Source: Mustelus asterias
Lineage: Eukaryota
Direction of reading: 5' to 3'
NCBI RefSeq assembly: GCF_964213995.1
Contig: NW_027590139.1
Span: forward strand, 62,001-126,000
Length of the DNA: 64,000 bases
The translations under genes were made by a program, and so were the position numbers. Position 1 is the first letter of the stretch; each line of letters opens with the position of its first letter. Below the pieces are notes generated by a model. That model was not told where the DNA came from. It saw only the letters and a list, made by a program, of their open reading frames with translations, and made no database searches. This document shows, in pieces, positions 1-64,000 of the stretch.

Positions 1-1300
1 CCTGTCTAATCCAGTTTGATGTTTATTAGTTTCTCTGAGATTCCCTCTCACTATTCTGAATGCATTTGCCTTAACAGCATTCGGTGGTAGTGAATTCCAC
101 ACATTCACCACACTCTGAATAAATTTCTCCTCACCTCAGCTCCAAAAGGTTTGTCCCTAATCCTAAAACTATAACCCCTAGTTCTCGACTCCCCCACCAT
201 CGGTAACATTCTTTCCGAATCGACCCTGCCTCATTCTGTTAGAATTTAACATGTTTCTACGAGGTCCCCTCTCACTCTACAAGTTTCCTTTGAATATAAT
301 CCTAACCAATCTAATCTCTCCTCATATGACAGACCTGCCGTCCCAGGAATCAGCTCGGTAAACCGTCGCTGTACTTCCTCTATAGCAAGGACATACTACC
401 TCAGATAAGTACACCGAAATTGTACAAAAATGTCCAGGTGTGGACTCACCAATGCTCTATAAATTGCAGCAAATCGTCCCTATCTCGAAATAGGAATCAT
501 CTCGCTATGAAAGCTTCCAGACCATTTGGCTCCATTACTGACTATTGTACCTGCCTGGTTCCTTGCAGTGAATGATGCACGAGGAGACCAAGGTTTTGAT
601 GAGTATCCACCTCCCTCAATTTACATCCATTCAAGTAATAACTTGTCCTCCTAATATTCCTCCCAGAGTCGATATCCTCACCTTGATCCACATTAAACTG
701 CATCTGCCATGCGTATGACCACACCCTCAGCCTGTCCAAATCATGCTGAATATTCTCTGCATCCTCCTTACAGTTCACGCTCCCACCCAGCTTTGTACCA
801 TCTGCAAATTTGGAGATGATGCGTTCAGTAACCTTCTGGAAGACTAAATAAACCACATCCACTGGTTCCCCTTGGACAACTCTACTATTTCCACCCTCAA
901 ACAATTGCAAGATATTCCAATCATGATTTCCCTTTAGTAAATCCATGCTGACTTTGTCTGATTATGGCACTGCCTTCCAAATGCCGAGTTATGAAATCCT
1001 TGAAATTTGACTCTTGCAACTTCCCCAGCACCGACGTTAGACTCACTGGTCTATAGTTCACTATTTTTTTCTCTACGTCCATGTCTGAATACCGGGCTTG
1101 CATGAGCTACCCTCCAATCCGTGGGAACCAGCCCAGAGTACAATCAAATTGTAAAATAACCACCATTGGATATGCTATTCTCAGGAAGACTTCCTTAAGT
1201 ACTCTGGGATGAAGATTATCAGGACCTCGAGATTGATCCACCTTCAAACCCATCATTTTCCCCAAAACCATTTCTCTACAAATTCAGATTTCCTCCAGCT
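1..1300 (-). mobile_element. Degenerate CR1 LINE ORF2/3' fragment
   Basis: Minus ORFs 921..1103 (NYRPVSLTSV, QSQHGFTKGKS) and 542..946 (ISKFADGTKLGG, WQMQFN) match the RT of the intact CR1s in this window but are frameshifted. Confidence 0.85.
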
Positions 1301-3851
1301 TCTCTCTAAAACGTGTTCCTCTCAGAAGTTTTGCCACGTTATTCATGTCTTCCTTTCTGAAGATCGAAGCAATGTACAATTTAATTCCTCAGCTATTACT
1401 TTGTTCCCCCTTATGGGAGCTCCCATTTCTGACTGCAAAGTTCCTAGTTTGTCAATCTGTTTCTCTTTACATACCGATAGATATTTTTTTAAAAGTCAGT
1501 TGTCATGTTCCACGGTAGATTACTTTCCTCCTCTATTTTTCTGTCCTTAATCAATCCCTTGTTCCTCCCAAGAGGCTGGATTGTTAAACAGCGATTTTTG
1601 TGAGGGTGAATCTGTGATGACGTGTTTTAGCTTTTCACCAATTCACACCTATACTTGTGATTTAAACCTGGCTGCTCCCACATTGCAGTGCGATTGTGGG
1701 ATCTTGCTGTGCATGATGACCAGCAGCATTTCTGAAATGACACAGGAACATTTTATTTTCCTCACAGCCCCGCTAACCCTCCTGCTGCTGACCTTAATCT
1801 ACACACCTTGGACATTGAGACATCTGCTCAGGGGATAAAGTTTCTTCTCAACTATCCGATCTACGTTCCTCTTACTTTTGTACACGTCCGTGGCGACCAC
1901 GCTCAGTGTTCACTGTGTTAAGGAAAGCAACCCTCACCTCACCAGACTGTCTTCACTGCAGAAAAACTACGGCCCAGGTAACATCCTGGTGAATCTCCTT
2001 TGCATTCCTTCCGGAGCAATCACATCCTCCGTCTAGTGAGGCTACCAGAACTCCTCACAGTATTCGCGCTGAAGACAACTGAGCCTTTCATACATCTCCA
2101 TCATGACCTCCCTGCTTCTGCCTTCGACACATCGGCTAATAAAGAAAATTGTCATGTCTGCGTTCTTAAGCATGTGATCATCAGAAGTTACCAACTGGAA
2201 TGGAAAACAATAGAAGGTTTATGCTTTTTCTTGAGTTTAAACAGAAACTAAATTTTAAAAAATCTAAAGAGCAGTTGTCCAGTCACAACCTCAACATTAA
2301 AAAAAATGAACTAACTCCCAAAGAGTAAAAAAATGCGTCAAGTAACACAGGCTGTGATAAAGGGCATTCAGCACATATTCCAAAATGAAGATCATTCTTG
2401 ACAGATTTCGTTGAATAATTTTAGCAATTATCAGGAATGTTGATGTCCGACACATGACGTTTCTAGATGCCTTCAGTAAGTTAATACTGAACAGGCTCAT
2501 GAGTAATCTCAGTGCAAGTGGAGTTAGAGGAACAGCAGCAGAATGACTCGAAGCTGGCTACAAAGACGCAACACAGGGAATTAAAGGGGTTTTCTCTGAT
2601 TGCTGGAAGGTGGGAAGTGGTTTTCCACAAGGATCAGCGCTGGGATCACTGTCCTTCACCATTTACATCAACAATATGGAATCAGGAAGCAAAATTATAG
2701 ATTCAAAATTTACAAACCAATCCAAAATGAGAATGAGAATGCGCAGAGTGGAAGAATACACCTAAATACAATAACATATTAATAATAAATTATTAACTTG
2801 CAAATTGGTTATTAGAATTGGAAATTAATTTCACCACAGCTCAGTGTCAGGATCTGCATTCTGATCAAAACAATATGTTTCCCAATCACTCTATATGAAT
2901 CAAGTATCTGAATGCTTTCGAGGAGTTTAGGGCTTCAGGTGACCAGATTCACAAATCGCTTTCAGAAGCAACACAGTTTAGACAGAACCACAACAATCCA
3001 GAAAAAAAACATTGGACTTCATTTATAGATTAATGGAAATGTGAACAAACCACAAAATATTTGACAATCACTAAATACTGCACGGTTTGTAATTCGTTTG
3101 TTTAAATATCAGGAACCAGCTGAAACATCTTTCTTTTCAACACAAAGCCGAGGTATGAAGAAATTTCACATCACACACTGACCATCAATCAAAGCCAAAC
3201 TCTTCCTGTTTTCAACATATTCCAAAGATAAAAGACTGAGGCAAGCTCCACAGAATGGACATCTCACTCACCAAATTAAAATAGTATGTATTTAAAATTG
3301 AACCAACTTATTTCATTCCAATTCTTTTCCTGAACGCAATACAATTCTACATGGACAGGTAGTGCCAGATAATAATGGAGACTTCGATCAGATATTCCAC
3401 TCAGGTGAAAGAACCACAATCAGTACAAATTTATACTGACAAATATACCCTGCAATATTTGTTCACTGGTGTCAGGTATTCGATTCTGGTTCGTGACCCA
3501 CATTCAAATTTATATGACATTCTTACTCCCACTAAACATTATTTCAGAGAGATCACCTTCACTGAGGTCCAATCTTACAATAGGTAGGATTGAGTAGTTC
3601 ACTCCTCAATACATTAACTTCATTGAGTCGTGAGCCCGTGAATAACATACAGAGGCTCATTGCCAGTTGATGAAAAGGATTAAAAACACAGAGATATTTC
3701 AAGCCATTTGATTTCTGTAAATTACATCGTTGACCTGGTGTCTTTTTCACAGTGACCACGAGATCAGCATGGAGCATTTTCACTCAGAGTTTAGAATCAG
3801 AGAGCCGTTCACACACAGATTTACACAACCTCTATGGTTAGAGTCACTCAC

Positions 3852-3918
3852 CAGGAACACCAATAATGGCAATGATTGGGTAGATTATTTTCTCAGCTCT
3901 CTCAACTGGATCCAGCAT
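3852..3918 (-). CDS. First coding exon of a GPR139/GPR142-like GPCR (exon 2 not seen in window)
   Basis: Minus strand reads MLDPVERAEKIIYPIIAIIGVP plus 1 nt, then donor gtgagt. The peptide pattern and phase-1 intron are the same as in exon 1 at 36917-36986 (IYYPVIAAIGVS). Confidence 0.7.
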
Positions 3919-4660
3919 TTCCAGTGTGAAGTGATGTGTCCCTTCGAGCTGCTGCAGTCTCTCTCACTTTAGCATCTGAGGTTATATATTCCCAAAGCCT
4001 TTAATTTATACACTGTGAAGTCACCTTAGGGACATTGTGGCAGCAACCTGGTTTGAAGTTTTTAAAAAAAATATATGAACAAATAGATTACGACATTGAG
4101 TTCAGTGGTGGAAAATATTTATTTTTAGTATTGACTTACTTCTTTCCAGACACTGGATTCTGTTGATCATATTTATCAACTAATAACAAGTGGAAAGATG
4201 CTGTCCACTCAAACACCATCAGTCCCACCTCGAGATCTCAGATAGTTTCAGTGATATCTATCACTGGACTGTGACATTTCAGAAATTGAGTTTCAATTGT
4301 GACCGTGTCTCTCTGTGTGGTATTTAACTGTTGATATTCTGTGATGTGATTTAAGTGGGCGAGAGTTTAGCATAAATTGTACAATTCTGTTGATCAATAA
4401 TTTGGAACTATTTAGCCTGCAAATAAATTTGTCTTTTATCCCGAAATCTAATGCAGCTTCTCAAACTGAGAAAATATTCAGAAACAATGGGACATCTCAG
4501 AAAATTCAGGCCCTGCAGCAGATACAAACACATCACCTCTTAGAGCAGTAAAATAACAGATTTAACTGTGACAAGCAATGCACAGGCTCCAAATGACACT
4601 GGACTCGCATCTGATACAGTGTTCAGAAACGTGCTCAGATGTGGAAGGAGAGAGATTGTT

Positions 4661-6482
4661 CCACTGGAGCAAGCTGAGAGGGAGTGATTGGAGGCAGCAG
4701 TGCTGGTGAGAGATTAATTGAATTGTTTATTTATTTAATTAGTCAGCTCGTGTATGTTTTATTTTGGCCTTTACTTTTGCAGTAGTATTTTAAGTTTAAA
4801 GTGAAAACTGGAAGTGGGCTGCTAAGGAGTCTGGGAAGGGTTTTTTAAGCGCGTGAAGTATAAAAGGTAGGCTGCAGTATACAGCGGGCAGCGTCGGGAG
4901 CGGGCAGGGGAGTGCTTGGGAAGCAGAGTGTGAGCTATAAGGCTTTGGCTCACAGGGCTTTGGTAGAAAGGGCGAGCAGAGGTGAGTTTAAATTCATTTC
5001 TGCACTTTCTACCTGGTACTGGCAAGGTATCTAGAGGGGATGGGTGTGCAGGCAGTGCTATGTTCCTCTTGCACTATGTTTGAGGTGAGGGACGACGACA
5101 GTGTCCCTGCTGATTACACCTGTGGGAAGTGCACCCATCTGCAGCTCCTCCAAAATCGTGTTAGGGAACTGGAGCTGGAGTTGGATGAACGTAGGATCTT
5201 TAGGGACGCAGAGGTGGCCATAGACAGAAGCTTTAGGGATACAGTTACTCCGAGGAATGAAAACAGATGGGTGACGGTGAAAGGGGCTGGGAGGAAGCAG
5301 TCCGTGCAGGGATCCCCGGTGGTCGTTCCCCTTAGCAACAAGTATTCCGCTTTGGATACGGTTGAGGGGGATGAAATACCAGTGATGAGCGGCAGTGAGA
5401 GGATCTCCAGCACTGTGTCCGTCTCTGTGGCTCGGGAGGGTAAGGGGCAGAGCGGGAGGGCAATAGTTATTGGGGACTCGTTAGTTAGAGGGATAGATAG
5501 GAGGTTCTGTGGCAGCAAAAGAGACTCACGGATGGAATGTTGCCTACCGGATGCGAAGGTCCGTGACGTCTCAGACCGTGTTTTCTGGATTCTGAAGGGG
5601 GAGGGGAAACAGTCACAAGTCGTGGTACACATTGGTACCAATGACATAGGTAAGAGAAGGGACGGGGATTTAAAGCAGGAATTTCTGGAGCTGGGCTGGA
5701 AGCTGAGAGCCAAGACAAAACATGTGGTCATCTCTGGTACGTTGCCGGTGCCACGTGATAGCGAGTTGTGGAACAGGGAGAGAGTGCAGTTAAACATGTG
5801 GTTGCAGGGATGGTGTAGGAGGGAGGGATTCAGATACGTGGATCATTGGAACACATTCTGGGGAAGGTGGGATCTGTACAAACAGGATGGGGTGCACCTG
5901 AACCAGAGGGGCACCAATATCCTAGGAGGGAAATTTGTTACGGCTCTTCAGGGGGGTTTAAACTAATTTGTCAGGGGAGTGGGAAAAGGAGTTGTAGTCC
6001 AGAAGTCAGTGAGGGTGGTGAGGTATTGGGGAAGGTATCAGGGTCAAGGGTCGGTACCGGTAGACAGGAAGGTGGGTTGAAGTGTGTCTACTTCAATGCA
6101 AGGAGCATCCGGAACAAGGTAGATGAACTTGGGGCGTGGATTGGTACTTGGGACTACGATGTTGTGGCCATTACGGCGACGTGGGTAGAACAAGGACAGG
6201 AATGGTTGTTGGACGTTCCGGGGTATAGATGTTTCACTAAGTGTAGGGAAGCTGATAAAAGAGGTGGAGGAGTGGCATTGTTAATCAAAGATAGTTTAAC
6301 GGCTGCGGAAAGGCACTTCGAGGGGGATCTGCACACTGAGGTAATATGGGCTGAGGTTAGAAATAGGAAAGGAGCGGTCACGTTGTTAGGAGTTTACTAT
6401 AGGCCCCCAAATAGTAATAGAGATGTGGAGGAAGAAATTGCTAAGCAGATTATGGATATGTGTGGGGGGCACAGGGTAGTTG
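4661..6482 (+). mobile_element. 3'-truncated CR1 LINE, family A (5'UTR, ORF1, start of ORF2)
   Basis: Close match to 6590-8410. It breaks off inside the APE domain at GGHRVVV. Confidence 0.9.
5040..5966 (+). CDS. CR1 ORF1p (zinc-finger/leucine-zipper plus SGNH esterase)
   Basis: CSSC..CGKC, LELEL zipper, and the SGNH blocks IVIGDS, VHIGTND and DGVH. Confidence 0.9.
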   Translation: MGVQAVLCSSCTMFEVRDDDSVPADYTCGKCTHLQLLQNRVRELELELDERRIFRDAEVAIDRSFRDTVTPRNENRWVTVKGAGRKQSVQGSPVVVPLSNKYSALDTVEGDEIPVMSGSERISSTVSVSVAREGKGQSGRAIVIGDSLVRGIDRRFCGSKRDSRMECCLPDAKVRDVSDRVFWILKGEGKQSQVVVHIGTNDIGKRRDGDLKQEFLELGWKLRAKTKHVVISGTLPVPRDSELWNRERVQLNMWLQGWCRREGFRYVDHWNTFWGRWDLYKQDGVHLNQRGTNILGGKFVTALQGGLN

Positions 6483-6966
6483 TTTTTCAAGTTTAAAGTG
6501 AAAACTAGAAGTGGGCAGCAAAGGAGTCTGGGAAGGGTTTTTATTTTAACTTTAAAAGTCAGTTACCTGGGAGGTTCCCCCTCATTGATCCACTGGAGCA
6601 AGCTGAGAGGGGTGATTGAAGGCAGCAGTGCTGGTGAGAGATTAATTGAATTGTTTATTTATTTAATTAGTCAGCTAGTGTGTGTATTGTTTTGGCCTTT
6701 ACTTGAACAGCAGTTTTTCAAGTTTAAAGTGAAAACTAGAAGTGGGCAGCAAAGGAGTCTGGGAAGGGATTTTTAAGCGCGTGAAGTATAAAAGGTAGGC
6801 TGCAGTATACAGCGGGCAGCGTCGGGAGCGGGCAGTGGAGTGTGTGGGAAGCAGAGTGTGAGCTATAAGACTTTGGCTCACAGGGCTTAGGCTGAAAGGG
6901 CGAGCAGGGGTGAGTTGAATTCATTTTTGCACTTTCTACCTGGTACTGGCAAGGTATCTAGAGGGG

Positions 6967-7893
6967 ATGGGTGTGCAGGCAGTGCAATGTTCCTCTTGCA
7001 CTATGTTTGAGGTGAGGGACGACGACAGTGTCCCTACTGATTACACCTGTGGGAAGTGCACCCATCTGCAGCTCCTCCAAAACCGTGTGAGGGAACTGGA
7101 GCTGGAGTTGGATGAACTTAGGATCATTAGGGACGCAGAGATGGCCATAGACACAAGCTTTAGGAATACAGTTACTCCGAGGATTGAAAACAGATGGGTG
7201 ACGGTGAGAGGGGCTGGGAGGAAGCAGTCCGTGCAGGGATCCCCGGTGGTCGTTCCCCTTAGCAACAAGTATTCCGCTTTGGATACGGTTGAGGGGGATG
7301 ACATACCAGTGGGGAGCCGCAGTGAGAGGATCTCCAGCACTGTGTCCGTCTCTGTGGCTCGGGAGGGTAAGGGGGAGAGCGGGAGGGCGATAGTTATTGG
7401 GGACTCGTTAGTTAGAGGGATAGATAGGAGGTTCTGTGGCAGCAAAAGAGACTCACGGATGGTATGTTGCCTACCGGATGCCAAGGTCCGTGATGTCTCA
7501 GACCGTGTTTTCCAGATTCTGAAGGGGGAGGGGAAACAGTCACAAGTCGTGGTGCACATTGGTACCAATGACATAGGTAAGAGAAGGGACGGGGATTTAA
7601 AGCAGGAATTTCTGGAGCTGGGCTGGAAGCTGAGAGCCAAGACGAAACATGTGGTCATCTCTGGTACGTTGCTGGTACCACGTGATAGCGAGTTGAGGAA
7701 CAGGGAGAGAGTGCAGTTAAATATGTGGTTGCAGGGATGGTGTAGGAGGGAGGGTTTCAGATACATGGATAATTGGAACACGTTCTGGGGAAGGTGGGAC
7801 CTGTACAAACAGGACGGGGTGCACCTGAACCAGAGGGGCACCAATATCCTCGGAGGGAAATTTGTTACGGCTCTTCAGGGGGGTTTAAACTAA
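6967..7893 (+). CDS. CR1 ORF1p (zinc-finger/leucine-zipper plus SGNH esterase)
   Basis: 308 aa with CSSC/CGKC, GDS, GTND and DGVH motifs. Confidence 0.92.
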   Translation: MGVQAVQCSSCTMFEVRDDDSVPTDYTCGKCTHLQLLQNRVRELELELDELRIIRDAEMAIDTSFRNTVTPRIENRWVTVRGAGRKQSVQGSPVVVPLSNKYSALDTVEGDDIPVGSRSERISSTVSVSVAREGKGESGRAIVIGDSLVRGIDRRFCGSKRDSRMVCCLPDAKVRDVSDRVFQILKGEGKQSQVVVHIGTNDIGKRRDGDLKQEFLELGWKLRAKTKHVVISGTLLVPRDSELRNRERVQLNMWLQGWCRREGFRYMDNWNTFWGRWDLYKQDGVHLNQRGTNILGGKFVTALQGGLN

Positions 7894-10787
7894 TTTGTCA
7901 GGGGAGTGGGAAAGGGAGTTGTAGTCCAGAAGTCAGTGAGGGTGGTGAGATATTGGGGAAGGTATCAGGGTCAAGGGTGGGCACTGGTAGACAGGAAGGT
8001 GGGTTGAAGTGTGTCTACTTCAATGCAAGGAGCATCCGGAACAAGGTAGATGAACTTGGGGCGTGGATTGGTACTTGGGACTACGATGTTGTGGCCATTA
8101 CGGAGACGTGGGTAGAACAAGGACAGGAATGGTTGTTGGACGTTCCGGGGTATAGATGTTTCACTAAGTGTAGGGAAGCTGGTAAAAGAGGTGGAGGAGT
8201 GGCATTGTTAATCAAGGATAGTTTAACGGCTGCGGAAAGGCACTTCGGGGGGGATCTGCACACTGAGGTAATATGGGCTGAAGTTAGAAATAGGAAAGGA
8301 GCGGTCACGTTGCTAGGAGTTTACTATAGGCCCCCAAATAGTAATAGAGATGTGGAGGAAGAAATTGCTAAGCAGATTATGGATATGTGTGGGGGTCACA
8401 GGGTAGTTGTCATGGGGGACTTTAACTTTCCAAATATTGATTGGAACCTTTGTAGGTCAAATAGTTTGGATGGGGCAGTTTTTGTGCAGTGTGTGCGGGA
8501 GGGTTTCCTGACACAATATGTGGATGGGCCGACTAGAGGTGAGGCCACATTGGATTTGGTACTGGGAAATGAACCGGGCCAAGTGTTAGATTTGGTTGTG
8601 GGAGAGCAATTTGGAGATAGTGACCACAATTCGGTGTCTTTTGTTATTGCAATGGAGAGGGATAGGGCCGTACGGCAGGGCAAGGTTTACAATTGGGGGA
8701 GGGGTAATTATGATGCGATTAGGCAAGAATTAGGGGGCATAAGTTGGGAACAGAAACTGTCAGAGAAAGGAACTAATGAAAAGTGGAACTTTTTCAAGGA
8801 ACAAATACTGGATGTCCTTGATAGGTATGTCCCTGTCAGGCAGGGAGGAAATGGCCGAGTGAGGGAACCATGGTTCACAAAAGAGGTGGAATGTCTTGTG
8901 AAAAGGAAGAGGGAAGCTTATGTAGGGATGAGGAAACAAGGTTCAGATGGCTCGATTGAGGGTTACAAGTTAGCAAGGAATGAGCTGAAAAAGGGGCTTA
9001 GGAGAGCTAGGAGGGGACATGAGAAGTCCTTGGCGGGTCGGATCAAGGAAAACCCCAAGGCTTTTTACTGTTATGTGAGGAATAAAAGAATGACCAGGGT
9101 GAGGTTAGGGCCGGTCAAGGACAGTAGTGGGAACTTGTGTATGGAGTCAGTAGAGATAGGCGAGGTGATGAATGAATACTTTTCTTCAGTGTTCACCAAG
9201 GAGAGGGGCCATGTTTTTGAGGAAGAGAAGGTGTTACAGGATAATAGGCTGGAGGAAATAGATGTTCGGAGGGAGGATGTCTTGGCAGTTTTGAATAAAC
9301 TGAAGGTCGATAAGTCCCCTGGGCCTGATGAAATGTATCCTAGGATACTTTGGGAGGCAAGGGATGAGATTGCAGAGCCTTTGGCGTTGATCTTTGGGTC
9401 CTCGCTGTCCACGGGGATGGTGCCAGAGGACTGGAGAATGGCGAATGTTGTTCCTCTGTTTAAGAAAGGGAATAGAAATGACCCTGGTAATTATAGACCG
9501 GTTAGTCTTACTTCGGTGGTTGGTAAATTGATGGAAAGGGTCCTTACGGATGGGATTTACGACCATTTAGAAAGATGCGGATTAATCCGAGATAGTCAGC
9601 ACGGATTCGTGAAGGGCAAGTCGTGCCTCACAAATTTGATAGAATTTATTAAGGAGGTAACTAAGTGTGTTGATGAAGGTAGGGCAGTTGATGTCATATA
9701 CATGGATTTCAGTAAGGCGTTTGATAAGGTCCCCCATGGTCGGCTTATGATGAAAGTGAGGAGGTGTGGGATAGAGGGGAAGTTAGCCAATTGGATAGGT
9801 AACTGGCTGTCTGATCGAAGACAGAGGGTGGTGGTGGATGGAAAATTTTCGGATTGGAGGCAGGTTGCTAGCGGAGTGCCGCAGGGATCAGTGCTTGGTC
9901 CTCTGCTCTTTGTGATTTTTATTAATGACTTAGAGGAGGGGGCTGAAGGGTGGATCAGTAAATTTGCTGATGACACCAAGATTGGTGGAGTAGTGGATGA
10001 GGTGGAGGGCTGTTGTAGACTGCAAAGAGACATAGATAGGGTACAAAGCTGGGCTAAAAAATGGAAAATGGAGTTTAACTCTGATAAATGTGAGGTGATT
10101 CATTTTGGGAGGCCTAATTTAAATGTGGATTACAGCGTCAAAGGTAGGGTTCTGAAGACTGTGGAGGAACAGAGAGATCTTAGGGTTCATATCCACAGAT
10201 CTCGAAAGGTTGCCACTCAATTGGAGAGAGCTGTGAAGAAGGCCTATAGTGTGTTAGCTTTTATTAACAGGGGATTGGAGTTTAAGAGCCGTGGGGTTAT
10301 GCTGCAACTGTACAGGACCTTGGTGAGACCACATTTGGAATATTGTGTGCAGTTCTGGTCACCTCACTATAAGAAGGATGTGGAAGCGCTGGGAAGAGTG
10401 CAGAGGAGATTTACCAGTATGCTGCCTGGTTTGGAGGGTAGGTCTTATGAGGAAAGGTTGAGGGAGCTAGGGCTGTTCTCTCTGGAGCGGAGGAGACTGA
10501 GGGGAGACTTAATAGAGGTTTATAAAATGATGAAGGGGATAGATAGAGTGAATGTTCAAAGACTATTTCCTCGGGTGGATGGAGCTATGGCAAGGGGGCA
10601 TAACTATAGGGTTCGTGGTGGGAGATATAGGAAGGATATCAGAGGTAGGTTCTTTACGCAGAGAGTGGTTAGGGTGTGGAATGGACTGCCTGCAGTGATA
10701 GTGGAGTCAGACACTTTAGTAACATTTAAGCGGTTATTGGATAGGCACATGGAGCACACCAGGATGATAGGGAGTGGGAGAGCTTGA
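7884..10787 (+). CDS. CR1 ORF2p (APE endonuclease plus reverse transcriptase); 5' boundary set at the predicted frameshift site
   Basis: APE motifs YFNARS, ITETW, GDFN and SDH. RT motifs NYRPVSLTS, YMDFSKAFD, GVPQGSVLGP and FADD. The frame is open from 7773 (non-ATG), and the first in-frame ATG is at 8379. Confidence 0.92.
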   Translation, partial: FKLICQGSGKGSCSPEVSEGGEILGKVSGSRVGTGRQEGGLKCVYFNARSIRNKVDELGAWIGTWDYDVVAITETWVEQGQEWLLDVPGYRCFTKCREAGKRGGGVALLIKDSLTAAERHFGGDLHTEVIWAEVRNRKGAVTLLGVYYRPPNSNRDVEEEIAKQIMDMCGGHRVVVMGDFNFPNIDWNLCRSNSLDGAVFVQCVREGFLTQYVDGPTRGEATLDLVLGNEPGQVLDLVVGEQFGDSDHNSVSFVIAMERDRAVRQGKVYNWGRGNYDAIRQELGGISWEQKLSEKGTNEKWNFFKEQILDVLDRYVPVRQGGNGRVREPWFTKEVECLVKRKREAYVGMRKQGSDGSIEGYKLARNELKKGLRRARRGHEKSLAGRIKENPKAFYCYVRNKRMTRVRLGPVKDSSGNLCMESVEIGEVMNEYFSSVFTKERGHVFEEEKVLQDNRLEEIDVRREDVLAVLNKLKVDKSPGPDEMYPRILWEARDEIAEPLALIFGSSLSTGMVPEDWRMANVVPLFKKGNRNDPGNYRPVSLTSVVGKLMERVLTDGIYDHLERCGLIRDSQHGFVKGKSCLTNLIEFIKEVTKCVDEGRAVDVIYMDFSKAFDKVPHGRLMMKVRRCGIEGKLANWIGNWLSDRRQRVVVDGKFSDWRQVASGVPQGSVLGPLLFVIFINDLEEGAEGWISKFADDTKIGGVVDEVEGCCRLQRDIDRVQSWAKKWKMEFNSDKCEVIHFGRPNLNVDYSVKGRVLKTVEEQRDLRVHIHRSRKVATQLERAVKKAYSVLAFINRGLEFKSRGVMLQLYRTLVRPHLEYCVQFWSPHYKKDVEALGRVQRRFTSMLPGLEGRSYEERLRELGLFSLERRRLRGDLIEVYKMMKGIDRVNVQRLFPRVDGAMARGHNYRVRGGRYRKDIRGRFFTQRVVRVWNGLPAVIVESDTLVTFKRLLDRHMEHTRMIGSGRA

Positions 10788-11223
10788 TCTTGCTTTCAGA
10801 TAAAGCTCGGCACAACATCGTGGGCCGAAGGGCCTGTTCTGTGCTGTACTGTTCTATGTTCTATGTTCTAAACAAGTACAGAGTCAAGGAAAATAGAGAG
10901 GAAGAGGAGGAAAGAACAAGCGGTCTTTTGATCGGATGGAAGGCTGGAGTGATTGAATTACAGTGAAGCTGATTATTGTTCCCACTGACACAATCTCGCT
11001 GATCTGGGTTTAAATCTCATAATAAATGAGATCAAAACCTCTCGCTGAGTTCAGGGCGAAACTCCCCGCCTTCCAGTGAACTGGAGGCAGTTTTCAGTCA
11101 GAAACCCACAACTGTGAGATAAACAACGCAGAAAGGAGAAAGATTCAGTTTGAGCGGTGACACTTCTGGAGGAACGGAGATCTGGAATTCACCCAGGAAT
11201 GAGGCAAAGTTTAAAAACAGTGC

Positions 11224-11296
11224 TGCCCAACGTGGAGCTCGAACCCACGACCCTAAGATTAAGAGTCTCATGCTCTACCGACTGAGCTAGCCGGGC
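11224..11296 (-). tRNA. tRNA-Lys(CTT)
   Basis: GCCCGGCTAGCTCAGTCGGTAGAGCATGAGACTCTTAATCTTAGGGTCGTGGGTTCGAGCTCCACGTTGGGCA, 73 nt, near-canonical. Confidence 0.9.
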
Positions 11297-12122
11297 ACAT
11301 GCAGTCAAATCATTTCCATAACCTAAAATGCATGGAGACAAATACGGGTTTTCCATCTGGTGTCTTCAGCATGTTCTGATTTCAAAGTTTACAATGAATC
11401 CACCGACAGAATCCCCAAATTTCCTATCCATTCCTCTGAATCATTAATTACATTATTCACATCTTCCAATTCTTAGCTTCACCTCTCCCAAATATTCCAA
11501 ACTCCTCTTACATCATTCTCCTTATTTTTCTTTGTTCTTAATAATTTAGCCGGGGTGGAGGGAACCCAACATTTGCACTGTCAAACTGTTTCCCAGCTTC
11601 AGACTTTTCAATAAGATCACCTCTGATTATTCTTAACTCCAGAGCGAACAGACTAATCCCACTGATTCTCTCCTCGCAAGAGAAACGCAGAAATCAATCC
11701 AGTGAACCTCGGTTACACACAGACAGCGAAATAATGGACAGAGCAAGGAGCAAAAGATGTCAACGTAATAAAAACATCGTCAGTGAGTCTGAGGGAAAGA
11801 TATAGAGACAATGAAAAACAGAAATAGCGAGTGGGGTAGACATCCACAACCCACGAATGAATAACAATAATCACACAGCCAGCTGTCTCTACCAACAAAC
11901 ATGGGGTCCTCTAAACTGGTGAACAGAGATAAAGTGAATGGCCACAAGCATATTCACCTTTTAATGTCTTGATTTTCTTGTGTGAGTGTTGTGTTGATAG
12001 ATTGCCTGCACTGTGTGCTCAGGTTCTCAAACCAAATCCCACGTAAACTAATCCCAACGTTTGCACTGAAAATACATTTATAAAACCTATGACTTGTCCA
12101 ATACGAAACAACAGCTGATTGA

Positions 12123-12214
12123 GGGATCGAGTCCGGCATGTGAACCCGAGAACGCTCACACGTTTGTAGATGCTTACTCCCCAGGCCCGAGTCATGCCCC
12201 TCGTCCAACGAGCC
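12123..12214 (-). pseudogene. tRNA-Pro pseudogene with an ~18-nt insert after the anticodon
   Basis: GGCTCGTTGGACGAGGGGCATGA...GGGG[AGTAAGCATCTACAAACG]TGTGAG...GGGTTCACATGCCGGAC. Confidence 0.7.
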
Positions 12215-14192
12215 GCTGCTGAGGATGTTGTTCAATGAAAATATTTCCATTGACATCCAAAGCTGCTCAGACTTCTGCAGTGAAAGGTGAAAATGCTGGA
12301 AAAACTCAGAAAGCCAGACAGCTTGTGTGCACAGGAAAACAAATCTGATATTTTAGCTCCATAACCTTTCATTGGGAACAACTGGGAATTTTTAGAAATG
12401 TAGGAAGTTTTAAACAAGTGTTATCCAGCCGCATAACAGGAGGGTTTGAGGCCTCTTGCCGGGTGTAAATCAGGAGAGATTAAATGAGGGAAACAAAGAA
12501 ATTTAAAGTAATTAAACCACAGAGTGGGGCCATTCCTCAGCCCCTTACAGGACTCAGTTGTGGTGTGGATGAAGGGGAAACCTGTGGATGTAATGTATGT
12601 AGATTACATTGGAGCCACATTGATGAGTTGGTGGGTTTGAAAAATTGAAATTTACACTTAGGAACATAGAATTAGGAGCAGAAGTGGGCAAATTCAGCGC
12701 TTCGAGCCTGAACCATCATGCAATCAGTTCATGACTGATCTCTCCCTGTTCTCAAATCCACCTCCCTACCTGTTCCAATATCCCCTCATCCCTTTAATTA
12801 TCAGGAATATATCTGTCTCTTTCTTGAAATCATTTAATGATTCAGACTCAACCGTGCTATACTGCAATGCATTCCACAAATTCACGACCCTCAGTGAGAA
12901 GCTCCTCATCTCAGTTTTAAATCTACCACCTCTCAACATATACATTTGACATGGTGTTCCCGATTCCGCATAAGAAAAAGATTTCACTTTCTTCAATCCT
13001 ATTTAGAATTTTATATACCACGATCACTTCAGCATCTTGTGGGACTATTTGACCTCACTGTCGATTTCATGTCCCAGCAAGCACAATTGGTGTTGTCATT
13101 AGATGAAGCAGTCACTTATGTTCCACCCAAACTGGGCACATTAAGGGATATATGGTAAGTCATTTTGAAAAACACAGTTCACCCGTGGCCCTGGGAGTCC
13201 AGTGGGTTGTATTCAGTACTCCCCAGTGTTGTTTGTTTTCAATTCCCGCTGAGAGAACGATTATTTATAGCTGTCAGCAAACTATTGAAAAATAACGTGA
13301 TTTACTATCTGATCGAAAGTAGATCTACTAATATCAGCCGAGTGAGTTTTGCAAGTCTACATCACAGCTGGAAACGTCACATGTGCAACAGGTCAAGAAC
13401 AAACACAGTAGCAGAAAGATAGTGATAGGCTGCAAAGCGCTGACAATTGAGTTGGTGATGTTAGGTAACATCTGGATGGTAAAAAGGTCAGATTTTGGCA
13501 TTCACACTGAATTATTCAACTTTTCCCTCACTCTGCAACGAAAATATTTGGAAAAGGTTCTCTCTCGTTTCAAACAGTCGGAAGTGGAATTAATAACTGT
13601 AAGTGGAATGTCTGTTGTATGTTGTCACTGATTGAATGTATCACTGGGATGGAAACAGAAGGTTCCATATTGCAACAGAGACTTGCTTGTGGTGAATGTA
13701 GTCTGGCCTGGCGCGAAAAATAAAGCAACACATGCAGTGTGTGTAAAGCAAGTTGTAAAACAGGCTACAAGCAGCTGGTCTGGTGGTCAGAGTTTGACAC
13801 TTTCACTGCTGTTTCGATTGGTGGTCAGGTAATGGAGATTTGTTGCTCTTATCCAAACCGTAAAAACAGATGTCAGTTATTGCCTTGTGGAACATATAAA
13901 ACACAATCTCGCTTCGTGTCCTGAAGTGAAGACTGAGCAAATTCAACAGGAGGTTTTTTCTTGTCATTTCTGGCAGGATAGTGGGAACCAGACAAGGTTA
14001 AGGGCAGTTTAAATGATGTGGTCCTTCACTGCAGCTCATTCTGTTTCTGACTGGATGTGATTCCTGCTTGTTACAGAGTTCAGGATCAATTGATTCAGTA
14101 AAGGAGCAGGCTCAAGCCGACTGATGGACTGTCGCAGCTCCATTGCTGCTAATTTCAATAACGATACCAGTAAAGGACACAGCTGCTTACGT

Positions 14193-14274
14193 GGTAACGT
14201 AGCCGAGTAATCTAAGCCAGTGGCTGAAGGTCCAGTCTCTACGGAGTTGTTGTGTTCGACTGCAGCCACTGCCA
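14193..14274 (+). pseudogene. tRNA-Leu(AAG) pseudogene
   Basis: 82 nt that align to the Leu gene at 28272 with many substitutions. Confidence 0.75.
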
Positions 14275-15228
14275 GAATGGGTTTGAGTTTTGGTCCCTGC
14301 AGTTGAAGTCCAGCATTTCAGATTGAATGCAAGAGTTTGTGCCGTGTCGTTTTTGGCATGAAGAAAGAGGAGCGACAGAGCAATGTGAACAGGTGTTGAG
14401 GTAAAGGAACGATTGTGGAAGGACTGGAGCAAATTATCGTGGATTCTGGAATCGGAAACAAAAAGAGAAAATGCTGGAAAATCTCACCAGGTCTGGCAGC
14501 ATCTGTAAGGAGTGAAGAAAGCTGACATTTCGAGACCAGATGACCCTTTGTCAAAGCTGGGAGGAGTGGAGCTGCTCCGATGGAGAATATAAACGGGAAC
14601 ACCGGTTGAATGGCTGTCTGTCGAAATAAACAGCAGGATTGCAAACATTGAGACTGCAGTCCCGGCCCAGGGGATGGATTGGGATTTTCTAACTGAGGTT
14701 CAAATCCTATCATGTGCGCTTCCCGTCATTCCTCATTGTGACTTTTTTTTAATTGAAAGTTATTGGAAATGAAGCAATGGGTGCAGAGATGATCAACTCA
14801 CTCCATATTTGTCACATCAGCGTCACTGAGTGTCTAGTGATCAGCGTCGGCGCCGTGACGCGGTTTCGATTCCCAGTCTCGGAGTGAATAAATTTTTGTT
14901 CATTTCTTCATTCAATAAAAACAGCGTCCGTGAAGGGAACAACAAGCTAAATCTTCCAGCTGGATGAACTTGTATCAGAGCTGGAAAAATCAGAGATGTT
15001 ACATTAACGATAAACTCTGAAGAAGAACCACATGTCACACACAACATACATGTCAAGTACATACACAATACACATGTCAAATCATGTCACTTTCAACTTC
15101 TGTCTTTTAACTTCCGGCTCTCCACCTCAGACATTTCCACATTCATCAAAAATCTCCGTCCTCGAACCCCATCCTGGTCCTCAATCCACGGATAATGCTG
15201 CACTTAGTGACAGCTCCTTGTAGCATTT

Positions 15229-15301
15229 GGCTCCATAGCTCAGTGGGTAGAGCACTGGTCTTGTAAACCAGGGGTCGCGAGTTCAATTCTCGCTGGAGCC
15301 T
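15229..15301 (+). tRNA. tRNA-Thr(TGT)
   Basis: GGCTCCATAGCTCAGTGGGTAGAGCACTGGTCTTGTAAACCAGGGGTCGCGAGTTCAATTCTCGCTGGAGCCT, all stems pair. Confidence 0.93.
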
Positions 15302-15459
15302 ACGGGCAAAGTTTAGCTGATAGAAGCTGTCGGAAAAGGGAAGGGAGTCTAAAAGTGAAGAGATAAGTCGAGGTTCAGATCGGGTGTGATTTTGGAAAGC
15401 GAAAAGATATGTCCTTCTTCGTAAAAAAAATCGAAAGAGCAGGACATATTTGAAGAGCT

Positions 15460-16130
15460 AAAAAAGGTTAGTGTCGATATTGAGAATAGAATAGATGCGT
15501 TTGGACAAGGACTGCATAAAGCTGGCATGTAGGTGCAGGCAATGATTGGAAGGAAACTTGCAATTTAGTCTTTATTGACGGCAGACTGGAGTCCAAGTAT
15601 AACGAGGTGTTGCTGCAGTTGCACAGAGTTTTGTTGAGACCACGTGTTGAATATTCTGTGCCGATATGATATTCACATTTAATAAAGGGTTTATTTGCAT
15701 TGGAAACGGTGCAGATAAGGTTCAGCAGATGATCCCTGGGATGAGGGAGTTGTCGTATGATGAGAGGCTGAGTAAATTGGGCTGAAAGTCTCTGGAGTTT
15801 GGAGGAATGAGAGGCGATTTCATTAAACCTACACAAGTCTGATTGGGTTTGACAGGGTGGAGGCTGAGAGATTTCTTCTGCTTGTCGGGAAATCTAACCC
15901 ACGGCAGTACAGTCTCAGGAAAATGGGCTGATCATTTCGGCCTATGATAAGGCGAAATTACTTCACTGAAATGGTTGTGAATCTTTGAAATTCCCTATGC
16001 CAGACAGTTATGGAAGCTCCATCATCGAATATATTTAAGGTTGGGATAGACAGGTTTCTGGCCTCTCGGGGAATTCAGGGATATGGGGAGCTGGTGAAAA
16101 ACTGAGTTGTACTCCAAGATCAGCCATAAG
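15460..16130 (+). mobile_element. Degenerate CR1 3' fragment (paralog at about 24890-25560)
   Basis: Similar to the CR1 ORF2 C-terminus and 3'UTR. Confidence 0.75.
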
Positions 16131-16550
16131 AAGCTATTTTATTCAAATAACCAAGAACTTTAAGGAAACAAGTAAAACATGTTAATTAAGGTACTGCCCT
16201 TCATTGACTGGAAAGTGCTTTGTGACGTCCGCTGGTCGGGATAGGTTCTATATAAATGCAAATATTTCATGATCTTCAATCCTCGTCCTCTGTTACTGAG
16301 CCCAGTCAGTGGGAACAGTCTGTCCCTCCCTGCTCTATCAAACGGTCGTTTTCCATGTTAGAAGGGATGAACCATTACACCACAACAACACTGTGGGGTA
16401 AAATAATAAAATATACATGTTTAGATTTGTAAACGATGCCACCATTTGGTCTTTCTGTGTCAGGTTTGGTGAAAATTGAATTGGCGTCTAACTTGCAGCC
16501 AACACGCTGTCACCCTGATTTAGGATGCCATGTAAGCGTCATTTTCGTCA

Positions 16551-16624
16551 GTCTCTGTGGCGCAATTGGTTAGCGCGTTCGGCTGTTAACTGAAAGGTTG
16601 ATGGTTCGAGACCATCCAGGGACG
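16551..16624 (+). tRNA. tRNA-Asn(GTT), slightly variant
   Basis: GTCTCTGTGGCGCAATTGGTTAGCGCGTTCGGCTGTTAACTGAAAGGTTGATGGTTCGAGACCATCCAGGGACG followed by an oligo-T run. Confidence 0.85.
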
Positions 16625-17261
16625 GGGCTTTCACTTTTTTTTCCTCTCCATCTGCTTTCATTGTCTCTCGGTTTTTGAGTGTCACTGAGTCCTTGGGCAA
16701 CACTAAAAAAAAACTTATCGTGTGTTTCTGCCTCTACTGTTAGCCGACGTTAGTTTATTGAACATTTATCTCCAACATATTATTTGTAACAATTTATATA
16801 TTTCAAATATTATTAAACTCAATAACTGAACTCGAAACTTTAACCCATGTTTGATCTTGGGTTTCCATTTTCCTGCACACTCCCCTTCTTTCTCAGATTT
16901 CTCAGGAATCTGTCTGTCGCAACCTGAAATGTGTTCAATAAGGAAAATACACAGCAAGTCGGCAAAGATCAGTGTAATGAGGACTGAGTTAAACTTTCAC
17001 CAGAATGCTGTTTTTATAATTGCAAAGTCCTGAGATTGAGAGCAGATAGTTCACATGGGAAAGGGCTGTTTGATAGAGCAGATAGGGACACACTGTTTCC
17101 ACTGACGAGGGTCAGTAACCAAAGGATTGGGATTAAAGATAATTAATGAAAGACCGACTTGTATTTATGTCGCGCCTTTCCCGGTTGCTGGACGTCACAA
17201 AGCGCTGTGCAGCCAATGGAAGACAGTTCCAATTGAAAAAATAGTATCAGCTCGACAAGGA

Positions 17262-17333
17262 AGGAGGCATTCGGATTTGAACCGAGGACCTCTTGATCTG
17301 CAGTCAAATGCGCTACCGCTGAGCTACACCCCC
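17262..17333 (-). tRNA. tRNA-Cys(GCA), variant
   Basis: GGGGGTGTAGCTCAGCGGTAGCGCATTTGACTGCAGATCAAGAGGTCCTCGGTTCAAATCCGAATGCCTCCT, 72 nt, with a few mismatches. Confidence 0.8.
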
Positions 17334-17789
17334 TCAATCGCAAGCTGGTTCACGGGATCCAGCATATTCTTATTAAGTGTGGAGGGGGATCGAGTGGTCA
17401 GACTGCATCCCGCTTTGTCTCAGAGTTACTGGTTTCTGAGTGAAGTCGGAAAGCTTAGTGTTTAAGTTAGCGAGATGTTTTCTTGTGATTTGGCTGAGAT
17501 TTGGATCCAGGTCGAGGAGATATTTGTGTCAACCTAATCGATAAAATCTACCCCATTGTCATACAGATTTGTATCCCCATCTCTATTGGCAGCGCTTTGC
17601 AGCCTATCACGGCCTTTCACTATCTGTGTTTATTCTTAAACTGTTGCCCGTGTGACATTTCCAATTCAGACACAGAATTATAGATCTAACTGCACTGCTT
17701 CTGACAGAGCTGTTTTCGATCAGGAAGCAATTCAGGTTTGTTGAACGGATTATGAAAAACTTTAAATCTTAGCATATCGAAGCCGATCT

Positions 17790-17830
17790 ATGACTCTGAA
17801 AGCGCCGAATCCTAACCACTGGAACACCAG
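17790..17830 (-). pseudogene. tRNA-Glu 5' remnant
   Basis: Reverse complement CTGGTGTTCCAGTGGTTAGGATTCGGCGCTTTCA. Confidence 0.55.
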
Positions 17831-18467
17831 AATTTCATCTTCCTGATTCTCCCAGAAACTGAGTACAGGATTATGCACAGTGCCAATTACTCACGGTTGC
17901 ACTCACCTTCCAATCTTGTGCACGTTGTTCAGCTTTGAAATTGTTCATATTTTCACATTAGCTTCCAGTGTGATGAAAGCGGAGCTGTGATAAGCTGAAT
18001 CTTTTCAACAGATTTACTGCAATAAGGTTTATAACAAACATTACTCTTTGAATGTGGTGAGCTGCAGTGAAATTTAATGCAGCAGAAGGTAGCTCACTCA
18101 TTTTGACAGGAGGTGCCAGCAATTGCAATGTAAATATGATGTCGAGATACGGGCGTTGGACTGGGATGGGCAGAATAAGAAGACTCAGAGCATCATGTTA
18201 AAGTCTAACTGGTTCAATTGCTCCAATAATAAAATAAATTTGCTTTATTTTATCAGCGCCCCGAAAGCTCTTGATTCCAAATTGATCGCGTGTTGTGAGA
18301 CTTCGTAATGTAAATATTAATTGTTGTGGGTAATTGACAGGATTGTGGATTGTGGCAAATTTGTCCTCCCTGCTGTTCAACCTGCCACAAGTATCGCTCC
18401 CGTTTTGAATCAGGAAGCAATACCCACTCTCCTTAATTCATGTGTTGCACGAGAGAATGAATCATCA

Positions 18468-18539
18468 TTCCCTAACCGGGAATCGAACCCAGACCATGGC
18501 ATTGAAGGCGGCGAATTCTAACGACTAGACCAACAAGGA
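18468..18539 (-). pseudogene. tRNA-Glu(TTC) pseudogene
   Basis: TCCTTGTTGGTCTAGTCGTTAGAATTCGCCGCCTTCAATGCCATGGTCTGGGTTCGATTCCCGGTTAGGGAA; the anticodon stem is disrupted. Confidence 0.75.
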
Positions 18540-18569
18540 AATTGAAGTGTCCTGAGCATTATTGAGCAA

Positions 18570-18651
18570 GTGTGCGTGTGCGTGCGGCTGGGTGCGTGCG
18601 TGCGTGGGTGCGTGCGGGTGGGCGGGCAGGCGGGTGTGTGCGTGCGTGTGT
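18570..18651. repeat. (GTGC)n/(GT)n microsatellite
   Basis: Direct reading. Confidence 0.9.
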
Positions 18652-19199
18652 GGTTTAGGAGAAAGGTCTCGTGCTCTACGGTAATCCTTGATGAATGAAG
18701 CAAGTGTGCTTGCTGCTATCCCTCTTTGCATCAGCTCTTGTCTATCGAGTCTGTGTAACTACATCTTTATCGCTGAGCTTTTTGTGTTCTTGAGCAATCG
18801 TCCTCTGGAGCTGATGCAATGAGGCCAGGAGAGGAACTCACTGCACCGTCTGCAATGTGATTGCAGTGCGATTTGATGAAAGCTGTTAATTTTATAAAAA
18901 TCATCTTTTTGCGAATTGTAAATCAAATGCCCTTCAGTGCCCAGTAAGAATTCTCACCAGCTAAAAGTGCAACAGGTTTATTTGGAATCTCTAGCTTTCG
19001 GATCGCAGCTCCTTCATCACTCACACTGAGGATTCACCACATTTTTCTGCCTTTGAATGAACGCAATCGATATCTCATCAATTCCCAGGTATCCTGAGTC
19101 TCTGACGCCGATTTCTACAGTACACTGCTTTAAATCTTTGTTTTCAATGTGAAATTAAGCGGTTTGTTCCATGTGAAGGATTTACACTTATACCCTTCG

Positions 19200-19515
19200 G
19201 GGATGATGGTGACGTAGTGGTAAAATCAGTGGAGCATGAATCCCGTGGCTCAGGCTCACAGGTCCCGATCCCACCACAGTCTAGAACTGAAACGGAAGTG
19301 AAAGTTAGTCTCAGTAATGCAGCTTGTTTTCTGATTGTCATGAAAACTCATCTGGACCTTTTGCAGAAGGAAATCTGCCATTCTTCCCCATTTCTGGTAT
19401 CCATTGGACTCCAAACCCAAGGCAATGTGATTGACTCTTAACTGCCCTCTGAAATGGCCCAGCAAAATACGCAGTTCAGTGGGAAATAGGGGTGGACAAC
19501 AAATGCTGGCATTGA
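19200..19515 (+). mobile_element. Elasmobranch tRNA-derived SINE (another fragment at about 47770-47965)
   Basis: tRNA-like head, and a core GGAAATCTGCC...GACTCC...AATGTG.TTGACTCTTAACTGCCCTCTGAAATGG shared with the 47.8-kb copy. Confidence 0.6.
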
Positions 19516-20188
19516 TAATGAAATATATATTGCATTCGCAGCATTTTATGAAATGATTAATTCTCATTTTGTTTCATTTCATGTGAAATAGGGTGACATA
19601 TTCTGCTGTCTCATTATTTAAAACCTCAGCCCTTTAACTGTTCAAACAGGTAAGGTTCAGTCAGAGAAAAGTGATCCACTGTGATCCCAAGCAAGGTATT
19701 GTAGTTGCTGCAAATCCCACCTCAAAACAGGAAATGTTAGAAGCACACAACTTCTGTGGGGAGGGAAAGAGAGTGAATGATTCAGGTTGCTGATCTTTGA
19801 CCCTCACTGGAAGAAATTGGTGATTTAATGGTTTACAAACACGTACAGAATCAAGGAAAATAGAGAGGGAGAGGAGGAAAGAACAGACGGTCTTTTGATC
19901 GGATGGAAGGCTGGAGTGATTGAATTACAATGGAGATGATTATTGTTCCCACTGACACAATCGCGCCGATCTGGGTTTGAATCTCACAATAAATGAGAAC
20001 AAAACCTCTCGCTGAGTTCAGCGCTGAAGTCCCGCCTTCCAGTGAACTGCAGGCAGTTTTCAGTCACAAACCCACAACTCTGAGATAAACAACGCAGAAA
20101 GGAGAAAGACTCAGTTTGAGCGGTGATGCTTCTCGAGGAACAGAGATCGGGAATTCACCCAAGAATGGGGCAAAGTTTAAAACGATGA

Positions 20189-20261
20189 CGCCCAACGTGG
20201 GGCTCGAACCCACGGAGCTGTGATTAAGAGTCTTATGCTCTACCGACTGAGCTCGCCAGGC
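20189..20261 (-). pseudogene. tRNA-Lys(CTT), probable pseudogene
   Basis: Paralog of 11224. The anticodon stem TAAGA/TCACA has two mismatches. Confidence 0.75.
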
Positions 20262-21099
20262 ACATGGATCAGGTTGGTTTCCATAACCTAAAATGCATGG
20301 AGACAAATATTGTTTTTCCAACTGGTGTCTATGCTTGCTCTGATTTCAAAGTTTACAATGAATCGACCTGCAGAATCCCCAAGGTTCCTATCCCTTCCTC
20401 TCAATCATCAATTACATCATTCACATCTTCCAATGCTCAGCTTCACCTCTCCCAAACATTCCAAACTCCTCTTACAAAATTCACATTTTTTTGTTCATAA
20501 TAAACTAGCCAGGGGTGGGGGGAACAGCCTCTCAGCATGTACACTGTCAAACTGTTTCCTACTTTCAGACTTTTCAATAAGATCACCTCTGATTATTCTA
20601 AACTCCAGAGCGAACAGACTCATCCCACTGAATCTCTCCTCCCAGGAGAAACGCAGAAATTAATTCAGTGAACCTCGGATGCACAGAGACAGCGAATGAA
20701 TGAAGACAGCAAGGATCAAAATCGGTCAACGTAATAAAAACACAGTCAGAGACACTGACAGATTCTGAAGGAGATATATAGAGACAATGAAAAACAGAAA
20801 TAGCGAGTGAGGTACACATCAACAACCCATGAATGAATAACAATATACACACAGCCAGCTGCCTGAACCAACAAACATGGGGTCCTCTAAACTGATGACC
20901 AGAGATCAAGTGAGTGGCCACAAGCATATTCACCTTTTAATGTCTTGATTTCCTTGTGTGGGTGTTGTGTTGATAGATTGCCTGCACTGTGTGCTCAGGT
21001 TCTCAAACCAAATCCCACGAAAACCAATCCCACCGTTTGCACTGCAAATGCATTTACAAAACCTTTGACTTGTCCAATACGAAACGACAGCTGATTGAG

Positions 21100-21189
21100 A
21101 ACTCTCGCTCGGCCTTTGAACCCGGGATATCTCGCATGTTGGTGATGTTAACACCCTCAGCCCGAATCATACCCCTCGTCCAACGAGCC
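21100..21189 (-). pseudogene. tRNA-Pro(AGG) pseudogene with a 17-nt intron-position insert
   Basis: GGCTCGTTGGACGAGGGGTATGATTCGGGCTGAGGG[TGTTAACATCACCAACA]TGCGAGATATCCCGGGTTCAAAGGCCGAGCGAG. Confidence 0.78.
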
Positions 21190-23136
21190 GCTGCTGGGGA
21201 AGTTGTTCAATGAAAATATTTCCATTGCCATTCAAAGCTGCACAGATTTCTGCAGTGAAAGGTGAAAATGCTCGAAAAACTCAGAAAGTCAGACAGCTTG
21301 AGTACATAGGAAAACAAATCTCATATTTTAGCTCCATAATCTATGATTACTACGGGGCATGGTAAGAAATTAGGAGGTTTTAAACAAGTGTTATCCAGCA
21401 GCATAACAAGAGGGGAGACCTCTGGCCGGGTGTAAATCAGGAGAGCTTAAATGAGGGAAAAAAAGAATTTTAAAGTAATTACACCACAGAATGGGGCCAT
21501 TCCCAAGTCATTTACAGGACGCAGTTGCGTTGTGGATGAAGGGGAACCTGTGGATGTAATGTACGTAGATTACATTGGAGCCACAGTGATGAGTTGGTGG
21601 GTTTTGAAAATTGAAAGTTGCACTTAGGAAATAGAATTAGGAGCAGAAGTGGGCAAATTCAGTGCTTCGAGCCTGAACCGTCATGCAATCAGTTCATGAC
21701 TGATCTCTCCCTGTTCTCAAGTCCACCTCCCTACCTGTTCCAATATCCCCTCGTCCCTGTTATTATTAGGAATATATCTGTCGCTTTCTTGAAATCATTT
21801 AATGATTCAGACTCCACCGCGCTATGGGGCAATGAATTCAACAAATTCACGACCCTCTGCGAGAAGCAGTTCCTCCTCATCTCAGTTTTAAATCTACCGC
21901 CTCTCAACCTACATATTTGACCTGTTGTTCTCCATTGCCCCATGAGAAGAAACATTTCGTCAACGTTCAATCTATCAATTATTTTAGAATTTTATATACC
22001 CCGATCACTTCAGCATGTTGTGGGACTATTTTACCTCACTGTCGAATTCATGTCCCAGCGAACTCAATCGGTGTTATCATTAGCTGAAGCAGTCCATGTT
22101 CCATCCAAACTGGACATATTAAGAGATGTTTCGTAAGTCAATTTGAAAAACACATTTCACCCGTGACCCTGGATGTCCAGTGGGTTGTGTTCAGTACCAC
22201 CCCAGTGTTGTTTGGTTTCAATTCCCGCTCAGGAAACGATTATATTTTGCTCTCGGCAAACTATTAAAAATAAAAGCAGATCTCCTAAAATCAACCGAGT
22301 GAGCTTTGCATGTCTACATCACAGCTGGAAAGGTCACATTTGCAACAGGTCAAGAACAAATATAGTAGCAGAAAGATAGTGATGCGCTGCAAAGCGCTGA
22401 CGATAGAGATGGTGATGTAAGCTAACATCTGGATAGTAAATCGGTCAGATTTTAGCGTTCACACTGAATTATTAAACCTTTCCCTCACTCTGCAACGACA
22501 ATATTTGAAAAGGTTTCTGTCCAGTTTTGAACCGTCGGAAGCGAAAGTAATAACTGTGCGTGGAATGCCTGTTGCCTGTTGTAATGGACTGAATATATCA
22601 ATGTGGTGCAAACAGAAGGTGCCATTTTGCGGCAGAGTCTTGCTTGTGGTGAATGTGATCTGGCGCGAAAATTAAAATAACAAAAGCAGCGTGGATAAGA
22701 AAAAACTGTAAAATAGGTTGGTCTGATGTTTAGAGTTTGACACTTTCACTGCTTTTCAGATTACAGGTCAGGAAATGAAGATTTGTTGCTCTCATCCAAA
22801 CCATAAAAACAAATGTCAGGTATTGCCTGGTGGAACATATAAAACACAATCTTTCCTCGTGTCCTGAGGTGAAGACTGAGCAAATTCAACAGGAGGTTTT
22901 CATGTCATATCTGGCAGGATATTGGGAATCAGACAAGGTTAAGGCAGTTTAAATGGTGCCGGTCCTTCACTGCAGCTGATTCTGTTTCTGACTGGATGTG
23001 ATTTCTGTTTGTTCCACAGTTCAGGATGAATTGATTCAGTGAAGGAGCAGGCTCAAACCGACTGATGGCCTTTCTCAGCTCCTTTGCTGCTACTGAATTT
23101 CAGTAACGCTTTCAGTAAAGAGCAGGATCGTTACGG

Positions 23137-23216
23137 GGTAGCGTGGCGGAGCAGTTTAAACCCGTAGTTAGGTCCAGTTTCTGTATAAGCTGTGGGTTCA
23201 AATCCCGCCATTGCTC
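23137..23216 (+). pseudogene. tRNA-Leu pseudogene
   Basis: GGTAGCGTGGCGGAGCAG...GTGGGTTCAAATCCCGCC, at the position paralogous to 14193 and 28272. Confidence 0.7.
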
Positions 23217-23935
23217 GAGTGGGCTTGAGTTTTGGTCCCTGCAGCTGAAATCCAGCAGTTCAGATTGAATGCAGGAGTTTGTGCCGTGTCGTTTTTGGCA
23301 GGAAGAAAGCGGAGACACTGACCAATGTAAACAGTTGTTGAGGTAAAGAAGCGCATGTGGAAGGAGTGGAGCAAATTATTGTCGATGCTGGAATCGGAAA
23401 CAAAACGGGAAAATGCTGGAAAATGTCAGCAAGTCTGGCAGCATCAGTTATGAGAGAAGAAAGCTGACGTTTCTAGTCCAGATCACCCTTTGTCAAAACT
23501 GGAAGGAATTGAGTTGCTCCGACAGAGAATACAAACGGGAACACAGGCTGAATGGCTATCTGCTGATATAACCACAGGGTTGCAAACATTGAGACTGCAG
23601 TCCCGGCCCAGGGGTAGATTGGGATTTTCTAACTGAGGCTCAAATCCTGTCATGGACGCCTCCCGTCATTCCGTATTTTTAATGAAAGTTATTGGAAATG
23701 AAGCATTGGGTACAGAGATGATCAACTCATTGCAAATCTCTCACATCAGCGTCTCTGAGGGTCTAGTGACCAGAATCGGCGCCGTGACGTCGTTTCAATT
23801 CCCAGTCACAGAGTGAATAACTTTTTGTCCAATCTTCATTTAATGAAAACCCGCCTCATAGCGTTTGTGAAGGGAGCAATATCTAAATCTTCCAGCTGGA
23901 TGAACTTGCATCGGAGTTGGAAAAGTCAGAGATGC

Positions 23936-24410
23936 AAGTCCAGGATGCTACCGGGACTTGATGGATTAAGTTATAAGGAGAGGCTGGATAGACTGCGACT
24001 TTTTTCTCTGGAGCATAGGAGGCTGAGGGGTGATCTTATAGAGGTCTATAAAATAATGAGGGGCACAGATCAACTAGATAGTCAATATATTTTCCCAAAG
24101 GTAGGGGAGTCTAAAACTAGAGGGCATAGGTTTAAGGTGAAAGGGGAGAGATACAAAAGCCTCCAGTGGGCCAATTTTTTCATACAGAGGGTGGTGAGTG
24201 TCTGGAACAAGCTGCCAGATGCAGTAGGAGAGGCGGGTACAATTTTGTATTTTAAAAGGCATTTAGATGGTCACATGCGTACGATTGGTATCGAGGGATA
24301 TGGGCCAAATGCGGGCAATTGGGATTAGGTTAGGGGTTTAAAAAAAAGGCGGCAAGGACAAGTTGGGCCGAAGGGTCTATTTACATGCTGTAAACCTCTA
24401 TGACTCTATG
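23936..24410 (+). mobile_element. 5'-truncated CR1 inserted only in copy B
   Basis: MLPGLDGLSYKERL...RGDLIEVYK and a (CTCTATGA)n tail. The empty site in copy A is at about 14997. Confidence 0.85.
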
Positions 24411-24649
24411 AATCCATGTAACACTAACGATAAACTCTGAAGAAGAATCACATAACAAGCACAACATACATGTCAGATACACACAGAGCACACATGTCAA
24501 ATCATGTCATTTTCAAGTTGCCTCTTTTAATTTCCTGCTCTCCACCAAATCAAAATCTCCACCAGATTAAAAATCTCCGACCTCAATCCCTATGCTGCTC
24601 CTCAATCCACTGATAATACTACACGCAATGTATAAAACTTGCAGCGCTT

Positions 24650-24724
24650 GGCTCCGTAGCTGAGTGGATAGAGCCCTGGTCTTGGTCAACCAGGGATCGT
24701 GCCTTCAACTCTCGCTGTCGACCA
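24650..24724 (+). pseudogene. tRNA-Thr pseudogene
   Basis: Paralog of 15229 with disrupted anticodon loop, T-arm and acceptor stem. Confidence 0.75.
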
Positions 24725-26562
24725 AGCTTAGTTGATAGAAGCTGTGGGGTGGAATCCAACAGACTGCGAGATGAAACAGAGAGCTTTTCTGAGTGAAGGA
24801 GCAGATCAGGTGCAAACTTGAAAAACGAGAAGTTATTCTTCTTCATAAAAAAATAGAAAGAGCAGGATATATTTGATGAGTTGAAAATGTAAATGTTGAT
24901 ATTAAGAATAGAATAGATTCGTTGGTACAAGGAATGCATTCAGCTCGCATGTAGGTGCAGCAGGTAATTGGAAGTGGAATTACATTTTGGTCTTTATTGC
25001 CGGCAGACTGGAGTCCAAGAATAACGAGGTGTTTCTGCTGTTGCACAGGGCTGGTTGGGACCACATGTTGAATATTCTGTGCAGGTGTGATAGTCAAAGG
25101 GACGTGCTTGCATTGGAAACGGTAAAGAGAAGATTCACCAGATTGCTCCCTGGGGTGAGGGAGTTGTCCTGTGATGAAATTCTCTGGAGTTTAGAAGAAT
25201 AAGAGGCGATCTCATTAAACCGACACAGCTCTGAGTAGGTTTGATGGGAGATTGTTTTTTTTCTGCTGGTCGGGGAATCTAACCCACTGTGGAACAGATA
25301 AGGGGCTGATCATTTCGGGCTAAGATAAGGAGAAATTACTTTACTCAAAGGGCTGAGAATCTTTGGCATTCTCTGTACCTGACAGTTATGTACGCCCCAT
25401 CATCGAGTACATTTAAGGTTGGATGAACAAGTTTCTGGTCTCTTGGGGAATTCAGCGATAAGGGGAGATGGTGGAAAAACTGAGTTGTAGCCCAAGATCG
25501 ATTAAGATGGTATTGAATAGCGGAACAATCCCGATGGACTGAGTGGTCTGCTTCTTCTCCTATTATTCATTTTATAATAAAAGCAGAAAGTGCTGTAAGT
25601 TCTCAACAGGGCTTGCAACAAATGTGGAGCAAGATATAGAATTAAGTTTCCGAGTCCAATATGACTCTTTGCAAACCAGTAACTGATTGCGAGTTACAGC
25701 AATTAGCACAGCATCGAGAATGGGAATTGAATGGGATCCAGGCAGTGAAACGCTGAATTTAAACTGCCGCAGGATTTCTGTTGGAAAATTGTTCAGGAAA
25801 GTTGCTGCCAACTGAAAGGGAGGAGGTTTGAGAGCATCCTGCGCCAAATAGACCTCCTCTAACAGACGAGACTGTTTGACAGTGTACATGCTGAGAGCTT
25901 GTTTCCACCGACCCTCTCCCCGCCCTGCCCCCAAATAGACCCCCTCTACCCCCTCATGCTGTTGTATATTTCCAATCGATTAGAAATATGGGATTCACAG
26001 TAACTGGTAGAAATTGATGCTGTAGTTGTAGATATAGAACTGGAATGCAACATCACACCGAGTGAATCCACTGTCTGTTTAAATGCTGATCAGTGAAAAT
26101 TTCAATCATCCTCTGCTGTGCAACACACGGCGACTGAGTCAATAAGCAATAGCCAGTCAAAAAAAGCCTGTACCAGTCAATCTTTCTCGCAACTTTCAAA
26201 CATGTTGTTATTCTCTACCATTTGCCACTGACGTATATCAATAAGTGAACGCAGTTTGTGATGTTAAAAAATGTCTTCACCCCCTCTGGGAACTGAATCA
26301 CATTGATGCACAGAGGAACACACACAGACACCGAGAGTGACAGAGGGCTGACAAGACACAAACACCCATAGATCAATGATGTCACCAACTGGGTTCAGTT
26401 TTGTTCCATTTCTGGCTGGGGTTTTGGTGATTTCTAGCTGATGAACAGAAATGAAGGAATGCGAAGTGAAGCAGGAAAAACAGATGGGAATATTTGAAAG
26501 ATTTTGATTCCATTGAAAGAATAATAATTCTGCAGTCATCGAAAGGAATGAATGCTGAGCAG

Positions 26563-26640
26563 CGCATTGGGTGAGGTTCAAATCTCCGTGAGAAAACAAT
26601 AATTTCAAATCCACCGCCTGAGCCGCTTGGCCACCACTGC
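26563..26640 (-). pseudogene. tRNA-Ser(TGA) pseudogene
   Basis: GCAGTGGTGGCCAAGCGGCTCAGGCGGTGGATTTGAAAT...TTTGAACCTCACCCAATGCG. Confidence 0.6.
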
Positions 26641-26810
26641 AACCGGTGTCAATGTGTTCGTGTCACTCATATTAAATCATTGAATAGTGACAGCAACAAA
26701 AGTTGCTGTAGAGAACCTTCTGTTCTAGAAGGTCACGCTGCACCTTTCATCCCTCCTTTTTCGTTCTTACAGAATGCCATTCGCTGAAAAGACAAACGAG
26801 CTGCACTTTT

Positions 26811-26892
26811 CGGCAGTGGTGGGATTTGAATCCACAGCAATTCAGATATTGAAACTTAAATTTAGTAATTAAGACCATGCGGCTCCGCTAAC
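26811..26892 (-). pseudogene. tRNA-Leu pseudogene
   Basis: 82 nt, GTTAGCGGAGCCGCATGGTC...GTGGATTCAAATCCCACCACTGCCG. Confidence 0.6.
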
Positions 26893-27173
26893 AGTCGAAG
26901 GTAACTATTGCTCAGAATAATACCGGCAATGGGTTAGAATATGATTGAGATTTTGGATAGAACATTTAGCCCCTCAAGCCCCTCACAATATTTTGGAATC
27001 ACAGCCAAGCAGTTGTTTTCCATCTGTTACATTTCCGACTTTTCCAGCTTTGATGAAAGATCCAGCTGGAAGATTAACTTTGTTTCTCTCTCCACGGACG
27101 CTGCCAGATCTGGTTTCATTCAATGCGGAATTCCTTTTCATGGTGTCAGTTCACACAGCAATACAAACGAGTT

Positions 27174-27247
27174 ACCCTCTGGCTGGGGATTGAATCCAGT
27201 CCATAGTGATGAACGTGCCGATTCCAAACCACTTGACCAGCAGTGAA
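27174..27247 (-). pseudogene. tRNA-Glu pseudogene
   Basis: TCACTGCTGGTCAAGTGGTTTGGAATCGGCACGTTCA...TGGATTCAATCCCCAG. Confidence 0.55.
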
Positions 27248-27599
27248 GCTGACAATGACTTCCCCAATCAGCGGATCATCGTCATTTTAGCCATTCTCTT
27301 CCTCCTCTTCCGTCACATTATCGACAGGTTTCTCATTTTAAAAAAATACTCAACTTATTTCCACATTTGTCACCTGCCATCGAGACCATGGCCGTGAAAA
27401 CGATGACTTTGCACCATTGGAACACCCGAGTTCCCCCATCACCAGCTCAATGTTGCCTTGTCTATCATTCCTTGTGTCAAATAATACATCCTCCCTCGTT
27501 TTCTGTGCCGAACCTTACCTTCTGCCCTTTTCAATGAGTGACCCTGACTTCACAACTAGAAAATGCACGAGAAGCCCTTCAGACTAATTAAAATTTGCA

Positions 27600-28435
27600 A
27601 ATGCATGAATAATAGAACTGTTCCCTCAGTCTGCAGTGAAAATGATTTGGAAAAAAAATTCTACCAGTTTCATGCCGTGGGAGGTGAACGCGATAACTGT
27701 CGTGGAAGTATTCCTGTAATTGGCTGAACACTTCTCTGGTGTTGAAACAGAAGGTGCCATTTTGCAGAAGTTCGTGGTGCAAGTGGTCTGGCGTGGAAAC
27801 TAAAATAACAAAAGGATCGTGGGCAGAGCAAATTGTAAAACAAGCTGTAATCTGTTGGTTTGTGGTTAGAGTTTGAAACTTTCACTGCTGTTTTGATTGC
27901 AGGTCAGGAAATGAAGATTTATTGCTCTCTTCCAATGCGTGAGAACAAATATCAGTTATTTCCCGGCAGAACGCACAAATCCCAGTCTCGCCTTGTGTCC
28001 TGTCCTTTCTCAAGTGAAGACCCTGAGCAAATTCAACAGGAAGCCATATTGTCCTTTCTGGGAGACAGACGAGGTTAAGGACAGTTTAAATGGAGCCGGC
28101 CCTTCGCTGCAGCTCATTGTGTTTCTGACTGGAGATGATTTTTGTTTGCTACACATTTCAGGATCATCTGATTCGGTTACGATTTCGTCATGGCCCATCC
28201 CAACTCCACAGGTTTTGATATATTTCAGTATTAATGCAATGGAACGACATGATTAGCACACCTTCCTGTGTGGTAGCGTGGCCGAGCGGTCTAAGGCGCT
28301 GGATTTAGGCTCCAGTCTCTCTCGAGGCGTGGGTTCGAGTCCCACCGCTGCCAGAGTTGATGCAAGTTTTTGTCCTTGGAGCTGAAGTCCAACAGCTCGG
28401 GTTGAACGTCGGAATCTGTGCGGTGTCGTTTTTGA
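27600..28435 (+). repeat. Partial third copy (C) of the tRNA-cluster unit
   Basis: Similar to about 13500-14355 and 22460-23300. A further remnant lies at about 40165-40345. Confidence 0.75.
28272..28353 (+). tRNA. tRNA-Leu(TAG)
   Basis: GGTAGCGTGGCCGAGCGGTCTAAGGCGCTGGATTTAGGCTCCAGTCTCTCTCGAGGCGTGGGTTCGAGTCCCACCGCTGCCA, 82 nt. Confidence 0.92.
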
Positions 28436-28436
28436 C

Positions 28437-29492
28437 AGACGCCCTTGTGAGAACAGGATATTGCGCTTGACTAATCGATCGACAGTTCCGACACGCCACA
28501 GCAAAAACACGCACCGACCTCCTCAGAAGACAAGTACGGGACACAGCCCTCAGAGTGCCCTTCCTCCTCCAGTACGTCCCCAGAGTGCAGAAGCCAAGAC
28601 ATCTTAGGAGTGGAGAAGCTATGACATCTTCTTCGGAGCCGTCAGCGTACAATCGATGAAGACGAATATCACGCGAAGGCCTTCCCCACGCCCCCTACTT
28701 GCCTTCAAAAAACAGAGCAACCTTAAACAGACCATTGTTCGCAGAAAACTACCCAGCCTTCAAGAGAACAGCGACCACGACACCACACAACCCTGCCACA
28801 GCAACCTCTGCAAGATGTGTTGGATCATCGACCCGGATGCCACCATCACACGTGAGAACAGAATCCACCAGCTGGACGATACATACACATGCAACTCGGC
28901 CAACGTTGTCTACCTCATACGCTGCAGGAAAGGATATCCTGAAGCATGGTACATCGCCGAGACCATGCAGACGCTACGACAACAGATGAATGGACACCGC
29001 TCGACAATCACCCGGTAAGAGTATTCCCTTCCTGTCGGGGAACACTTAAGCAGTCAAGGACATTCAACCACCGATCTTCGGGTAAGCGGTCTCCAAGGCG
29101 GCCTTCAAGACGCACGACAACGCAGAATCGCTGAGCAGAAACTGACAGCCAAATTCCATACATGAGAACGGCCTCAACCGGGACCTTGCGTTCATGTCAC
29201 ACGACTTGTAACCCCCACCATTTGACCTGGTCTTGCAATACCCTACCAACTGGCCTGGCGTGAGCCAATTCACACTGCTTTAACCTTTCATTGTCCCCCT
29301 CTCCACTCGCATTGTCTGTACCTGTAAAGACTTGATTCGCTGTTAAGACACGCATTCCAACCATTATCTTGCAATTGAGTCTGTGTCTTTCTATGCCCTG
29401 TTTCTAAACCCAACTCTCCACTCACCTGATGAAGGAGCAGTACTCCGAAAGCTCATGCGACCACGTAAACTGATTGGACTTTAACCTAGTGT
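28437..29492 (+). mobile_element. Penelope-like element 3' fragment (GIY-YIG endonuclease, pLTR)
   Basis: TCNSANVVYLIRC..WYIAET..LRQQMNGHR motif, with a terminal hammerhead-like motif at 29423-29457. Confidence 0.85.
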
Positions 29493-31330
29493 TTCTACAC
29501 CCTCTATATTCTTCAAGGATCCATTTGATCCCAGCTGCCGGTGTATGACATTTATCTCATTCTTCTTCTTGACCAGGGCCTCAATATCGCCAGTTATCCA
29601 GCATTCCCTCGTTCTACCAGCCTTGCCCTTCACGCTAAGAGGAATGTGCTTGTCCTGATACCTGGTTAACAGACTGTTGAAAGCCTCCCACTTACCAGAC
29701 GCCTCTTTGCCTGCCAGCAAATTCCCCACTTAACTTTTGAAAGTTCCTGTCTGATAACATTAATATTGGCCTTGTCCCAATTTAGAATTTTAACTTTTGG
29801 GCCAGACCTATTGTTCTCCATAGCTCTCTTAAAACTAATGGAATTATGGTCACTCGTCCCAAAGTGACCCCTAACTCTCCTTGTGTCACCTGCTCTTCCT
29901 TTTTTCCCAAGAGGAGATCAAGTTTCTCCCCCTCTTTCGTCGGAACATTCACATACTGAATGAGATGTTCCTCCTGAATAAACTCGAAATGAAGGCAACA
30001 TCGCCAAATTTGCAGATGACTCAAAAATAGGCGGGACAGTAAGTTGCAAGGAGGAAATAAGAAACTTACTAATGAAAAAAGTAGGTTAGGAGAGTGGGTG
30101 AAAATGTGGCAGCTGGAGTTTAAGGTGAATAAGTGTGAAATCATGCATTTTGATCAGAAAAATGGGAAGACGACTTATTATCTAAATGGAGAGAGACTTT
30201 GGGATACTCCGGTGCAGAGGGATCTGGGTGTCTTCGTTCATGAGTCACAGGAATCTGCCATGCTGACAGCAGACAAATAAAGCGAGAGGAATGTTGGCAG
30301 TTGTAGCTAAAGGCATAGAATATAAAGACAAGGAAGTATTGCTGCAACTACACAAGGTATTGGTGAGGCCGCGCCTGAAGTATTGTACGCAGTTTTGTTC
30401 CGCTTATTTGAGGAAAGATGTCGTGGCATTGGAGGCAGTTCAGAGGAGGTTCACAAGATTGATTCCAGAGATGAAGTGTTTGTCGCATGCAGAGAGATTG
30501 AACAGTTTAGGCCTATACTCTCTGGAATTGAGAAGAATGAGGGGAGATCAAATTGAGGTGTACAAGATGATAAAAGGCATGGATAAGGTAGACGTGGAAC
30601 GAATGCTTCGGCTGTTGGGGCATTCTAAGACGAGATGTCATGGACTTAGGATGAGGGGTAGCAAATTTAAACTGAGTTGAGGAGGAACTACTTCTCCCAA
30701 AGGGTTTTGAACCTGTGGACTTCGCTAACCCAAAGTGCAGTGGATGCTGGGACAGTGAGTAAATTTAAGGAGGAATGAGACAGATGTTTAATTGGTTGAA
30801 GGGTTCTGGGGAGAAGGCAGGAAAATGCGGATGAGGACCATATCCTCCATGATTGAATGGCGGAGTGGATTCGATGGGCCGAATGGCCTAATTCTGCTCC
30901 GATATCTTGTGACCTCTTATGGCAGGGAGCAGACGGTGATGGTTGTGACAGGTTTTCAGAGTGGAAGAGTATGTCTCCTGAGGGCCCCAAGGGATCAGTG
31001 TTCTTGCATCTGCGGTTTGCATGAGTGATTTCGATTTGAATGTTCGAGGCTTGAGCAATAAATTAGCATTTGATACAAACATTTGCGAGGTGGTAGATAG
31101 GGCGCAGGTAATCTTGGTTCACAGAAGGATATCGATGACCTGGTCAGATAGGCTGGTCTATTGCCAATGGAATTCGATCCGGATCAGTGTGAGGTGATGT
31201 GCTCCGGCAGGGCAAACAAGGCAAGGGAATATATGATAAACGCAGGACCCTGGGAATCTCAGAGGGGCATTGGTGAGCATGTATAGCGGTCCCTGAATGT
31301 CGCACGACAGGTGGATAAAACGGGTAATTG
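29493..31330. mobile_element. Nested CR1 fragments (minus 29493-29980; plus 29990-30920 and 30920-31330)
   Basis: ORF pieces WQLEFKVNKC, VRPRLKYC and RGDQIEVYK, plus CR1 3'UTR sequence. Confidence 0.8.
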
Positions 31331-31814
31331 AATGAAAGAGGTCAAACTATGTGTGTGTCCTCATTTGGAGCTGGTGGCCATGTTCCTGGATCGATGTTGT
31401 AATGGTGAGCACTCTGAATGCGTTGATCCGAGCTTAAATCTCGATGGAACCTTGCCTTCCTTTACCGAAGCCGATAATGATTTTGCTGAAGGGACTTTTA
31501 TTTAAAATTCCCAGAAAGTCGGAATCTAAACACAGGTAATTTCGGCAAATTCCACAGCAATCACTTTGCAGATGATACAACGAATGACGTCATTGCATCA
31601 GGCCCAGAGGACGGTTGCTCCAGAATAAAAAGCGCTGAGAGGCAGAAAAGCCACAGCGGACAGGGGTCCACCTACGGGTGCCATTCAGTCACCCACCTGT
31701 CCCAATTTAAACAATTGTCCGGATGGCGAATGTCCAGAGTGTGAAACGTTACACCATGGAACCGACAGCACTCTGATATAAGACACTCTGGTCTCCCAAA
31801 ACGCACCTATGCAC

Positions 31815-31872
31815 AGGCACACAAACACAAACACACACACACACACACGCACACACACACAGAGAGAGAGAG
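31815..31872. repeat. (CA)n(GA)n microsatellite
   Basis: Direct reading. Confidence 0.9.
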
Positions 31873-32123
31873 AAACTCACACAATTGATCAATAATTGCC
31901 GGACTCCAGCCCAATGGTTGTGGTTGTGTGACACCAACTGCCCCTTTCTTTCAACAAAAGAATTAAAGAGTCGCGAAAAGATGAAAAAAAAACACTGATG
32001 TTGCAGGCATCTGTCGCCAGAGGCTCAGCAGTGTGCATTGTAATAGCAGCTGAACAGGCTGACAAAATTGTCGTCCGCATTCCTGCTTTGTGAGAAATTT
32101 AAACGAAATGTCCATCAACAAAT

Positions 32124-32462
32124 GGGGCGGCACGGTAGCACAGTGGTTAGCAATGCTGCTTCACAGCTCCAGAGACCTGGGTTCGATTCCCGGCTTGGGT
32201 CACTGTCTGTGTGGAGTTTACACATTCTCCTCGTGTCTGCGTGGATTTCCTACGGGTAGTCTGGTTTCCTCCCACATTCCAAAGATATGCGGGTTAGGTT
32301 GATTGGCAATGCTAAAATTGCCCTTAGTGTCGCGCGATGCGTAGGATAGAGGGATTAGTGGGTAAATATGTAGGGATGTGGGGGTAGGGCCTGGGTGGGA
32401 TTGTGGTCGGTGCAGACTCGATAGGCCAAATGGCCTCTTTCTGTGCTTGTTGGGTTTCTAAG
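32124..32462 (+). mobile_element. HE1-type V-SINE
   Basis: tRNA-like head (A and B boxes), V-domain TGTGTGGAGTTT.CACATTCTCC.CGTGTCTGCGTGG, and a CR1-like tail. Confidence 0.85.
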
Positions 32463-32659
32463 ATTCAAATCAATCCTCAGCAACGTCAAAGAAAAGCAAG
32501 GATCAGTCTGGTTCAGAGTGCTCACCATTGGACCAGAGAACCTCCAACATTGGAGCCGGCTGCAAATGGCCGCTTAAAGGATTTGACCTTCCTGCTGTTG
32601 CTGCCACATTGAATGAAAGGGGTCACGTGCTTTGAGTGACCACTTGCAGCTGGCTTCTG

Positions 32660-32731
32660 GGTTCTGTGTTGTAATGGCCAGAACTCTGGACTCTGAATCC
32701 AGCGATTCAAGTTTAGATCTTGGTGGGATCT
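32660..32731 (+). pseudogene. tRNA-Gln(CTG) pseudogene
   Basis: GGTTCTGTGTTGTAATGGCCAGAACTCTGGACTCTGAATCCAGCGATTCAAGTTTAGATCTTGGTGGGATCT; the B box is mutated. Confidence 0.75.
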
Positions 32732-32929
32732 TGCTTTTCTTTGCTGAAGCCGCTGATTGTTTTTACTCAAGGGCATTTTAATCAAAATCCTCAGAACGTG
32801 GTACACTGAGAGAAATTCACCAAATTCCACCATAATCACGTTGCAGACGATGCAGCGAATAACTCTCCTGGCGTCATTGCATCAGCCCCAGAGGACGATT
32901 GCTCAGAATACCAAGAGCTCAGTGGCAGA

Positions 32930-33237
32930 AACATAGATAGCCTTACAGTACAGAAGGAAGCTATTCGGCCCATCAAGTCTGCACCAACAACAATCCCACA
33001 CAGGCCCTATCCCCGTAACTCCACATATGTTCCCTGTTTGCTCCCTGCCACTGCGGGCAATGCAACATGGTCAATCAACCTAACCCGCACACCTTTGCAT
33101 TGTGCGCTGGGAGCTCGGTTTCTCTCCACACACGCAGACACGGGGGGAATGTGCAAACTCCACACAGACAGTGACCCGTATTGAATTCTGCACCAATGCG
33201 CTGTGAGCCAGCAATGCTACCTAATGTGCCACAGTGT
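32930..33237 (-). mobile_element. V-SINE
   Basis: Reverse complement of the 32124 element. Confidence 0.8.
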
Positions 33238-34309
33238 CAGAAAAGACACAGAGGGCAGGGAGTCTCCCTACCGATGTCACCCACTGAGTTATCGTTCACA
33301 ATTTAAACAAATATTAGGGCGATGAGAGTCGTGGTTCCTGTGGATTGAAGGAAACCATCGGTTAGGTTTTTGGAGTCGGACAGAGAAAGGACATGTCCCC
33401 TTTTCTTTGTTTTTTGCCATTTTGCTTTCAGCCCACGTCCAATCCTTGATGCCCCTTGTGATCCCTTGCCCTTATATTTTGGCTTATTGTATTCTTGTCT
33501 CCTGGACCTTTTCCTTTTTTAAAAATGAATATGATTACTCTTGTTAGTTGTGAATGGCGACGCCGACAAAGTGTTTAAAATAACGCAGTCAAATGCAATT
33601 AAAATCTCGTGTGACTGGAATTAAGATGGGGTTGTGGGGGGAGAGGAGGAAGACAGAGTGATGGTCGAGTTCTGCCGTATTTTAGGTGGTTGGGGGGAGG
33701 TAGTTGTTGAGGTCGTGTGTGTTGGGGGAGGGGACGGTGAGTTTGGGGTTTCTGTGTTTCTGTGGGTTTGGCGTAAATCTTAAGGTAATGTGTGCGCTGG
33801 AGAGTTTTTTGTGGCTTTCCTGGCTGGGGAGGTTTTGTGTCTGTTGCTGAGTGAGACTCTGCTTTTTGCTTTCTGGGCAGACGGACGGGGGGGGGGTGGG
33901 GGGGGGTGGTTTGGTGGTAGCAGCTGGGCTTCTGAGGGCAGCTCAGGAGGTTGTGGGGGGAATTCTTGGGGCTTTCCTGATCAGAAAATTGGTGGTTATG
34001 TTGTGGTTTGAAGGGTGGTTTGTTGTCTTCCCATGCCTTGACACTTTCGCCTCCCGTGTGTGTCTCCAAGGGTGGACGGGGTGAGGGGGCTCCCGGACCA
34101 CTTGGGATGGAGTGACCTTTTATTTCTGAGTGTTTTATGTTGTGGTGGGCAGGATGGTGTTGTGTGGATTCGGGTGGTATGTGTCGGATTGGTGTGGAGG
34201 CATTGGTTGGCGGAGCGAGGGAGTCTAGGGGCATCCTCGTTTATTTGGGTGGTTTATGGGTTTGTCATGAGGCAAGAACGTTTGGCAGTCCAAAAATTAC
34301 TTCTGTGAC

Positions 34310-34572
34310 CGTTTATTTATTTTAATTAGTGTCCCAATAGGCTTACATTAACGATGCAATTAAGTTACTGTGAACGGGTACACTGAGGGAGAATTTATCA
34401 CGGACAATCCACATAACATACACATCTTTGGAGTGTGGGAGGAAACCGGAGCACCTGGAGGAAACTCACGCAGACACGGGGAGAACGTGCAAACTCTGCT
34501 TAATGGTCCAAGTCAAGCCGGGTCTCTGACGCCGTGAGACAGCACTGCTTACCACTGTGCCACCGTCCGGGC
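34310..34572 (-). mobile_element. V-SINE
   Basis: V-domain and tRNA head on the minus strand. Confidence 0.75.
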
Positions 34573-34611
34573 CCATAAATTAATGATTTCACATGTATTT
34601 TATTATTTTAA

Positions 34612-34856
34612 AGTCTCAGAGGGATGTTTTTTACACAGAGGGTGGTGGGGGCCTGGAATGCGCTGCCAAGTAGGGTGGTGGAGGCAGGCACGCTGACATC
34701 GTTCAAGACTTACCTGGATAGTCACATGAGCAGCCTGGGAATGGAGGGATACAAACGATTGGTCCAGTTGGACCAGGGAGCGGCGCAGGCTTGGAGGGCC
34801 GAGGGGCCTGTTTCCTGTGCTGTACTGTTCTTTGTACTTTGTTCTTTGTTCTTTGA
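34612..34856 (+). mobile_element. CR1 3' end
   Basis: FFTQRVVGAWNALP and a (TTCTTTG)n tail. Confidence 0.85.
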
Positions 34857-35497
34857 TCCAGTGGGTTAGTTGTTGCCCTTCTTCGGAGACTTTCATTTGT
34901 CAGTTATTGTCTGTTACTCTGTGACCAGGGTTCGTTCCATTGTTCAAGGTGATTCAAAGAATATAGACATTCGCATGTTTAAGGGAGAGCCCGTTTGTTA
35001 GTTGGGACAAGCTATCCTGTGTCCAGGTTTGTCCTATTGATTCGGGTGATTGAATACTTAATGATTGATATTTTTCCGAGATCTGCCCGTGGATTGTACA
35101 GAGTCGCCATGTGGCCATTGTGTCCTGCATTTTATATCTTACTGGAAAGAAATACAGATTTATATTTTGTTTTAGTGGTTTACACTTCGCCGAGTCGATT
35201 ATTTCTACCGTTCTTTTAGGTCCCTATGTGTTTTGGATTAGCCCCATTGATTAAGGTGAACGTATGTCAATCCGCGGACCGTGTCCAGGGCACGATCCGA
35301 GAGTCTTTATTTTTGTGTGGATGTGGAAAGTTCACTCACCCGAGGGCTGTAGGGTGTCAAGACCAGGTCCAGCTGAGGTCCATTTAGCTCCCATTCGTCC
35401 CACTTCCAAGGCTGGCTGTGGATGGTGTCTGGCCATTCTTACCTTTCCTCCCCAGTAGAGACCCAACTGGGGTTTAATCTTGCTTATTTAGCTTGCA

Positions 35498-35538
35498 TCC
35501 CGACCGGTTTCGCAGCTTCCTTACGCTTCATCAAGGGA
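35498..35538 (-). ncRNA. Minimal type I hammerhead ribozyme motif
   Basis: UCCC-UUGAUGA-A-GCG(UAAGGAAGC)UGC-GAAA-CCGG-UC^GGGA. Stem I is UCCC/GGGA and stem III is palindromic. Confidence 0.65.
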
Positions 35539-36582
35539 AGGGAGAGTTGTTCTCACTGTCCTTCGTGTGCTTTTCGTGGCCTTTTGGGATAGTGTGTCGT
35601 CCAGCAATTTTGGGGCGAGTGAGTGTTCTGTGTTCAGCTCGTGTTCCGTGCTACCTTTGCGGGTAATGGAAGTTTCCCCTCTCTACCTGTCCTGCATATG
35701 GGCTTAAATAGCGCCAATTCTTGTCCTGGAGTGACAGGAAGCTGTTGAAACGCATTGGTTCTCTGTGGGTTTTGAATTCACCCCCTCCCAATCATTGACT
35801 GACAGGGAAACGGTGTGCTGTGTTCTCAGTTTTGTGTTCCCTCAATCTATGGTTCTGTGGTTAGGGCGGGTTGAGGATGTTTTTTTTGCTTGGATGGGCG
35901 GGTGTTTGTTTTTTTGGTTCTGCTTTCGAATCTCTGTTGTCCCCTTATGCCCTGTGTGGTAACCTCTTTTAATGTTTTGGTTCCTGGTTCAGTCCTTGCG
36001 TTGCATTCCTGGTATTTGTGGGGGAGGGATATTCCTTTTTTCCCCTGTGATATTTTGTGCCAGTGGTGGGCTCTTGGTCTCTTTTTGGAGGCTTTGGCAG
36101 TGTCTGACAATCAATAAGTCTTCAAGTGTGGCTGCCTCTCGTCCTTGTATATGGTCTGGTCAGGAGCGTGGAGGGTAAGGGAGAGAAGCTTCTTCCTGGT
36201 TTTTCTTATTGATTCGTGAGGGGGAAAGTGGGAGGGTCGAGGTGAACCAAGCAGAGGGTTGGTGGGACATCTTTTGTAATGGTGTTGGGCTTGGGTAGTG
36301 GGGTTTTATTTGTGGGGCAAGGAGTCTTTTTGATGGTTTTGGGTACGTGTAGTGTTGTGGGGGGGGGGCGTGGGGTGGGTGCTTCGTATCATCTGGGTGG
36401 TGTTGTGTTCTGGGGGATGCAATGAATCTTTTTGTCTGTAGCTTAGGGAGAGATTATTCTCTGTCGACGAGACTATTTGCTTTTTAAGTGGTGGAATATT
36501 TTCTTTGTTTCATTTTGGATTCTTTCCTTTCCCCTTTTTAAAGTCCGTATTCTTGTTTTTTTTATTGGCTTTATGTCACCGA

Positions 36583-36672
36583 GGGTTAGGGTTAATGTTA
36601 GGTTTCGGGTTAGTTAGTTATTTCGGGTTGGGGTTAGTTTTAGTGTCAAGGTTAGAGTTAGGGTTCGGGTTA
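36583..36672 (+). repeat. Degenerate (GGGTTA)n telomere-like hexamer tract
   Basis: gggtta gggtta atgtta ggtttc gggtta ... gagtta gggttc gggtta. Confidence 0.7.
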
Positions 36673-36916
36673 CAATGTGCAAACTCCACACAGACAGTGA
36701 CCGGAGACCAGAATTGGACCCGGGTCCCTGGCGCTGTGAGGCAACAGGGCTAACCATTGTGTCACCTTGCCGTTGTTGCAATAATCTCTTTGTTCTTTTA
36801 AATTTAATTAATGCGAAAGATCAAGCAACCTAATTATCTCCCTGGAGCATGACATCGCGTATAAATGTGACAATTTTTCAATGTAGTGCAGACCGCGATC
36901 AGCGCTTCTGGGAGAA

Positions 36917-36986
36917 ATGCATGGAATACCAGAAGGTCTGGTGTTTGCCATTTATTATCCAGTCATAGCAGCTATCGGAGTTTCAG
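36917..36986 (+). CDS. GPR139/GPR142-like class A GPCR, exon 1
   Basis: MHGIPEGLVFAIYYPVIAAIGVS plus 1 nt, then donor gtaaaa. TATAAAT lies at about 36860. Confidence 0.85.
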
Positions 36987-37574
36987 GTAAAATATCTCAG
37001 TTATTTAGTTGCTGCCGAAAAATATTGTTTGGTTGCATTAATTCCTCCACTTTATTACCACCTTATCTCAACAGCACCAAGTTCCTCCTCTCATTGAAAG
37101 GGATATAGGTTTGCCCGTCAAAGTTCTGTTTTCTGCCCTTTAACGTATTCCTCGAAAATGTCCCGTTTCTACTTCAGTAGACAATTCCTTATTTGGCATT
37201 ATAATTTAGCTATTCCCTGACATAATTTTTCGATGTTCATTCCATAAATTCAACAAATTTAACGGTATAATTTTACGTCTTTCCCACCGTAGTTCCTTCA
37301 CATTAAATACATGGTTTCACCGTGTTAACCTTATACAACCGTGCTGTGACAGGTACCATTTCATCAATTGGTAATATAACCTGTCCCATTCACCAGTAAC
37401 ATCTGACAGTCGAGGTTTTATTGTGTTACTCACTCTGATTTACATTTCCGTTCTGTTATAATGGTTAAACACAATTCAATGTTGTTATTTATGTTTTGTT
37501 ATTTATGTTTGTTGTTTATAAAGTTATTATGATTGTTGTGTTGACGTTGACAATATTCCTCTGGGCGAATTCTC

Positions 37575-37895
37575 AAACTGAGCAGCAGAGGTACACTGTG
37601 GTTGGCACTGCTGCCTCATAGCACAATAAACAGGGGGTCAATTCCAGAGATGTGTTGTCTGAGTGGAGTTTGCATATTCTTCGCATGTGTGCGTGAGGGT
37701 TTTCTCCAGGTGCCCAGAATACAAAACTGCGCAAGTTATGTAGATTTGCCGCGTAAAGAAGCACCTTAATGCCCATGGACGTGTATGTTAGTTGGATTAG
37801 CAATGGTAAATGCGCGGGATTACAGGGACAGGGCAGACAGAAGGGCATGGATGGGATGTTCTGACCGAACGTCAGGGATGGATATGTAGAAGGCT
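37575..37895 (+). mobile_element. Degenerate V-SINE in the GPCR intron
   Basis: GTGGAGTTTGCATATTCTTCGCATGTGTGCGTG V-domain. Confidence 0.7.
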
Positions 37896-38708
37896 GAAAT
37901 AATGCAAACAGTTATCCTTGATGAATGATTGTTATTAATCCCGAACTCACAACAATTTGTGCCTTCTCCCAGTGCCAAACACTCATTGGCTCCGCCCGGG
38001 AATCCTATTTCACATTTGCTGCTCCTGATTGTTTGATTCCTTTCTGTCCCAGATCCCAGTATCGTTTCAAATTGTTCTGTTCTCTGCAAAGAGTCAAGCA
38101 AAATAACTCGTTAAATCTTTCGTTTCATATTTCACCGGATATTTCAGATGATTATCAGGGATACAATTCAGTCTTGGCGCTGCTTCCTAAATCTGCAAGT
38201 TCCGACAACTGCTCACAATTGTCCTTTTATTTGCCTTTGTTTGAGGATTTATTCGAGAAAATTCACTGCAAACGTTTCCAAAAGTAAATAATTTTGCTGT
38301 CATTCATGGATCCATATTTAATACCCATTGAAATATAATCCGTGACCATATTAACTTCCGCACTTATTATTGGATATTTTCCAATTTATCTTCTCCAATA
38401 TGTTTTAATTAGTTGTTTACATGTCATTGTATTGTGCATTTAATTATTCAGTTTTGGTTTTGATATGCTTTCCATTTCGCATTATTCCTCTCTCAGTTCT
38501 CATTAAAAATGCAATCACTTTCGTTAACATTCCTTATTATTAATAAAGATATTGTTATTAAGCAGAAACAAGTGTCCCTGAGATCAGGTATAAATGTTGC
38601 ACCTATCACACAGAATTCAACATCATGGATTGTTTTGTTGCGATGAATGTTCCACTTCCCATGCTTCGTCATGCACAAATTCTCACAATCTCTTTCCCTC
38701 TATTACAG

Positions 38709-39622
38709 CTAACACAGCAGTGATTCTGGTCCTCGCAAGAAAAAGTTGTGGTCTCTCCAGATGTATCACGTATTACCTTGTTTCCATAGCGGTGGTGGAT
38801 CTCCTGCACATAATATCTGCTGTAATATTAAACCGGATTGCGGGAATCTTTTTTCCATTGAGCTTCTTGTCTGTCACACCAGTTTGCAGCGTCCGTACAG
38901 TCCTACATTCTACCGCCATGGACAACTCTGTCTGGTTAACCGTCGCTTTCACGTTTGATAGATTTGTGGCTATTTGTTGCCAGAAGCTCAAAGTTAAATA
39001 TTGTAATGAAAATGTGGCCACGTGGGTCATTGGAATCGTGTCCACACTCGCCTGTGTAAAAAATGTCTTTGTGTACTTTGTTTATGAACCCCTGTACATA
39101 ATTGACGATGTACCCTGGTTCTGCAATGTAAAGTTAATATTTTACACATCCCCTTTCTGGGCTGCTTATGACTTGATGCGTTGTATTGTAACTCCTATCC
39201 TTCCATTCATTTTGATTTTGCTGCTGAATGCTCTTACTGTAAGACACATTCTAGCGGCCAATAGAGCCCGCAGGAGACTCCGGGCCCAGAACAATGGAAA
39301 GAATCAGAGTGACCCAGAGGTGGAGAAGCGGAAAAAGTCCATTGTTTTACTCTTCACCATTTCGGGAAATTTCATCCTGTTATACTTGTTATTTTTTATA
39401 ACTATCATCTATGTCCGAATTGCGAAAGTTACTTATTTCTCAGGTTCTGGTTTCAGTAATACATTTAATCTTGAGGAAACTGGATATATGCTTCTGTTTT
39501 TGTGTTCCTGCATCAACCCATTGATTTATGCTGGGACCCAGAGTAAAATCAGAGCCGAGTTAAAGAATTTGGTGAAATATCCACTCAAACAATTTGTTAA
39601 TTTTTTAAAATTTTGCGCATAG
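38709..39622 (+). CDS. GPR139/GPR142-like class A GPCR, exon 2 (spliced protein 327 aa)
   Basis: Acceptor ctctattacag, in phase with exon 1. Motifs CGLSRCITYYL, WLTVAFTFDRFVAIC, LPFILILLLN and CINPLIY, with seven hydrophobic segments. Confidence 0.92.
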
Positions 39623-39737
39623 GCTGAACTAAGGTGAATGTTACTTATTCTCAGTCAGTGAAATGTTCCTTTCCGTCCGTTCATTCCTCCGTCCGTCATT
39701 CTCCCTCTCCTCATCCATCCATCCGTCCGTCCGTTGG

Positions 39738-39969
39738 NNNNNNNNNNNNNNNNNNNNNNNNNNNNNNNNNNNNNNNNNNNNNNNNNNNNNNNNNNNNNNN
39801 NNNNNNNNNNNNNNNNNNNNNNNNNNNNNNNNNNNNNNNNNNNNNNNNNNNNNNNNNNNNNNNNNNNNNNNNNNNNNNNNNNNNNNNNNNNNNNNNNNNN
39901 NNNNNNNNNNNNNNNNNNNNNNNNNNNNNNNNNNNNNNNNNNNNNNNNNNNNNNNNNNNNNNNNNNNNN
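39738..39969. other. Assembly gap (232 N) flanked by (TCCG/TCCA)n and (CT)n microsatellites
   Basis: Direct reading. Confidence 0.99.
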
Positions 39970-39977
39970 TCTATTCA

Positions 39978-40009
<32 letters not shown>

Positions 40010-40484
40010 CTACCTCGCTATCTATCTATTTGTCTGTCACATTTCACCATCATCGAGTGAGAGTGTGCAACCTTTTAAGAGGAGAGATTGCCTTTGAAAG
40101 CAACGCAGTGCTTTGGATAGTGGTGCAGCGTGCTTCTGGGTGTGGAACATCTCTTGTGAATTAAGACTGCAAAGTACGAACGATTGAGATGTTGTTGCAA
40201 GGTAAAATCTGTCTGGTAATAGGTCAGATTTTACCGTTTACACTGCCACTGAATTACGAAACTTTTCCCTCACTCCGAATTGTAAAATATTTGGAAATAT
40301 TTCTTTCCTGTTTCGAACCATCGGAAGCGAAAGTGATAATTGTACTGCAACGTTCGTTGTTTGAAAATGATCCACAGGTCAGTTTCGTGACAAATGTGCG
40401 AAAAATTCTGAAAGCCCAATCACTCTGAAATTGATAACATTTGGAAATGTTTTTGTAAAAATAAAGTACTAGTGATGCTGGAAC

Positions 40485-40672
40485 CTGAAACACAAACAGA
40501 AAATAATGGAAAATCTCAGCAGGTCTGCCAGCACTTGTGATGAGAGAATCGAGCCATTGTGTCGAATCAAGAAGTCTGACGAAGGGTCATCCAGACTTGA
40601 AATGTTGGTTCCACTCTCTCCCCACAGATGCTATCATACCGGCTGAGTTTTTCCAGAAATTTCTGTTTTTCT
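40485..40672. repeat. Fold-back pair of Penelope pLTR-like short repeats
   Basis: The left arm AAACAGAAATAATGGAAAATCTCAGCAGGTCTG is inverted against the right arm CCGGCTGAGTTTTTCCAGAAATTTCTGTTTT. CTGACGA..GAAA lies in the middle. Confidence 0.65.
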
Positions 40673-40678
40673 GGTAAA

Positions 40679-40751
40679 TATTCCTGCCCCAGATCCAACA
40701 GGAACCCTTTTGCGTGTAAAGCGACCGTGATACCCACTACACTACAGCAAC
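40679..40751 (-). pseudogene. tRNA-Val(TAC) pseudogene
   Basis: GTTGCTGTAGTGTAGTGGGTATCACGGTCGCTTTACACGCAAAAGGGTTCCTGTTGGATCTGGGGCAGGAATA. Confidence 0.7.
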
Positions 40752-41265
40752 GCTGCGATGCACTGATATTCGGAAACTGACGCCACAAACACGTCAATTG
40801 CCCACAGCAACTGTGATTTACATTGTGTCTGCTGGTATCTCAAATTAATCAGGTAACGGGGAAGTGGTGGAAAGGATATTGAAAGAAGGAACATTGAATT
40901 AAAATTGTATCGAAATTAAAGACCAGTACACCATTCCTATGTTACTGACTCTGAAATACAAATGGATGCCATCATTTAAAGACTTCATTAAGGAATGGAA
41001 CTAATTTGGAATTACCCTGTATTATTGCAGTGCTGTTAATAAAGTCAGTAATAGACTAGTTTCGGGAGCTGTTCGGAGGAGGAGGAGCAGTCTCTGGGTG
41101 AGTATAAAAACCTAACGGTAACTTCCTGTTTTCCACTTTTTCTTTCTTCAAAAGTGACGTCAGAGGGAAGCTGTGATCTGATTGGTTGATAGCAAATCTG
41201 CCCCAAATTTAAAAAAAACACAGCTAAACTCGTAAACTTAAATTAAACTAATTAATTAATTAGAG

Positions 41266-42222
41266 ATGGCTGGTCAGGTGATGTGCTTGAGCTGCTTGAT
41301 GTGGGAGCTGGCAGATCCCATTGCGAGCTACAGCGACCACATCTGCAGTAAGTGTTGGCTGCTTGAAAAACTCCGGCTCAGAGTTGATGAGCTGGAGTCT
41401 GAGCTTCAAACACTGAGGCACATCCGGGAGGGGGAGACTTACCTGGACACTGTGTTTCAGGAGGCAGTCACACCTGTCAGAGTAAATAGTTTAAATCCTG
41501 CCAGTGGCCAGGGACAGCAGGGTGTGACTGCAAGTCAGGCAGGTAAAGGGAACCAGCAGTCAGGAACTCAGGAGCCTCAGCCCTTGACCCTGTCCAACAG
41601 GTACGAGGCACTTGCTCCCTGTGTGGATGGCAAACAGGGCTGCAGGAAGGATGAGTCAGCTGACCAAGGCACCATGGTTCAGCAGGCCATTCAAGGGGAG
41701 GAAGTAAATAGGCAAGTTGTAGTTGGAGGGGATTCTATTATCAGGGGGATAGATAGTATCCTTTGTGAGCAGGATAGAGTGTCCCGCATGGTATGTTGCC
41801 TGCCCGGTGCTAGGGTGCGGGACATCTCTGACCGGCTTGAAAGGATACTGGAGAGGGAGGGGGAGGATCCAGTTGTTGTGGTCCATGTTGGTACCAACAA
41901 CATAGGCAAGTCTAGGAAAGAGGATCTGTTTAGAGATTATAAAGAGCTAGGATTCAAATTAAAAAACAGGTCCTCAAGGGTCATAATCTCCGGATTACTG
42001 CCCGAGCCACGTGCTAATTGGCATAGGGAGACAAGAATAAGGGAAGTTAACACGTGGCTGAAAGAGTGGTGTGGGAAAGAGGGGTTCTTTTTCATGGGAC
42101 ACTGGCATCAGTTTTGGGGCAGGGGGGACCTATACCGTTGGGATGGTCTCCACCTGGACCGAGCTGGGATCAGTGTTCTGGCGAAGAGAGTAAATAGGGT
42201 GGTCAATAGGACTTTAAACTAG
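41266..42222 (+). CDS. CR1 ORF1p (zinc-finger/leucine-zipper plus SGNH esterase)
   Basis: CLSC..CSKC, LESELQTL, GDS, VHVGTNN and DGLH. Confidence 0.92.
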   Translation: MAGQVMCLSCLMWELADPIASYSDHICSKCWLLEKLRLRVDELESELQTLRHIREGETYLDTVFQEAVTPVRVNSLNPASGQGQQGVTASQAGKGNQQSGTQEPQPLTLSNRYEALAPCVDGKQGCRKDESADQGTMVQQAIQGEEVNRQVVVGGDSIIRGIDSILCEQDRVSRMVCCLPGARVRDISDRLERILEREGEDPVVVVHVGTNNIGKSRKEDLFRDYKELGFKLKNRSSRVIISGLLPEPRANWHRETRIREVNTWLKEWCGKEGFFFMGHWHQFWGRGDLYRWDGLHLDRAGISVLAKRVNRVVNRTLN

Positions 42223-42356
42223 AGATTGGGGGGGAAGGGAAAGTCAGGGAACCAAGAGGTGAAGGAATCAGTGGGAAGCGTAGCTGCTTAGGATTACAAA
42301 AAATCACGAAAAGACAGCGCTCAGGAGAGGTTACGATAGTCCCCATCTCACAAAAT

Positions 42357-45233
42357 ATGACACAGTGTCTGGAAAGGCTCAGTAAACCAAGGTCCACCAC
42401 ACTACGAAAACAAAAAGGGACGGTCAATAGTGAATTAAAGGTGCTATATTTAAATGCCCGCAGTGTCCGGAACAAGGTAGATGAGCTTGTGGCCCAGATT
42501 GTGACTGGCAGGTATGATGTGGTAGGCATCACAGAGACGTGGTTGCAGGGGGTTCAGGACTGGCAGTTAAACATCCAGGGATTCACAACCTATCGAAAAG
42601 ACAGAGAGGTGGGTAGAGGGGGCGGGGTTGCCTTGTTAATTAGAAATGAAATTAAATCAATAGCACTAAACGACATAGGGTCAGACGATGTGGAGTCTGT
42701 GTGGGTAGAGTTGAGGAACCACAAAGGCAAAAAAACCATAATGGGAGTTATGTACAGGCCTCCTGACAGTGGTCAGGACCAGGGGCACAAAATGCACCAC
42801 GAAATAGAAAGGGCATGTCAGAAAGGCAAGGTCACAGTGATCATGGGGGATTTCAATATGCAGGTGGACTGGGTAAATAATGTTGCCAGTGGATCCAAAG
42901 AAAGGGAATTCATTGAATGTTTACAGGATGGCTTTTTGGAACAGCTTGTATTGGAGCCCACGAGGGAACAGGCTATTCTGGACTTAGTGTTATATAATGA
43001 GCCAGACGTGATAAAAAATCTTAAAGTAAGGGAACACTTAGGAAGCAGTGATCATAATATGGTAGAATTCAGTCTGAAATTTGAAAGAAGGAAGGCAGAA
43101 TCAGATGTGAAGGTTCTACAGTTAAATAAAGGTAATTACAGGCGCATGAGGGAAGAACTGACAAAGATCGACTGGAAGCAGAGCCTAGTGGGAAAGACAG
43201 TAGAACAGCAATGGCAGGAGTTTCTGGGAGTAATTGAGGACACAGTGCAGAGGTTCATCCCAAACAAAAGAAAGGTTATCAGAGGGGGGATTAGGCAGCC
43301 ATGGCTGACAAAGGAAGTCAGGGAATGCATCAAGGCAAAAGAGAGAGCCTATAATGTGGCAAAGAGTAGTGGGAAGTCAGAAGATTGGGAAGGCTATAAA
43401 AACAAACAGAGGATAACAAAGAGAGAAATAATGAAGGAGAGGATCAAATATGAAGGTAGGCTAGCCAGTAACATTAGGAATGATAGTAAAAGTTTCTTTA
43501 AATACATTAAAAACAAACGGGAGGCAAAAGTAGACATTGGGCCGCTCCAAAATGACGCTGGTAATCTAGTGATGGGAGACAAGGAAATAGCTGAGGAACT
43601 TAATAAGTACTTTGCGTCAGTCTTCACAGTAGAAGACATGAGTAATATCCCAACAATTCAGGAAAGTCAGGGGGCAGAGTTGAATATGGTTGCCATCACA
43701 AAGGAGAAAGTGCTAGAGAAACTAAAAGGTCTGAAAATTGATAAATCTCCGGGCCCAGATGGGCTACATCCTAGAGTTCTAAAGGAGATAGCTGAAGAAA
43801 TAGTGGAGGCGTTGGTTATGATCTTTCAAAAGTCACTGGAGTCAGGGAAAGTCCCAGAGGATTGGAAAATCGCTGTTGTAACCCCACTGTTCAAGAAGGG
43901 AACAAGAAAAAAGATGGGAAATTATAGGCCAATTAGCCTAACCTCAGTTGTTGGCAAAATTCTAGAATCCATCGTTAAGGATGAGATTTCTAAATTCTTG
44001 GAAGTGCAGGGTCGGATTAGGACAAGCCAGCATGGATTTAGTAAGGGGAGGTCGTGCCTGACAAACCTGTTAGAGTTCTTTGAAGAGATAACAAATAGGT
44101 TAGACCAAGGAGAGCCAATGGATGTTATCTATCTTGACTTCCAAAAGGCCTTTGACAAGGTGCCTCACGGGAGACTGATAAGTAAAATAAGGGCCCATGG
44201 TATTCGAGGCAAGGTACTAACATGGATTGACGATTGGCTGTCAGACAGAAGGCAGAGAGTTGGGATAAAAGGTTCTTTCTCAGAATGGCAACCGGTGACA
44301 AGTGGTGTCCCGCAGGGTTCAGTGTTGGGGCCACAGCTGTTCTCTTTATATATTAACGATCTAGATGACGGGACTGGGGGCATTCTGGCCAAGTTTGCCG
44401 ATGATACAAAGATAGGTGGAGGGGCAGGTAGTATTGAGGAGGTGGGGAGGCTGCAGAAAGATTTAGACAGTTTAGGAGAGTGGTCCAAGAAGTGGCTGAT
44501 GAAATTCAACGTGGGCAAGTGCGAGGTCTTGCACTTTGGAAAAAAGAATAGAGGCATGGACTATTTTCTAAACGGTGACAAAATTCATAATGCTAAAGTG
44601 CAAAGGGACTTGGGAGTCCTAGTCCAGGATTCTCTAAAGGTAAACTTGCAGGTTGAGTCCGTAATTAAGAAAGCAAATGTAATGTTGTCATTTATCTCAA
44701 GAGGCTTGGAATACAAAAGCAGGGATGTACTTCTGAGGCTTTATAAAGCACTGGTTCGGCCCCATTTGGAGTACTGTGAGCAATTTTGGGCCCCGCACCT
44801 CAGGAAGGACATACTGGCACTGGAGCGGGTCCAACGGAGATTCACACGGATGATCCCAGGAATGGTAGGCCTGACATACGATGAACGTCTGAGGATCGTG
44901 GGATTATATTCATTGGAGTTTAGGAGGTTGAGGGGAGATCTAATAGAAACTTACAAGATAATGAACGGCTTAGATAGGATGGACGTAGGGAAGTTGTTTC
45001 CATTAGCAGGGGAGACTAGGACGCGGGGGCACAGCCTTAGAATAAATGGGAGTCACTTTAGAACAGAGATGAGGAGAAATTTCTGCAGCCAGAGAGTGGT
45101 AGGTCTGTGGAATTCATTGCCACAGAGGGCTGTGGAGGCCGAGACGTTGAGCGTCTTCAAGACAGAAATTGATAAATTCTTGATTTCTCGAGGAATTAAG
45201 GGCTATGGGGAGAGAGCGGGTAAATGGAATTGA
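42357..45233 (+). CDS. CR1 ORF2p (APE endonuclease plus RT)
   Basis: YLNARS, ITETW, GDFN, SDH, YLDFQKAFD, GVPQGSVLGP and FADD. The frame is also open upstream to 42213. Confidence 0.93.
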   Translation: MTQCLERLSKPRSTTLRKQKGTVNSELKVLYLNARSVRNKVDELVAQIVTGRYDVVGITETWLQGVQDWQLNIQGFTTYRKDREVGRGGGVALLIRNEIKSIALNDIGSDDVESVWVELRNHKGKKTIMGVMYRPPDSGQDQGHKMHHEIERACQKGKVTVIMGDFNMQVDWVNNVASGSKEREFIECLQDGFLEQLVLEPTREQAILDLVLYNEPDVIKNLKVREHLGSSDHNMVEFSLKFERRKAESDVKVLQLNKGNYRRMREELTKIDWKQSLVGKTVEQQWQEFLGVIEDTVQRFIPNKRKVIRGGIRQPWLTKEVRECIKAKERAYNVAKSSGKSEDWEGYKNKQRITKREIMKERIKYEGRLASNIRNDSKSFFKYIKNKREAKVDIGPLQNDAGNLVMGDKEIAEELNKYFASVFTVEDMSNIPTIQESQGAELNMVAITKEKVLEKLKGLKIDKSPGPDGLHPRVLKEIAEEIVEALVMIFQKSLESGKVPEDWKIAVVTPLFKKGTRKKMGNYRPISLTSVVGKILESIVKDEISKFLEVQGRIRTSQHGFSKGRSCLTNLLEFFEEITNRLDQGEPMDVIYLDFQKAFDKVPHGRLISKIRAHGIRGKVLTWIDDWLSDRRQRVGIKGSFSEWQPVTSGVPQGSVLGPQLFSLYINDLDDGTGGILAKFADDTKIGGGAGSIEEVGRLQKDLDSLGEWSKKWLMKFNVGKCEVLHFGKKNRGMDYFLNGDKIHNAKVQRDLGVLVQDSLKVNLQVESVIKKANVMLSFISRGLEYKSRDVLLRLYKALVRPHLEYCEQFWAPHLRKDILALERVQRRFTRMIPGMVGLTYDERLRIVGLYSLEFRRLRGDLIETYKIMNGLDRMDVGKLFPLAGETRTRGHSLRINGSHFRTEMRRNFCSQRVVGLWNSLPQRAVEAETLSVFKTEIDKFLISRGIKGYGERAGKWN

Positions 45234-46059
45234 AATCAACCATGATTGAATGGTGGAGTGGACTCGATGGGCCGAATGGCCTTACTTCCGCTCCTATGTC
45301 TTATGGTCTTATTGCTGGGAGTTTGATTATCTGCTGTCTGAAACCAAAATATTCAATATTTCGAGTGAAAAAGATGAACAAGGAAACACATCAGTGCCGA
45401 ATATTCCAGCTGGATATTCACAGGAGAAAGTATGTTTTCTAACGCTACCAGTAGAAAGAACAGAGAAAGATCCATCTGGAAGAAACCCTCCAATCATTTG
45501 TAAATATATTTCAAATGTTGACAGGTTCCAACAGTCAGTTTCCATCACATTGAAGTCAATTGAAGGTGGGAGAAAGAGTCATAGAGTCATAGAACATGGA
45601 AACAGGCCCTTGGGCCCAACTTGTCCACGCCGCCATTTTTTTAAAACCCTAAGCTAATCCAAATTGCCGGCATTTGGCCCATATCGCTTTATACCCATCT
45701 TATTTTCAACATTTTCAACAAAATATTTTCAACCAAAACAGAATGGTTCAAAGTTCCAGAGTGAAATGTAACTTGATGTTACTTACATTAGTAGATTCAG
45801 GAAAGTCACACAAACATTTTCAGTCTGGAAACTTAAACCTGCCATTTCACTCTCAGGAACAGCCCAATTTTACAACAACCTCTGATTTTACAGCACGTTT
45901 GCAGTATTCAACATTGCTCTCCTGACTCCGAACACAATTGCAAAGGAGCTTCTCTTCCGTGTCTCGGAGCTCTGAACCATGGAAGAGAGCGGCTCGCACA
46001 CATTCCTTACACACATCAGGATTAACCTCCAAGTTCAGTCCTGGGCGTGAGTCACTGCA

Positions 46060-46635
46060 GCAATGTAAGAAGTCTCACAACACCAGGTTAAGATCCAACA
46101 GGTTTATTTGGAATCACGGGCTTTCGGAGCGCTGCTCCTTCATCAGGTGCGTGAAGGTTAGTTCGCAAGCACAGAATATATAATCAAAGACACAACTGCA
46201 AGATAGTTACAGATTGGTATGTGAAGAGTGATTTAATATGAGTCTTTATAGGTAACTATAAAGTAAATAATCAAGTTTTTATAGGTGCGAAGTGTGAGTG
46301 GAGCGAGGGACAATTACAATTTAAAGGGGTGTGAATTGTCTCAAACCAGGTCAGTTCGTAGGATTTTGCAAACCCAGGCAGTATGGTAAGGGTTACAAGT
46401 AGTGCGACATTCACCCAAGATCCCGGTTAAGGCCGTCCTCATGCATGTTGAACTTGGCTATCAGTTTCTGCTCGGCGATTCTGCGGTGCCATATGTCTTG
46501 AAGGCCGCGTTGGAGAACGCTTACCCGAAAACTGGAGGCTGAATGTCCTGGACTGCTGAAGAGCTCCCCAACTGGAAGGGAACACTCCCGCCTGGCGATT
46601 GTTGTGCAGTGTCCGTTCAACCGTTGCCGTCATGT
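46060..46635 (-). mobile_element. Penelope-like element 3' fragment
   Basis: NGHCTTIARRECSLPVGE...RIAEQKLIAKF; reverse complement of 28985-29490. Confidence 0.85.
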
Positions 46636-46639
46636 CTGC

Positions 46640-47170
46640 AATGTCCTCCGCTCATTTGTGTGTGCCAGGAAGTGGCTGGAATCCCTTCCCACACTCAGAG
46701 AAGGTGAACGGCCTCTCCTTGGTGTGACGTTGTTGGTGTGTGAGCAGATCGGATGACTGAATTAATCCTTTCCCACTTTCCGGGTAGATGAACCGTCTCA
46801 CTCCAGTCTGAAGCTGTTGTTTTATTCACAGATAGTTCTTGTTTTAAAGCTCTTTTCACAATCAGAACATTTAAAAGGACTCTGATCACTGTGATCAAGT
46901 TTATGCTTAGTGAGCTGGGATGACTAAGCGAATCCTTTCCCACAAACAGAGCAGGTGACTGTATTCTCCTCAGTGTGAACTCATTCATGTGCCAGTAGGT
47001 CAGATGAGTAAGCAAATTCCTTCGCACATTTAAAACATCAGAACAGCTTCTCCCCAGTATGAACTTGCTGGTGTGTTGACAGAAGGGACAACTGATTAAA
47101 TCCATCTCCACACTTCGAGACGGTGAATGACCTCTCCCCAGTTTGACTGCGTTGATCATTTCCCAGTTCA
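46640..47170 (-). pseudogene. C2H2 zinc-finger array pseudogene
   Basis: The minus strand has repeated degenerate linkers ([35 protein letters not shown]) with stops and frameshifts. Confidence 0.75.
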
Positions 47171-47978
47171 AGGAATAAAGAGTATAAATAGGGAAAATAT
47201 TTTAATTTAATATATTTTCCTTGAAGTTCTGTCTTTTTATTACAATGCCGTTTTAAGAGGATTTCAACAAGTTTATCAGTTCATTTGTTTTACTAGTATA
47301 TGAAAAATAGAAAACCGCTCTCAGACCTCACTGATTTCTATCCAAAGTGGAACCACAGGAAGAGGAGGCTCCACAAACATCCCCACTCTCAATGATGGGC
47401 TCCAGCACATCACGGCCGTGTTTTGTGTTTACTGACCCGGATGTGTTATCAATGGCTTCCCTGGTTCCCAAGGCTTGGAAAGACATTTTGGAAGGCATGA
47501 GTTCAAGAGAATAGCTGAAGGTCCAAGAAATGAAATGATCTGGACAGTTAGAAAGGAGAAAATAATAAAGATGAAGCATTGAGTGACAGTCAGTGACAGG
47601 TTAGCAATTAATCTGCTCCTATCCTGGAGAAATGAAGGAACTGACCCTGTGCCTGAAACAATATTAGTTCATTTGACACATATCGGAATATTCAAAAGCA
47701 GCAAGTTATGGAGATTATTAACGTCAGCATGAAGAAACTCCAGCTCTCAGATTGAACATTTTTCAGGTTTTGATGTGATTAATCTGGAATTAAAAGTGTA
47801 ATGATGACCATGAAACCATTATCGACTGTTGCAAAACCCCATCCGGTTCACTAATGTCATGGGGGAAGGAGATCTGCCGTCCTTAGCTGGTTTGGCCGAC
47901 ATGTGACTCCAGAGCCAGAGTAATGTGGTTGATCCTTAAATGTCCTCTCAAATGGAGGGCAATTAAGGCTCCTCCGTC

Positions 47979-48092
47979 TGACGTCATGGATTGGTGAGCG
48001 AAGGCACTCTGAGCTGATTGGATGAAATGGAGGGTAATGAATCTGTGAGCTGATTGGGTGTCTCCCGCTGGCTCTGTCAGAAACGAGCCAAT
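47979..48092. promoter_or_regulatory. CRE (TGACGTCA) plus four CCAAT boxes between the divergent ZNF and V pseudogenes
   Basis: TGACGTCA at 47979-47986; ATTGG at about 47990, 48017 and 48053; CCAAT at about 48088. Confidence 0.5.
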
Positions 48093-48182
48093 CGCTTGAG
48101 GCCGGATATTTCTCAACATTTTCTGAACCCTGAACTAAATATGGAGCTTGAACTCACTGAGTTCAGATCCAGCATCATCTCT

Positions 48183-48709
48183 ATGAAGACTTTGTGTGTT
48201 AGTCTTTACCAGTTCCTCACAGCTTCAACTCTTTTAACTGTTCCCAAGTTGCACATTCTGCCGCTTGCTCGCGATACTGACATAGAAATCTTTCCATTGA
48301 ACTGTTTTTCCATCTATTTGTAATATATTCAATTACCTAAATCCCGTTGTTTCTGACAAAGTGATAAGAAAAATTAAGTTTCGTATTTCTATTCTTTTTT
48401 GCAGGTGTGAGTGCTGCAGGTTTTGTCTCCCAGGGTCCGGTTACAGCGATGAGGTTTGAAGGAGAATCGGTGTGTATTGATTTCAGCTATTCGACCACAG
48501 CGGCTGCATATTCTTTTCAGTTTTACCACCAGGACCTGGATATAGTCCCCACATTCTTGATCTACATCCCCAGTTACGAAGATGTTGTCAGAGCAGAGGG
48601 CGTGGGGGCTCGATTTTCTGCATCTTTGAACACTTCGAAAAAGCAGGGAAATTTCACCACGTGAGCTGCAGCTGTCTGACAGCGCGGTTTATTACAGCGG
48701 ACTGAGAGA
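48183..48709 (+). pseudogene. TCR alpha/delta-like V segment V1 (leader 48183-48240, V exon 48405-48709)
   Basis: Leader MKTLCVSLYQFLTASTLLT with the donor lost. The V exon reads VSQGP..EGESV..FLIYI..RFSA, then a frameshift, then LQLSDSAVYYS. Confidence 0.8.
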
Positions 48710-48748
48710 CACAGTGACCAGAAGCAGAGGAAGCCTCGTGCAGTGTGA
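48710..48748 (+). promoter_or_regulatory. 23-RSS of V1 (perfect heptamer, decayed nonamer)
   Basis: CACAGTG + 23 nt + GCAGTGTGA. Confidence 0.65.
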
Positions 48749-49354
48749 CAAAGGGAACAGCTGGGCAGAAGGGGAAAACCTGGAATTTCCAAACCTACCT
48801 GTAGATTGCTCTGATTTAAAATGAACCCAAATTATTAGCAAGTCGAGAGCAACAGGTACTGCCCTGGGAAACGTTTCCTCTGTCCCATTTTTGTCGAATA
48901 CATGAACATAACGTGAAGATGAGTTTGAAATAATCATTGTTTTTAAAATTAAAGATATTGTTATAAAAGAGCTGTGGAAAATATTTGATATTTGACATGT
49001 CGCAAGGAGAAATACGACACAAGAATTGAAGCTAAGTAAATGGAAAGACAGTGAGTGAATCAAAAGCAGAGACCGTGGTAGATATAGGTACATAGATAGG
49101 GAGAGACTGATTGAGATTTGGGGAGGTAAAGAGGAAGCGGAATGATAGAAATGAGCGAGAAACAGAGATAAATAGTGGGACTGACACGGAGTGAAAAAGA
49201 GGCGGAGGCAGGAAGGGAATTCGATGAAGAAACGGTGAAGAAACAAAGAGAGACAAGAAGGCTGTGAACACGACAAACAGAAAGCTATACAGTGAGATAA
49301 ACGCAATGTCCAAAATTGAATCAGGAATTCCAGATGGAGAAATAAAATAACATA

Positions 49355-49925
49355 ATATAGAAACATAGAAACATAGAAAAACTACAGCACAATACAGGAA
49401 AGTTGTGTCGAACATGTCCCCACCTTAGCGATTACTAGGCTTACCTATAACCCTCTATCTTACTAAGTTCCATGGACTTATCTAAAAGTCTCTTAAAAGA
49501 CCCTATTGAATCCGCCTCCACCACCGTTGCTGGCAGCCCATTCCACGCACCCACCACCCTCTGAGTGAAAAACTTACCCCTACATCTCCTCTGTACCTAC
49601 TCCCCAGCACCTTAAACCTGTGTCCCCTAGTGGCAACCATTTCAGCCCTGGGAAAAAGCCTCTGACTATCCACTCGATCAATATCTCTCAACATCTTATA
49701 CACCTCTATCAGGTCACCCCTCATCCATCGTCTCTCCAAGGAGAAAATGCCGAGCTCACTCAACCTGTCATCATAAGGCATGCTGCCCAACCCAGGCAAC
49801 ATCCTTGTAAATCTCCTCTGCACCCTTTCTATGGCTCCCACATCCTTCCTGCAATGAGGCGACCAGAACTGAGCACAGTGCTGCAAGTGTGGTCTGACCA
49901 GGGTCTTAAAGAGCTGCAAATAGTT
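49355..49925 (-). mobile_element. CR1 3' fragment
   Basis: LVRPHLQHCAQFWSP..RGDLIEVYK, with an (ATAGAAAC)n tail on the plus strand. Confidence 0.85.
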
Positions 49926-51744
49926 ATATAGTCTTATATAACATAACACGTGATAAGGAAAGGGTGATTTCGGACAGCCACTTGTCCCTCTGGAATACTA
50001 GACTAGCTGCAGAACCACAATATTATCGTTCCAGTACCCGCTGCAGTAAACAAACAAACATGGTGAGACACCGCCATCTGGTGGCTATGTGAGGCTAATT
50101 CCTGGAAAATCACCGAATTCTCAAGTTCCTGAAATATGTTGTTACAAGACTCTGCCGCATTATTCTTGCAAATATTGTTATTGTTGCAATGCAATGAACG
50201 TATACATGAGAGCCAATTCCACTTTTATCTTAAACACTGCCGATTTATTGTAATGCCTCAGCCACTCTGGATCACGAAGCTTGCTTTAGCGATATGAATC
50301 CGCCAAGGTCCCAATGAAATCCAGATTTTAAAACAACAACACATGCCAATTATGTAAATATACCCCCTGTTCACACATTCGTTCGAGATTTAAATGGTAC
50401 TGTTTCAATTTTGGTTTCCTCGGTTGGCAGCAAACTAGGAAAATAATGTCGGAATTAATATTAAACAGTAAGCGTAACAAAAGTGAAATTATGAAAAAGG
50501 CATAAGCATCAGGAATAATAAAATAAAAACAATAACATCCGTAATAATCTGGCATGGTAATATTTTAGTATGCTGCAGTATTCGAGAATAATTGGGTTTA
50601 CGCAGATCATTCCACTAGGTGGCGCTCCAGAAACTTTTATTTGACCGAAAGTACGTAAAACTGCAGTTCACCGCTCTCACATGTGACAGCTGTAAATTAC
50701 AGGAAATAATGTTGTGGTGTGACACTTCACTGTGAACAGTGGTATATTTAGGACAAGCACCCGTCGATGAATTGTCAATGTTATGGCAAAGGAGACTTGG
50801 AGAGTGAACTTTGCCAGCCATTGCATTTCATGGTGCACGGTCACAGGGTTTACTGAAGGAAAAAATCAGCGCAATGTTTCTAATTAATAGCGTTGATCAG
50901 TGAGGAGGACAGCAAAAGAGAGAGAGGGAGGGTATGTCTGTGAGAGAGAGGTCGTGCGGGTTCCCATGCTTGTGATGTAAGATTTTGGTTACGATTGTTC
51001 ACAAACACAAAGTATCCAGAAAATACAAGGACTTGAAAATCTCTTCATTTCGCTATGAGCGCCAGAGAGACAACTCTTTGTGGCGGTGATCCACAATGCC
51101 CCGTGTCCTCTGTATAAATAATGTTTCAAACAGCACACACAGCGGCTGCACTGGAAATAAACTTCCATCATTTGTAAAGTGCTTTCAGATGTCCAGAATC
51201 CATCAAGGGCGCGAGACCAGTAAAAAAAACTTTTATTTCCCTTGAAGAGTAATAGTTTATTCCAAAGGTTAAACATGTTATCCGGCCGCTTCCATCAGGA
51301 CGCGCAAAGGTTGCTGCTTTAAATTTCCGTTTCTTTATTTTAATCCATGATTGGGTGGATGAACAGTCACTAACTCCCGGGATATCCAGGATTCAGTCTT
51401 CAGTCTATTCCGAGATTCTTTCCTCCCCACAAGACACACGGATTCTTTCAGGAAAAACAATGCCAGAAGGTACTTGGGTGACGCTGATGGAAAGTGACTG
51501 AGGCATCGAGAGGTTGCTCCTATCTATCTCTCAGTTATCAGGCTGATCACCTCGATTAACCGTTGCATCAATCCGGCATGTGTAAATATAAACTATATAT
51601 AAATTGTCAAAACAGTGTAAATACCTCAGAATTAACAATATACGCGCTAATCTACACACAACGCTTGCCAGGCTAGGTTCCGTTGTTATTTTTACCGCCG
51701 ATGAAGCAGAAGATTTGAGGAGACTCTAGTCACAGGATCCATTC

Positions 51745-52060
51745 AGATGCGGCCGTGCACTCCGCGGCGGATGGTGAATTGTCAAAGGTGCCGAATGAGA
51801 TGTTAAATCGAGGGCACCGACTGCCTTCTCAGATGGACGTGATAGTGCGCAAGGACACTATTTCGAAGAAGAGCAGTAGAGTTGCTCTAGTCAATAACTA
51901 CCCAAGAATAAACGTCCTGAAACAGGCTATGCATAATAATGTTGTTTGAAGGACCATGGTGGGGGCCAAATTGGCTTGTGTTTTTTTCATTCATCGTATG
52001 AGTGACATTAAACACATTGTGTGACATCCGGTAAGTCGGCATATAAATATTCTATAATGA
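51745..52060 (+). mobile_element. Degenerate Deu-domain SINE (SacSINE1-like)
   Basis: ATGAGATGTTAAATCGAGG...CTCAGATGGACGT...CACTATTTCGAAGAAGAGCAG core, recognised from memory. Confidence 0.55.
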
Positions 52061-52102
52061 TTCACTCAACTGCCACATTGGAATGTTGAGTAATGCTCTG
52101 AC

Positions 52103-52141
52103 AGTTTTTGTACAGGTTCAGCCCATTTCTGTGTCTCTGTG
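52103..52141 (-). promoter_or_regulatory. 23-RSS of V2
   Basis: CACAGAG + 23 nt + ACAAAAACT. Confidence 0.9.
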
Positions 52142-53084
52142 GGTCTCAGTGCGCAGTAATACACCCCGGAGTCTGCCAGCTCTATCTTAGACACATTCAG
52201 CGGAATGGTGCTCTTCATAAAGTCAAACTCTGCAGAGAAACGGTCCCCTCGGAATCTTTCTGTGTTCCCGCTGTACCTACTTTTCTGATACAGAAACTCC
52301 ATGGACCCGCTGGGATACTGACGATACCAGAATAGAATACGTGAATTTTACCAGAAAGCCTAATGTCTGCAGTACAAATCTTGAGAAATACTTAGCTAGT
52401 CTGACAAACTCCGGTAAGATGTTACTTGAGATTTGCTGGCATTGTATTAAAATCAGAAGGGAAGATTAGATAATTTTTAAATGTTGACACTTTCTCTTAT
52501 TTTCTGGCTCATCGCTGGGTCGTTGCTGGTTGCAGCTGTAAAGTTACAGAACAACTGACCGTCACGTCCTTCACTCACTGTGACTGCAGCTGGTGTCTGT
52601 GTAACAGAGTCTCCTCCACAATATCCTAAAGTATTCAGAGTAACAACAAATTAAACGATGTCAAACAACTACGTTTGTCACACCGAATCTGCATTTTGCC
52701 CTGCGCAACAGCCGGATAAATAACTTGGTGCAACGAAAGTGAAACATATTTCCAACATCTCTGGGATTATAACTTGATTATATTTGATTCGAATAATAAG
52801 ATTTCTGGAATGCACATTTGGCGCCATCTATCGGGTTCAGTTCCCCTCTAGCGTTTCCTGCAATTAGGGGAAACTGACAACTGTCCATAGGTTTTCAAGT
52901 CCACTGTTTGTCACAGGGTGTGTGGCGGTAAAGTGGTGAGGGTTAATTTATGATCAATCCATTGTTACCGATGTGATGATGCCATGTGTGGTAAATATAT
53001 GAAACACAGCTTTGTGAAACTTGTGAACTGACCGGTTAACAGAGCAGCCGCTGTGAGGAATAAACACAAAGTGACAGGAGACAT
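52142..53084 (-). pseudogene. TCR alpha/delta-like V segment V2 (leader 53033-53084, V exon 52142-52625) split by a ~177-nt CDR1 insert
   Basis: MSPVTLCLFLTAAALLT|G then YCGGDSVTQTPAAVTVSEGRDGQLFCNFTAATSNDP [insert with stops] ILFWYRQYPSGSMEFL...RFSAEFD...LADSGVYYCALR. Splice sites are intact. Confidence 0.92.
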
Positions 53085-53429
53085 GTTTTCAGAGACCTCA
53101 TAGCACAGTCAACAGCAATGGGCTGAGGCTGAAAGTTTTCACTCAAGAATTGAGAAGCGGGTGAGCAACACCCACTACTCTTCTGATTGGTTCTTCGCCG
53201 CGTGCGTCATCAGTTGACATTGAATCATCTAAAACAAATATGCGAACGATTCAACCAATAATGTCAAACTCCTTGGATCTTCAATTCCTACCCTCCACGC
53301 GGAGTGAAAGGTGATTTTATTCATCTTAACCTGAGTACCCTCTGTGCAATAATTCCAGCGTTGGTCCTTTAGCTGCTCAATCTGTACAGCGGAGTCAGAG
53401 AAGGGAAACAATGAATGAAACAGTGAATG

Positions 53430-53760
53430 TATGGCCACATTCCCCTACAACTCAATTTTCAAGTTTGCTGATGACACCACCGTGGTGGGTCGGATTTCAA
53501 ACAATGATGAGGCAGGAAAGAGATGGAGAATCTGGTGAACTGGTGCGAGGACAGTAGTCGCTCCCTGAATGTCAGTTAAACGAAAGAGATAGTCATCGAC
53601 TTCATTAAGCGTAGTGGAGGACATGCACTATCGACATCAACGGGGATGAAGTGGGAATGGTCGAGAGCTTCAAGGTTTCTCGATGTCCAGATCACCAACA
53701 ACTCGTCCTGATCCATCCACGCCGGCGCTATATATAAGAAAGCCCACCAACACCTCTCAA
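53430..53760 (+). mobile_element. Rex1/Babar-like LINE RT fragment
   Basis: NSIFKFADDTTVVGRISNNDE...LNVS*TKEIVIDF. Confidence 0.7.
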
Positions 53761-53924
53761 GAGGCGAAGGGCTAGAACTTAGAACTATAACGTTTTCCTT
53801 TCACTGTCTCTAGGTCGAAATGCGGAGCTCTCTCCCGAATGGTTTTGTGTATATACTTACAACACATGGACTGCAGCAGTCCAAGACGGCAGCTCACTAT
53901 CACTTTTACAAAGGCAAGTGATGG

Positions 53925-55160
53925 GCAATCATAGAGTCATAGAGGTTTGCAGCATGGAAAAAAGGCCCTTCGACCCAAATTGTCCATGCCGCCCATTTTT
54001 TTAAACCTCTAAGCTAATCCCACTTGCCCGCATTTGGCACATATCCCTCTATACCCATCGTACCCATGTAACTATCTAAATGCTTTTTAAAAGGCAAAAT
54101 TGTACTCGCCTCTACTACTACCTCTGGCAGCTTGTTCCAGACACCTACCATCCTCTGTGTGAAACAATTGCCCTTCTGAACACTTTTATATCTCTCCCCT
54201 CACACCTTAAACATATGCCCTCTAGTTTTAAAAAACACCTACCTTTGGGAAAAGATATTGACTATCTAGCTGATCTGTGCCCCTCATTTCATAGACCTCT
54301 ATAAGATCACCCCTCAGCCTCCTACGCTCCAGAGGAAAAAGTCCCAGTTTATCCAGCCTCTCCTTCTAACCCAATCCATCAAGTCCCGGTAGCATCCTAG
54401 TAAATCTTTTCTGCACTTCTTCTAGTTTAATAATATCCTTTCTATAATAGGGTGACCAGAATTGCACACAGTATTCCAAGTGTGGCCTGACCAATGTCTT
54501 GTACAACTTCAACAAGACATTCCAACTCCTGTATTCAATGTTCTGACCGATGAAACCAAGCGTGCCAAATGTCTTCTTCACCACTCTGTCCACCTGTGAC
54601 CCCACTTTCAAGGAGCTATGAACATGTACCCCAAGATCTCTCTGTAACTCTCCCCAACGCCCTACCATTAACTGAGTAAGTCCTGCCCTGGTTCAATCTA
54701 CCAAAATGCATCACCTCGCATTTGTCTAAATTAAACTCCATCTGCCATTCATCAGCCCACTCGCCCAATTGATAAAGATCCCGTTGCAATTGGAGATAAC
54801 TTTCTTCACTGTCCACTATGCCACCAATCTAAGTGTCATCTGCAAACTTAGTAACCATGCCCCCTATATTCTCATCCAAATCATTAATATAAATGACAAT
54901 AACAGTGGACCCAGCACTGATCCTTGAGGCACACCGCTGGTCACATGCCTCCAGTTTGAAAAACAAGTCTCTACAACCACCCTCTGGTTTCTGTCAATGA
55001 GCCAATTTTGTATCCATTTAGATACCTCACCCTAAATCCCGTGAGATTTAACCTTATGCAACAATCTGCCATGCGGTACCTTGTCAAAGGCCCTGCTAAA
55101 GTCCGTGTAGACAACATCAACTGCACTGCCCTCATCTACCTTCTTGGTTACCCCTTCAAA
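53925..55160 (-). mobile_element. 5'-truncated CR1
   Basis: WQMEFNLDKC and LVRPHLEYCVQFWSP, with the same tail family as 23936. Confidence 0.88.
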
Positions 55161-55417
55161 AATACAGCTTTGACAATAACGTTCACTTTTACTAAAGATG
55201 AAAAGAACACAACCTCTTACCCATTACGTCAATCAAACCAACAACTGAACCAACCTCCTCATGCCCCCTTCGGCGAATGCGTTTAAATTTCATGAAATTT
55301 AATTCAGAATATGTGGGCGACTCGGGGTAACTTGCACCGACGAAAGACAGATAGAGATGAAATAGTAAATTACCGCAAACGACTGTCAGATTGTATGAAT
55401 CTTTTTTTTTTCACACT

Positions 55418-55626
55418 TGGCACAGTGGTTAGCACTGCTGCCTCACAACTCCAGGGACTTGGGTCATTGTCTGTGTGAAGTTTGCACATTCTCCCTGTGT
55501 CTGCGTGGATTTCCTCCGGGTGCTCCGGTTTCCTCCCACAGTCTAAAGATGTGCGGGTTAGGTTGATTGGCCGTGCTAAATTGCCCCTTTGTGAATAGCC
55601 CGCACTGTAGGGATTCCATGATTCTA
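55418..55626 (+). mobile_element. V-SINE (internally deleted)
   Basis: Matches the 32124 element. Confidence 0.8.
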
Positions 55627-55679
55627 TTTCACCGATGCTATAATGTACATTGGCAACTTCTGTCCTGCCAAGAGGCGAG

Positions 55680-56270
55680 GGTTTCTTGCCATGAATCTAA
55701 CTTTTTATCACTGAATGCCTCAGGGAGCAGAAATAAATTGCAGTGCCTCTCAGTTACAGCCCAGAGATGGGGAAAGTGAATTTTCTTGTCAAGCTGTTAA
55801 ATTGCCCAAAAGAAGTATTTGGCAAAACCTGTCTCATCGCTGAACCTCCCGCGTATTTTATCAGAATAAGCTCTGGCTTTGTTTCAGGAATGTTGCCGGT
55901 AGCAGTATAAATCATTGCTGTCGCTCGATGCAGGATTATAGATGGAGGTTAAAGTCACCGCTTCTCCTTCTGTCTTAACTCCTGAGAATAGCAGCTGCTG
56001 ATAGCGTTTCCATGACTCAGATCTGGAAAAAAATGTTCCAATGGTGAAAGGTCAAACATGCGAGAATTTAAAAATCAGATTCGCAACATGTTGGAAGTAA
56101 AAGGACAAGTAAAATGTTTTGGATCCGCTAATGTCGTAATTGTCACCATTTTACAAATAAGAATACATTGTTTAGTGCGGTTAGGGGGAGAGTGGAGTAT
56201 TACTCGGGAGGAAATACTAACTGAGATGTTACAGAGTTAGCAGGAAGGAAAGAGATAGTTCCGAATGTCG
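55680..56270 (-). pseudogene. TCR alpha/delta-like V segment V3, heavily decayed (V exon about 55716-56022)
   Basis: Acceptor ttccag; KTEGEAVTLT..LYCYRQH..IYFCSLR across frameshifts; decayed RSS TTCAGTG..CAAGAAACC; leader relic at about 56220-56270. Confidence 0.75.
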
Positions 56271-57199
56271 CTCCCGTTGTCTGTAACTCTGCAGACAATG
56301 AACCCCTCTGTCAAAGCAAGTGCTGGTCCCCAACCACAGAACTGCTCAGCCAACCGATGGCAGCCAGTGGATAGGTGCATCAATCTCCCCACTTCAGAGA
56401 CAAGGGCAGGCAGGTTAAATGGAAACTGGGACAGGTCCGACAATTGGCGCTGTTATCCTCCTGGGGTCTGTGCTTAAGAAATGATCGCGCTGTTCTCACT
56501 TTCTATCTCGTGTTGAAGTATTTCTATCTGTGAAACAAATCAACCCAAAAGACAGATTCTGGCCGGTGTGACTCGCTACAGAGGGTCATGTGTTTCTCTC
56601 AATTAGGTCCCCACCCAAGTGTCTGACTGGTACCTACAACAATATTAGATACATCATGTAGTAAAAACATTTCCTGCAATTTTACTCCAATTTTAATTGT
56701 AGACAGGGACTCGGGGACACGGGTTCGAAGTGAAAAGTGCAATTCTGGGATAATATCGAAAAATGCTTCTCATTCACAGAAAGTGGTAAATGTGCGAAAT
56801 AAGTTGCCGGTTTGAATGGAAGGTGGCTGGAACCCTAGATATTTAAGGAGATGTTTGCAGATATATTCGTACAGGGAGTTACTACATTTCCGTAAGTGGC
56901 TACATGACCTCCCTCAATCCCAGTGGTCACATGTACTGGAATGCACCAGGAACGTTATAGTGTCCAAAATGTCAACGCACAATTCTGAAGTTGCTCAGTT
57001 GAATGGGCGGCAGTTTTCAAGTTAGAAATAGAGGAACATTATGCTTATCAGAACTGGGGAAAATGTTACAGATGTAAAAGGTTTTAACATTTGCAGTGGT
57101 CGGTAAAGGCGGAAGAGCAGAAAGAGCGAAAGAGCAGGTCAGTAATTCAGTGAGAGTGGGCTTTATGGTGAGGAAATCATCCGCATTCTTTAATTTAAG

Positions 57200-57800
57200 G
57201 TTGATATTCCAATGTCTCGAATTAGACATTTGGTCTATGCTCAAATGCAGTAAGATCTGGACAATACACAGGTTTGGCCTGATAAGTGCAAGCAACATTC
57301 ATGTCACACAAGTTCCAGGCAATGACCATCTCCAAAAGGAGAGGATTTAATCAACTTTCATTTATATTTAATGGAATTACCATCGCTGGATCATCCTTCC
57401 TGCTCCCCCACCCACCCCACCCCCATCAAAATCCTGGGAGTTGACCGAAAATGAACTGGACCCAGGAATGTAAATACAGTGGCTACCAGAGCTGATCAAA
57501 GGTAGGAATCCTGCGGCGAGTAACTCACCTCCTGACTCCCCAAAGTCTGTCCACCATCTATAAGGTACAAGTCAGGAGTGAGATGGAATACTCTCTAATT
57601 GCTTGGATGAGTTTAGCTCCAAGAACACTCAAGAGGCTCGACACGATACAGGAAACATCAGCCCGCTTGATTTCTACCCATTCCATGAACATCCATTCTT
57701 GCCACCACAGACGAACAGTGGCAGCCGTGTGCACCATCTATAAGATACACTGCAGCAACTCACCAAGACTTTTTTTTACGCAGCACAATCCAAACACACG
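57200..57800 (+). mobile_element. Degenerate LINE (CR1/L2 group) 3' fragment
   Basis: STIYKVQVRSEMEYSLIAW..LDTIQ..HRRTVAAVCTIYK. Confidence 0.65.
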
Positions 57801-58326
57801 AGTCTCTGTGCCCCGGATTTATAATAATAGTCGTGTTGTTAAGTGAGTCTATGTACCGGTTATTCGACATCTCATTTGTTATGAACTACAGCAGACTTTG
57901 ATCCATTCTGCACTTAAGCATAGGAACGAATGCCGAGGAGTCGGTGTCCATGGGTTCATCTGAGTTAACAATTCTGGATGAACAGCCGGCAATTGTCTGC
58001 CATATTGCCTCCACTTTTGAAAGCATCCTTCAGCTGATAGCTAGATACTCCTGGTATCTCCTTACTATATAAATCGCGGCATGGAGCTTAGTCTCGAGAT
58101 TTCCCAAAGTGCTTCTCTGATGATTTGAACAAGATGTGGAGATGCCGGCGTTGGACTGGGGTAAAAAGAGTAAGAGTTTTAACAACACCAGGTTAAAGTC
58201 CAACAGGTTTATTTGGTAGCAAATGCCATTCGCGTTCGGAGCCCTGCTCCTTCGTCAGATGGAGGGGAAATCTGCTCACATGTGTGCCTTGTTTGTTAAC
58301 TTCATAGAGTTGTAAATACTCGCTGA

Positions 58327-58364
58327 GGTTTTTGTACGGGTTTTAGCTGTAATCTAATGCTGTG
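58327..58364 (-). promoter_or_regulatory. 22/23-RSS of V4
   Basis: CACAGCA + 22 nt + perfect ACAAAAACC. Confidence 0.85.
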
Positions 58365-58880
58365 CCTCACTGCACAGTAATAGACCGCCACGTCCTCCAA
58401 ACTGGGGGCGCTTATATTGAGGTGACCGTTCTATGTGGACTTGTCAGCAGCCGCCAGATATCATCCTGGAACTTCATTTTCTTTCACGACTAATGTTTTG
58501 GTAATAATCCCTCTCGGTGGCTGTGCAGGTTTCTGCTAATACCATTGCATGTATCTCATATACTCGTCTGTATAGTTACAATCGAGCTGCACCGAATCCC
58601 CTTGTGATGCGGTTATTGCCACCGGTGACTGAGTTACTGGATCTGCGTACAGTCCACCTGTGAAGGTAGAGGAAAGAAATATCAAGACCTCATGTAAATT
58701 TGTTTTCTATAGGCGATAGTTTGTGCAACCTCCCACCTACGCCGCACATGGATGTTTCTGATGGTTGATTAAATTGCCATCTGTGTGTATAAATATGTTC
58801 ACGTGGCTTGATGAATGTTATCTGGTACTAACTGCATGAGCGCCACAAGAATGATCAGCAGAATGTCCGAGTGAATCTCT
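58365..58880 (-). pseudogene. TCR alpha-like V segment V4 (V exon 58365-58657)
   Basis: GLYADPVTQSPVAITASQGDSVQLDCNYTDEYMRYMQWY*QKPAQPPRGII...G*YLAAADKST*NGHLNISAPSLEDVAVYYCAVR, with three in-frame stops. A leader relic (ILLIILVALM) lies at about 58832-58877. Confidence 0.92.
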
Positions 58881-59399
58881 TTCAGTGAATGAGAATGGAC
58901 GGAATCAGAGAGTGAGAAAGAGAGAGGGAACCCAGGCTCTGTTCAGTTGATTGCAGCGTGTGACTGAGTGTATGACAATTTGTCTGTGTGGATGTGATTG
59001 TGGGGAGGGGAAGGGGAGTCTATTGTGACCTCACTAGCCTACCATCCATACAGGCTCTAGTGATAATGTCACGTGAGATTGTATCACCACCCCCCTCCCC
59101 AACATCTCTCCCCTCTCCAAAACCGGGCTTGAAATTGGCGCCCTCTGCTGACAAATGTTGCTTAATGCAAGTTCGCATTTGGCTGTTGAGTGGATTCAGG
59201 GTTTACCCCAATCCATACCAAGACACAAATGCTGCCCAGAAATCCGAATTGGTGTCTTTGCTACGTTTCCTGCTTATATCGTAAAATGGTGCTGAACCTG
59301 CGGACATCATTCCTGGAATTCTCTGTTCAAATCCTGGGTACACCGAAGTCTAGAGCATACCAAGACTTTGGAAAAAGTGCCGGGTTGGGGAAGGTGTTT

Positions 59400-59710
59400 C
59401 CATGTAAGTAAAAGAGACGAGGATCCAAGGGAACAGCCTCAGAGTAAATGGACGAACGTTTAAATCAGAGATGAGGAGGAATTTCTTCAGCCAGTGGGTG
59501 GTGAAATGATGGAATTCATTGCCACAGAAGGGTCTGGAGGTCAGGTCATTGAGTAGATATGTTTTTGATTTGTAAGGGGATCAAAGTTTCCGGAAAAAGG
59601 CGGGAGAATGGGGATGGGAAACTTAGCAGACACGATTGAATGGCGGAACAGACTCCATGGGTCGACTGGTCTAATGCCACTGTTATAGCTTATCGTCTTA
59701 AGAGCTTATG
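59400..59710 (+). mobile_element. CR1 3' end
   Basis: Resembles 44990-45310. Confidence 0.75.
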
Positions 59711-59839
59711 TTTATAAATCAGAATAGTGCCAGTGATCAACAGACTAATTTGGTTTATTTTGCTTACAAACAGGAAGGTACAAAGGCGACTCAGTTGATA
59801 TGTTTAGAATTTTCCCCTTTTCAGAGAGTAAAATTTAAT

Positions 59840-60115
59840 ATTATCGATACATTGTAAAGTCCCCGCTTCTCCTTCTGTCTTCAATGCTGAGGACAGCGGC
59901 TGAGTGACAGAATCTCAATGACCCATATCTGGAAAAGGGTTGTCTTTGGAGGAGTTGGACTCATGAGAAAAGATTCTCCACCTCTGTGCGGTCTAAAATT
60001 TGAAAAAGAATGCCATAAATAAAATCGCGGTAGAATTTATGATCGGGAATGTTTGAACAAACTTGAGTCCCGAAGGGTCACAGGAGGAAGAAAGCTTCAC
60101 CTTGTAGTTCCATGC
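59840..60115 (-). pseudogene. Truncated TCR V segment V5 (leader relic plus FR1), paralog of V3
   Basis: ttccag|D MGH*DSVTQPLSSALKTEGEAGTLQC. Shares CGCTTCTCCTTCTGTCTT with V3. Confidence 0.7.
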
Positions 60116-60840
60116 CGCCGCCACCAGAGGGCAGTTGGATACCGGATTGGGTTTCATGTCGGGGCGAATTCCAGACTCACAACCGCAGCCAGTAACAATA
60201 TTGAGAAAATGTAACTAAAAGAACAAATGTCGAAACAGAAATATTATACTAGCATTGACAGCAAAAATATATTGCTTCACGGAATATAATATTATAACGT
60301 TCGTATAATTTGAACCAGTTTCAACCAGTTATATCCAGTATTTGTCGTTATACAACATATAATATCAATACATTTATTTAACGCAGGTGTCCTCATTCTG
60401 AATTGAATATCTCTGAAATATACAACATTTAATTGCAAACATGACTGACCAACAAAAGAAATCGAGTCACTGCGTAATACACATGCCATGCTGCTTATTT
60501 GAGATTGACCGCACTCATCATTGTTTAAACAAAATCAAGTACTTTTAAAAAGGAAGAGATTTAGGAGTGATCTATTAACTATGTCAATCTGCACCATTAT
60601 ATTTTGCTGTACACTGAACGAGATGCTAATATGTACACGTTGTCAAAATAGAAAATTGTATTTCCTGTCAGTGCTTCAAAAAAAATCATAATTTCTTATC
60701 TTACAGAAAGCATCTGAGGTCGGGGTCAGAGCAAAGGTACAATGGCTGCAACATCGAGATTCGGACAATGTTCAGCAACAAACTGAAATCATACAGATTT
60801 CTCTCACCGTACATGAGGAAGCTGAATGAACGCGTCTGTT

Positions 60841-60880
60841 CCGCTTTGTGCGAACTCGATAACCACTGCACTACCGAAAC
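60841..60880 (-). pseudogene. tRNA-Val 5' remnant
   Basis: GTTTCGGTAGTGCAGTGGTTATCGAGTTCGC. Confidence 0.55.
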
Positions 60881-61589
60881 AAATGACAGTGTAACACGCC
60901 AATTGGCCTGACCATAATGCTCAACTCCTCTGTGTTGCTGCAGGTTCTCAAGGTTAGATTGAGAGGCCATGTCACTTAATAGATGAACACATCCGTTACT
61001 TTCAATCTGATATTTCAACTTATCTTGTACTTGAAAATTAAAAAGCGTCCGTCCGCAGCTGTCTAAGGGAGTCATCCAGACACGAAACGTTGGCTCCAGT
61101 CTCTCTCCAGTGATGCTGTCAGACTTGCTGATATTTTCCAGCATTTTCTGTTTTTGCTTGTTGAAACCCCGTGATGTTAAATGCGAGAGTATCGCAAAAT
61201 CCAGGAGAAACCTCAAAAACAAAAGAAAATGGAAGCAGCCGTTGAAATAATAAAATCAAAGCAATAAAACCCATAATAAACGCCCATACTACTCAGGCAG
61301 CGAAATCACACAGTAATCCTGCATAATAAACTGAGAATCGCTGTTTCACAGACAATGTTCCGCTAGATGGCGCCCAGGACCTCATATTTAACTAAAACCT
61401 GCAAAGGGGTCAGTTCGTTGCTTGTTATAGCTGCCAGCAGAGTAGTAGGGGAAATATTCCTAGGCCGTTACACTTCCTTGCAATCGATAGCATGTTTAGG
61501 GCAAAAGATTGGATATGGCACAATTGCACCGCAGGAGTTTTCTGCCGCAGTGGTCGGATCCTCATTCAGGTTCAAGTGCCTTCATTGAA

Positions 61590-62295
61590 TCGTAGAATCA
61601 TAGAATCATACAGCGCAGAAGATGGGCTCTTCGGCCCATCGAGGCCACGTTGTTACATTAAATACCAGAACTCGCACCTAATCTCATCTGCCAGCGCTTG
61701 GACAATCGCCCTGAATGTTATGATGTACCAAGTGCTTATCCAGACACTTTTTTAAAGGACGTAAGGCAAACCGCCATCACCATTCTCCCAGGCAGCGTAC
61801 TCTAGACTGTCACCACCCTCTGGCTAAAAAGGTTTTCCTCACATTCCCCTGAAACCTCCTGCCCCTCACCTTGAACCTATTTCGCCTCATGACTGACCCT
61901 TCAATTAAGGGGAATAACTGCTCTTTATCCACTCTGTCCATGTATCTCATAATCTTGTACACCTCGATCAGGTCGCCCCTCAGTTTTCTCTGCTCCAACG
62001 AAAACAAACCAAGCCTACCAAACTCGCTTCATAACTTAAATATTCTATCCCACGTAGTATGCTGGTAAACATTTTCTGCACTTCCTCCAGTGCAATCACA
62101 TCCTTCCGAGAATGTGGCGGCCAGAACTGCAACGGTACTCTAGCTGTGACCTCACCAAAGTTCTACACAAGTCCAACATGAGTTCCCTGCTTTTGCAACC
62201 TACGTCACGATTGACAAAGTCAAGTGTCCTGTATGCCTTTTTCACCACCCTACTAACATACTCTTCCACTTTCAGACATATGTGGACAAACACAA
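61590..62295 (-). mobile_element. CR1 3' fragment
   Basis: FSLEQRKLRGDLIEVYK, with a (TAGAATCA)n tail on the plus strand. Confidence 0.85.
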
Positions 62296-63389
62296 AGTTC
62301 CATTCGTTCCACATAACACAAACTACCAATCGTGATGGTCACGTTCATAACGTGGTCGAACATGTTGATTATCAGCCTGTAAATCCTTTCAGTATTGCTG
62401 ATGGCAGGTGATGGGGACGGAACAGATTCCTGGTCAATAATACTGCGGAAGTCAATGGCAAACCGCTGGAGTGCTTTGAAACCACAAAGTGATCAAATTG
62501 AAGTCCATGGCGACCAATGCCCCATTGGGGCATGGTAACTGGGAGAGGAGGAGGTGGATGACACAGGAGGCTTAGAGAGTGGGCTCTACAAATAACTGCA
62601 TTCCAATGTCACTAAGCAATCTGGGTAACAAGGTTTGCACAACGTTGCACATCAATAAACAAATCTTCTTAAAAATAACGGTGTCCACTGATCCGTATTT
62701 GTTAACCAACAAAACCACAGTCTTCCATTATAAATTAATGTCGGTACTTGAAATTTTGATTAAATTAACCCGTCAGGCCTGCTTCGACAGCACCTTCCGA
62801 ATCCGGAATCTCTTTCATCTCTAAGGATAAGAGGAACAGATGCACGGGAACACCACATTCTGTGGCACCACTTCAAGCCACACACCATCCTCATTTTGAA
62901 CCATATCGCCGTTCCCTTGCGTCAAAATTCTGGAAATCGTTTTGTGCTTTGGATTACAGGCAGAGGACAACCAATTAGAAAAGTATGGAAGGAGAAATGA
63001 AAGAAGGTGTGTCATTACGAGTGCGAAATACAAAGCCAACTGATGGGGGGAGGACAGAAAGGAAGAGATTCAGAAATGACACAGAATGCACTGTTCTTTC
63101 AATTCATTTATATTTCCCTCGCGTCTGTTTATATAGTTCAATTGTTTGAAAACACGTCTCTCAATAAAAGGCCGCTGGAATCTGCCCATCGACAACCTTG
63201 CACTTGCCGACAGTGTCACGTACTCTGAGTCACCGTCAGAGGGCGCAGTCGTCACATGTTTCTCCAAGCTTGAAATGACGCGGGCAATGTCTTTGGTACC
63301 ATTGGCATACCGTTGCTATTGGCAACAAAACCCACAGTCTCTCTCTCTCCCCCTCTCTCTGGCCCACCTCACGTATCCTGCATTACTGA

Positions 63390-63600
63390 ATGGGCGGTAC
63401 GGTGGCACAGTGTTAGCATTGCTGCCTTACAACGCAAGGAATCCAGATTCAATTCCAGCCTTGGGTGACTGTGCGGAGTTTGCACGTTCTCTCCGTGTCT
63501 GCCTGGGTTTTCTCCAGATGCTACGGTTTCCTCTCACAGTCCAAAGATGTGCAGGTTAGGTGCATTGGTCATGCTAAATTGTCTCTTAGTGTTACGGGGA
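63390..63600 (+). mobile_element. V-SINE
   Basis: tRNA head and V-domain as at 32124. Confidence 0.8.
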
Positions 63601-64000
63601 TATTTCCCGAACTGTAGAGTTATAGACTCGGGGAGAAGGAAGCAGAACCACAACGGACCTCTCCTCATCAATGTATCACTTTTCACTTCGCGTTTCCTTC
63701 CCAATTGAAAGTAAAGAATATGCTATTCTCCTGAACGCTATAACTCAGGCATTGCCATTATTCAAATGAGATGAACTCTTTTTTAAAAATTATTCATTGG
63801 GCGTCGGTGACAGGACAATATTTCTGTCCATCACCAATTACCCTCGAACCAGGCTGGGATATTTGAGAGTTCGTTGTATTGTTGTTGTTCTGTAATCACA
63901 CACAGTCCAGGCCATGCTAGGCTGGCATATTTCCTTCCACAAAGTGCATTAGTGAACTAGGTGAATTTGTAGTGAAATTTGTGGTGCGTTCAGGCACCAT

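Follow-up and report, generated by a model that had tools for sequence, protein, structure and literature searches.

CR1 ranks among the major LINEs in birds, reptiles and sharks, and reviews call the translation of LINE ORF2 an open question, with the known routes each yielding a separate ORF2 protein (ORF2p). The question is raised directly by the window analysed here, a 64,000-nt stretch of the Mustelus asterias genome, in which two families of CR1 elements place the endonuclease and reverse transcriptase (RT) of ORF2 in the -1 frame relative to an esterase-encoding ORF1. An earlier note on this DNA had suggested that family A makes a fusion of ORF1p and ORF2p by programmed -1 frameshifting. 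The comparisons below support this as the most likely mechanism, such that these CR1 LINEs probably produce an esterase-endonuclease-RT fusion. The family A features are as follows.

4655..6483, + strand: family A 5' fragment (5'UTR, ORF1 and the first ~200 ORF2 codons), located by blastn and tblastn
5957..5966, + strand: heptamer and TAA in the 5' fragment
6584..6966, + strand: 5'UTR of the full family A copy, from the alignment start (5' edge approximate)
6967..7893, + strand: ORF1, 308 aa, from ATG 6967, ending ...GLN stop (PF13472, E 1e-10)
7881..7887, + strand: second heptamer, G_GGU_UUA, in ORF1 phase and overlapping U_UUA_AAC
7884..7890, + strand: slippery heptamer U_UUA_AAC, the predicted -1 shift site, in the X_XXY_YYZ phase of ORF1
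7891..7893, + strand: ORF1 stop, directly 3' of the heptamer
7890..8015, + strand: linker of 42 codons from shift site to endonuclease, open in the -1 frame and free of ATG
7901..7910, + strand: G-tract (GGGG-NNN-GGG) after a 10-nt spacer, a candidate unstructured stimulator
8016..10787, + strand: ORF2 body, with APE endonuclease and RT (PF03372, PF00078)
10788..10870, + strand: 3'UTR, ending in short TTCTATG repeats (about 10850-10870)

The ORF1p of family A combines a Cys-rich N-terminus, a long helix that is likely a coiled coil, and an SGNH/GDSL esterase (PF13472 above cut-off). The element has no LTR or poly(A), and its 3' end consists of short tandem repeats, which we take to be a CR1-type family trait; the CR1 label is a provisional one, based on ORF1 type, 3' tail and the name used in the earlier note. 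ORF1 ends GGT TTA AAC TAA, which puts the heptamer in slippery phase immediately before the stop, and the ORF2 frame is -1 relative to ORF1 and open from 7773 to 10787, both as had been claimed. The first in-frame ATG past the heptamer, at 8379 (codon 203 of the open frame), falls inside the Pfam endonuclease match (codons 82-285), confirming the view that it comes too late for an intact endonuclease. The sister copy described as divergent, which is the 5' fragment directly upstream of the full copy, does keep the heptamer (5957-5963), but belongs to the same family, being 95.9% identical to the full copy over 1829 nt; because of this ~96% identity, it is not independent evidence. The overlapping G_GGU_UUA is kept in 30 of 31 family A copies, and is missing from several other families.

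U_UUA_AAC is not special to family A. Family B, overlooked in the earlier note, is the informative comparison case, with the same site and frame.

41266..42222, + strand: family B ORF1, 318 aa, ending ...TLN stop
42213..42222, + strand: family B heptamer U_UUA_AAC and TAG
42219..45233, + strand: family B ORF2 in the -1 frame, a 76-codon linker followed by APE (from 42447) and RT (PF03372 and PF00078 above cut-off)
42230..42239, + strand: family B G-tract, again after a 10-nt spacer

The ORF1p of family B is 41% identical to that of family A. Its -1 frame closes just upstream of the heptamer, leaving a 13-nt overlap with ORF1, and an in-frame ATG at 42357 lies in the linker, upstream of the endonuclease. 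In both families, most ribosomes would stop at the ORF1 stop and release ORF1p, while a small share would slip -1 at U_UUA_AAC to generate a predicted fusion ordered as esterase, linker, endonuclease and RT, of 1273 aa in family A and 1322 aa in family B by summed frame lengths. A presumably low slip efficiency would give many ORF1p per RT; a bare U_UUA_AAC control showed 0.4% frameshifting in vitro, which may be enough for the element.

Within the window, TTTAAACTA occurs 4 times against 0.53 expected, a count reached by 0 of 100 shuffles, with CR1 ORF1 ends accounting for 3 of the 4. Strict in-frame heptamers alone are not rare, as each ORF2 in families A and B contains 4 to 5 and each ORF1 a further 2, and it is position and conservation that carry the argument. 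Firstly, TTTAAAC lies no more than 3 nt away from its expected position, as judged by an anchor omitting the last 8 ORF1p residues, in 183 of 197 distinct copies from 10 families of the M. asterias genome, the one source of all DNA-level evidence; the families share ancestry, such that neither copies nor families are independent counts, and the copies form 9 clusters that are 55-78% alike at the ORF1 3' end. Secondly, among loci chosen by ORF2 similarity alone, the heptamer is present in 29 of the 33 having an ORF1 end. Thirdly, across 8 families, the terminal Leu is the sole single-codon column (TTA, with a usage of 16%) among 9 invariant Leu columns, the terminal Asn column is likewise single-codon, as 1 of 3 for invariant Asn, and of all invariant runs in the 495 nt compared, TTTAAAC is the longest. 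Fourthly, the codon preceding TTA encodes 5 amino acids across these 8 families, with a final T in all of them. When 10 families are aligned, codon identity holds at 2 of the 28 invariant columns of 4- or 6-fold degeneracy, the terminal Leu being one; in this alignment a 1-nt insertion in four related copies displaces the last columns of an old family, distinguished by TAATG at its ORF1 stop, so that Asn is not invariant there. An ORF2 control of the codon comparison carries no weight here, since frameshifted copies made its alignment noisy. The commonest ORF1 stop in every family is TAA or TAG, never TGA. One outcome named in the earlier note as refuting the idea, a swap of TTA AAC for synonymous codons across families, is thus not seen, and the heptamer is conserved beyond amino-acid need.

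Two other accounts of the junction together attract very little probability: that the terminal LN reflects a protein constraint on the esterase, with its codons simply inherited, or that ORF2 is expressed from a spliced RNA with an acceptor at the junction. The former would fit the invariance of N324 in a 31-protein alignment, but synonymous positions elsewhere have diverged between families while the heptamer codons are unchanged, which argues against both constraint and descent. In an AlphaFold model of ORF1p the last three residues lie past the last helix with pLDDT < 50, and are uninformative on a structural role. Splicing could use AG dinucleotides at or just past the stop, and the donor-like GGTGAGT in the 5'UTRs of families A and B, but would give family A no AUG. 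Weaker points against it come from contigs of four runs, which drop rare forms, carry no information on expression level or strand, and whose RNA status is a guess: none of the 9 joints listed has GT-AG borders or terminates at the junction, which a single contig of 1757 nt crosses without gaps.

The distance from junction to APE varies from 125 to 359 nt. Of the 184 copies in which APE was located, 130 have ORF2 in the -1 frame, and the other two frames are stop-bearing in most families. The remaining 54 are for the most part old copies that carry indels, commonly within the G-run, and the -1 frame is seen in 0 of 6 copies of the TAATG family. The overlap of the -1 frame with ORF1 is limited to 13-25 nt in most families, and in all of them TTTAAAC is the only heptamer in it. 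The earlier claim that no AUG precedes the endonuclease stands for family A, where only 2 of 30 open linkers have one, sporadically, but an in-frame AUG is fixed before APE in 4 of 10 families, and the argument from the missing AUG is therefore not general. No near-cognate codon is common to the 6 families without a fixed AUG.

Termination-reinitiation has to be weighed, in which ribosomes would stop at the ORF1 stop and restart nearby in the -1 frame, at an AUG (UAAUG) or a non-AUG codon, to release a free ORF2p. The case for this process, which we consider unlikely, draws on the old family whose 12 copies all have an AUG overlapping the ORF1 stop (TAATG), as in SART1-type UAAUG coupling (PMC3894237, PMC3708506), with ATT or ATA at the same place in three other TAA families. 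The fixed linker AUGs of three B-like families (codons 18, 48 and 74) and the AUGA overlap of a distant esterase LINE, L067, would also suit it, and human L1 ORF2 reportedly tolerates loss of its AUG. Nevertheless, reinitiation leaves the invariant TTTAAAC and the fixed T before it unpredicted, and the linkers of the AUG-bearing B-like families are open back to the heptamer. One of the 10 families has an AUG that overlaps or adjoins the ORF1 stop, and family A and 8 others have none there; the codon at the stop overlap is GAG, GAA, GAT, GTT or AAT in six families, and in two the first 10 codons include no near-cognate one. Stop-start coupling of the SART1 and calicivirus type involves an upstream UGGGA motif at a fixed distance. 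TGGGA is present upstream in 8 of 8 representatives, at places varying from -15 to -117.

Returning to frameshifting, the sequence 3' of the heptamer is distinguished by the G-tract, which begins after 10 nt and is a strict 10-mer in 123 of 183 copies. No stable 3' hairpin was found beyond the heptamer (z -0.9 to +1.5), nor any hairpin or pseudoknot 5-9 nt downstream, with pseudoknots probed through duplex scans only; RNAalifold returned no consensus structure around the junction, and the 3 Rfam matches were all far under gathering score. No covarying long-range partner for the G-tract was found, and candidates at -430 and -650 were rejected as generic G/C pairing, since matched and mismatched families paired equally well (difference -0.2 to +0.6 kcal/mol, over 14 copies, several truncated 3'). 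A standard G-quadruplex was likewise rejected, as most copies have only 2-3 GGG tracts, despite G4Hunter percentiles of 0.955-0.995; a two-tier G-quadruplex may form. The least certain element of the proposal is that slipping would be stimulated by the G-tract or by the stop next to the heptamer. The conserved but unstructured block of heptamer, stop and G-tract also resembles a single-stranded binding site, and might be a cis-signal separate from decoding, through binding of ORF1p, ORF2p or a host protein, or in transcription or packaging, with ORF2 reached otherwise. This is highly improbable, as chance would have to account for the -1 frame, the precise slippery phase and the pattern of LN, GN and KN ends described below, and the families lacking an AUG would be left without a route to an intact endonuclease.

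Beyond sharks, the ORF1p groups with named snake and bird proteins with a clade support of 98, in a quick-search tree of 90 rows with a midpoint root. LN forms the C-terminal end of 76 of 128 ORF1p homologues, including those of snake, swallow and turtle, with the other 52 ending otherwise; QGN ends 9, KN is at or near the end of others, and GN or KN ends mark a distant clade. In 1 of 76 proteins (0 of 48 cluster representatives), the residue preceding the terminal LN has no codon that ends in T, compared with 17-18% at nearby positions. LN, GN and KN are encoded by U_UUA_AAC, G_GGA_AAC and A_AAA_AAC, although the non-shark relatives are represented by proteins only, such that their codons are presumed; these heptamers are among the four shiftiest named in a passage of PMC5009743. 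No close copy of the GN clade occurs in the M. asterias genome. A metagenome scan recovered 11 loci at 22-37% identity, and an APE ORF could be recognised downstream of only 2 of them; GTDB relatives amounted to one 531-nt contig, and viral contigs and plasmids contained none. Some esterase LINEs, L067 and L063, have other junctions. On a speculative and rather doubtful extension, -1 frameshifting to the fusion would date back to the ancestor of jawed vertebrates in esterase-type CR1 from sharks to birds. A protein bound to the G-tract (a host protein of hnRNP H/F or CNBP type, or ORF1p as feedback) would drive the shift in place of RNA structure, as a G-rich counterpart of the PCBP mechanism of arteriviruses, and distant relatives would swap canonical heptamers (LN, GN and KN ends) without losing the mechanism.

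A conserved -1 site makes the question of ORF2 translation testable with a 60-nt reporter insert. If frameshifting is confirmed, it would answer how CR1 elements make their RT, and would add a vertebrate chromosomal -1 signal without evident RNA structure. CR1 ORF2p annotated from the first AUG would then be mis-annotated, with family A losing more than half of its endonuclease, and CR1-based gene insertion would call for expression constructs that encode the fusion or are given a start. The RT would carry the ORF1p coiled coil and esterase, which might hold it within the ORF1p particle in cis. A literature search, with the primary CR1 papers outside its reach, yielded no report of frameshifting for CR1.

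The closest known systems are the vertebrate esterase-ORF1 CR1 LINEs (subgroup 7, ORF1 type IVB; Metcalfe and Casane 2014, PMC4120745), which share the zinc-finger-like and helical N-terminus and SGNH esterase of ORF1, the APE and RT of ORF2, and the short-repeat 3' tail; neither "frameshift" nor "overlap" appears in that paper, whose relevant passages say nothing on ORF2 translation. SART1 and L1 are similarly bicistronic LINE RNAs with low ORF2 output, and the one old CR1 family with UAAUG at the stop resembles the former, but SART1 coupling and L1 reinitiation produce a separate ORF2p and need no slippery heptamer, whereas family A has no such AUG. Among non-LTR elements, Dictyostelium TRE5-A and TRE3-A and Drosophila HeT-A are said to need frameshifting (PMC5911963, PMC5009743). 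These belong to clades other than CR1, and the HeT-A shift lies within gag. To our knowledge, none of the three has an esterase ORF1. Canonical -1 shifts, of the coronavirus IBV ORF1a/1b and retroviral gag-pol type, share the heptamer, phase, frame and structural-then-polymerase ORF order, but CR1 differs in being a non-LTR element, in the stop directly after the heptamer, and in that no hairpin or pseudoknot was found. The arrangement also recalls the -1/-2 frameshifting of arterivirus PRRSV nsp2, which is protein-stimulated through a short motif ~11 nt downstream (PMC7939443). Both lack RNA structure and have a short, low-complexity, conserved motif ~10-11 nt past the shift site, that of PRRSV being C-rich and bound by PCBP and nsp1beta, and that of CR1 being G-rich, with a putative binder.

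Two full CR1-type LINEs lie in the window, both identified by domain search as encoding an SGNH-esterase in ORF1 and an APE endonuclease with a reverse transcriptase (RT) in ORF2. The two families, A and B, share 41% identity in the ORF1 protein and 48% in the ORF2 protein, and protein searches placed the CR1 ORF1 proteins of this 3.68-Gb genome nearest to named shark and ray proteins.

4655-6483, plus strand: 5' fragment of family A ahead of the full copy, 95.9% identical to it
About 6584-10870, plus strand: full CR1-type LINE, family A (alignment, ORFs)
11222-11297, minus strand: tRNA Lys-CTT, first of five tRNA genes
About 41050-45310, plus strand: second full CR1-type LINE, family B (alignment, ORFs)

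The junction in family A is as the earlier note described it: ORF1 ends GGT TTA AAC TAA, placing the slippery heptamer U_UUA_AAC at 7884-7890, ORF2 lies one base back, in the -1 frame relative to ORF1, and the first ORF2 ATG (8379, codon 203) falls inside the endonuclease match (codons 82-285). The 5' fragment had been called divergent, which its identity to the full copy contradicts. Family B shares both heptamer and frame with A, with a 13 nt ORF1/ORF2 overlap and an in-frame ATG 30 codons ahead of APE.

The fragment and full copy are arranged head-to-tail (4655-6600), with a ~60-nt 5'UTR unit repeated at the joint; local duplication and template switch are candidate readings. The family B 5'UTR resembles a mini-intron at 41097-41156, where about 60 nt hold a donor-like GTGAGT, a branch-like CTAAC, a pyrimidine tract and an AG, and that of family A has a donor-like GGTGAGT at about 6908; such words are present in some copies of these families only. 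The five tRNA genes (Lys-CTT, Thr-TGT, Asn-GTT, Cys-GCA and Leu-TAG) span 11222-28354, the first about 350 nt from the family A 3' end.

Conservation was assessed in loci from protein searches of the genome, comprising best matches and hand-picked lower matches rather than a random sample. From 240 scored loci, removing 3 without an ORF1 end and 40 that repeated a place already counted left 197 copies, in which the ORF1 stop was predicted from an anchor leaving out the last 8 residues. TTTAAAC lay within 3 nt of the predicted place in 183/197. These copies fall into 9 clusters that resemble one another at 55-78% across 240 nt of ORF1; dividing one cluster by hand gave 10 families. Six of the 14 exceptions read TTTAAAT and are decayed, mutually related members of a single old family; point changes, deletions or loss of the junction account for the others. 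To test for selection bias, a set of 40 loci was picked on ORF2 similarity alone, some coinciding with earlier loci: 33 had an ORF1 end, and 29 of these had the heptamer in place, while at least one of the four misses had it a few bases off the anchor.

Judged from codon usage, constraint at the ORF1 end acts on nucleotides. Firstly, across 165 ORF1 columns in eight families, the terminal Leu was the sole single-codon column among nine invariant Leu columns, with TTA throughout, a codon of 16% usage for Leu; the terminal Asn was one of three invariant Asn columns with a single codon, and TTTAAAC was the longest invariant run. Secondly, in ten families (140 columns), only two of 28 invariant four- or six-fold columns were codon-identical, the terminal Leu among them. 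Thirdly, the codon preceding the TTA encoded five amino acids in eight families, always with a final T, although this is modest evidence alone, because 8/66 variable columns similarly share a third base. Some other cis-signal is a very improbable reading of this constraint; protein constraint or splicing is equally improbable, and the contigs of four runs gave splicing no support, a weak argument against it.

The stop-to-APE linker, of 125 to 359 nt, kept the -1 frame in 130/184 copies. In most families this frame closes 13-25 nt ahead of the ORF1 end, and the only heptamer found in the ORF1/ORF2 overlap of all families was U_UUA_AAC. The junction feature is real and conserved and most likely signals -1 frameshifting, and slippage yielding a fusion protein is the probable explanation. 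Most ribosomes would terminate at the ORF1 stop, releasing ORF1p, while a minority would slip and read through linker, APE and RT, with a predicted fusion of 1273 aa in family A. The linkers of families 3, 6, 7, 8 and 9 have no fixed Met in about 240 codons, against about 2.4% Met in ORF2 bodies, which may reflect composition or selection against free ORF2p.

Reinitiation at or near the ORF1 stop is an unlikely general route to ORF2, yet four of ten families have a fixed in-frame AUG ahead of APE: three B-like families at linker codons 18, 48 and 74, and one old family as TAATG overlapping the stop in 12/12 copies. The latter is the SART1 arrangement, UAAUG being a SART1 feature (PMC3894237, PMC3708506). 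At the stop-overlapping codon, ATT or ATA occurs in three other TAA families; hence reinitiation may operate in certain lineages, either by itself or together with slippage. However, all of these families keep the heptamer, six families lack an initiator-like codon at the stop-overlapping place, and reinitiation gives no account of why bases 5' of the stop are fixed.

Copies of old family 5 (L092-L096, L106) combine heptamer and UAAUG, and share one linker start ahead of APEs of differing type, which suggests that families have recombined. Among distant esterase LINEs, L067:2888 has start and stop overlapping as ATGA ahead of an APE ORF in the -1 frame, which would be coupling instead of slippage, and L063:1326 has ORF2 in the ORF1 frame behind TGA CTA, a context favouring stop read-through, with in-frame Met codons ahead of APE too. 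In other CR1 fragments (L097, L099-L102, L104, L107, L109, L110) a short tandem repeat follows the linker and APE is absent; near-identical matches recur on many small contigs, and these are possibly a CR1-derived satellite.

Beyond this genome, the evidence consists of protein sequences. The catalytic His motif lay 20-45 residues before the C-terminus in 128 of 197 homologues; of those 128, 76 ended in LN (background 0.6%), including named snake, swallow and turtle proteins, and nine in GN. The residue before LN lacked a T-ending codon in 1/76, versus 18% nearby (nominal P 6e-6, uncorrected for kinship), and all nine GN ends were QGN, compatible with G_GGA_AAC. A quickly built tree grouped 21 rows of unnamed proteins into a clade (support 96) that switched among GN, LN, KN, EN and FF near the C-terminus, as would be expected from heptamer exchange, with codons inferred from protein. 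The database proteins P0036 (ray) and P0053 derive from copies where a frame change further upstream leads into ORF2, and they read FKL and a G-x-G motif into APE; P0101 also reads FKL. Hence other species have this -1 geometry too. CR1 ORF1 and ORF2 fragments under bacterial names (P0011, P0230; Pseudomonas aeruginosa, Proteus mirabilis) are probably host contamination of assemblies.

A second conserved element, G-GGG-NNN-GG(G), follows after a 10-nt spacer. A third-base G in linker codon 4 and GGG at codon 5 were common to 10/10 families, and GGG at codon 7 to 9/10, in contrast to none of seven invariant Gly columns in ORF1 with a codon common to all; the strict 10-mer occurred at +10 in 123/183 copies. 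Folding, alignment and duplex scans of the families found no hairpin, consensus fold, covarying duplex or clear four-tract quadruplex, and the role of this tract in frameshifting is the weakest link. In PMC3919603, G-quadruplexes 3' of UUUAAAC gave about 7% frameshifting at 6-8 nt spacers, against 0.4% for a disrupted control.

Titles and abstract starts yielded no report of CR1 frameshifting, though primary CR1 descriptions may mention ORF overlap, and 'CR1' was absent from the part searched of PMC5009743. Frameshifting in non-LTR elements nevertheless has precedent in TRE5-A and TRE3-A, according to a review legend (PMC5911963), and in HeT-A (PMC5009743); further related literature includes PMC4255032, PMC5006619, PMC3905857, PMC4120745, PMC13708176 and PMC5381506. 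The protein-bound motif of PRRSV (PMC7939443) is likewise unstructured, but is C-rich and 11 nt downstream of the shift site, whereas the CR1 element is G-rich. With its unexplained G-tract, the CR1 junction would be a new class of host for a known mechanism, -1 frameshifting.
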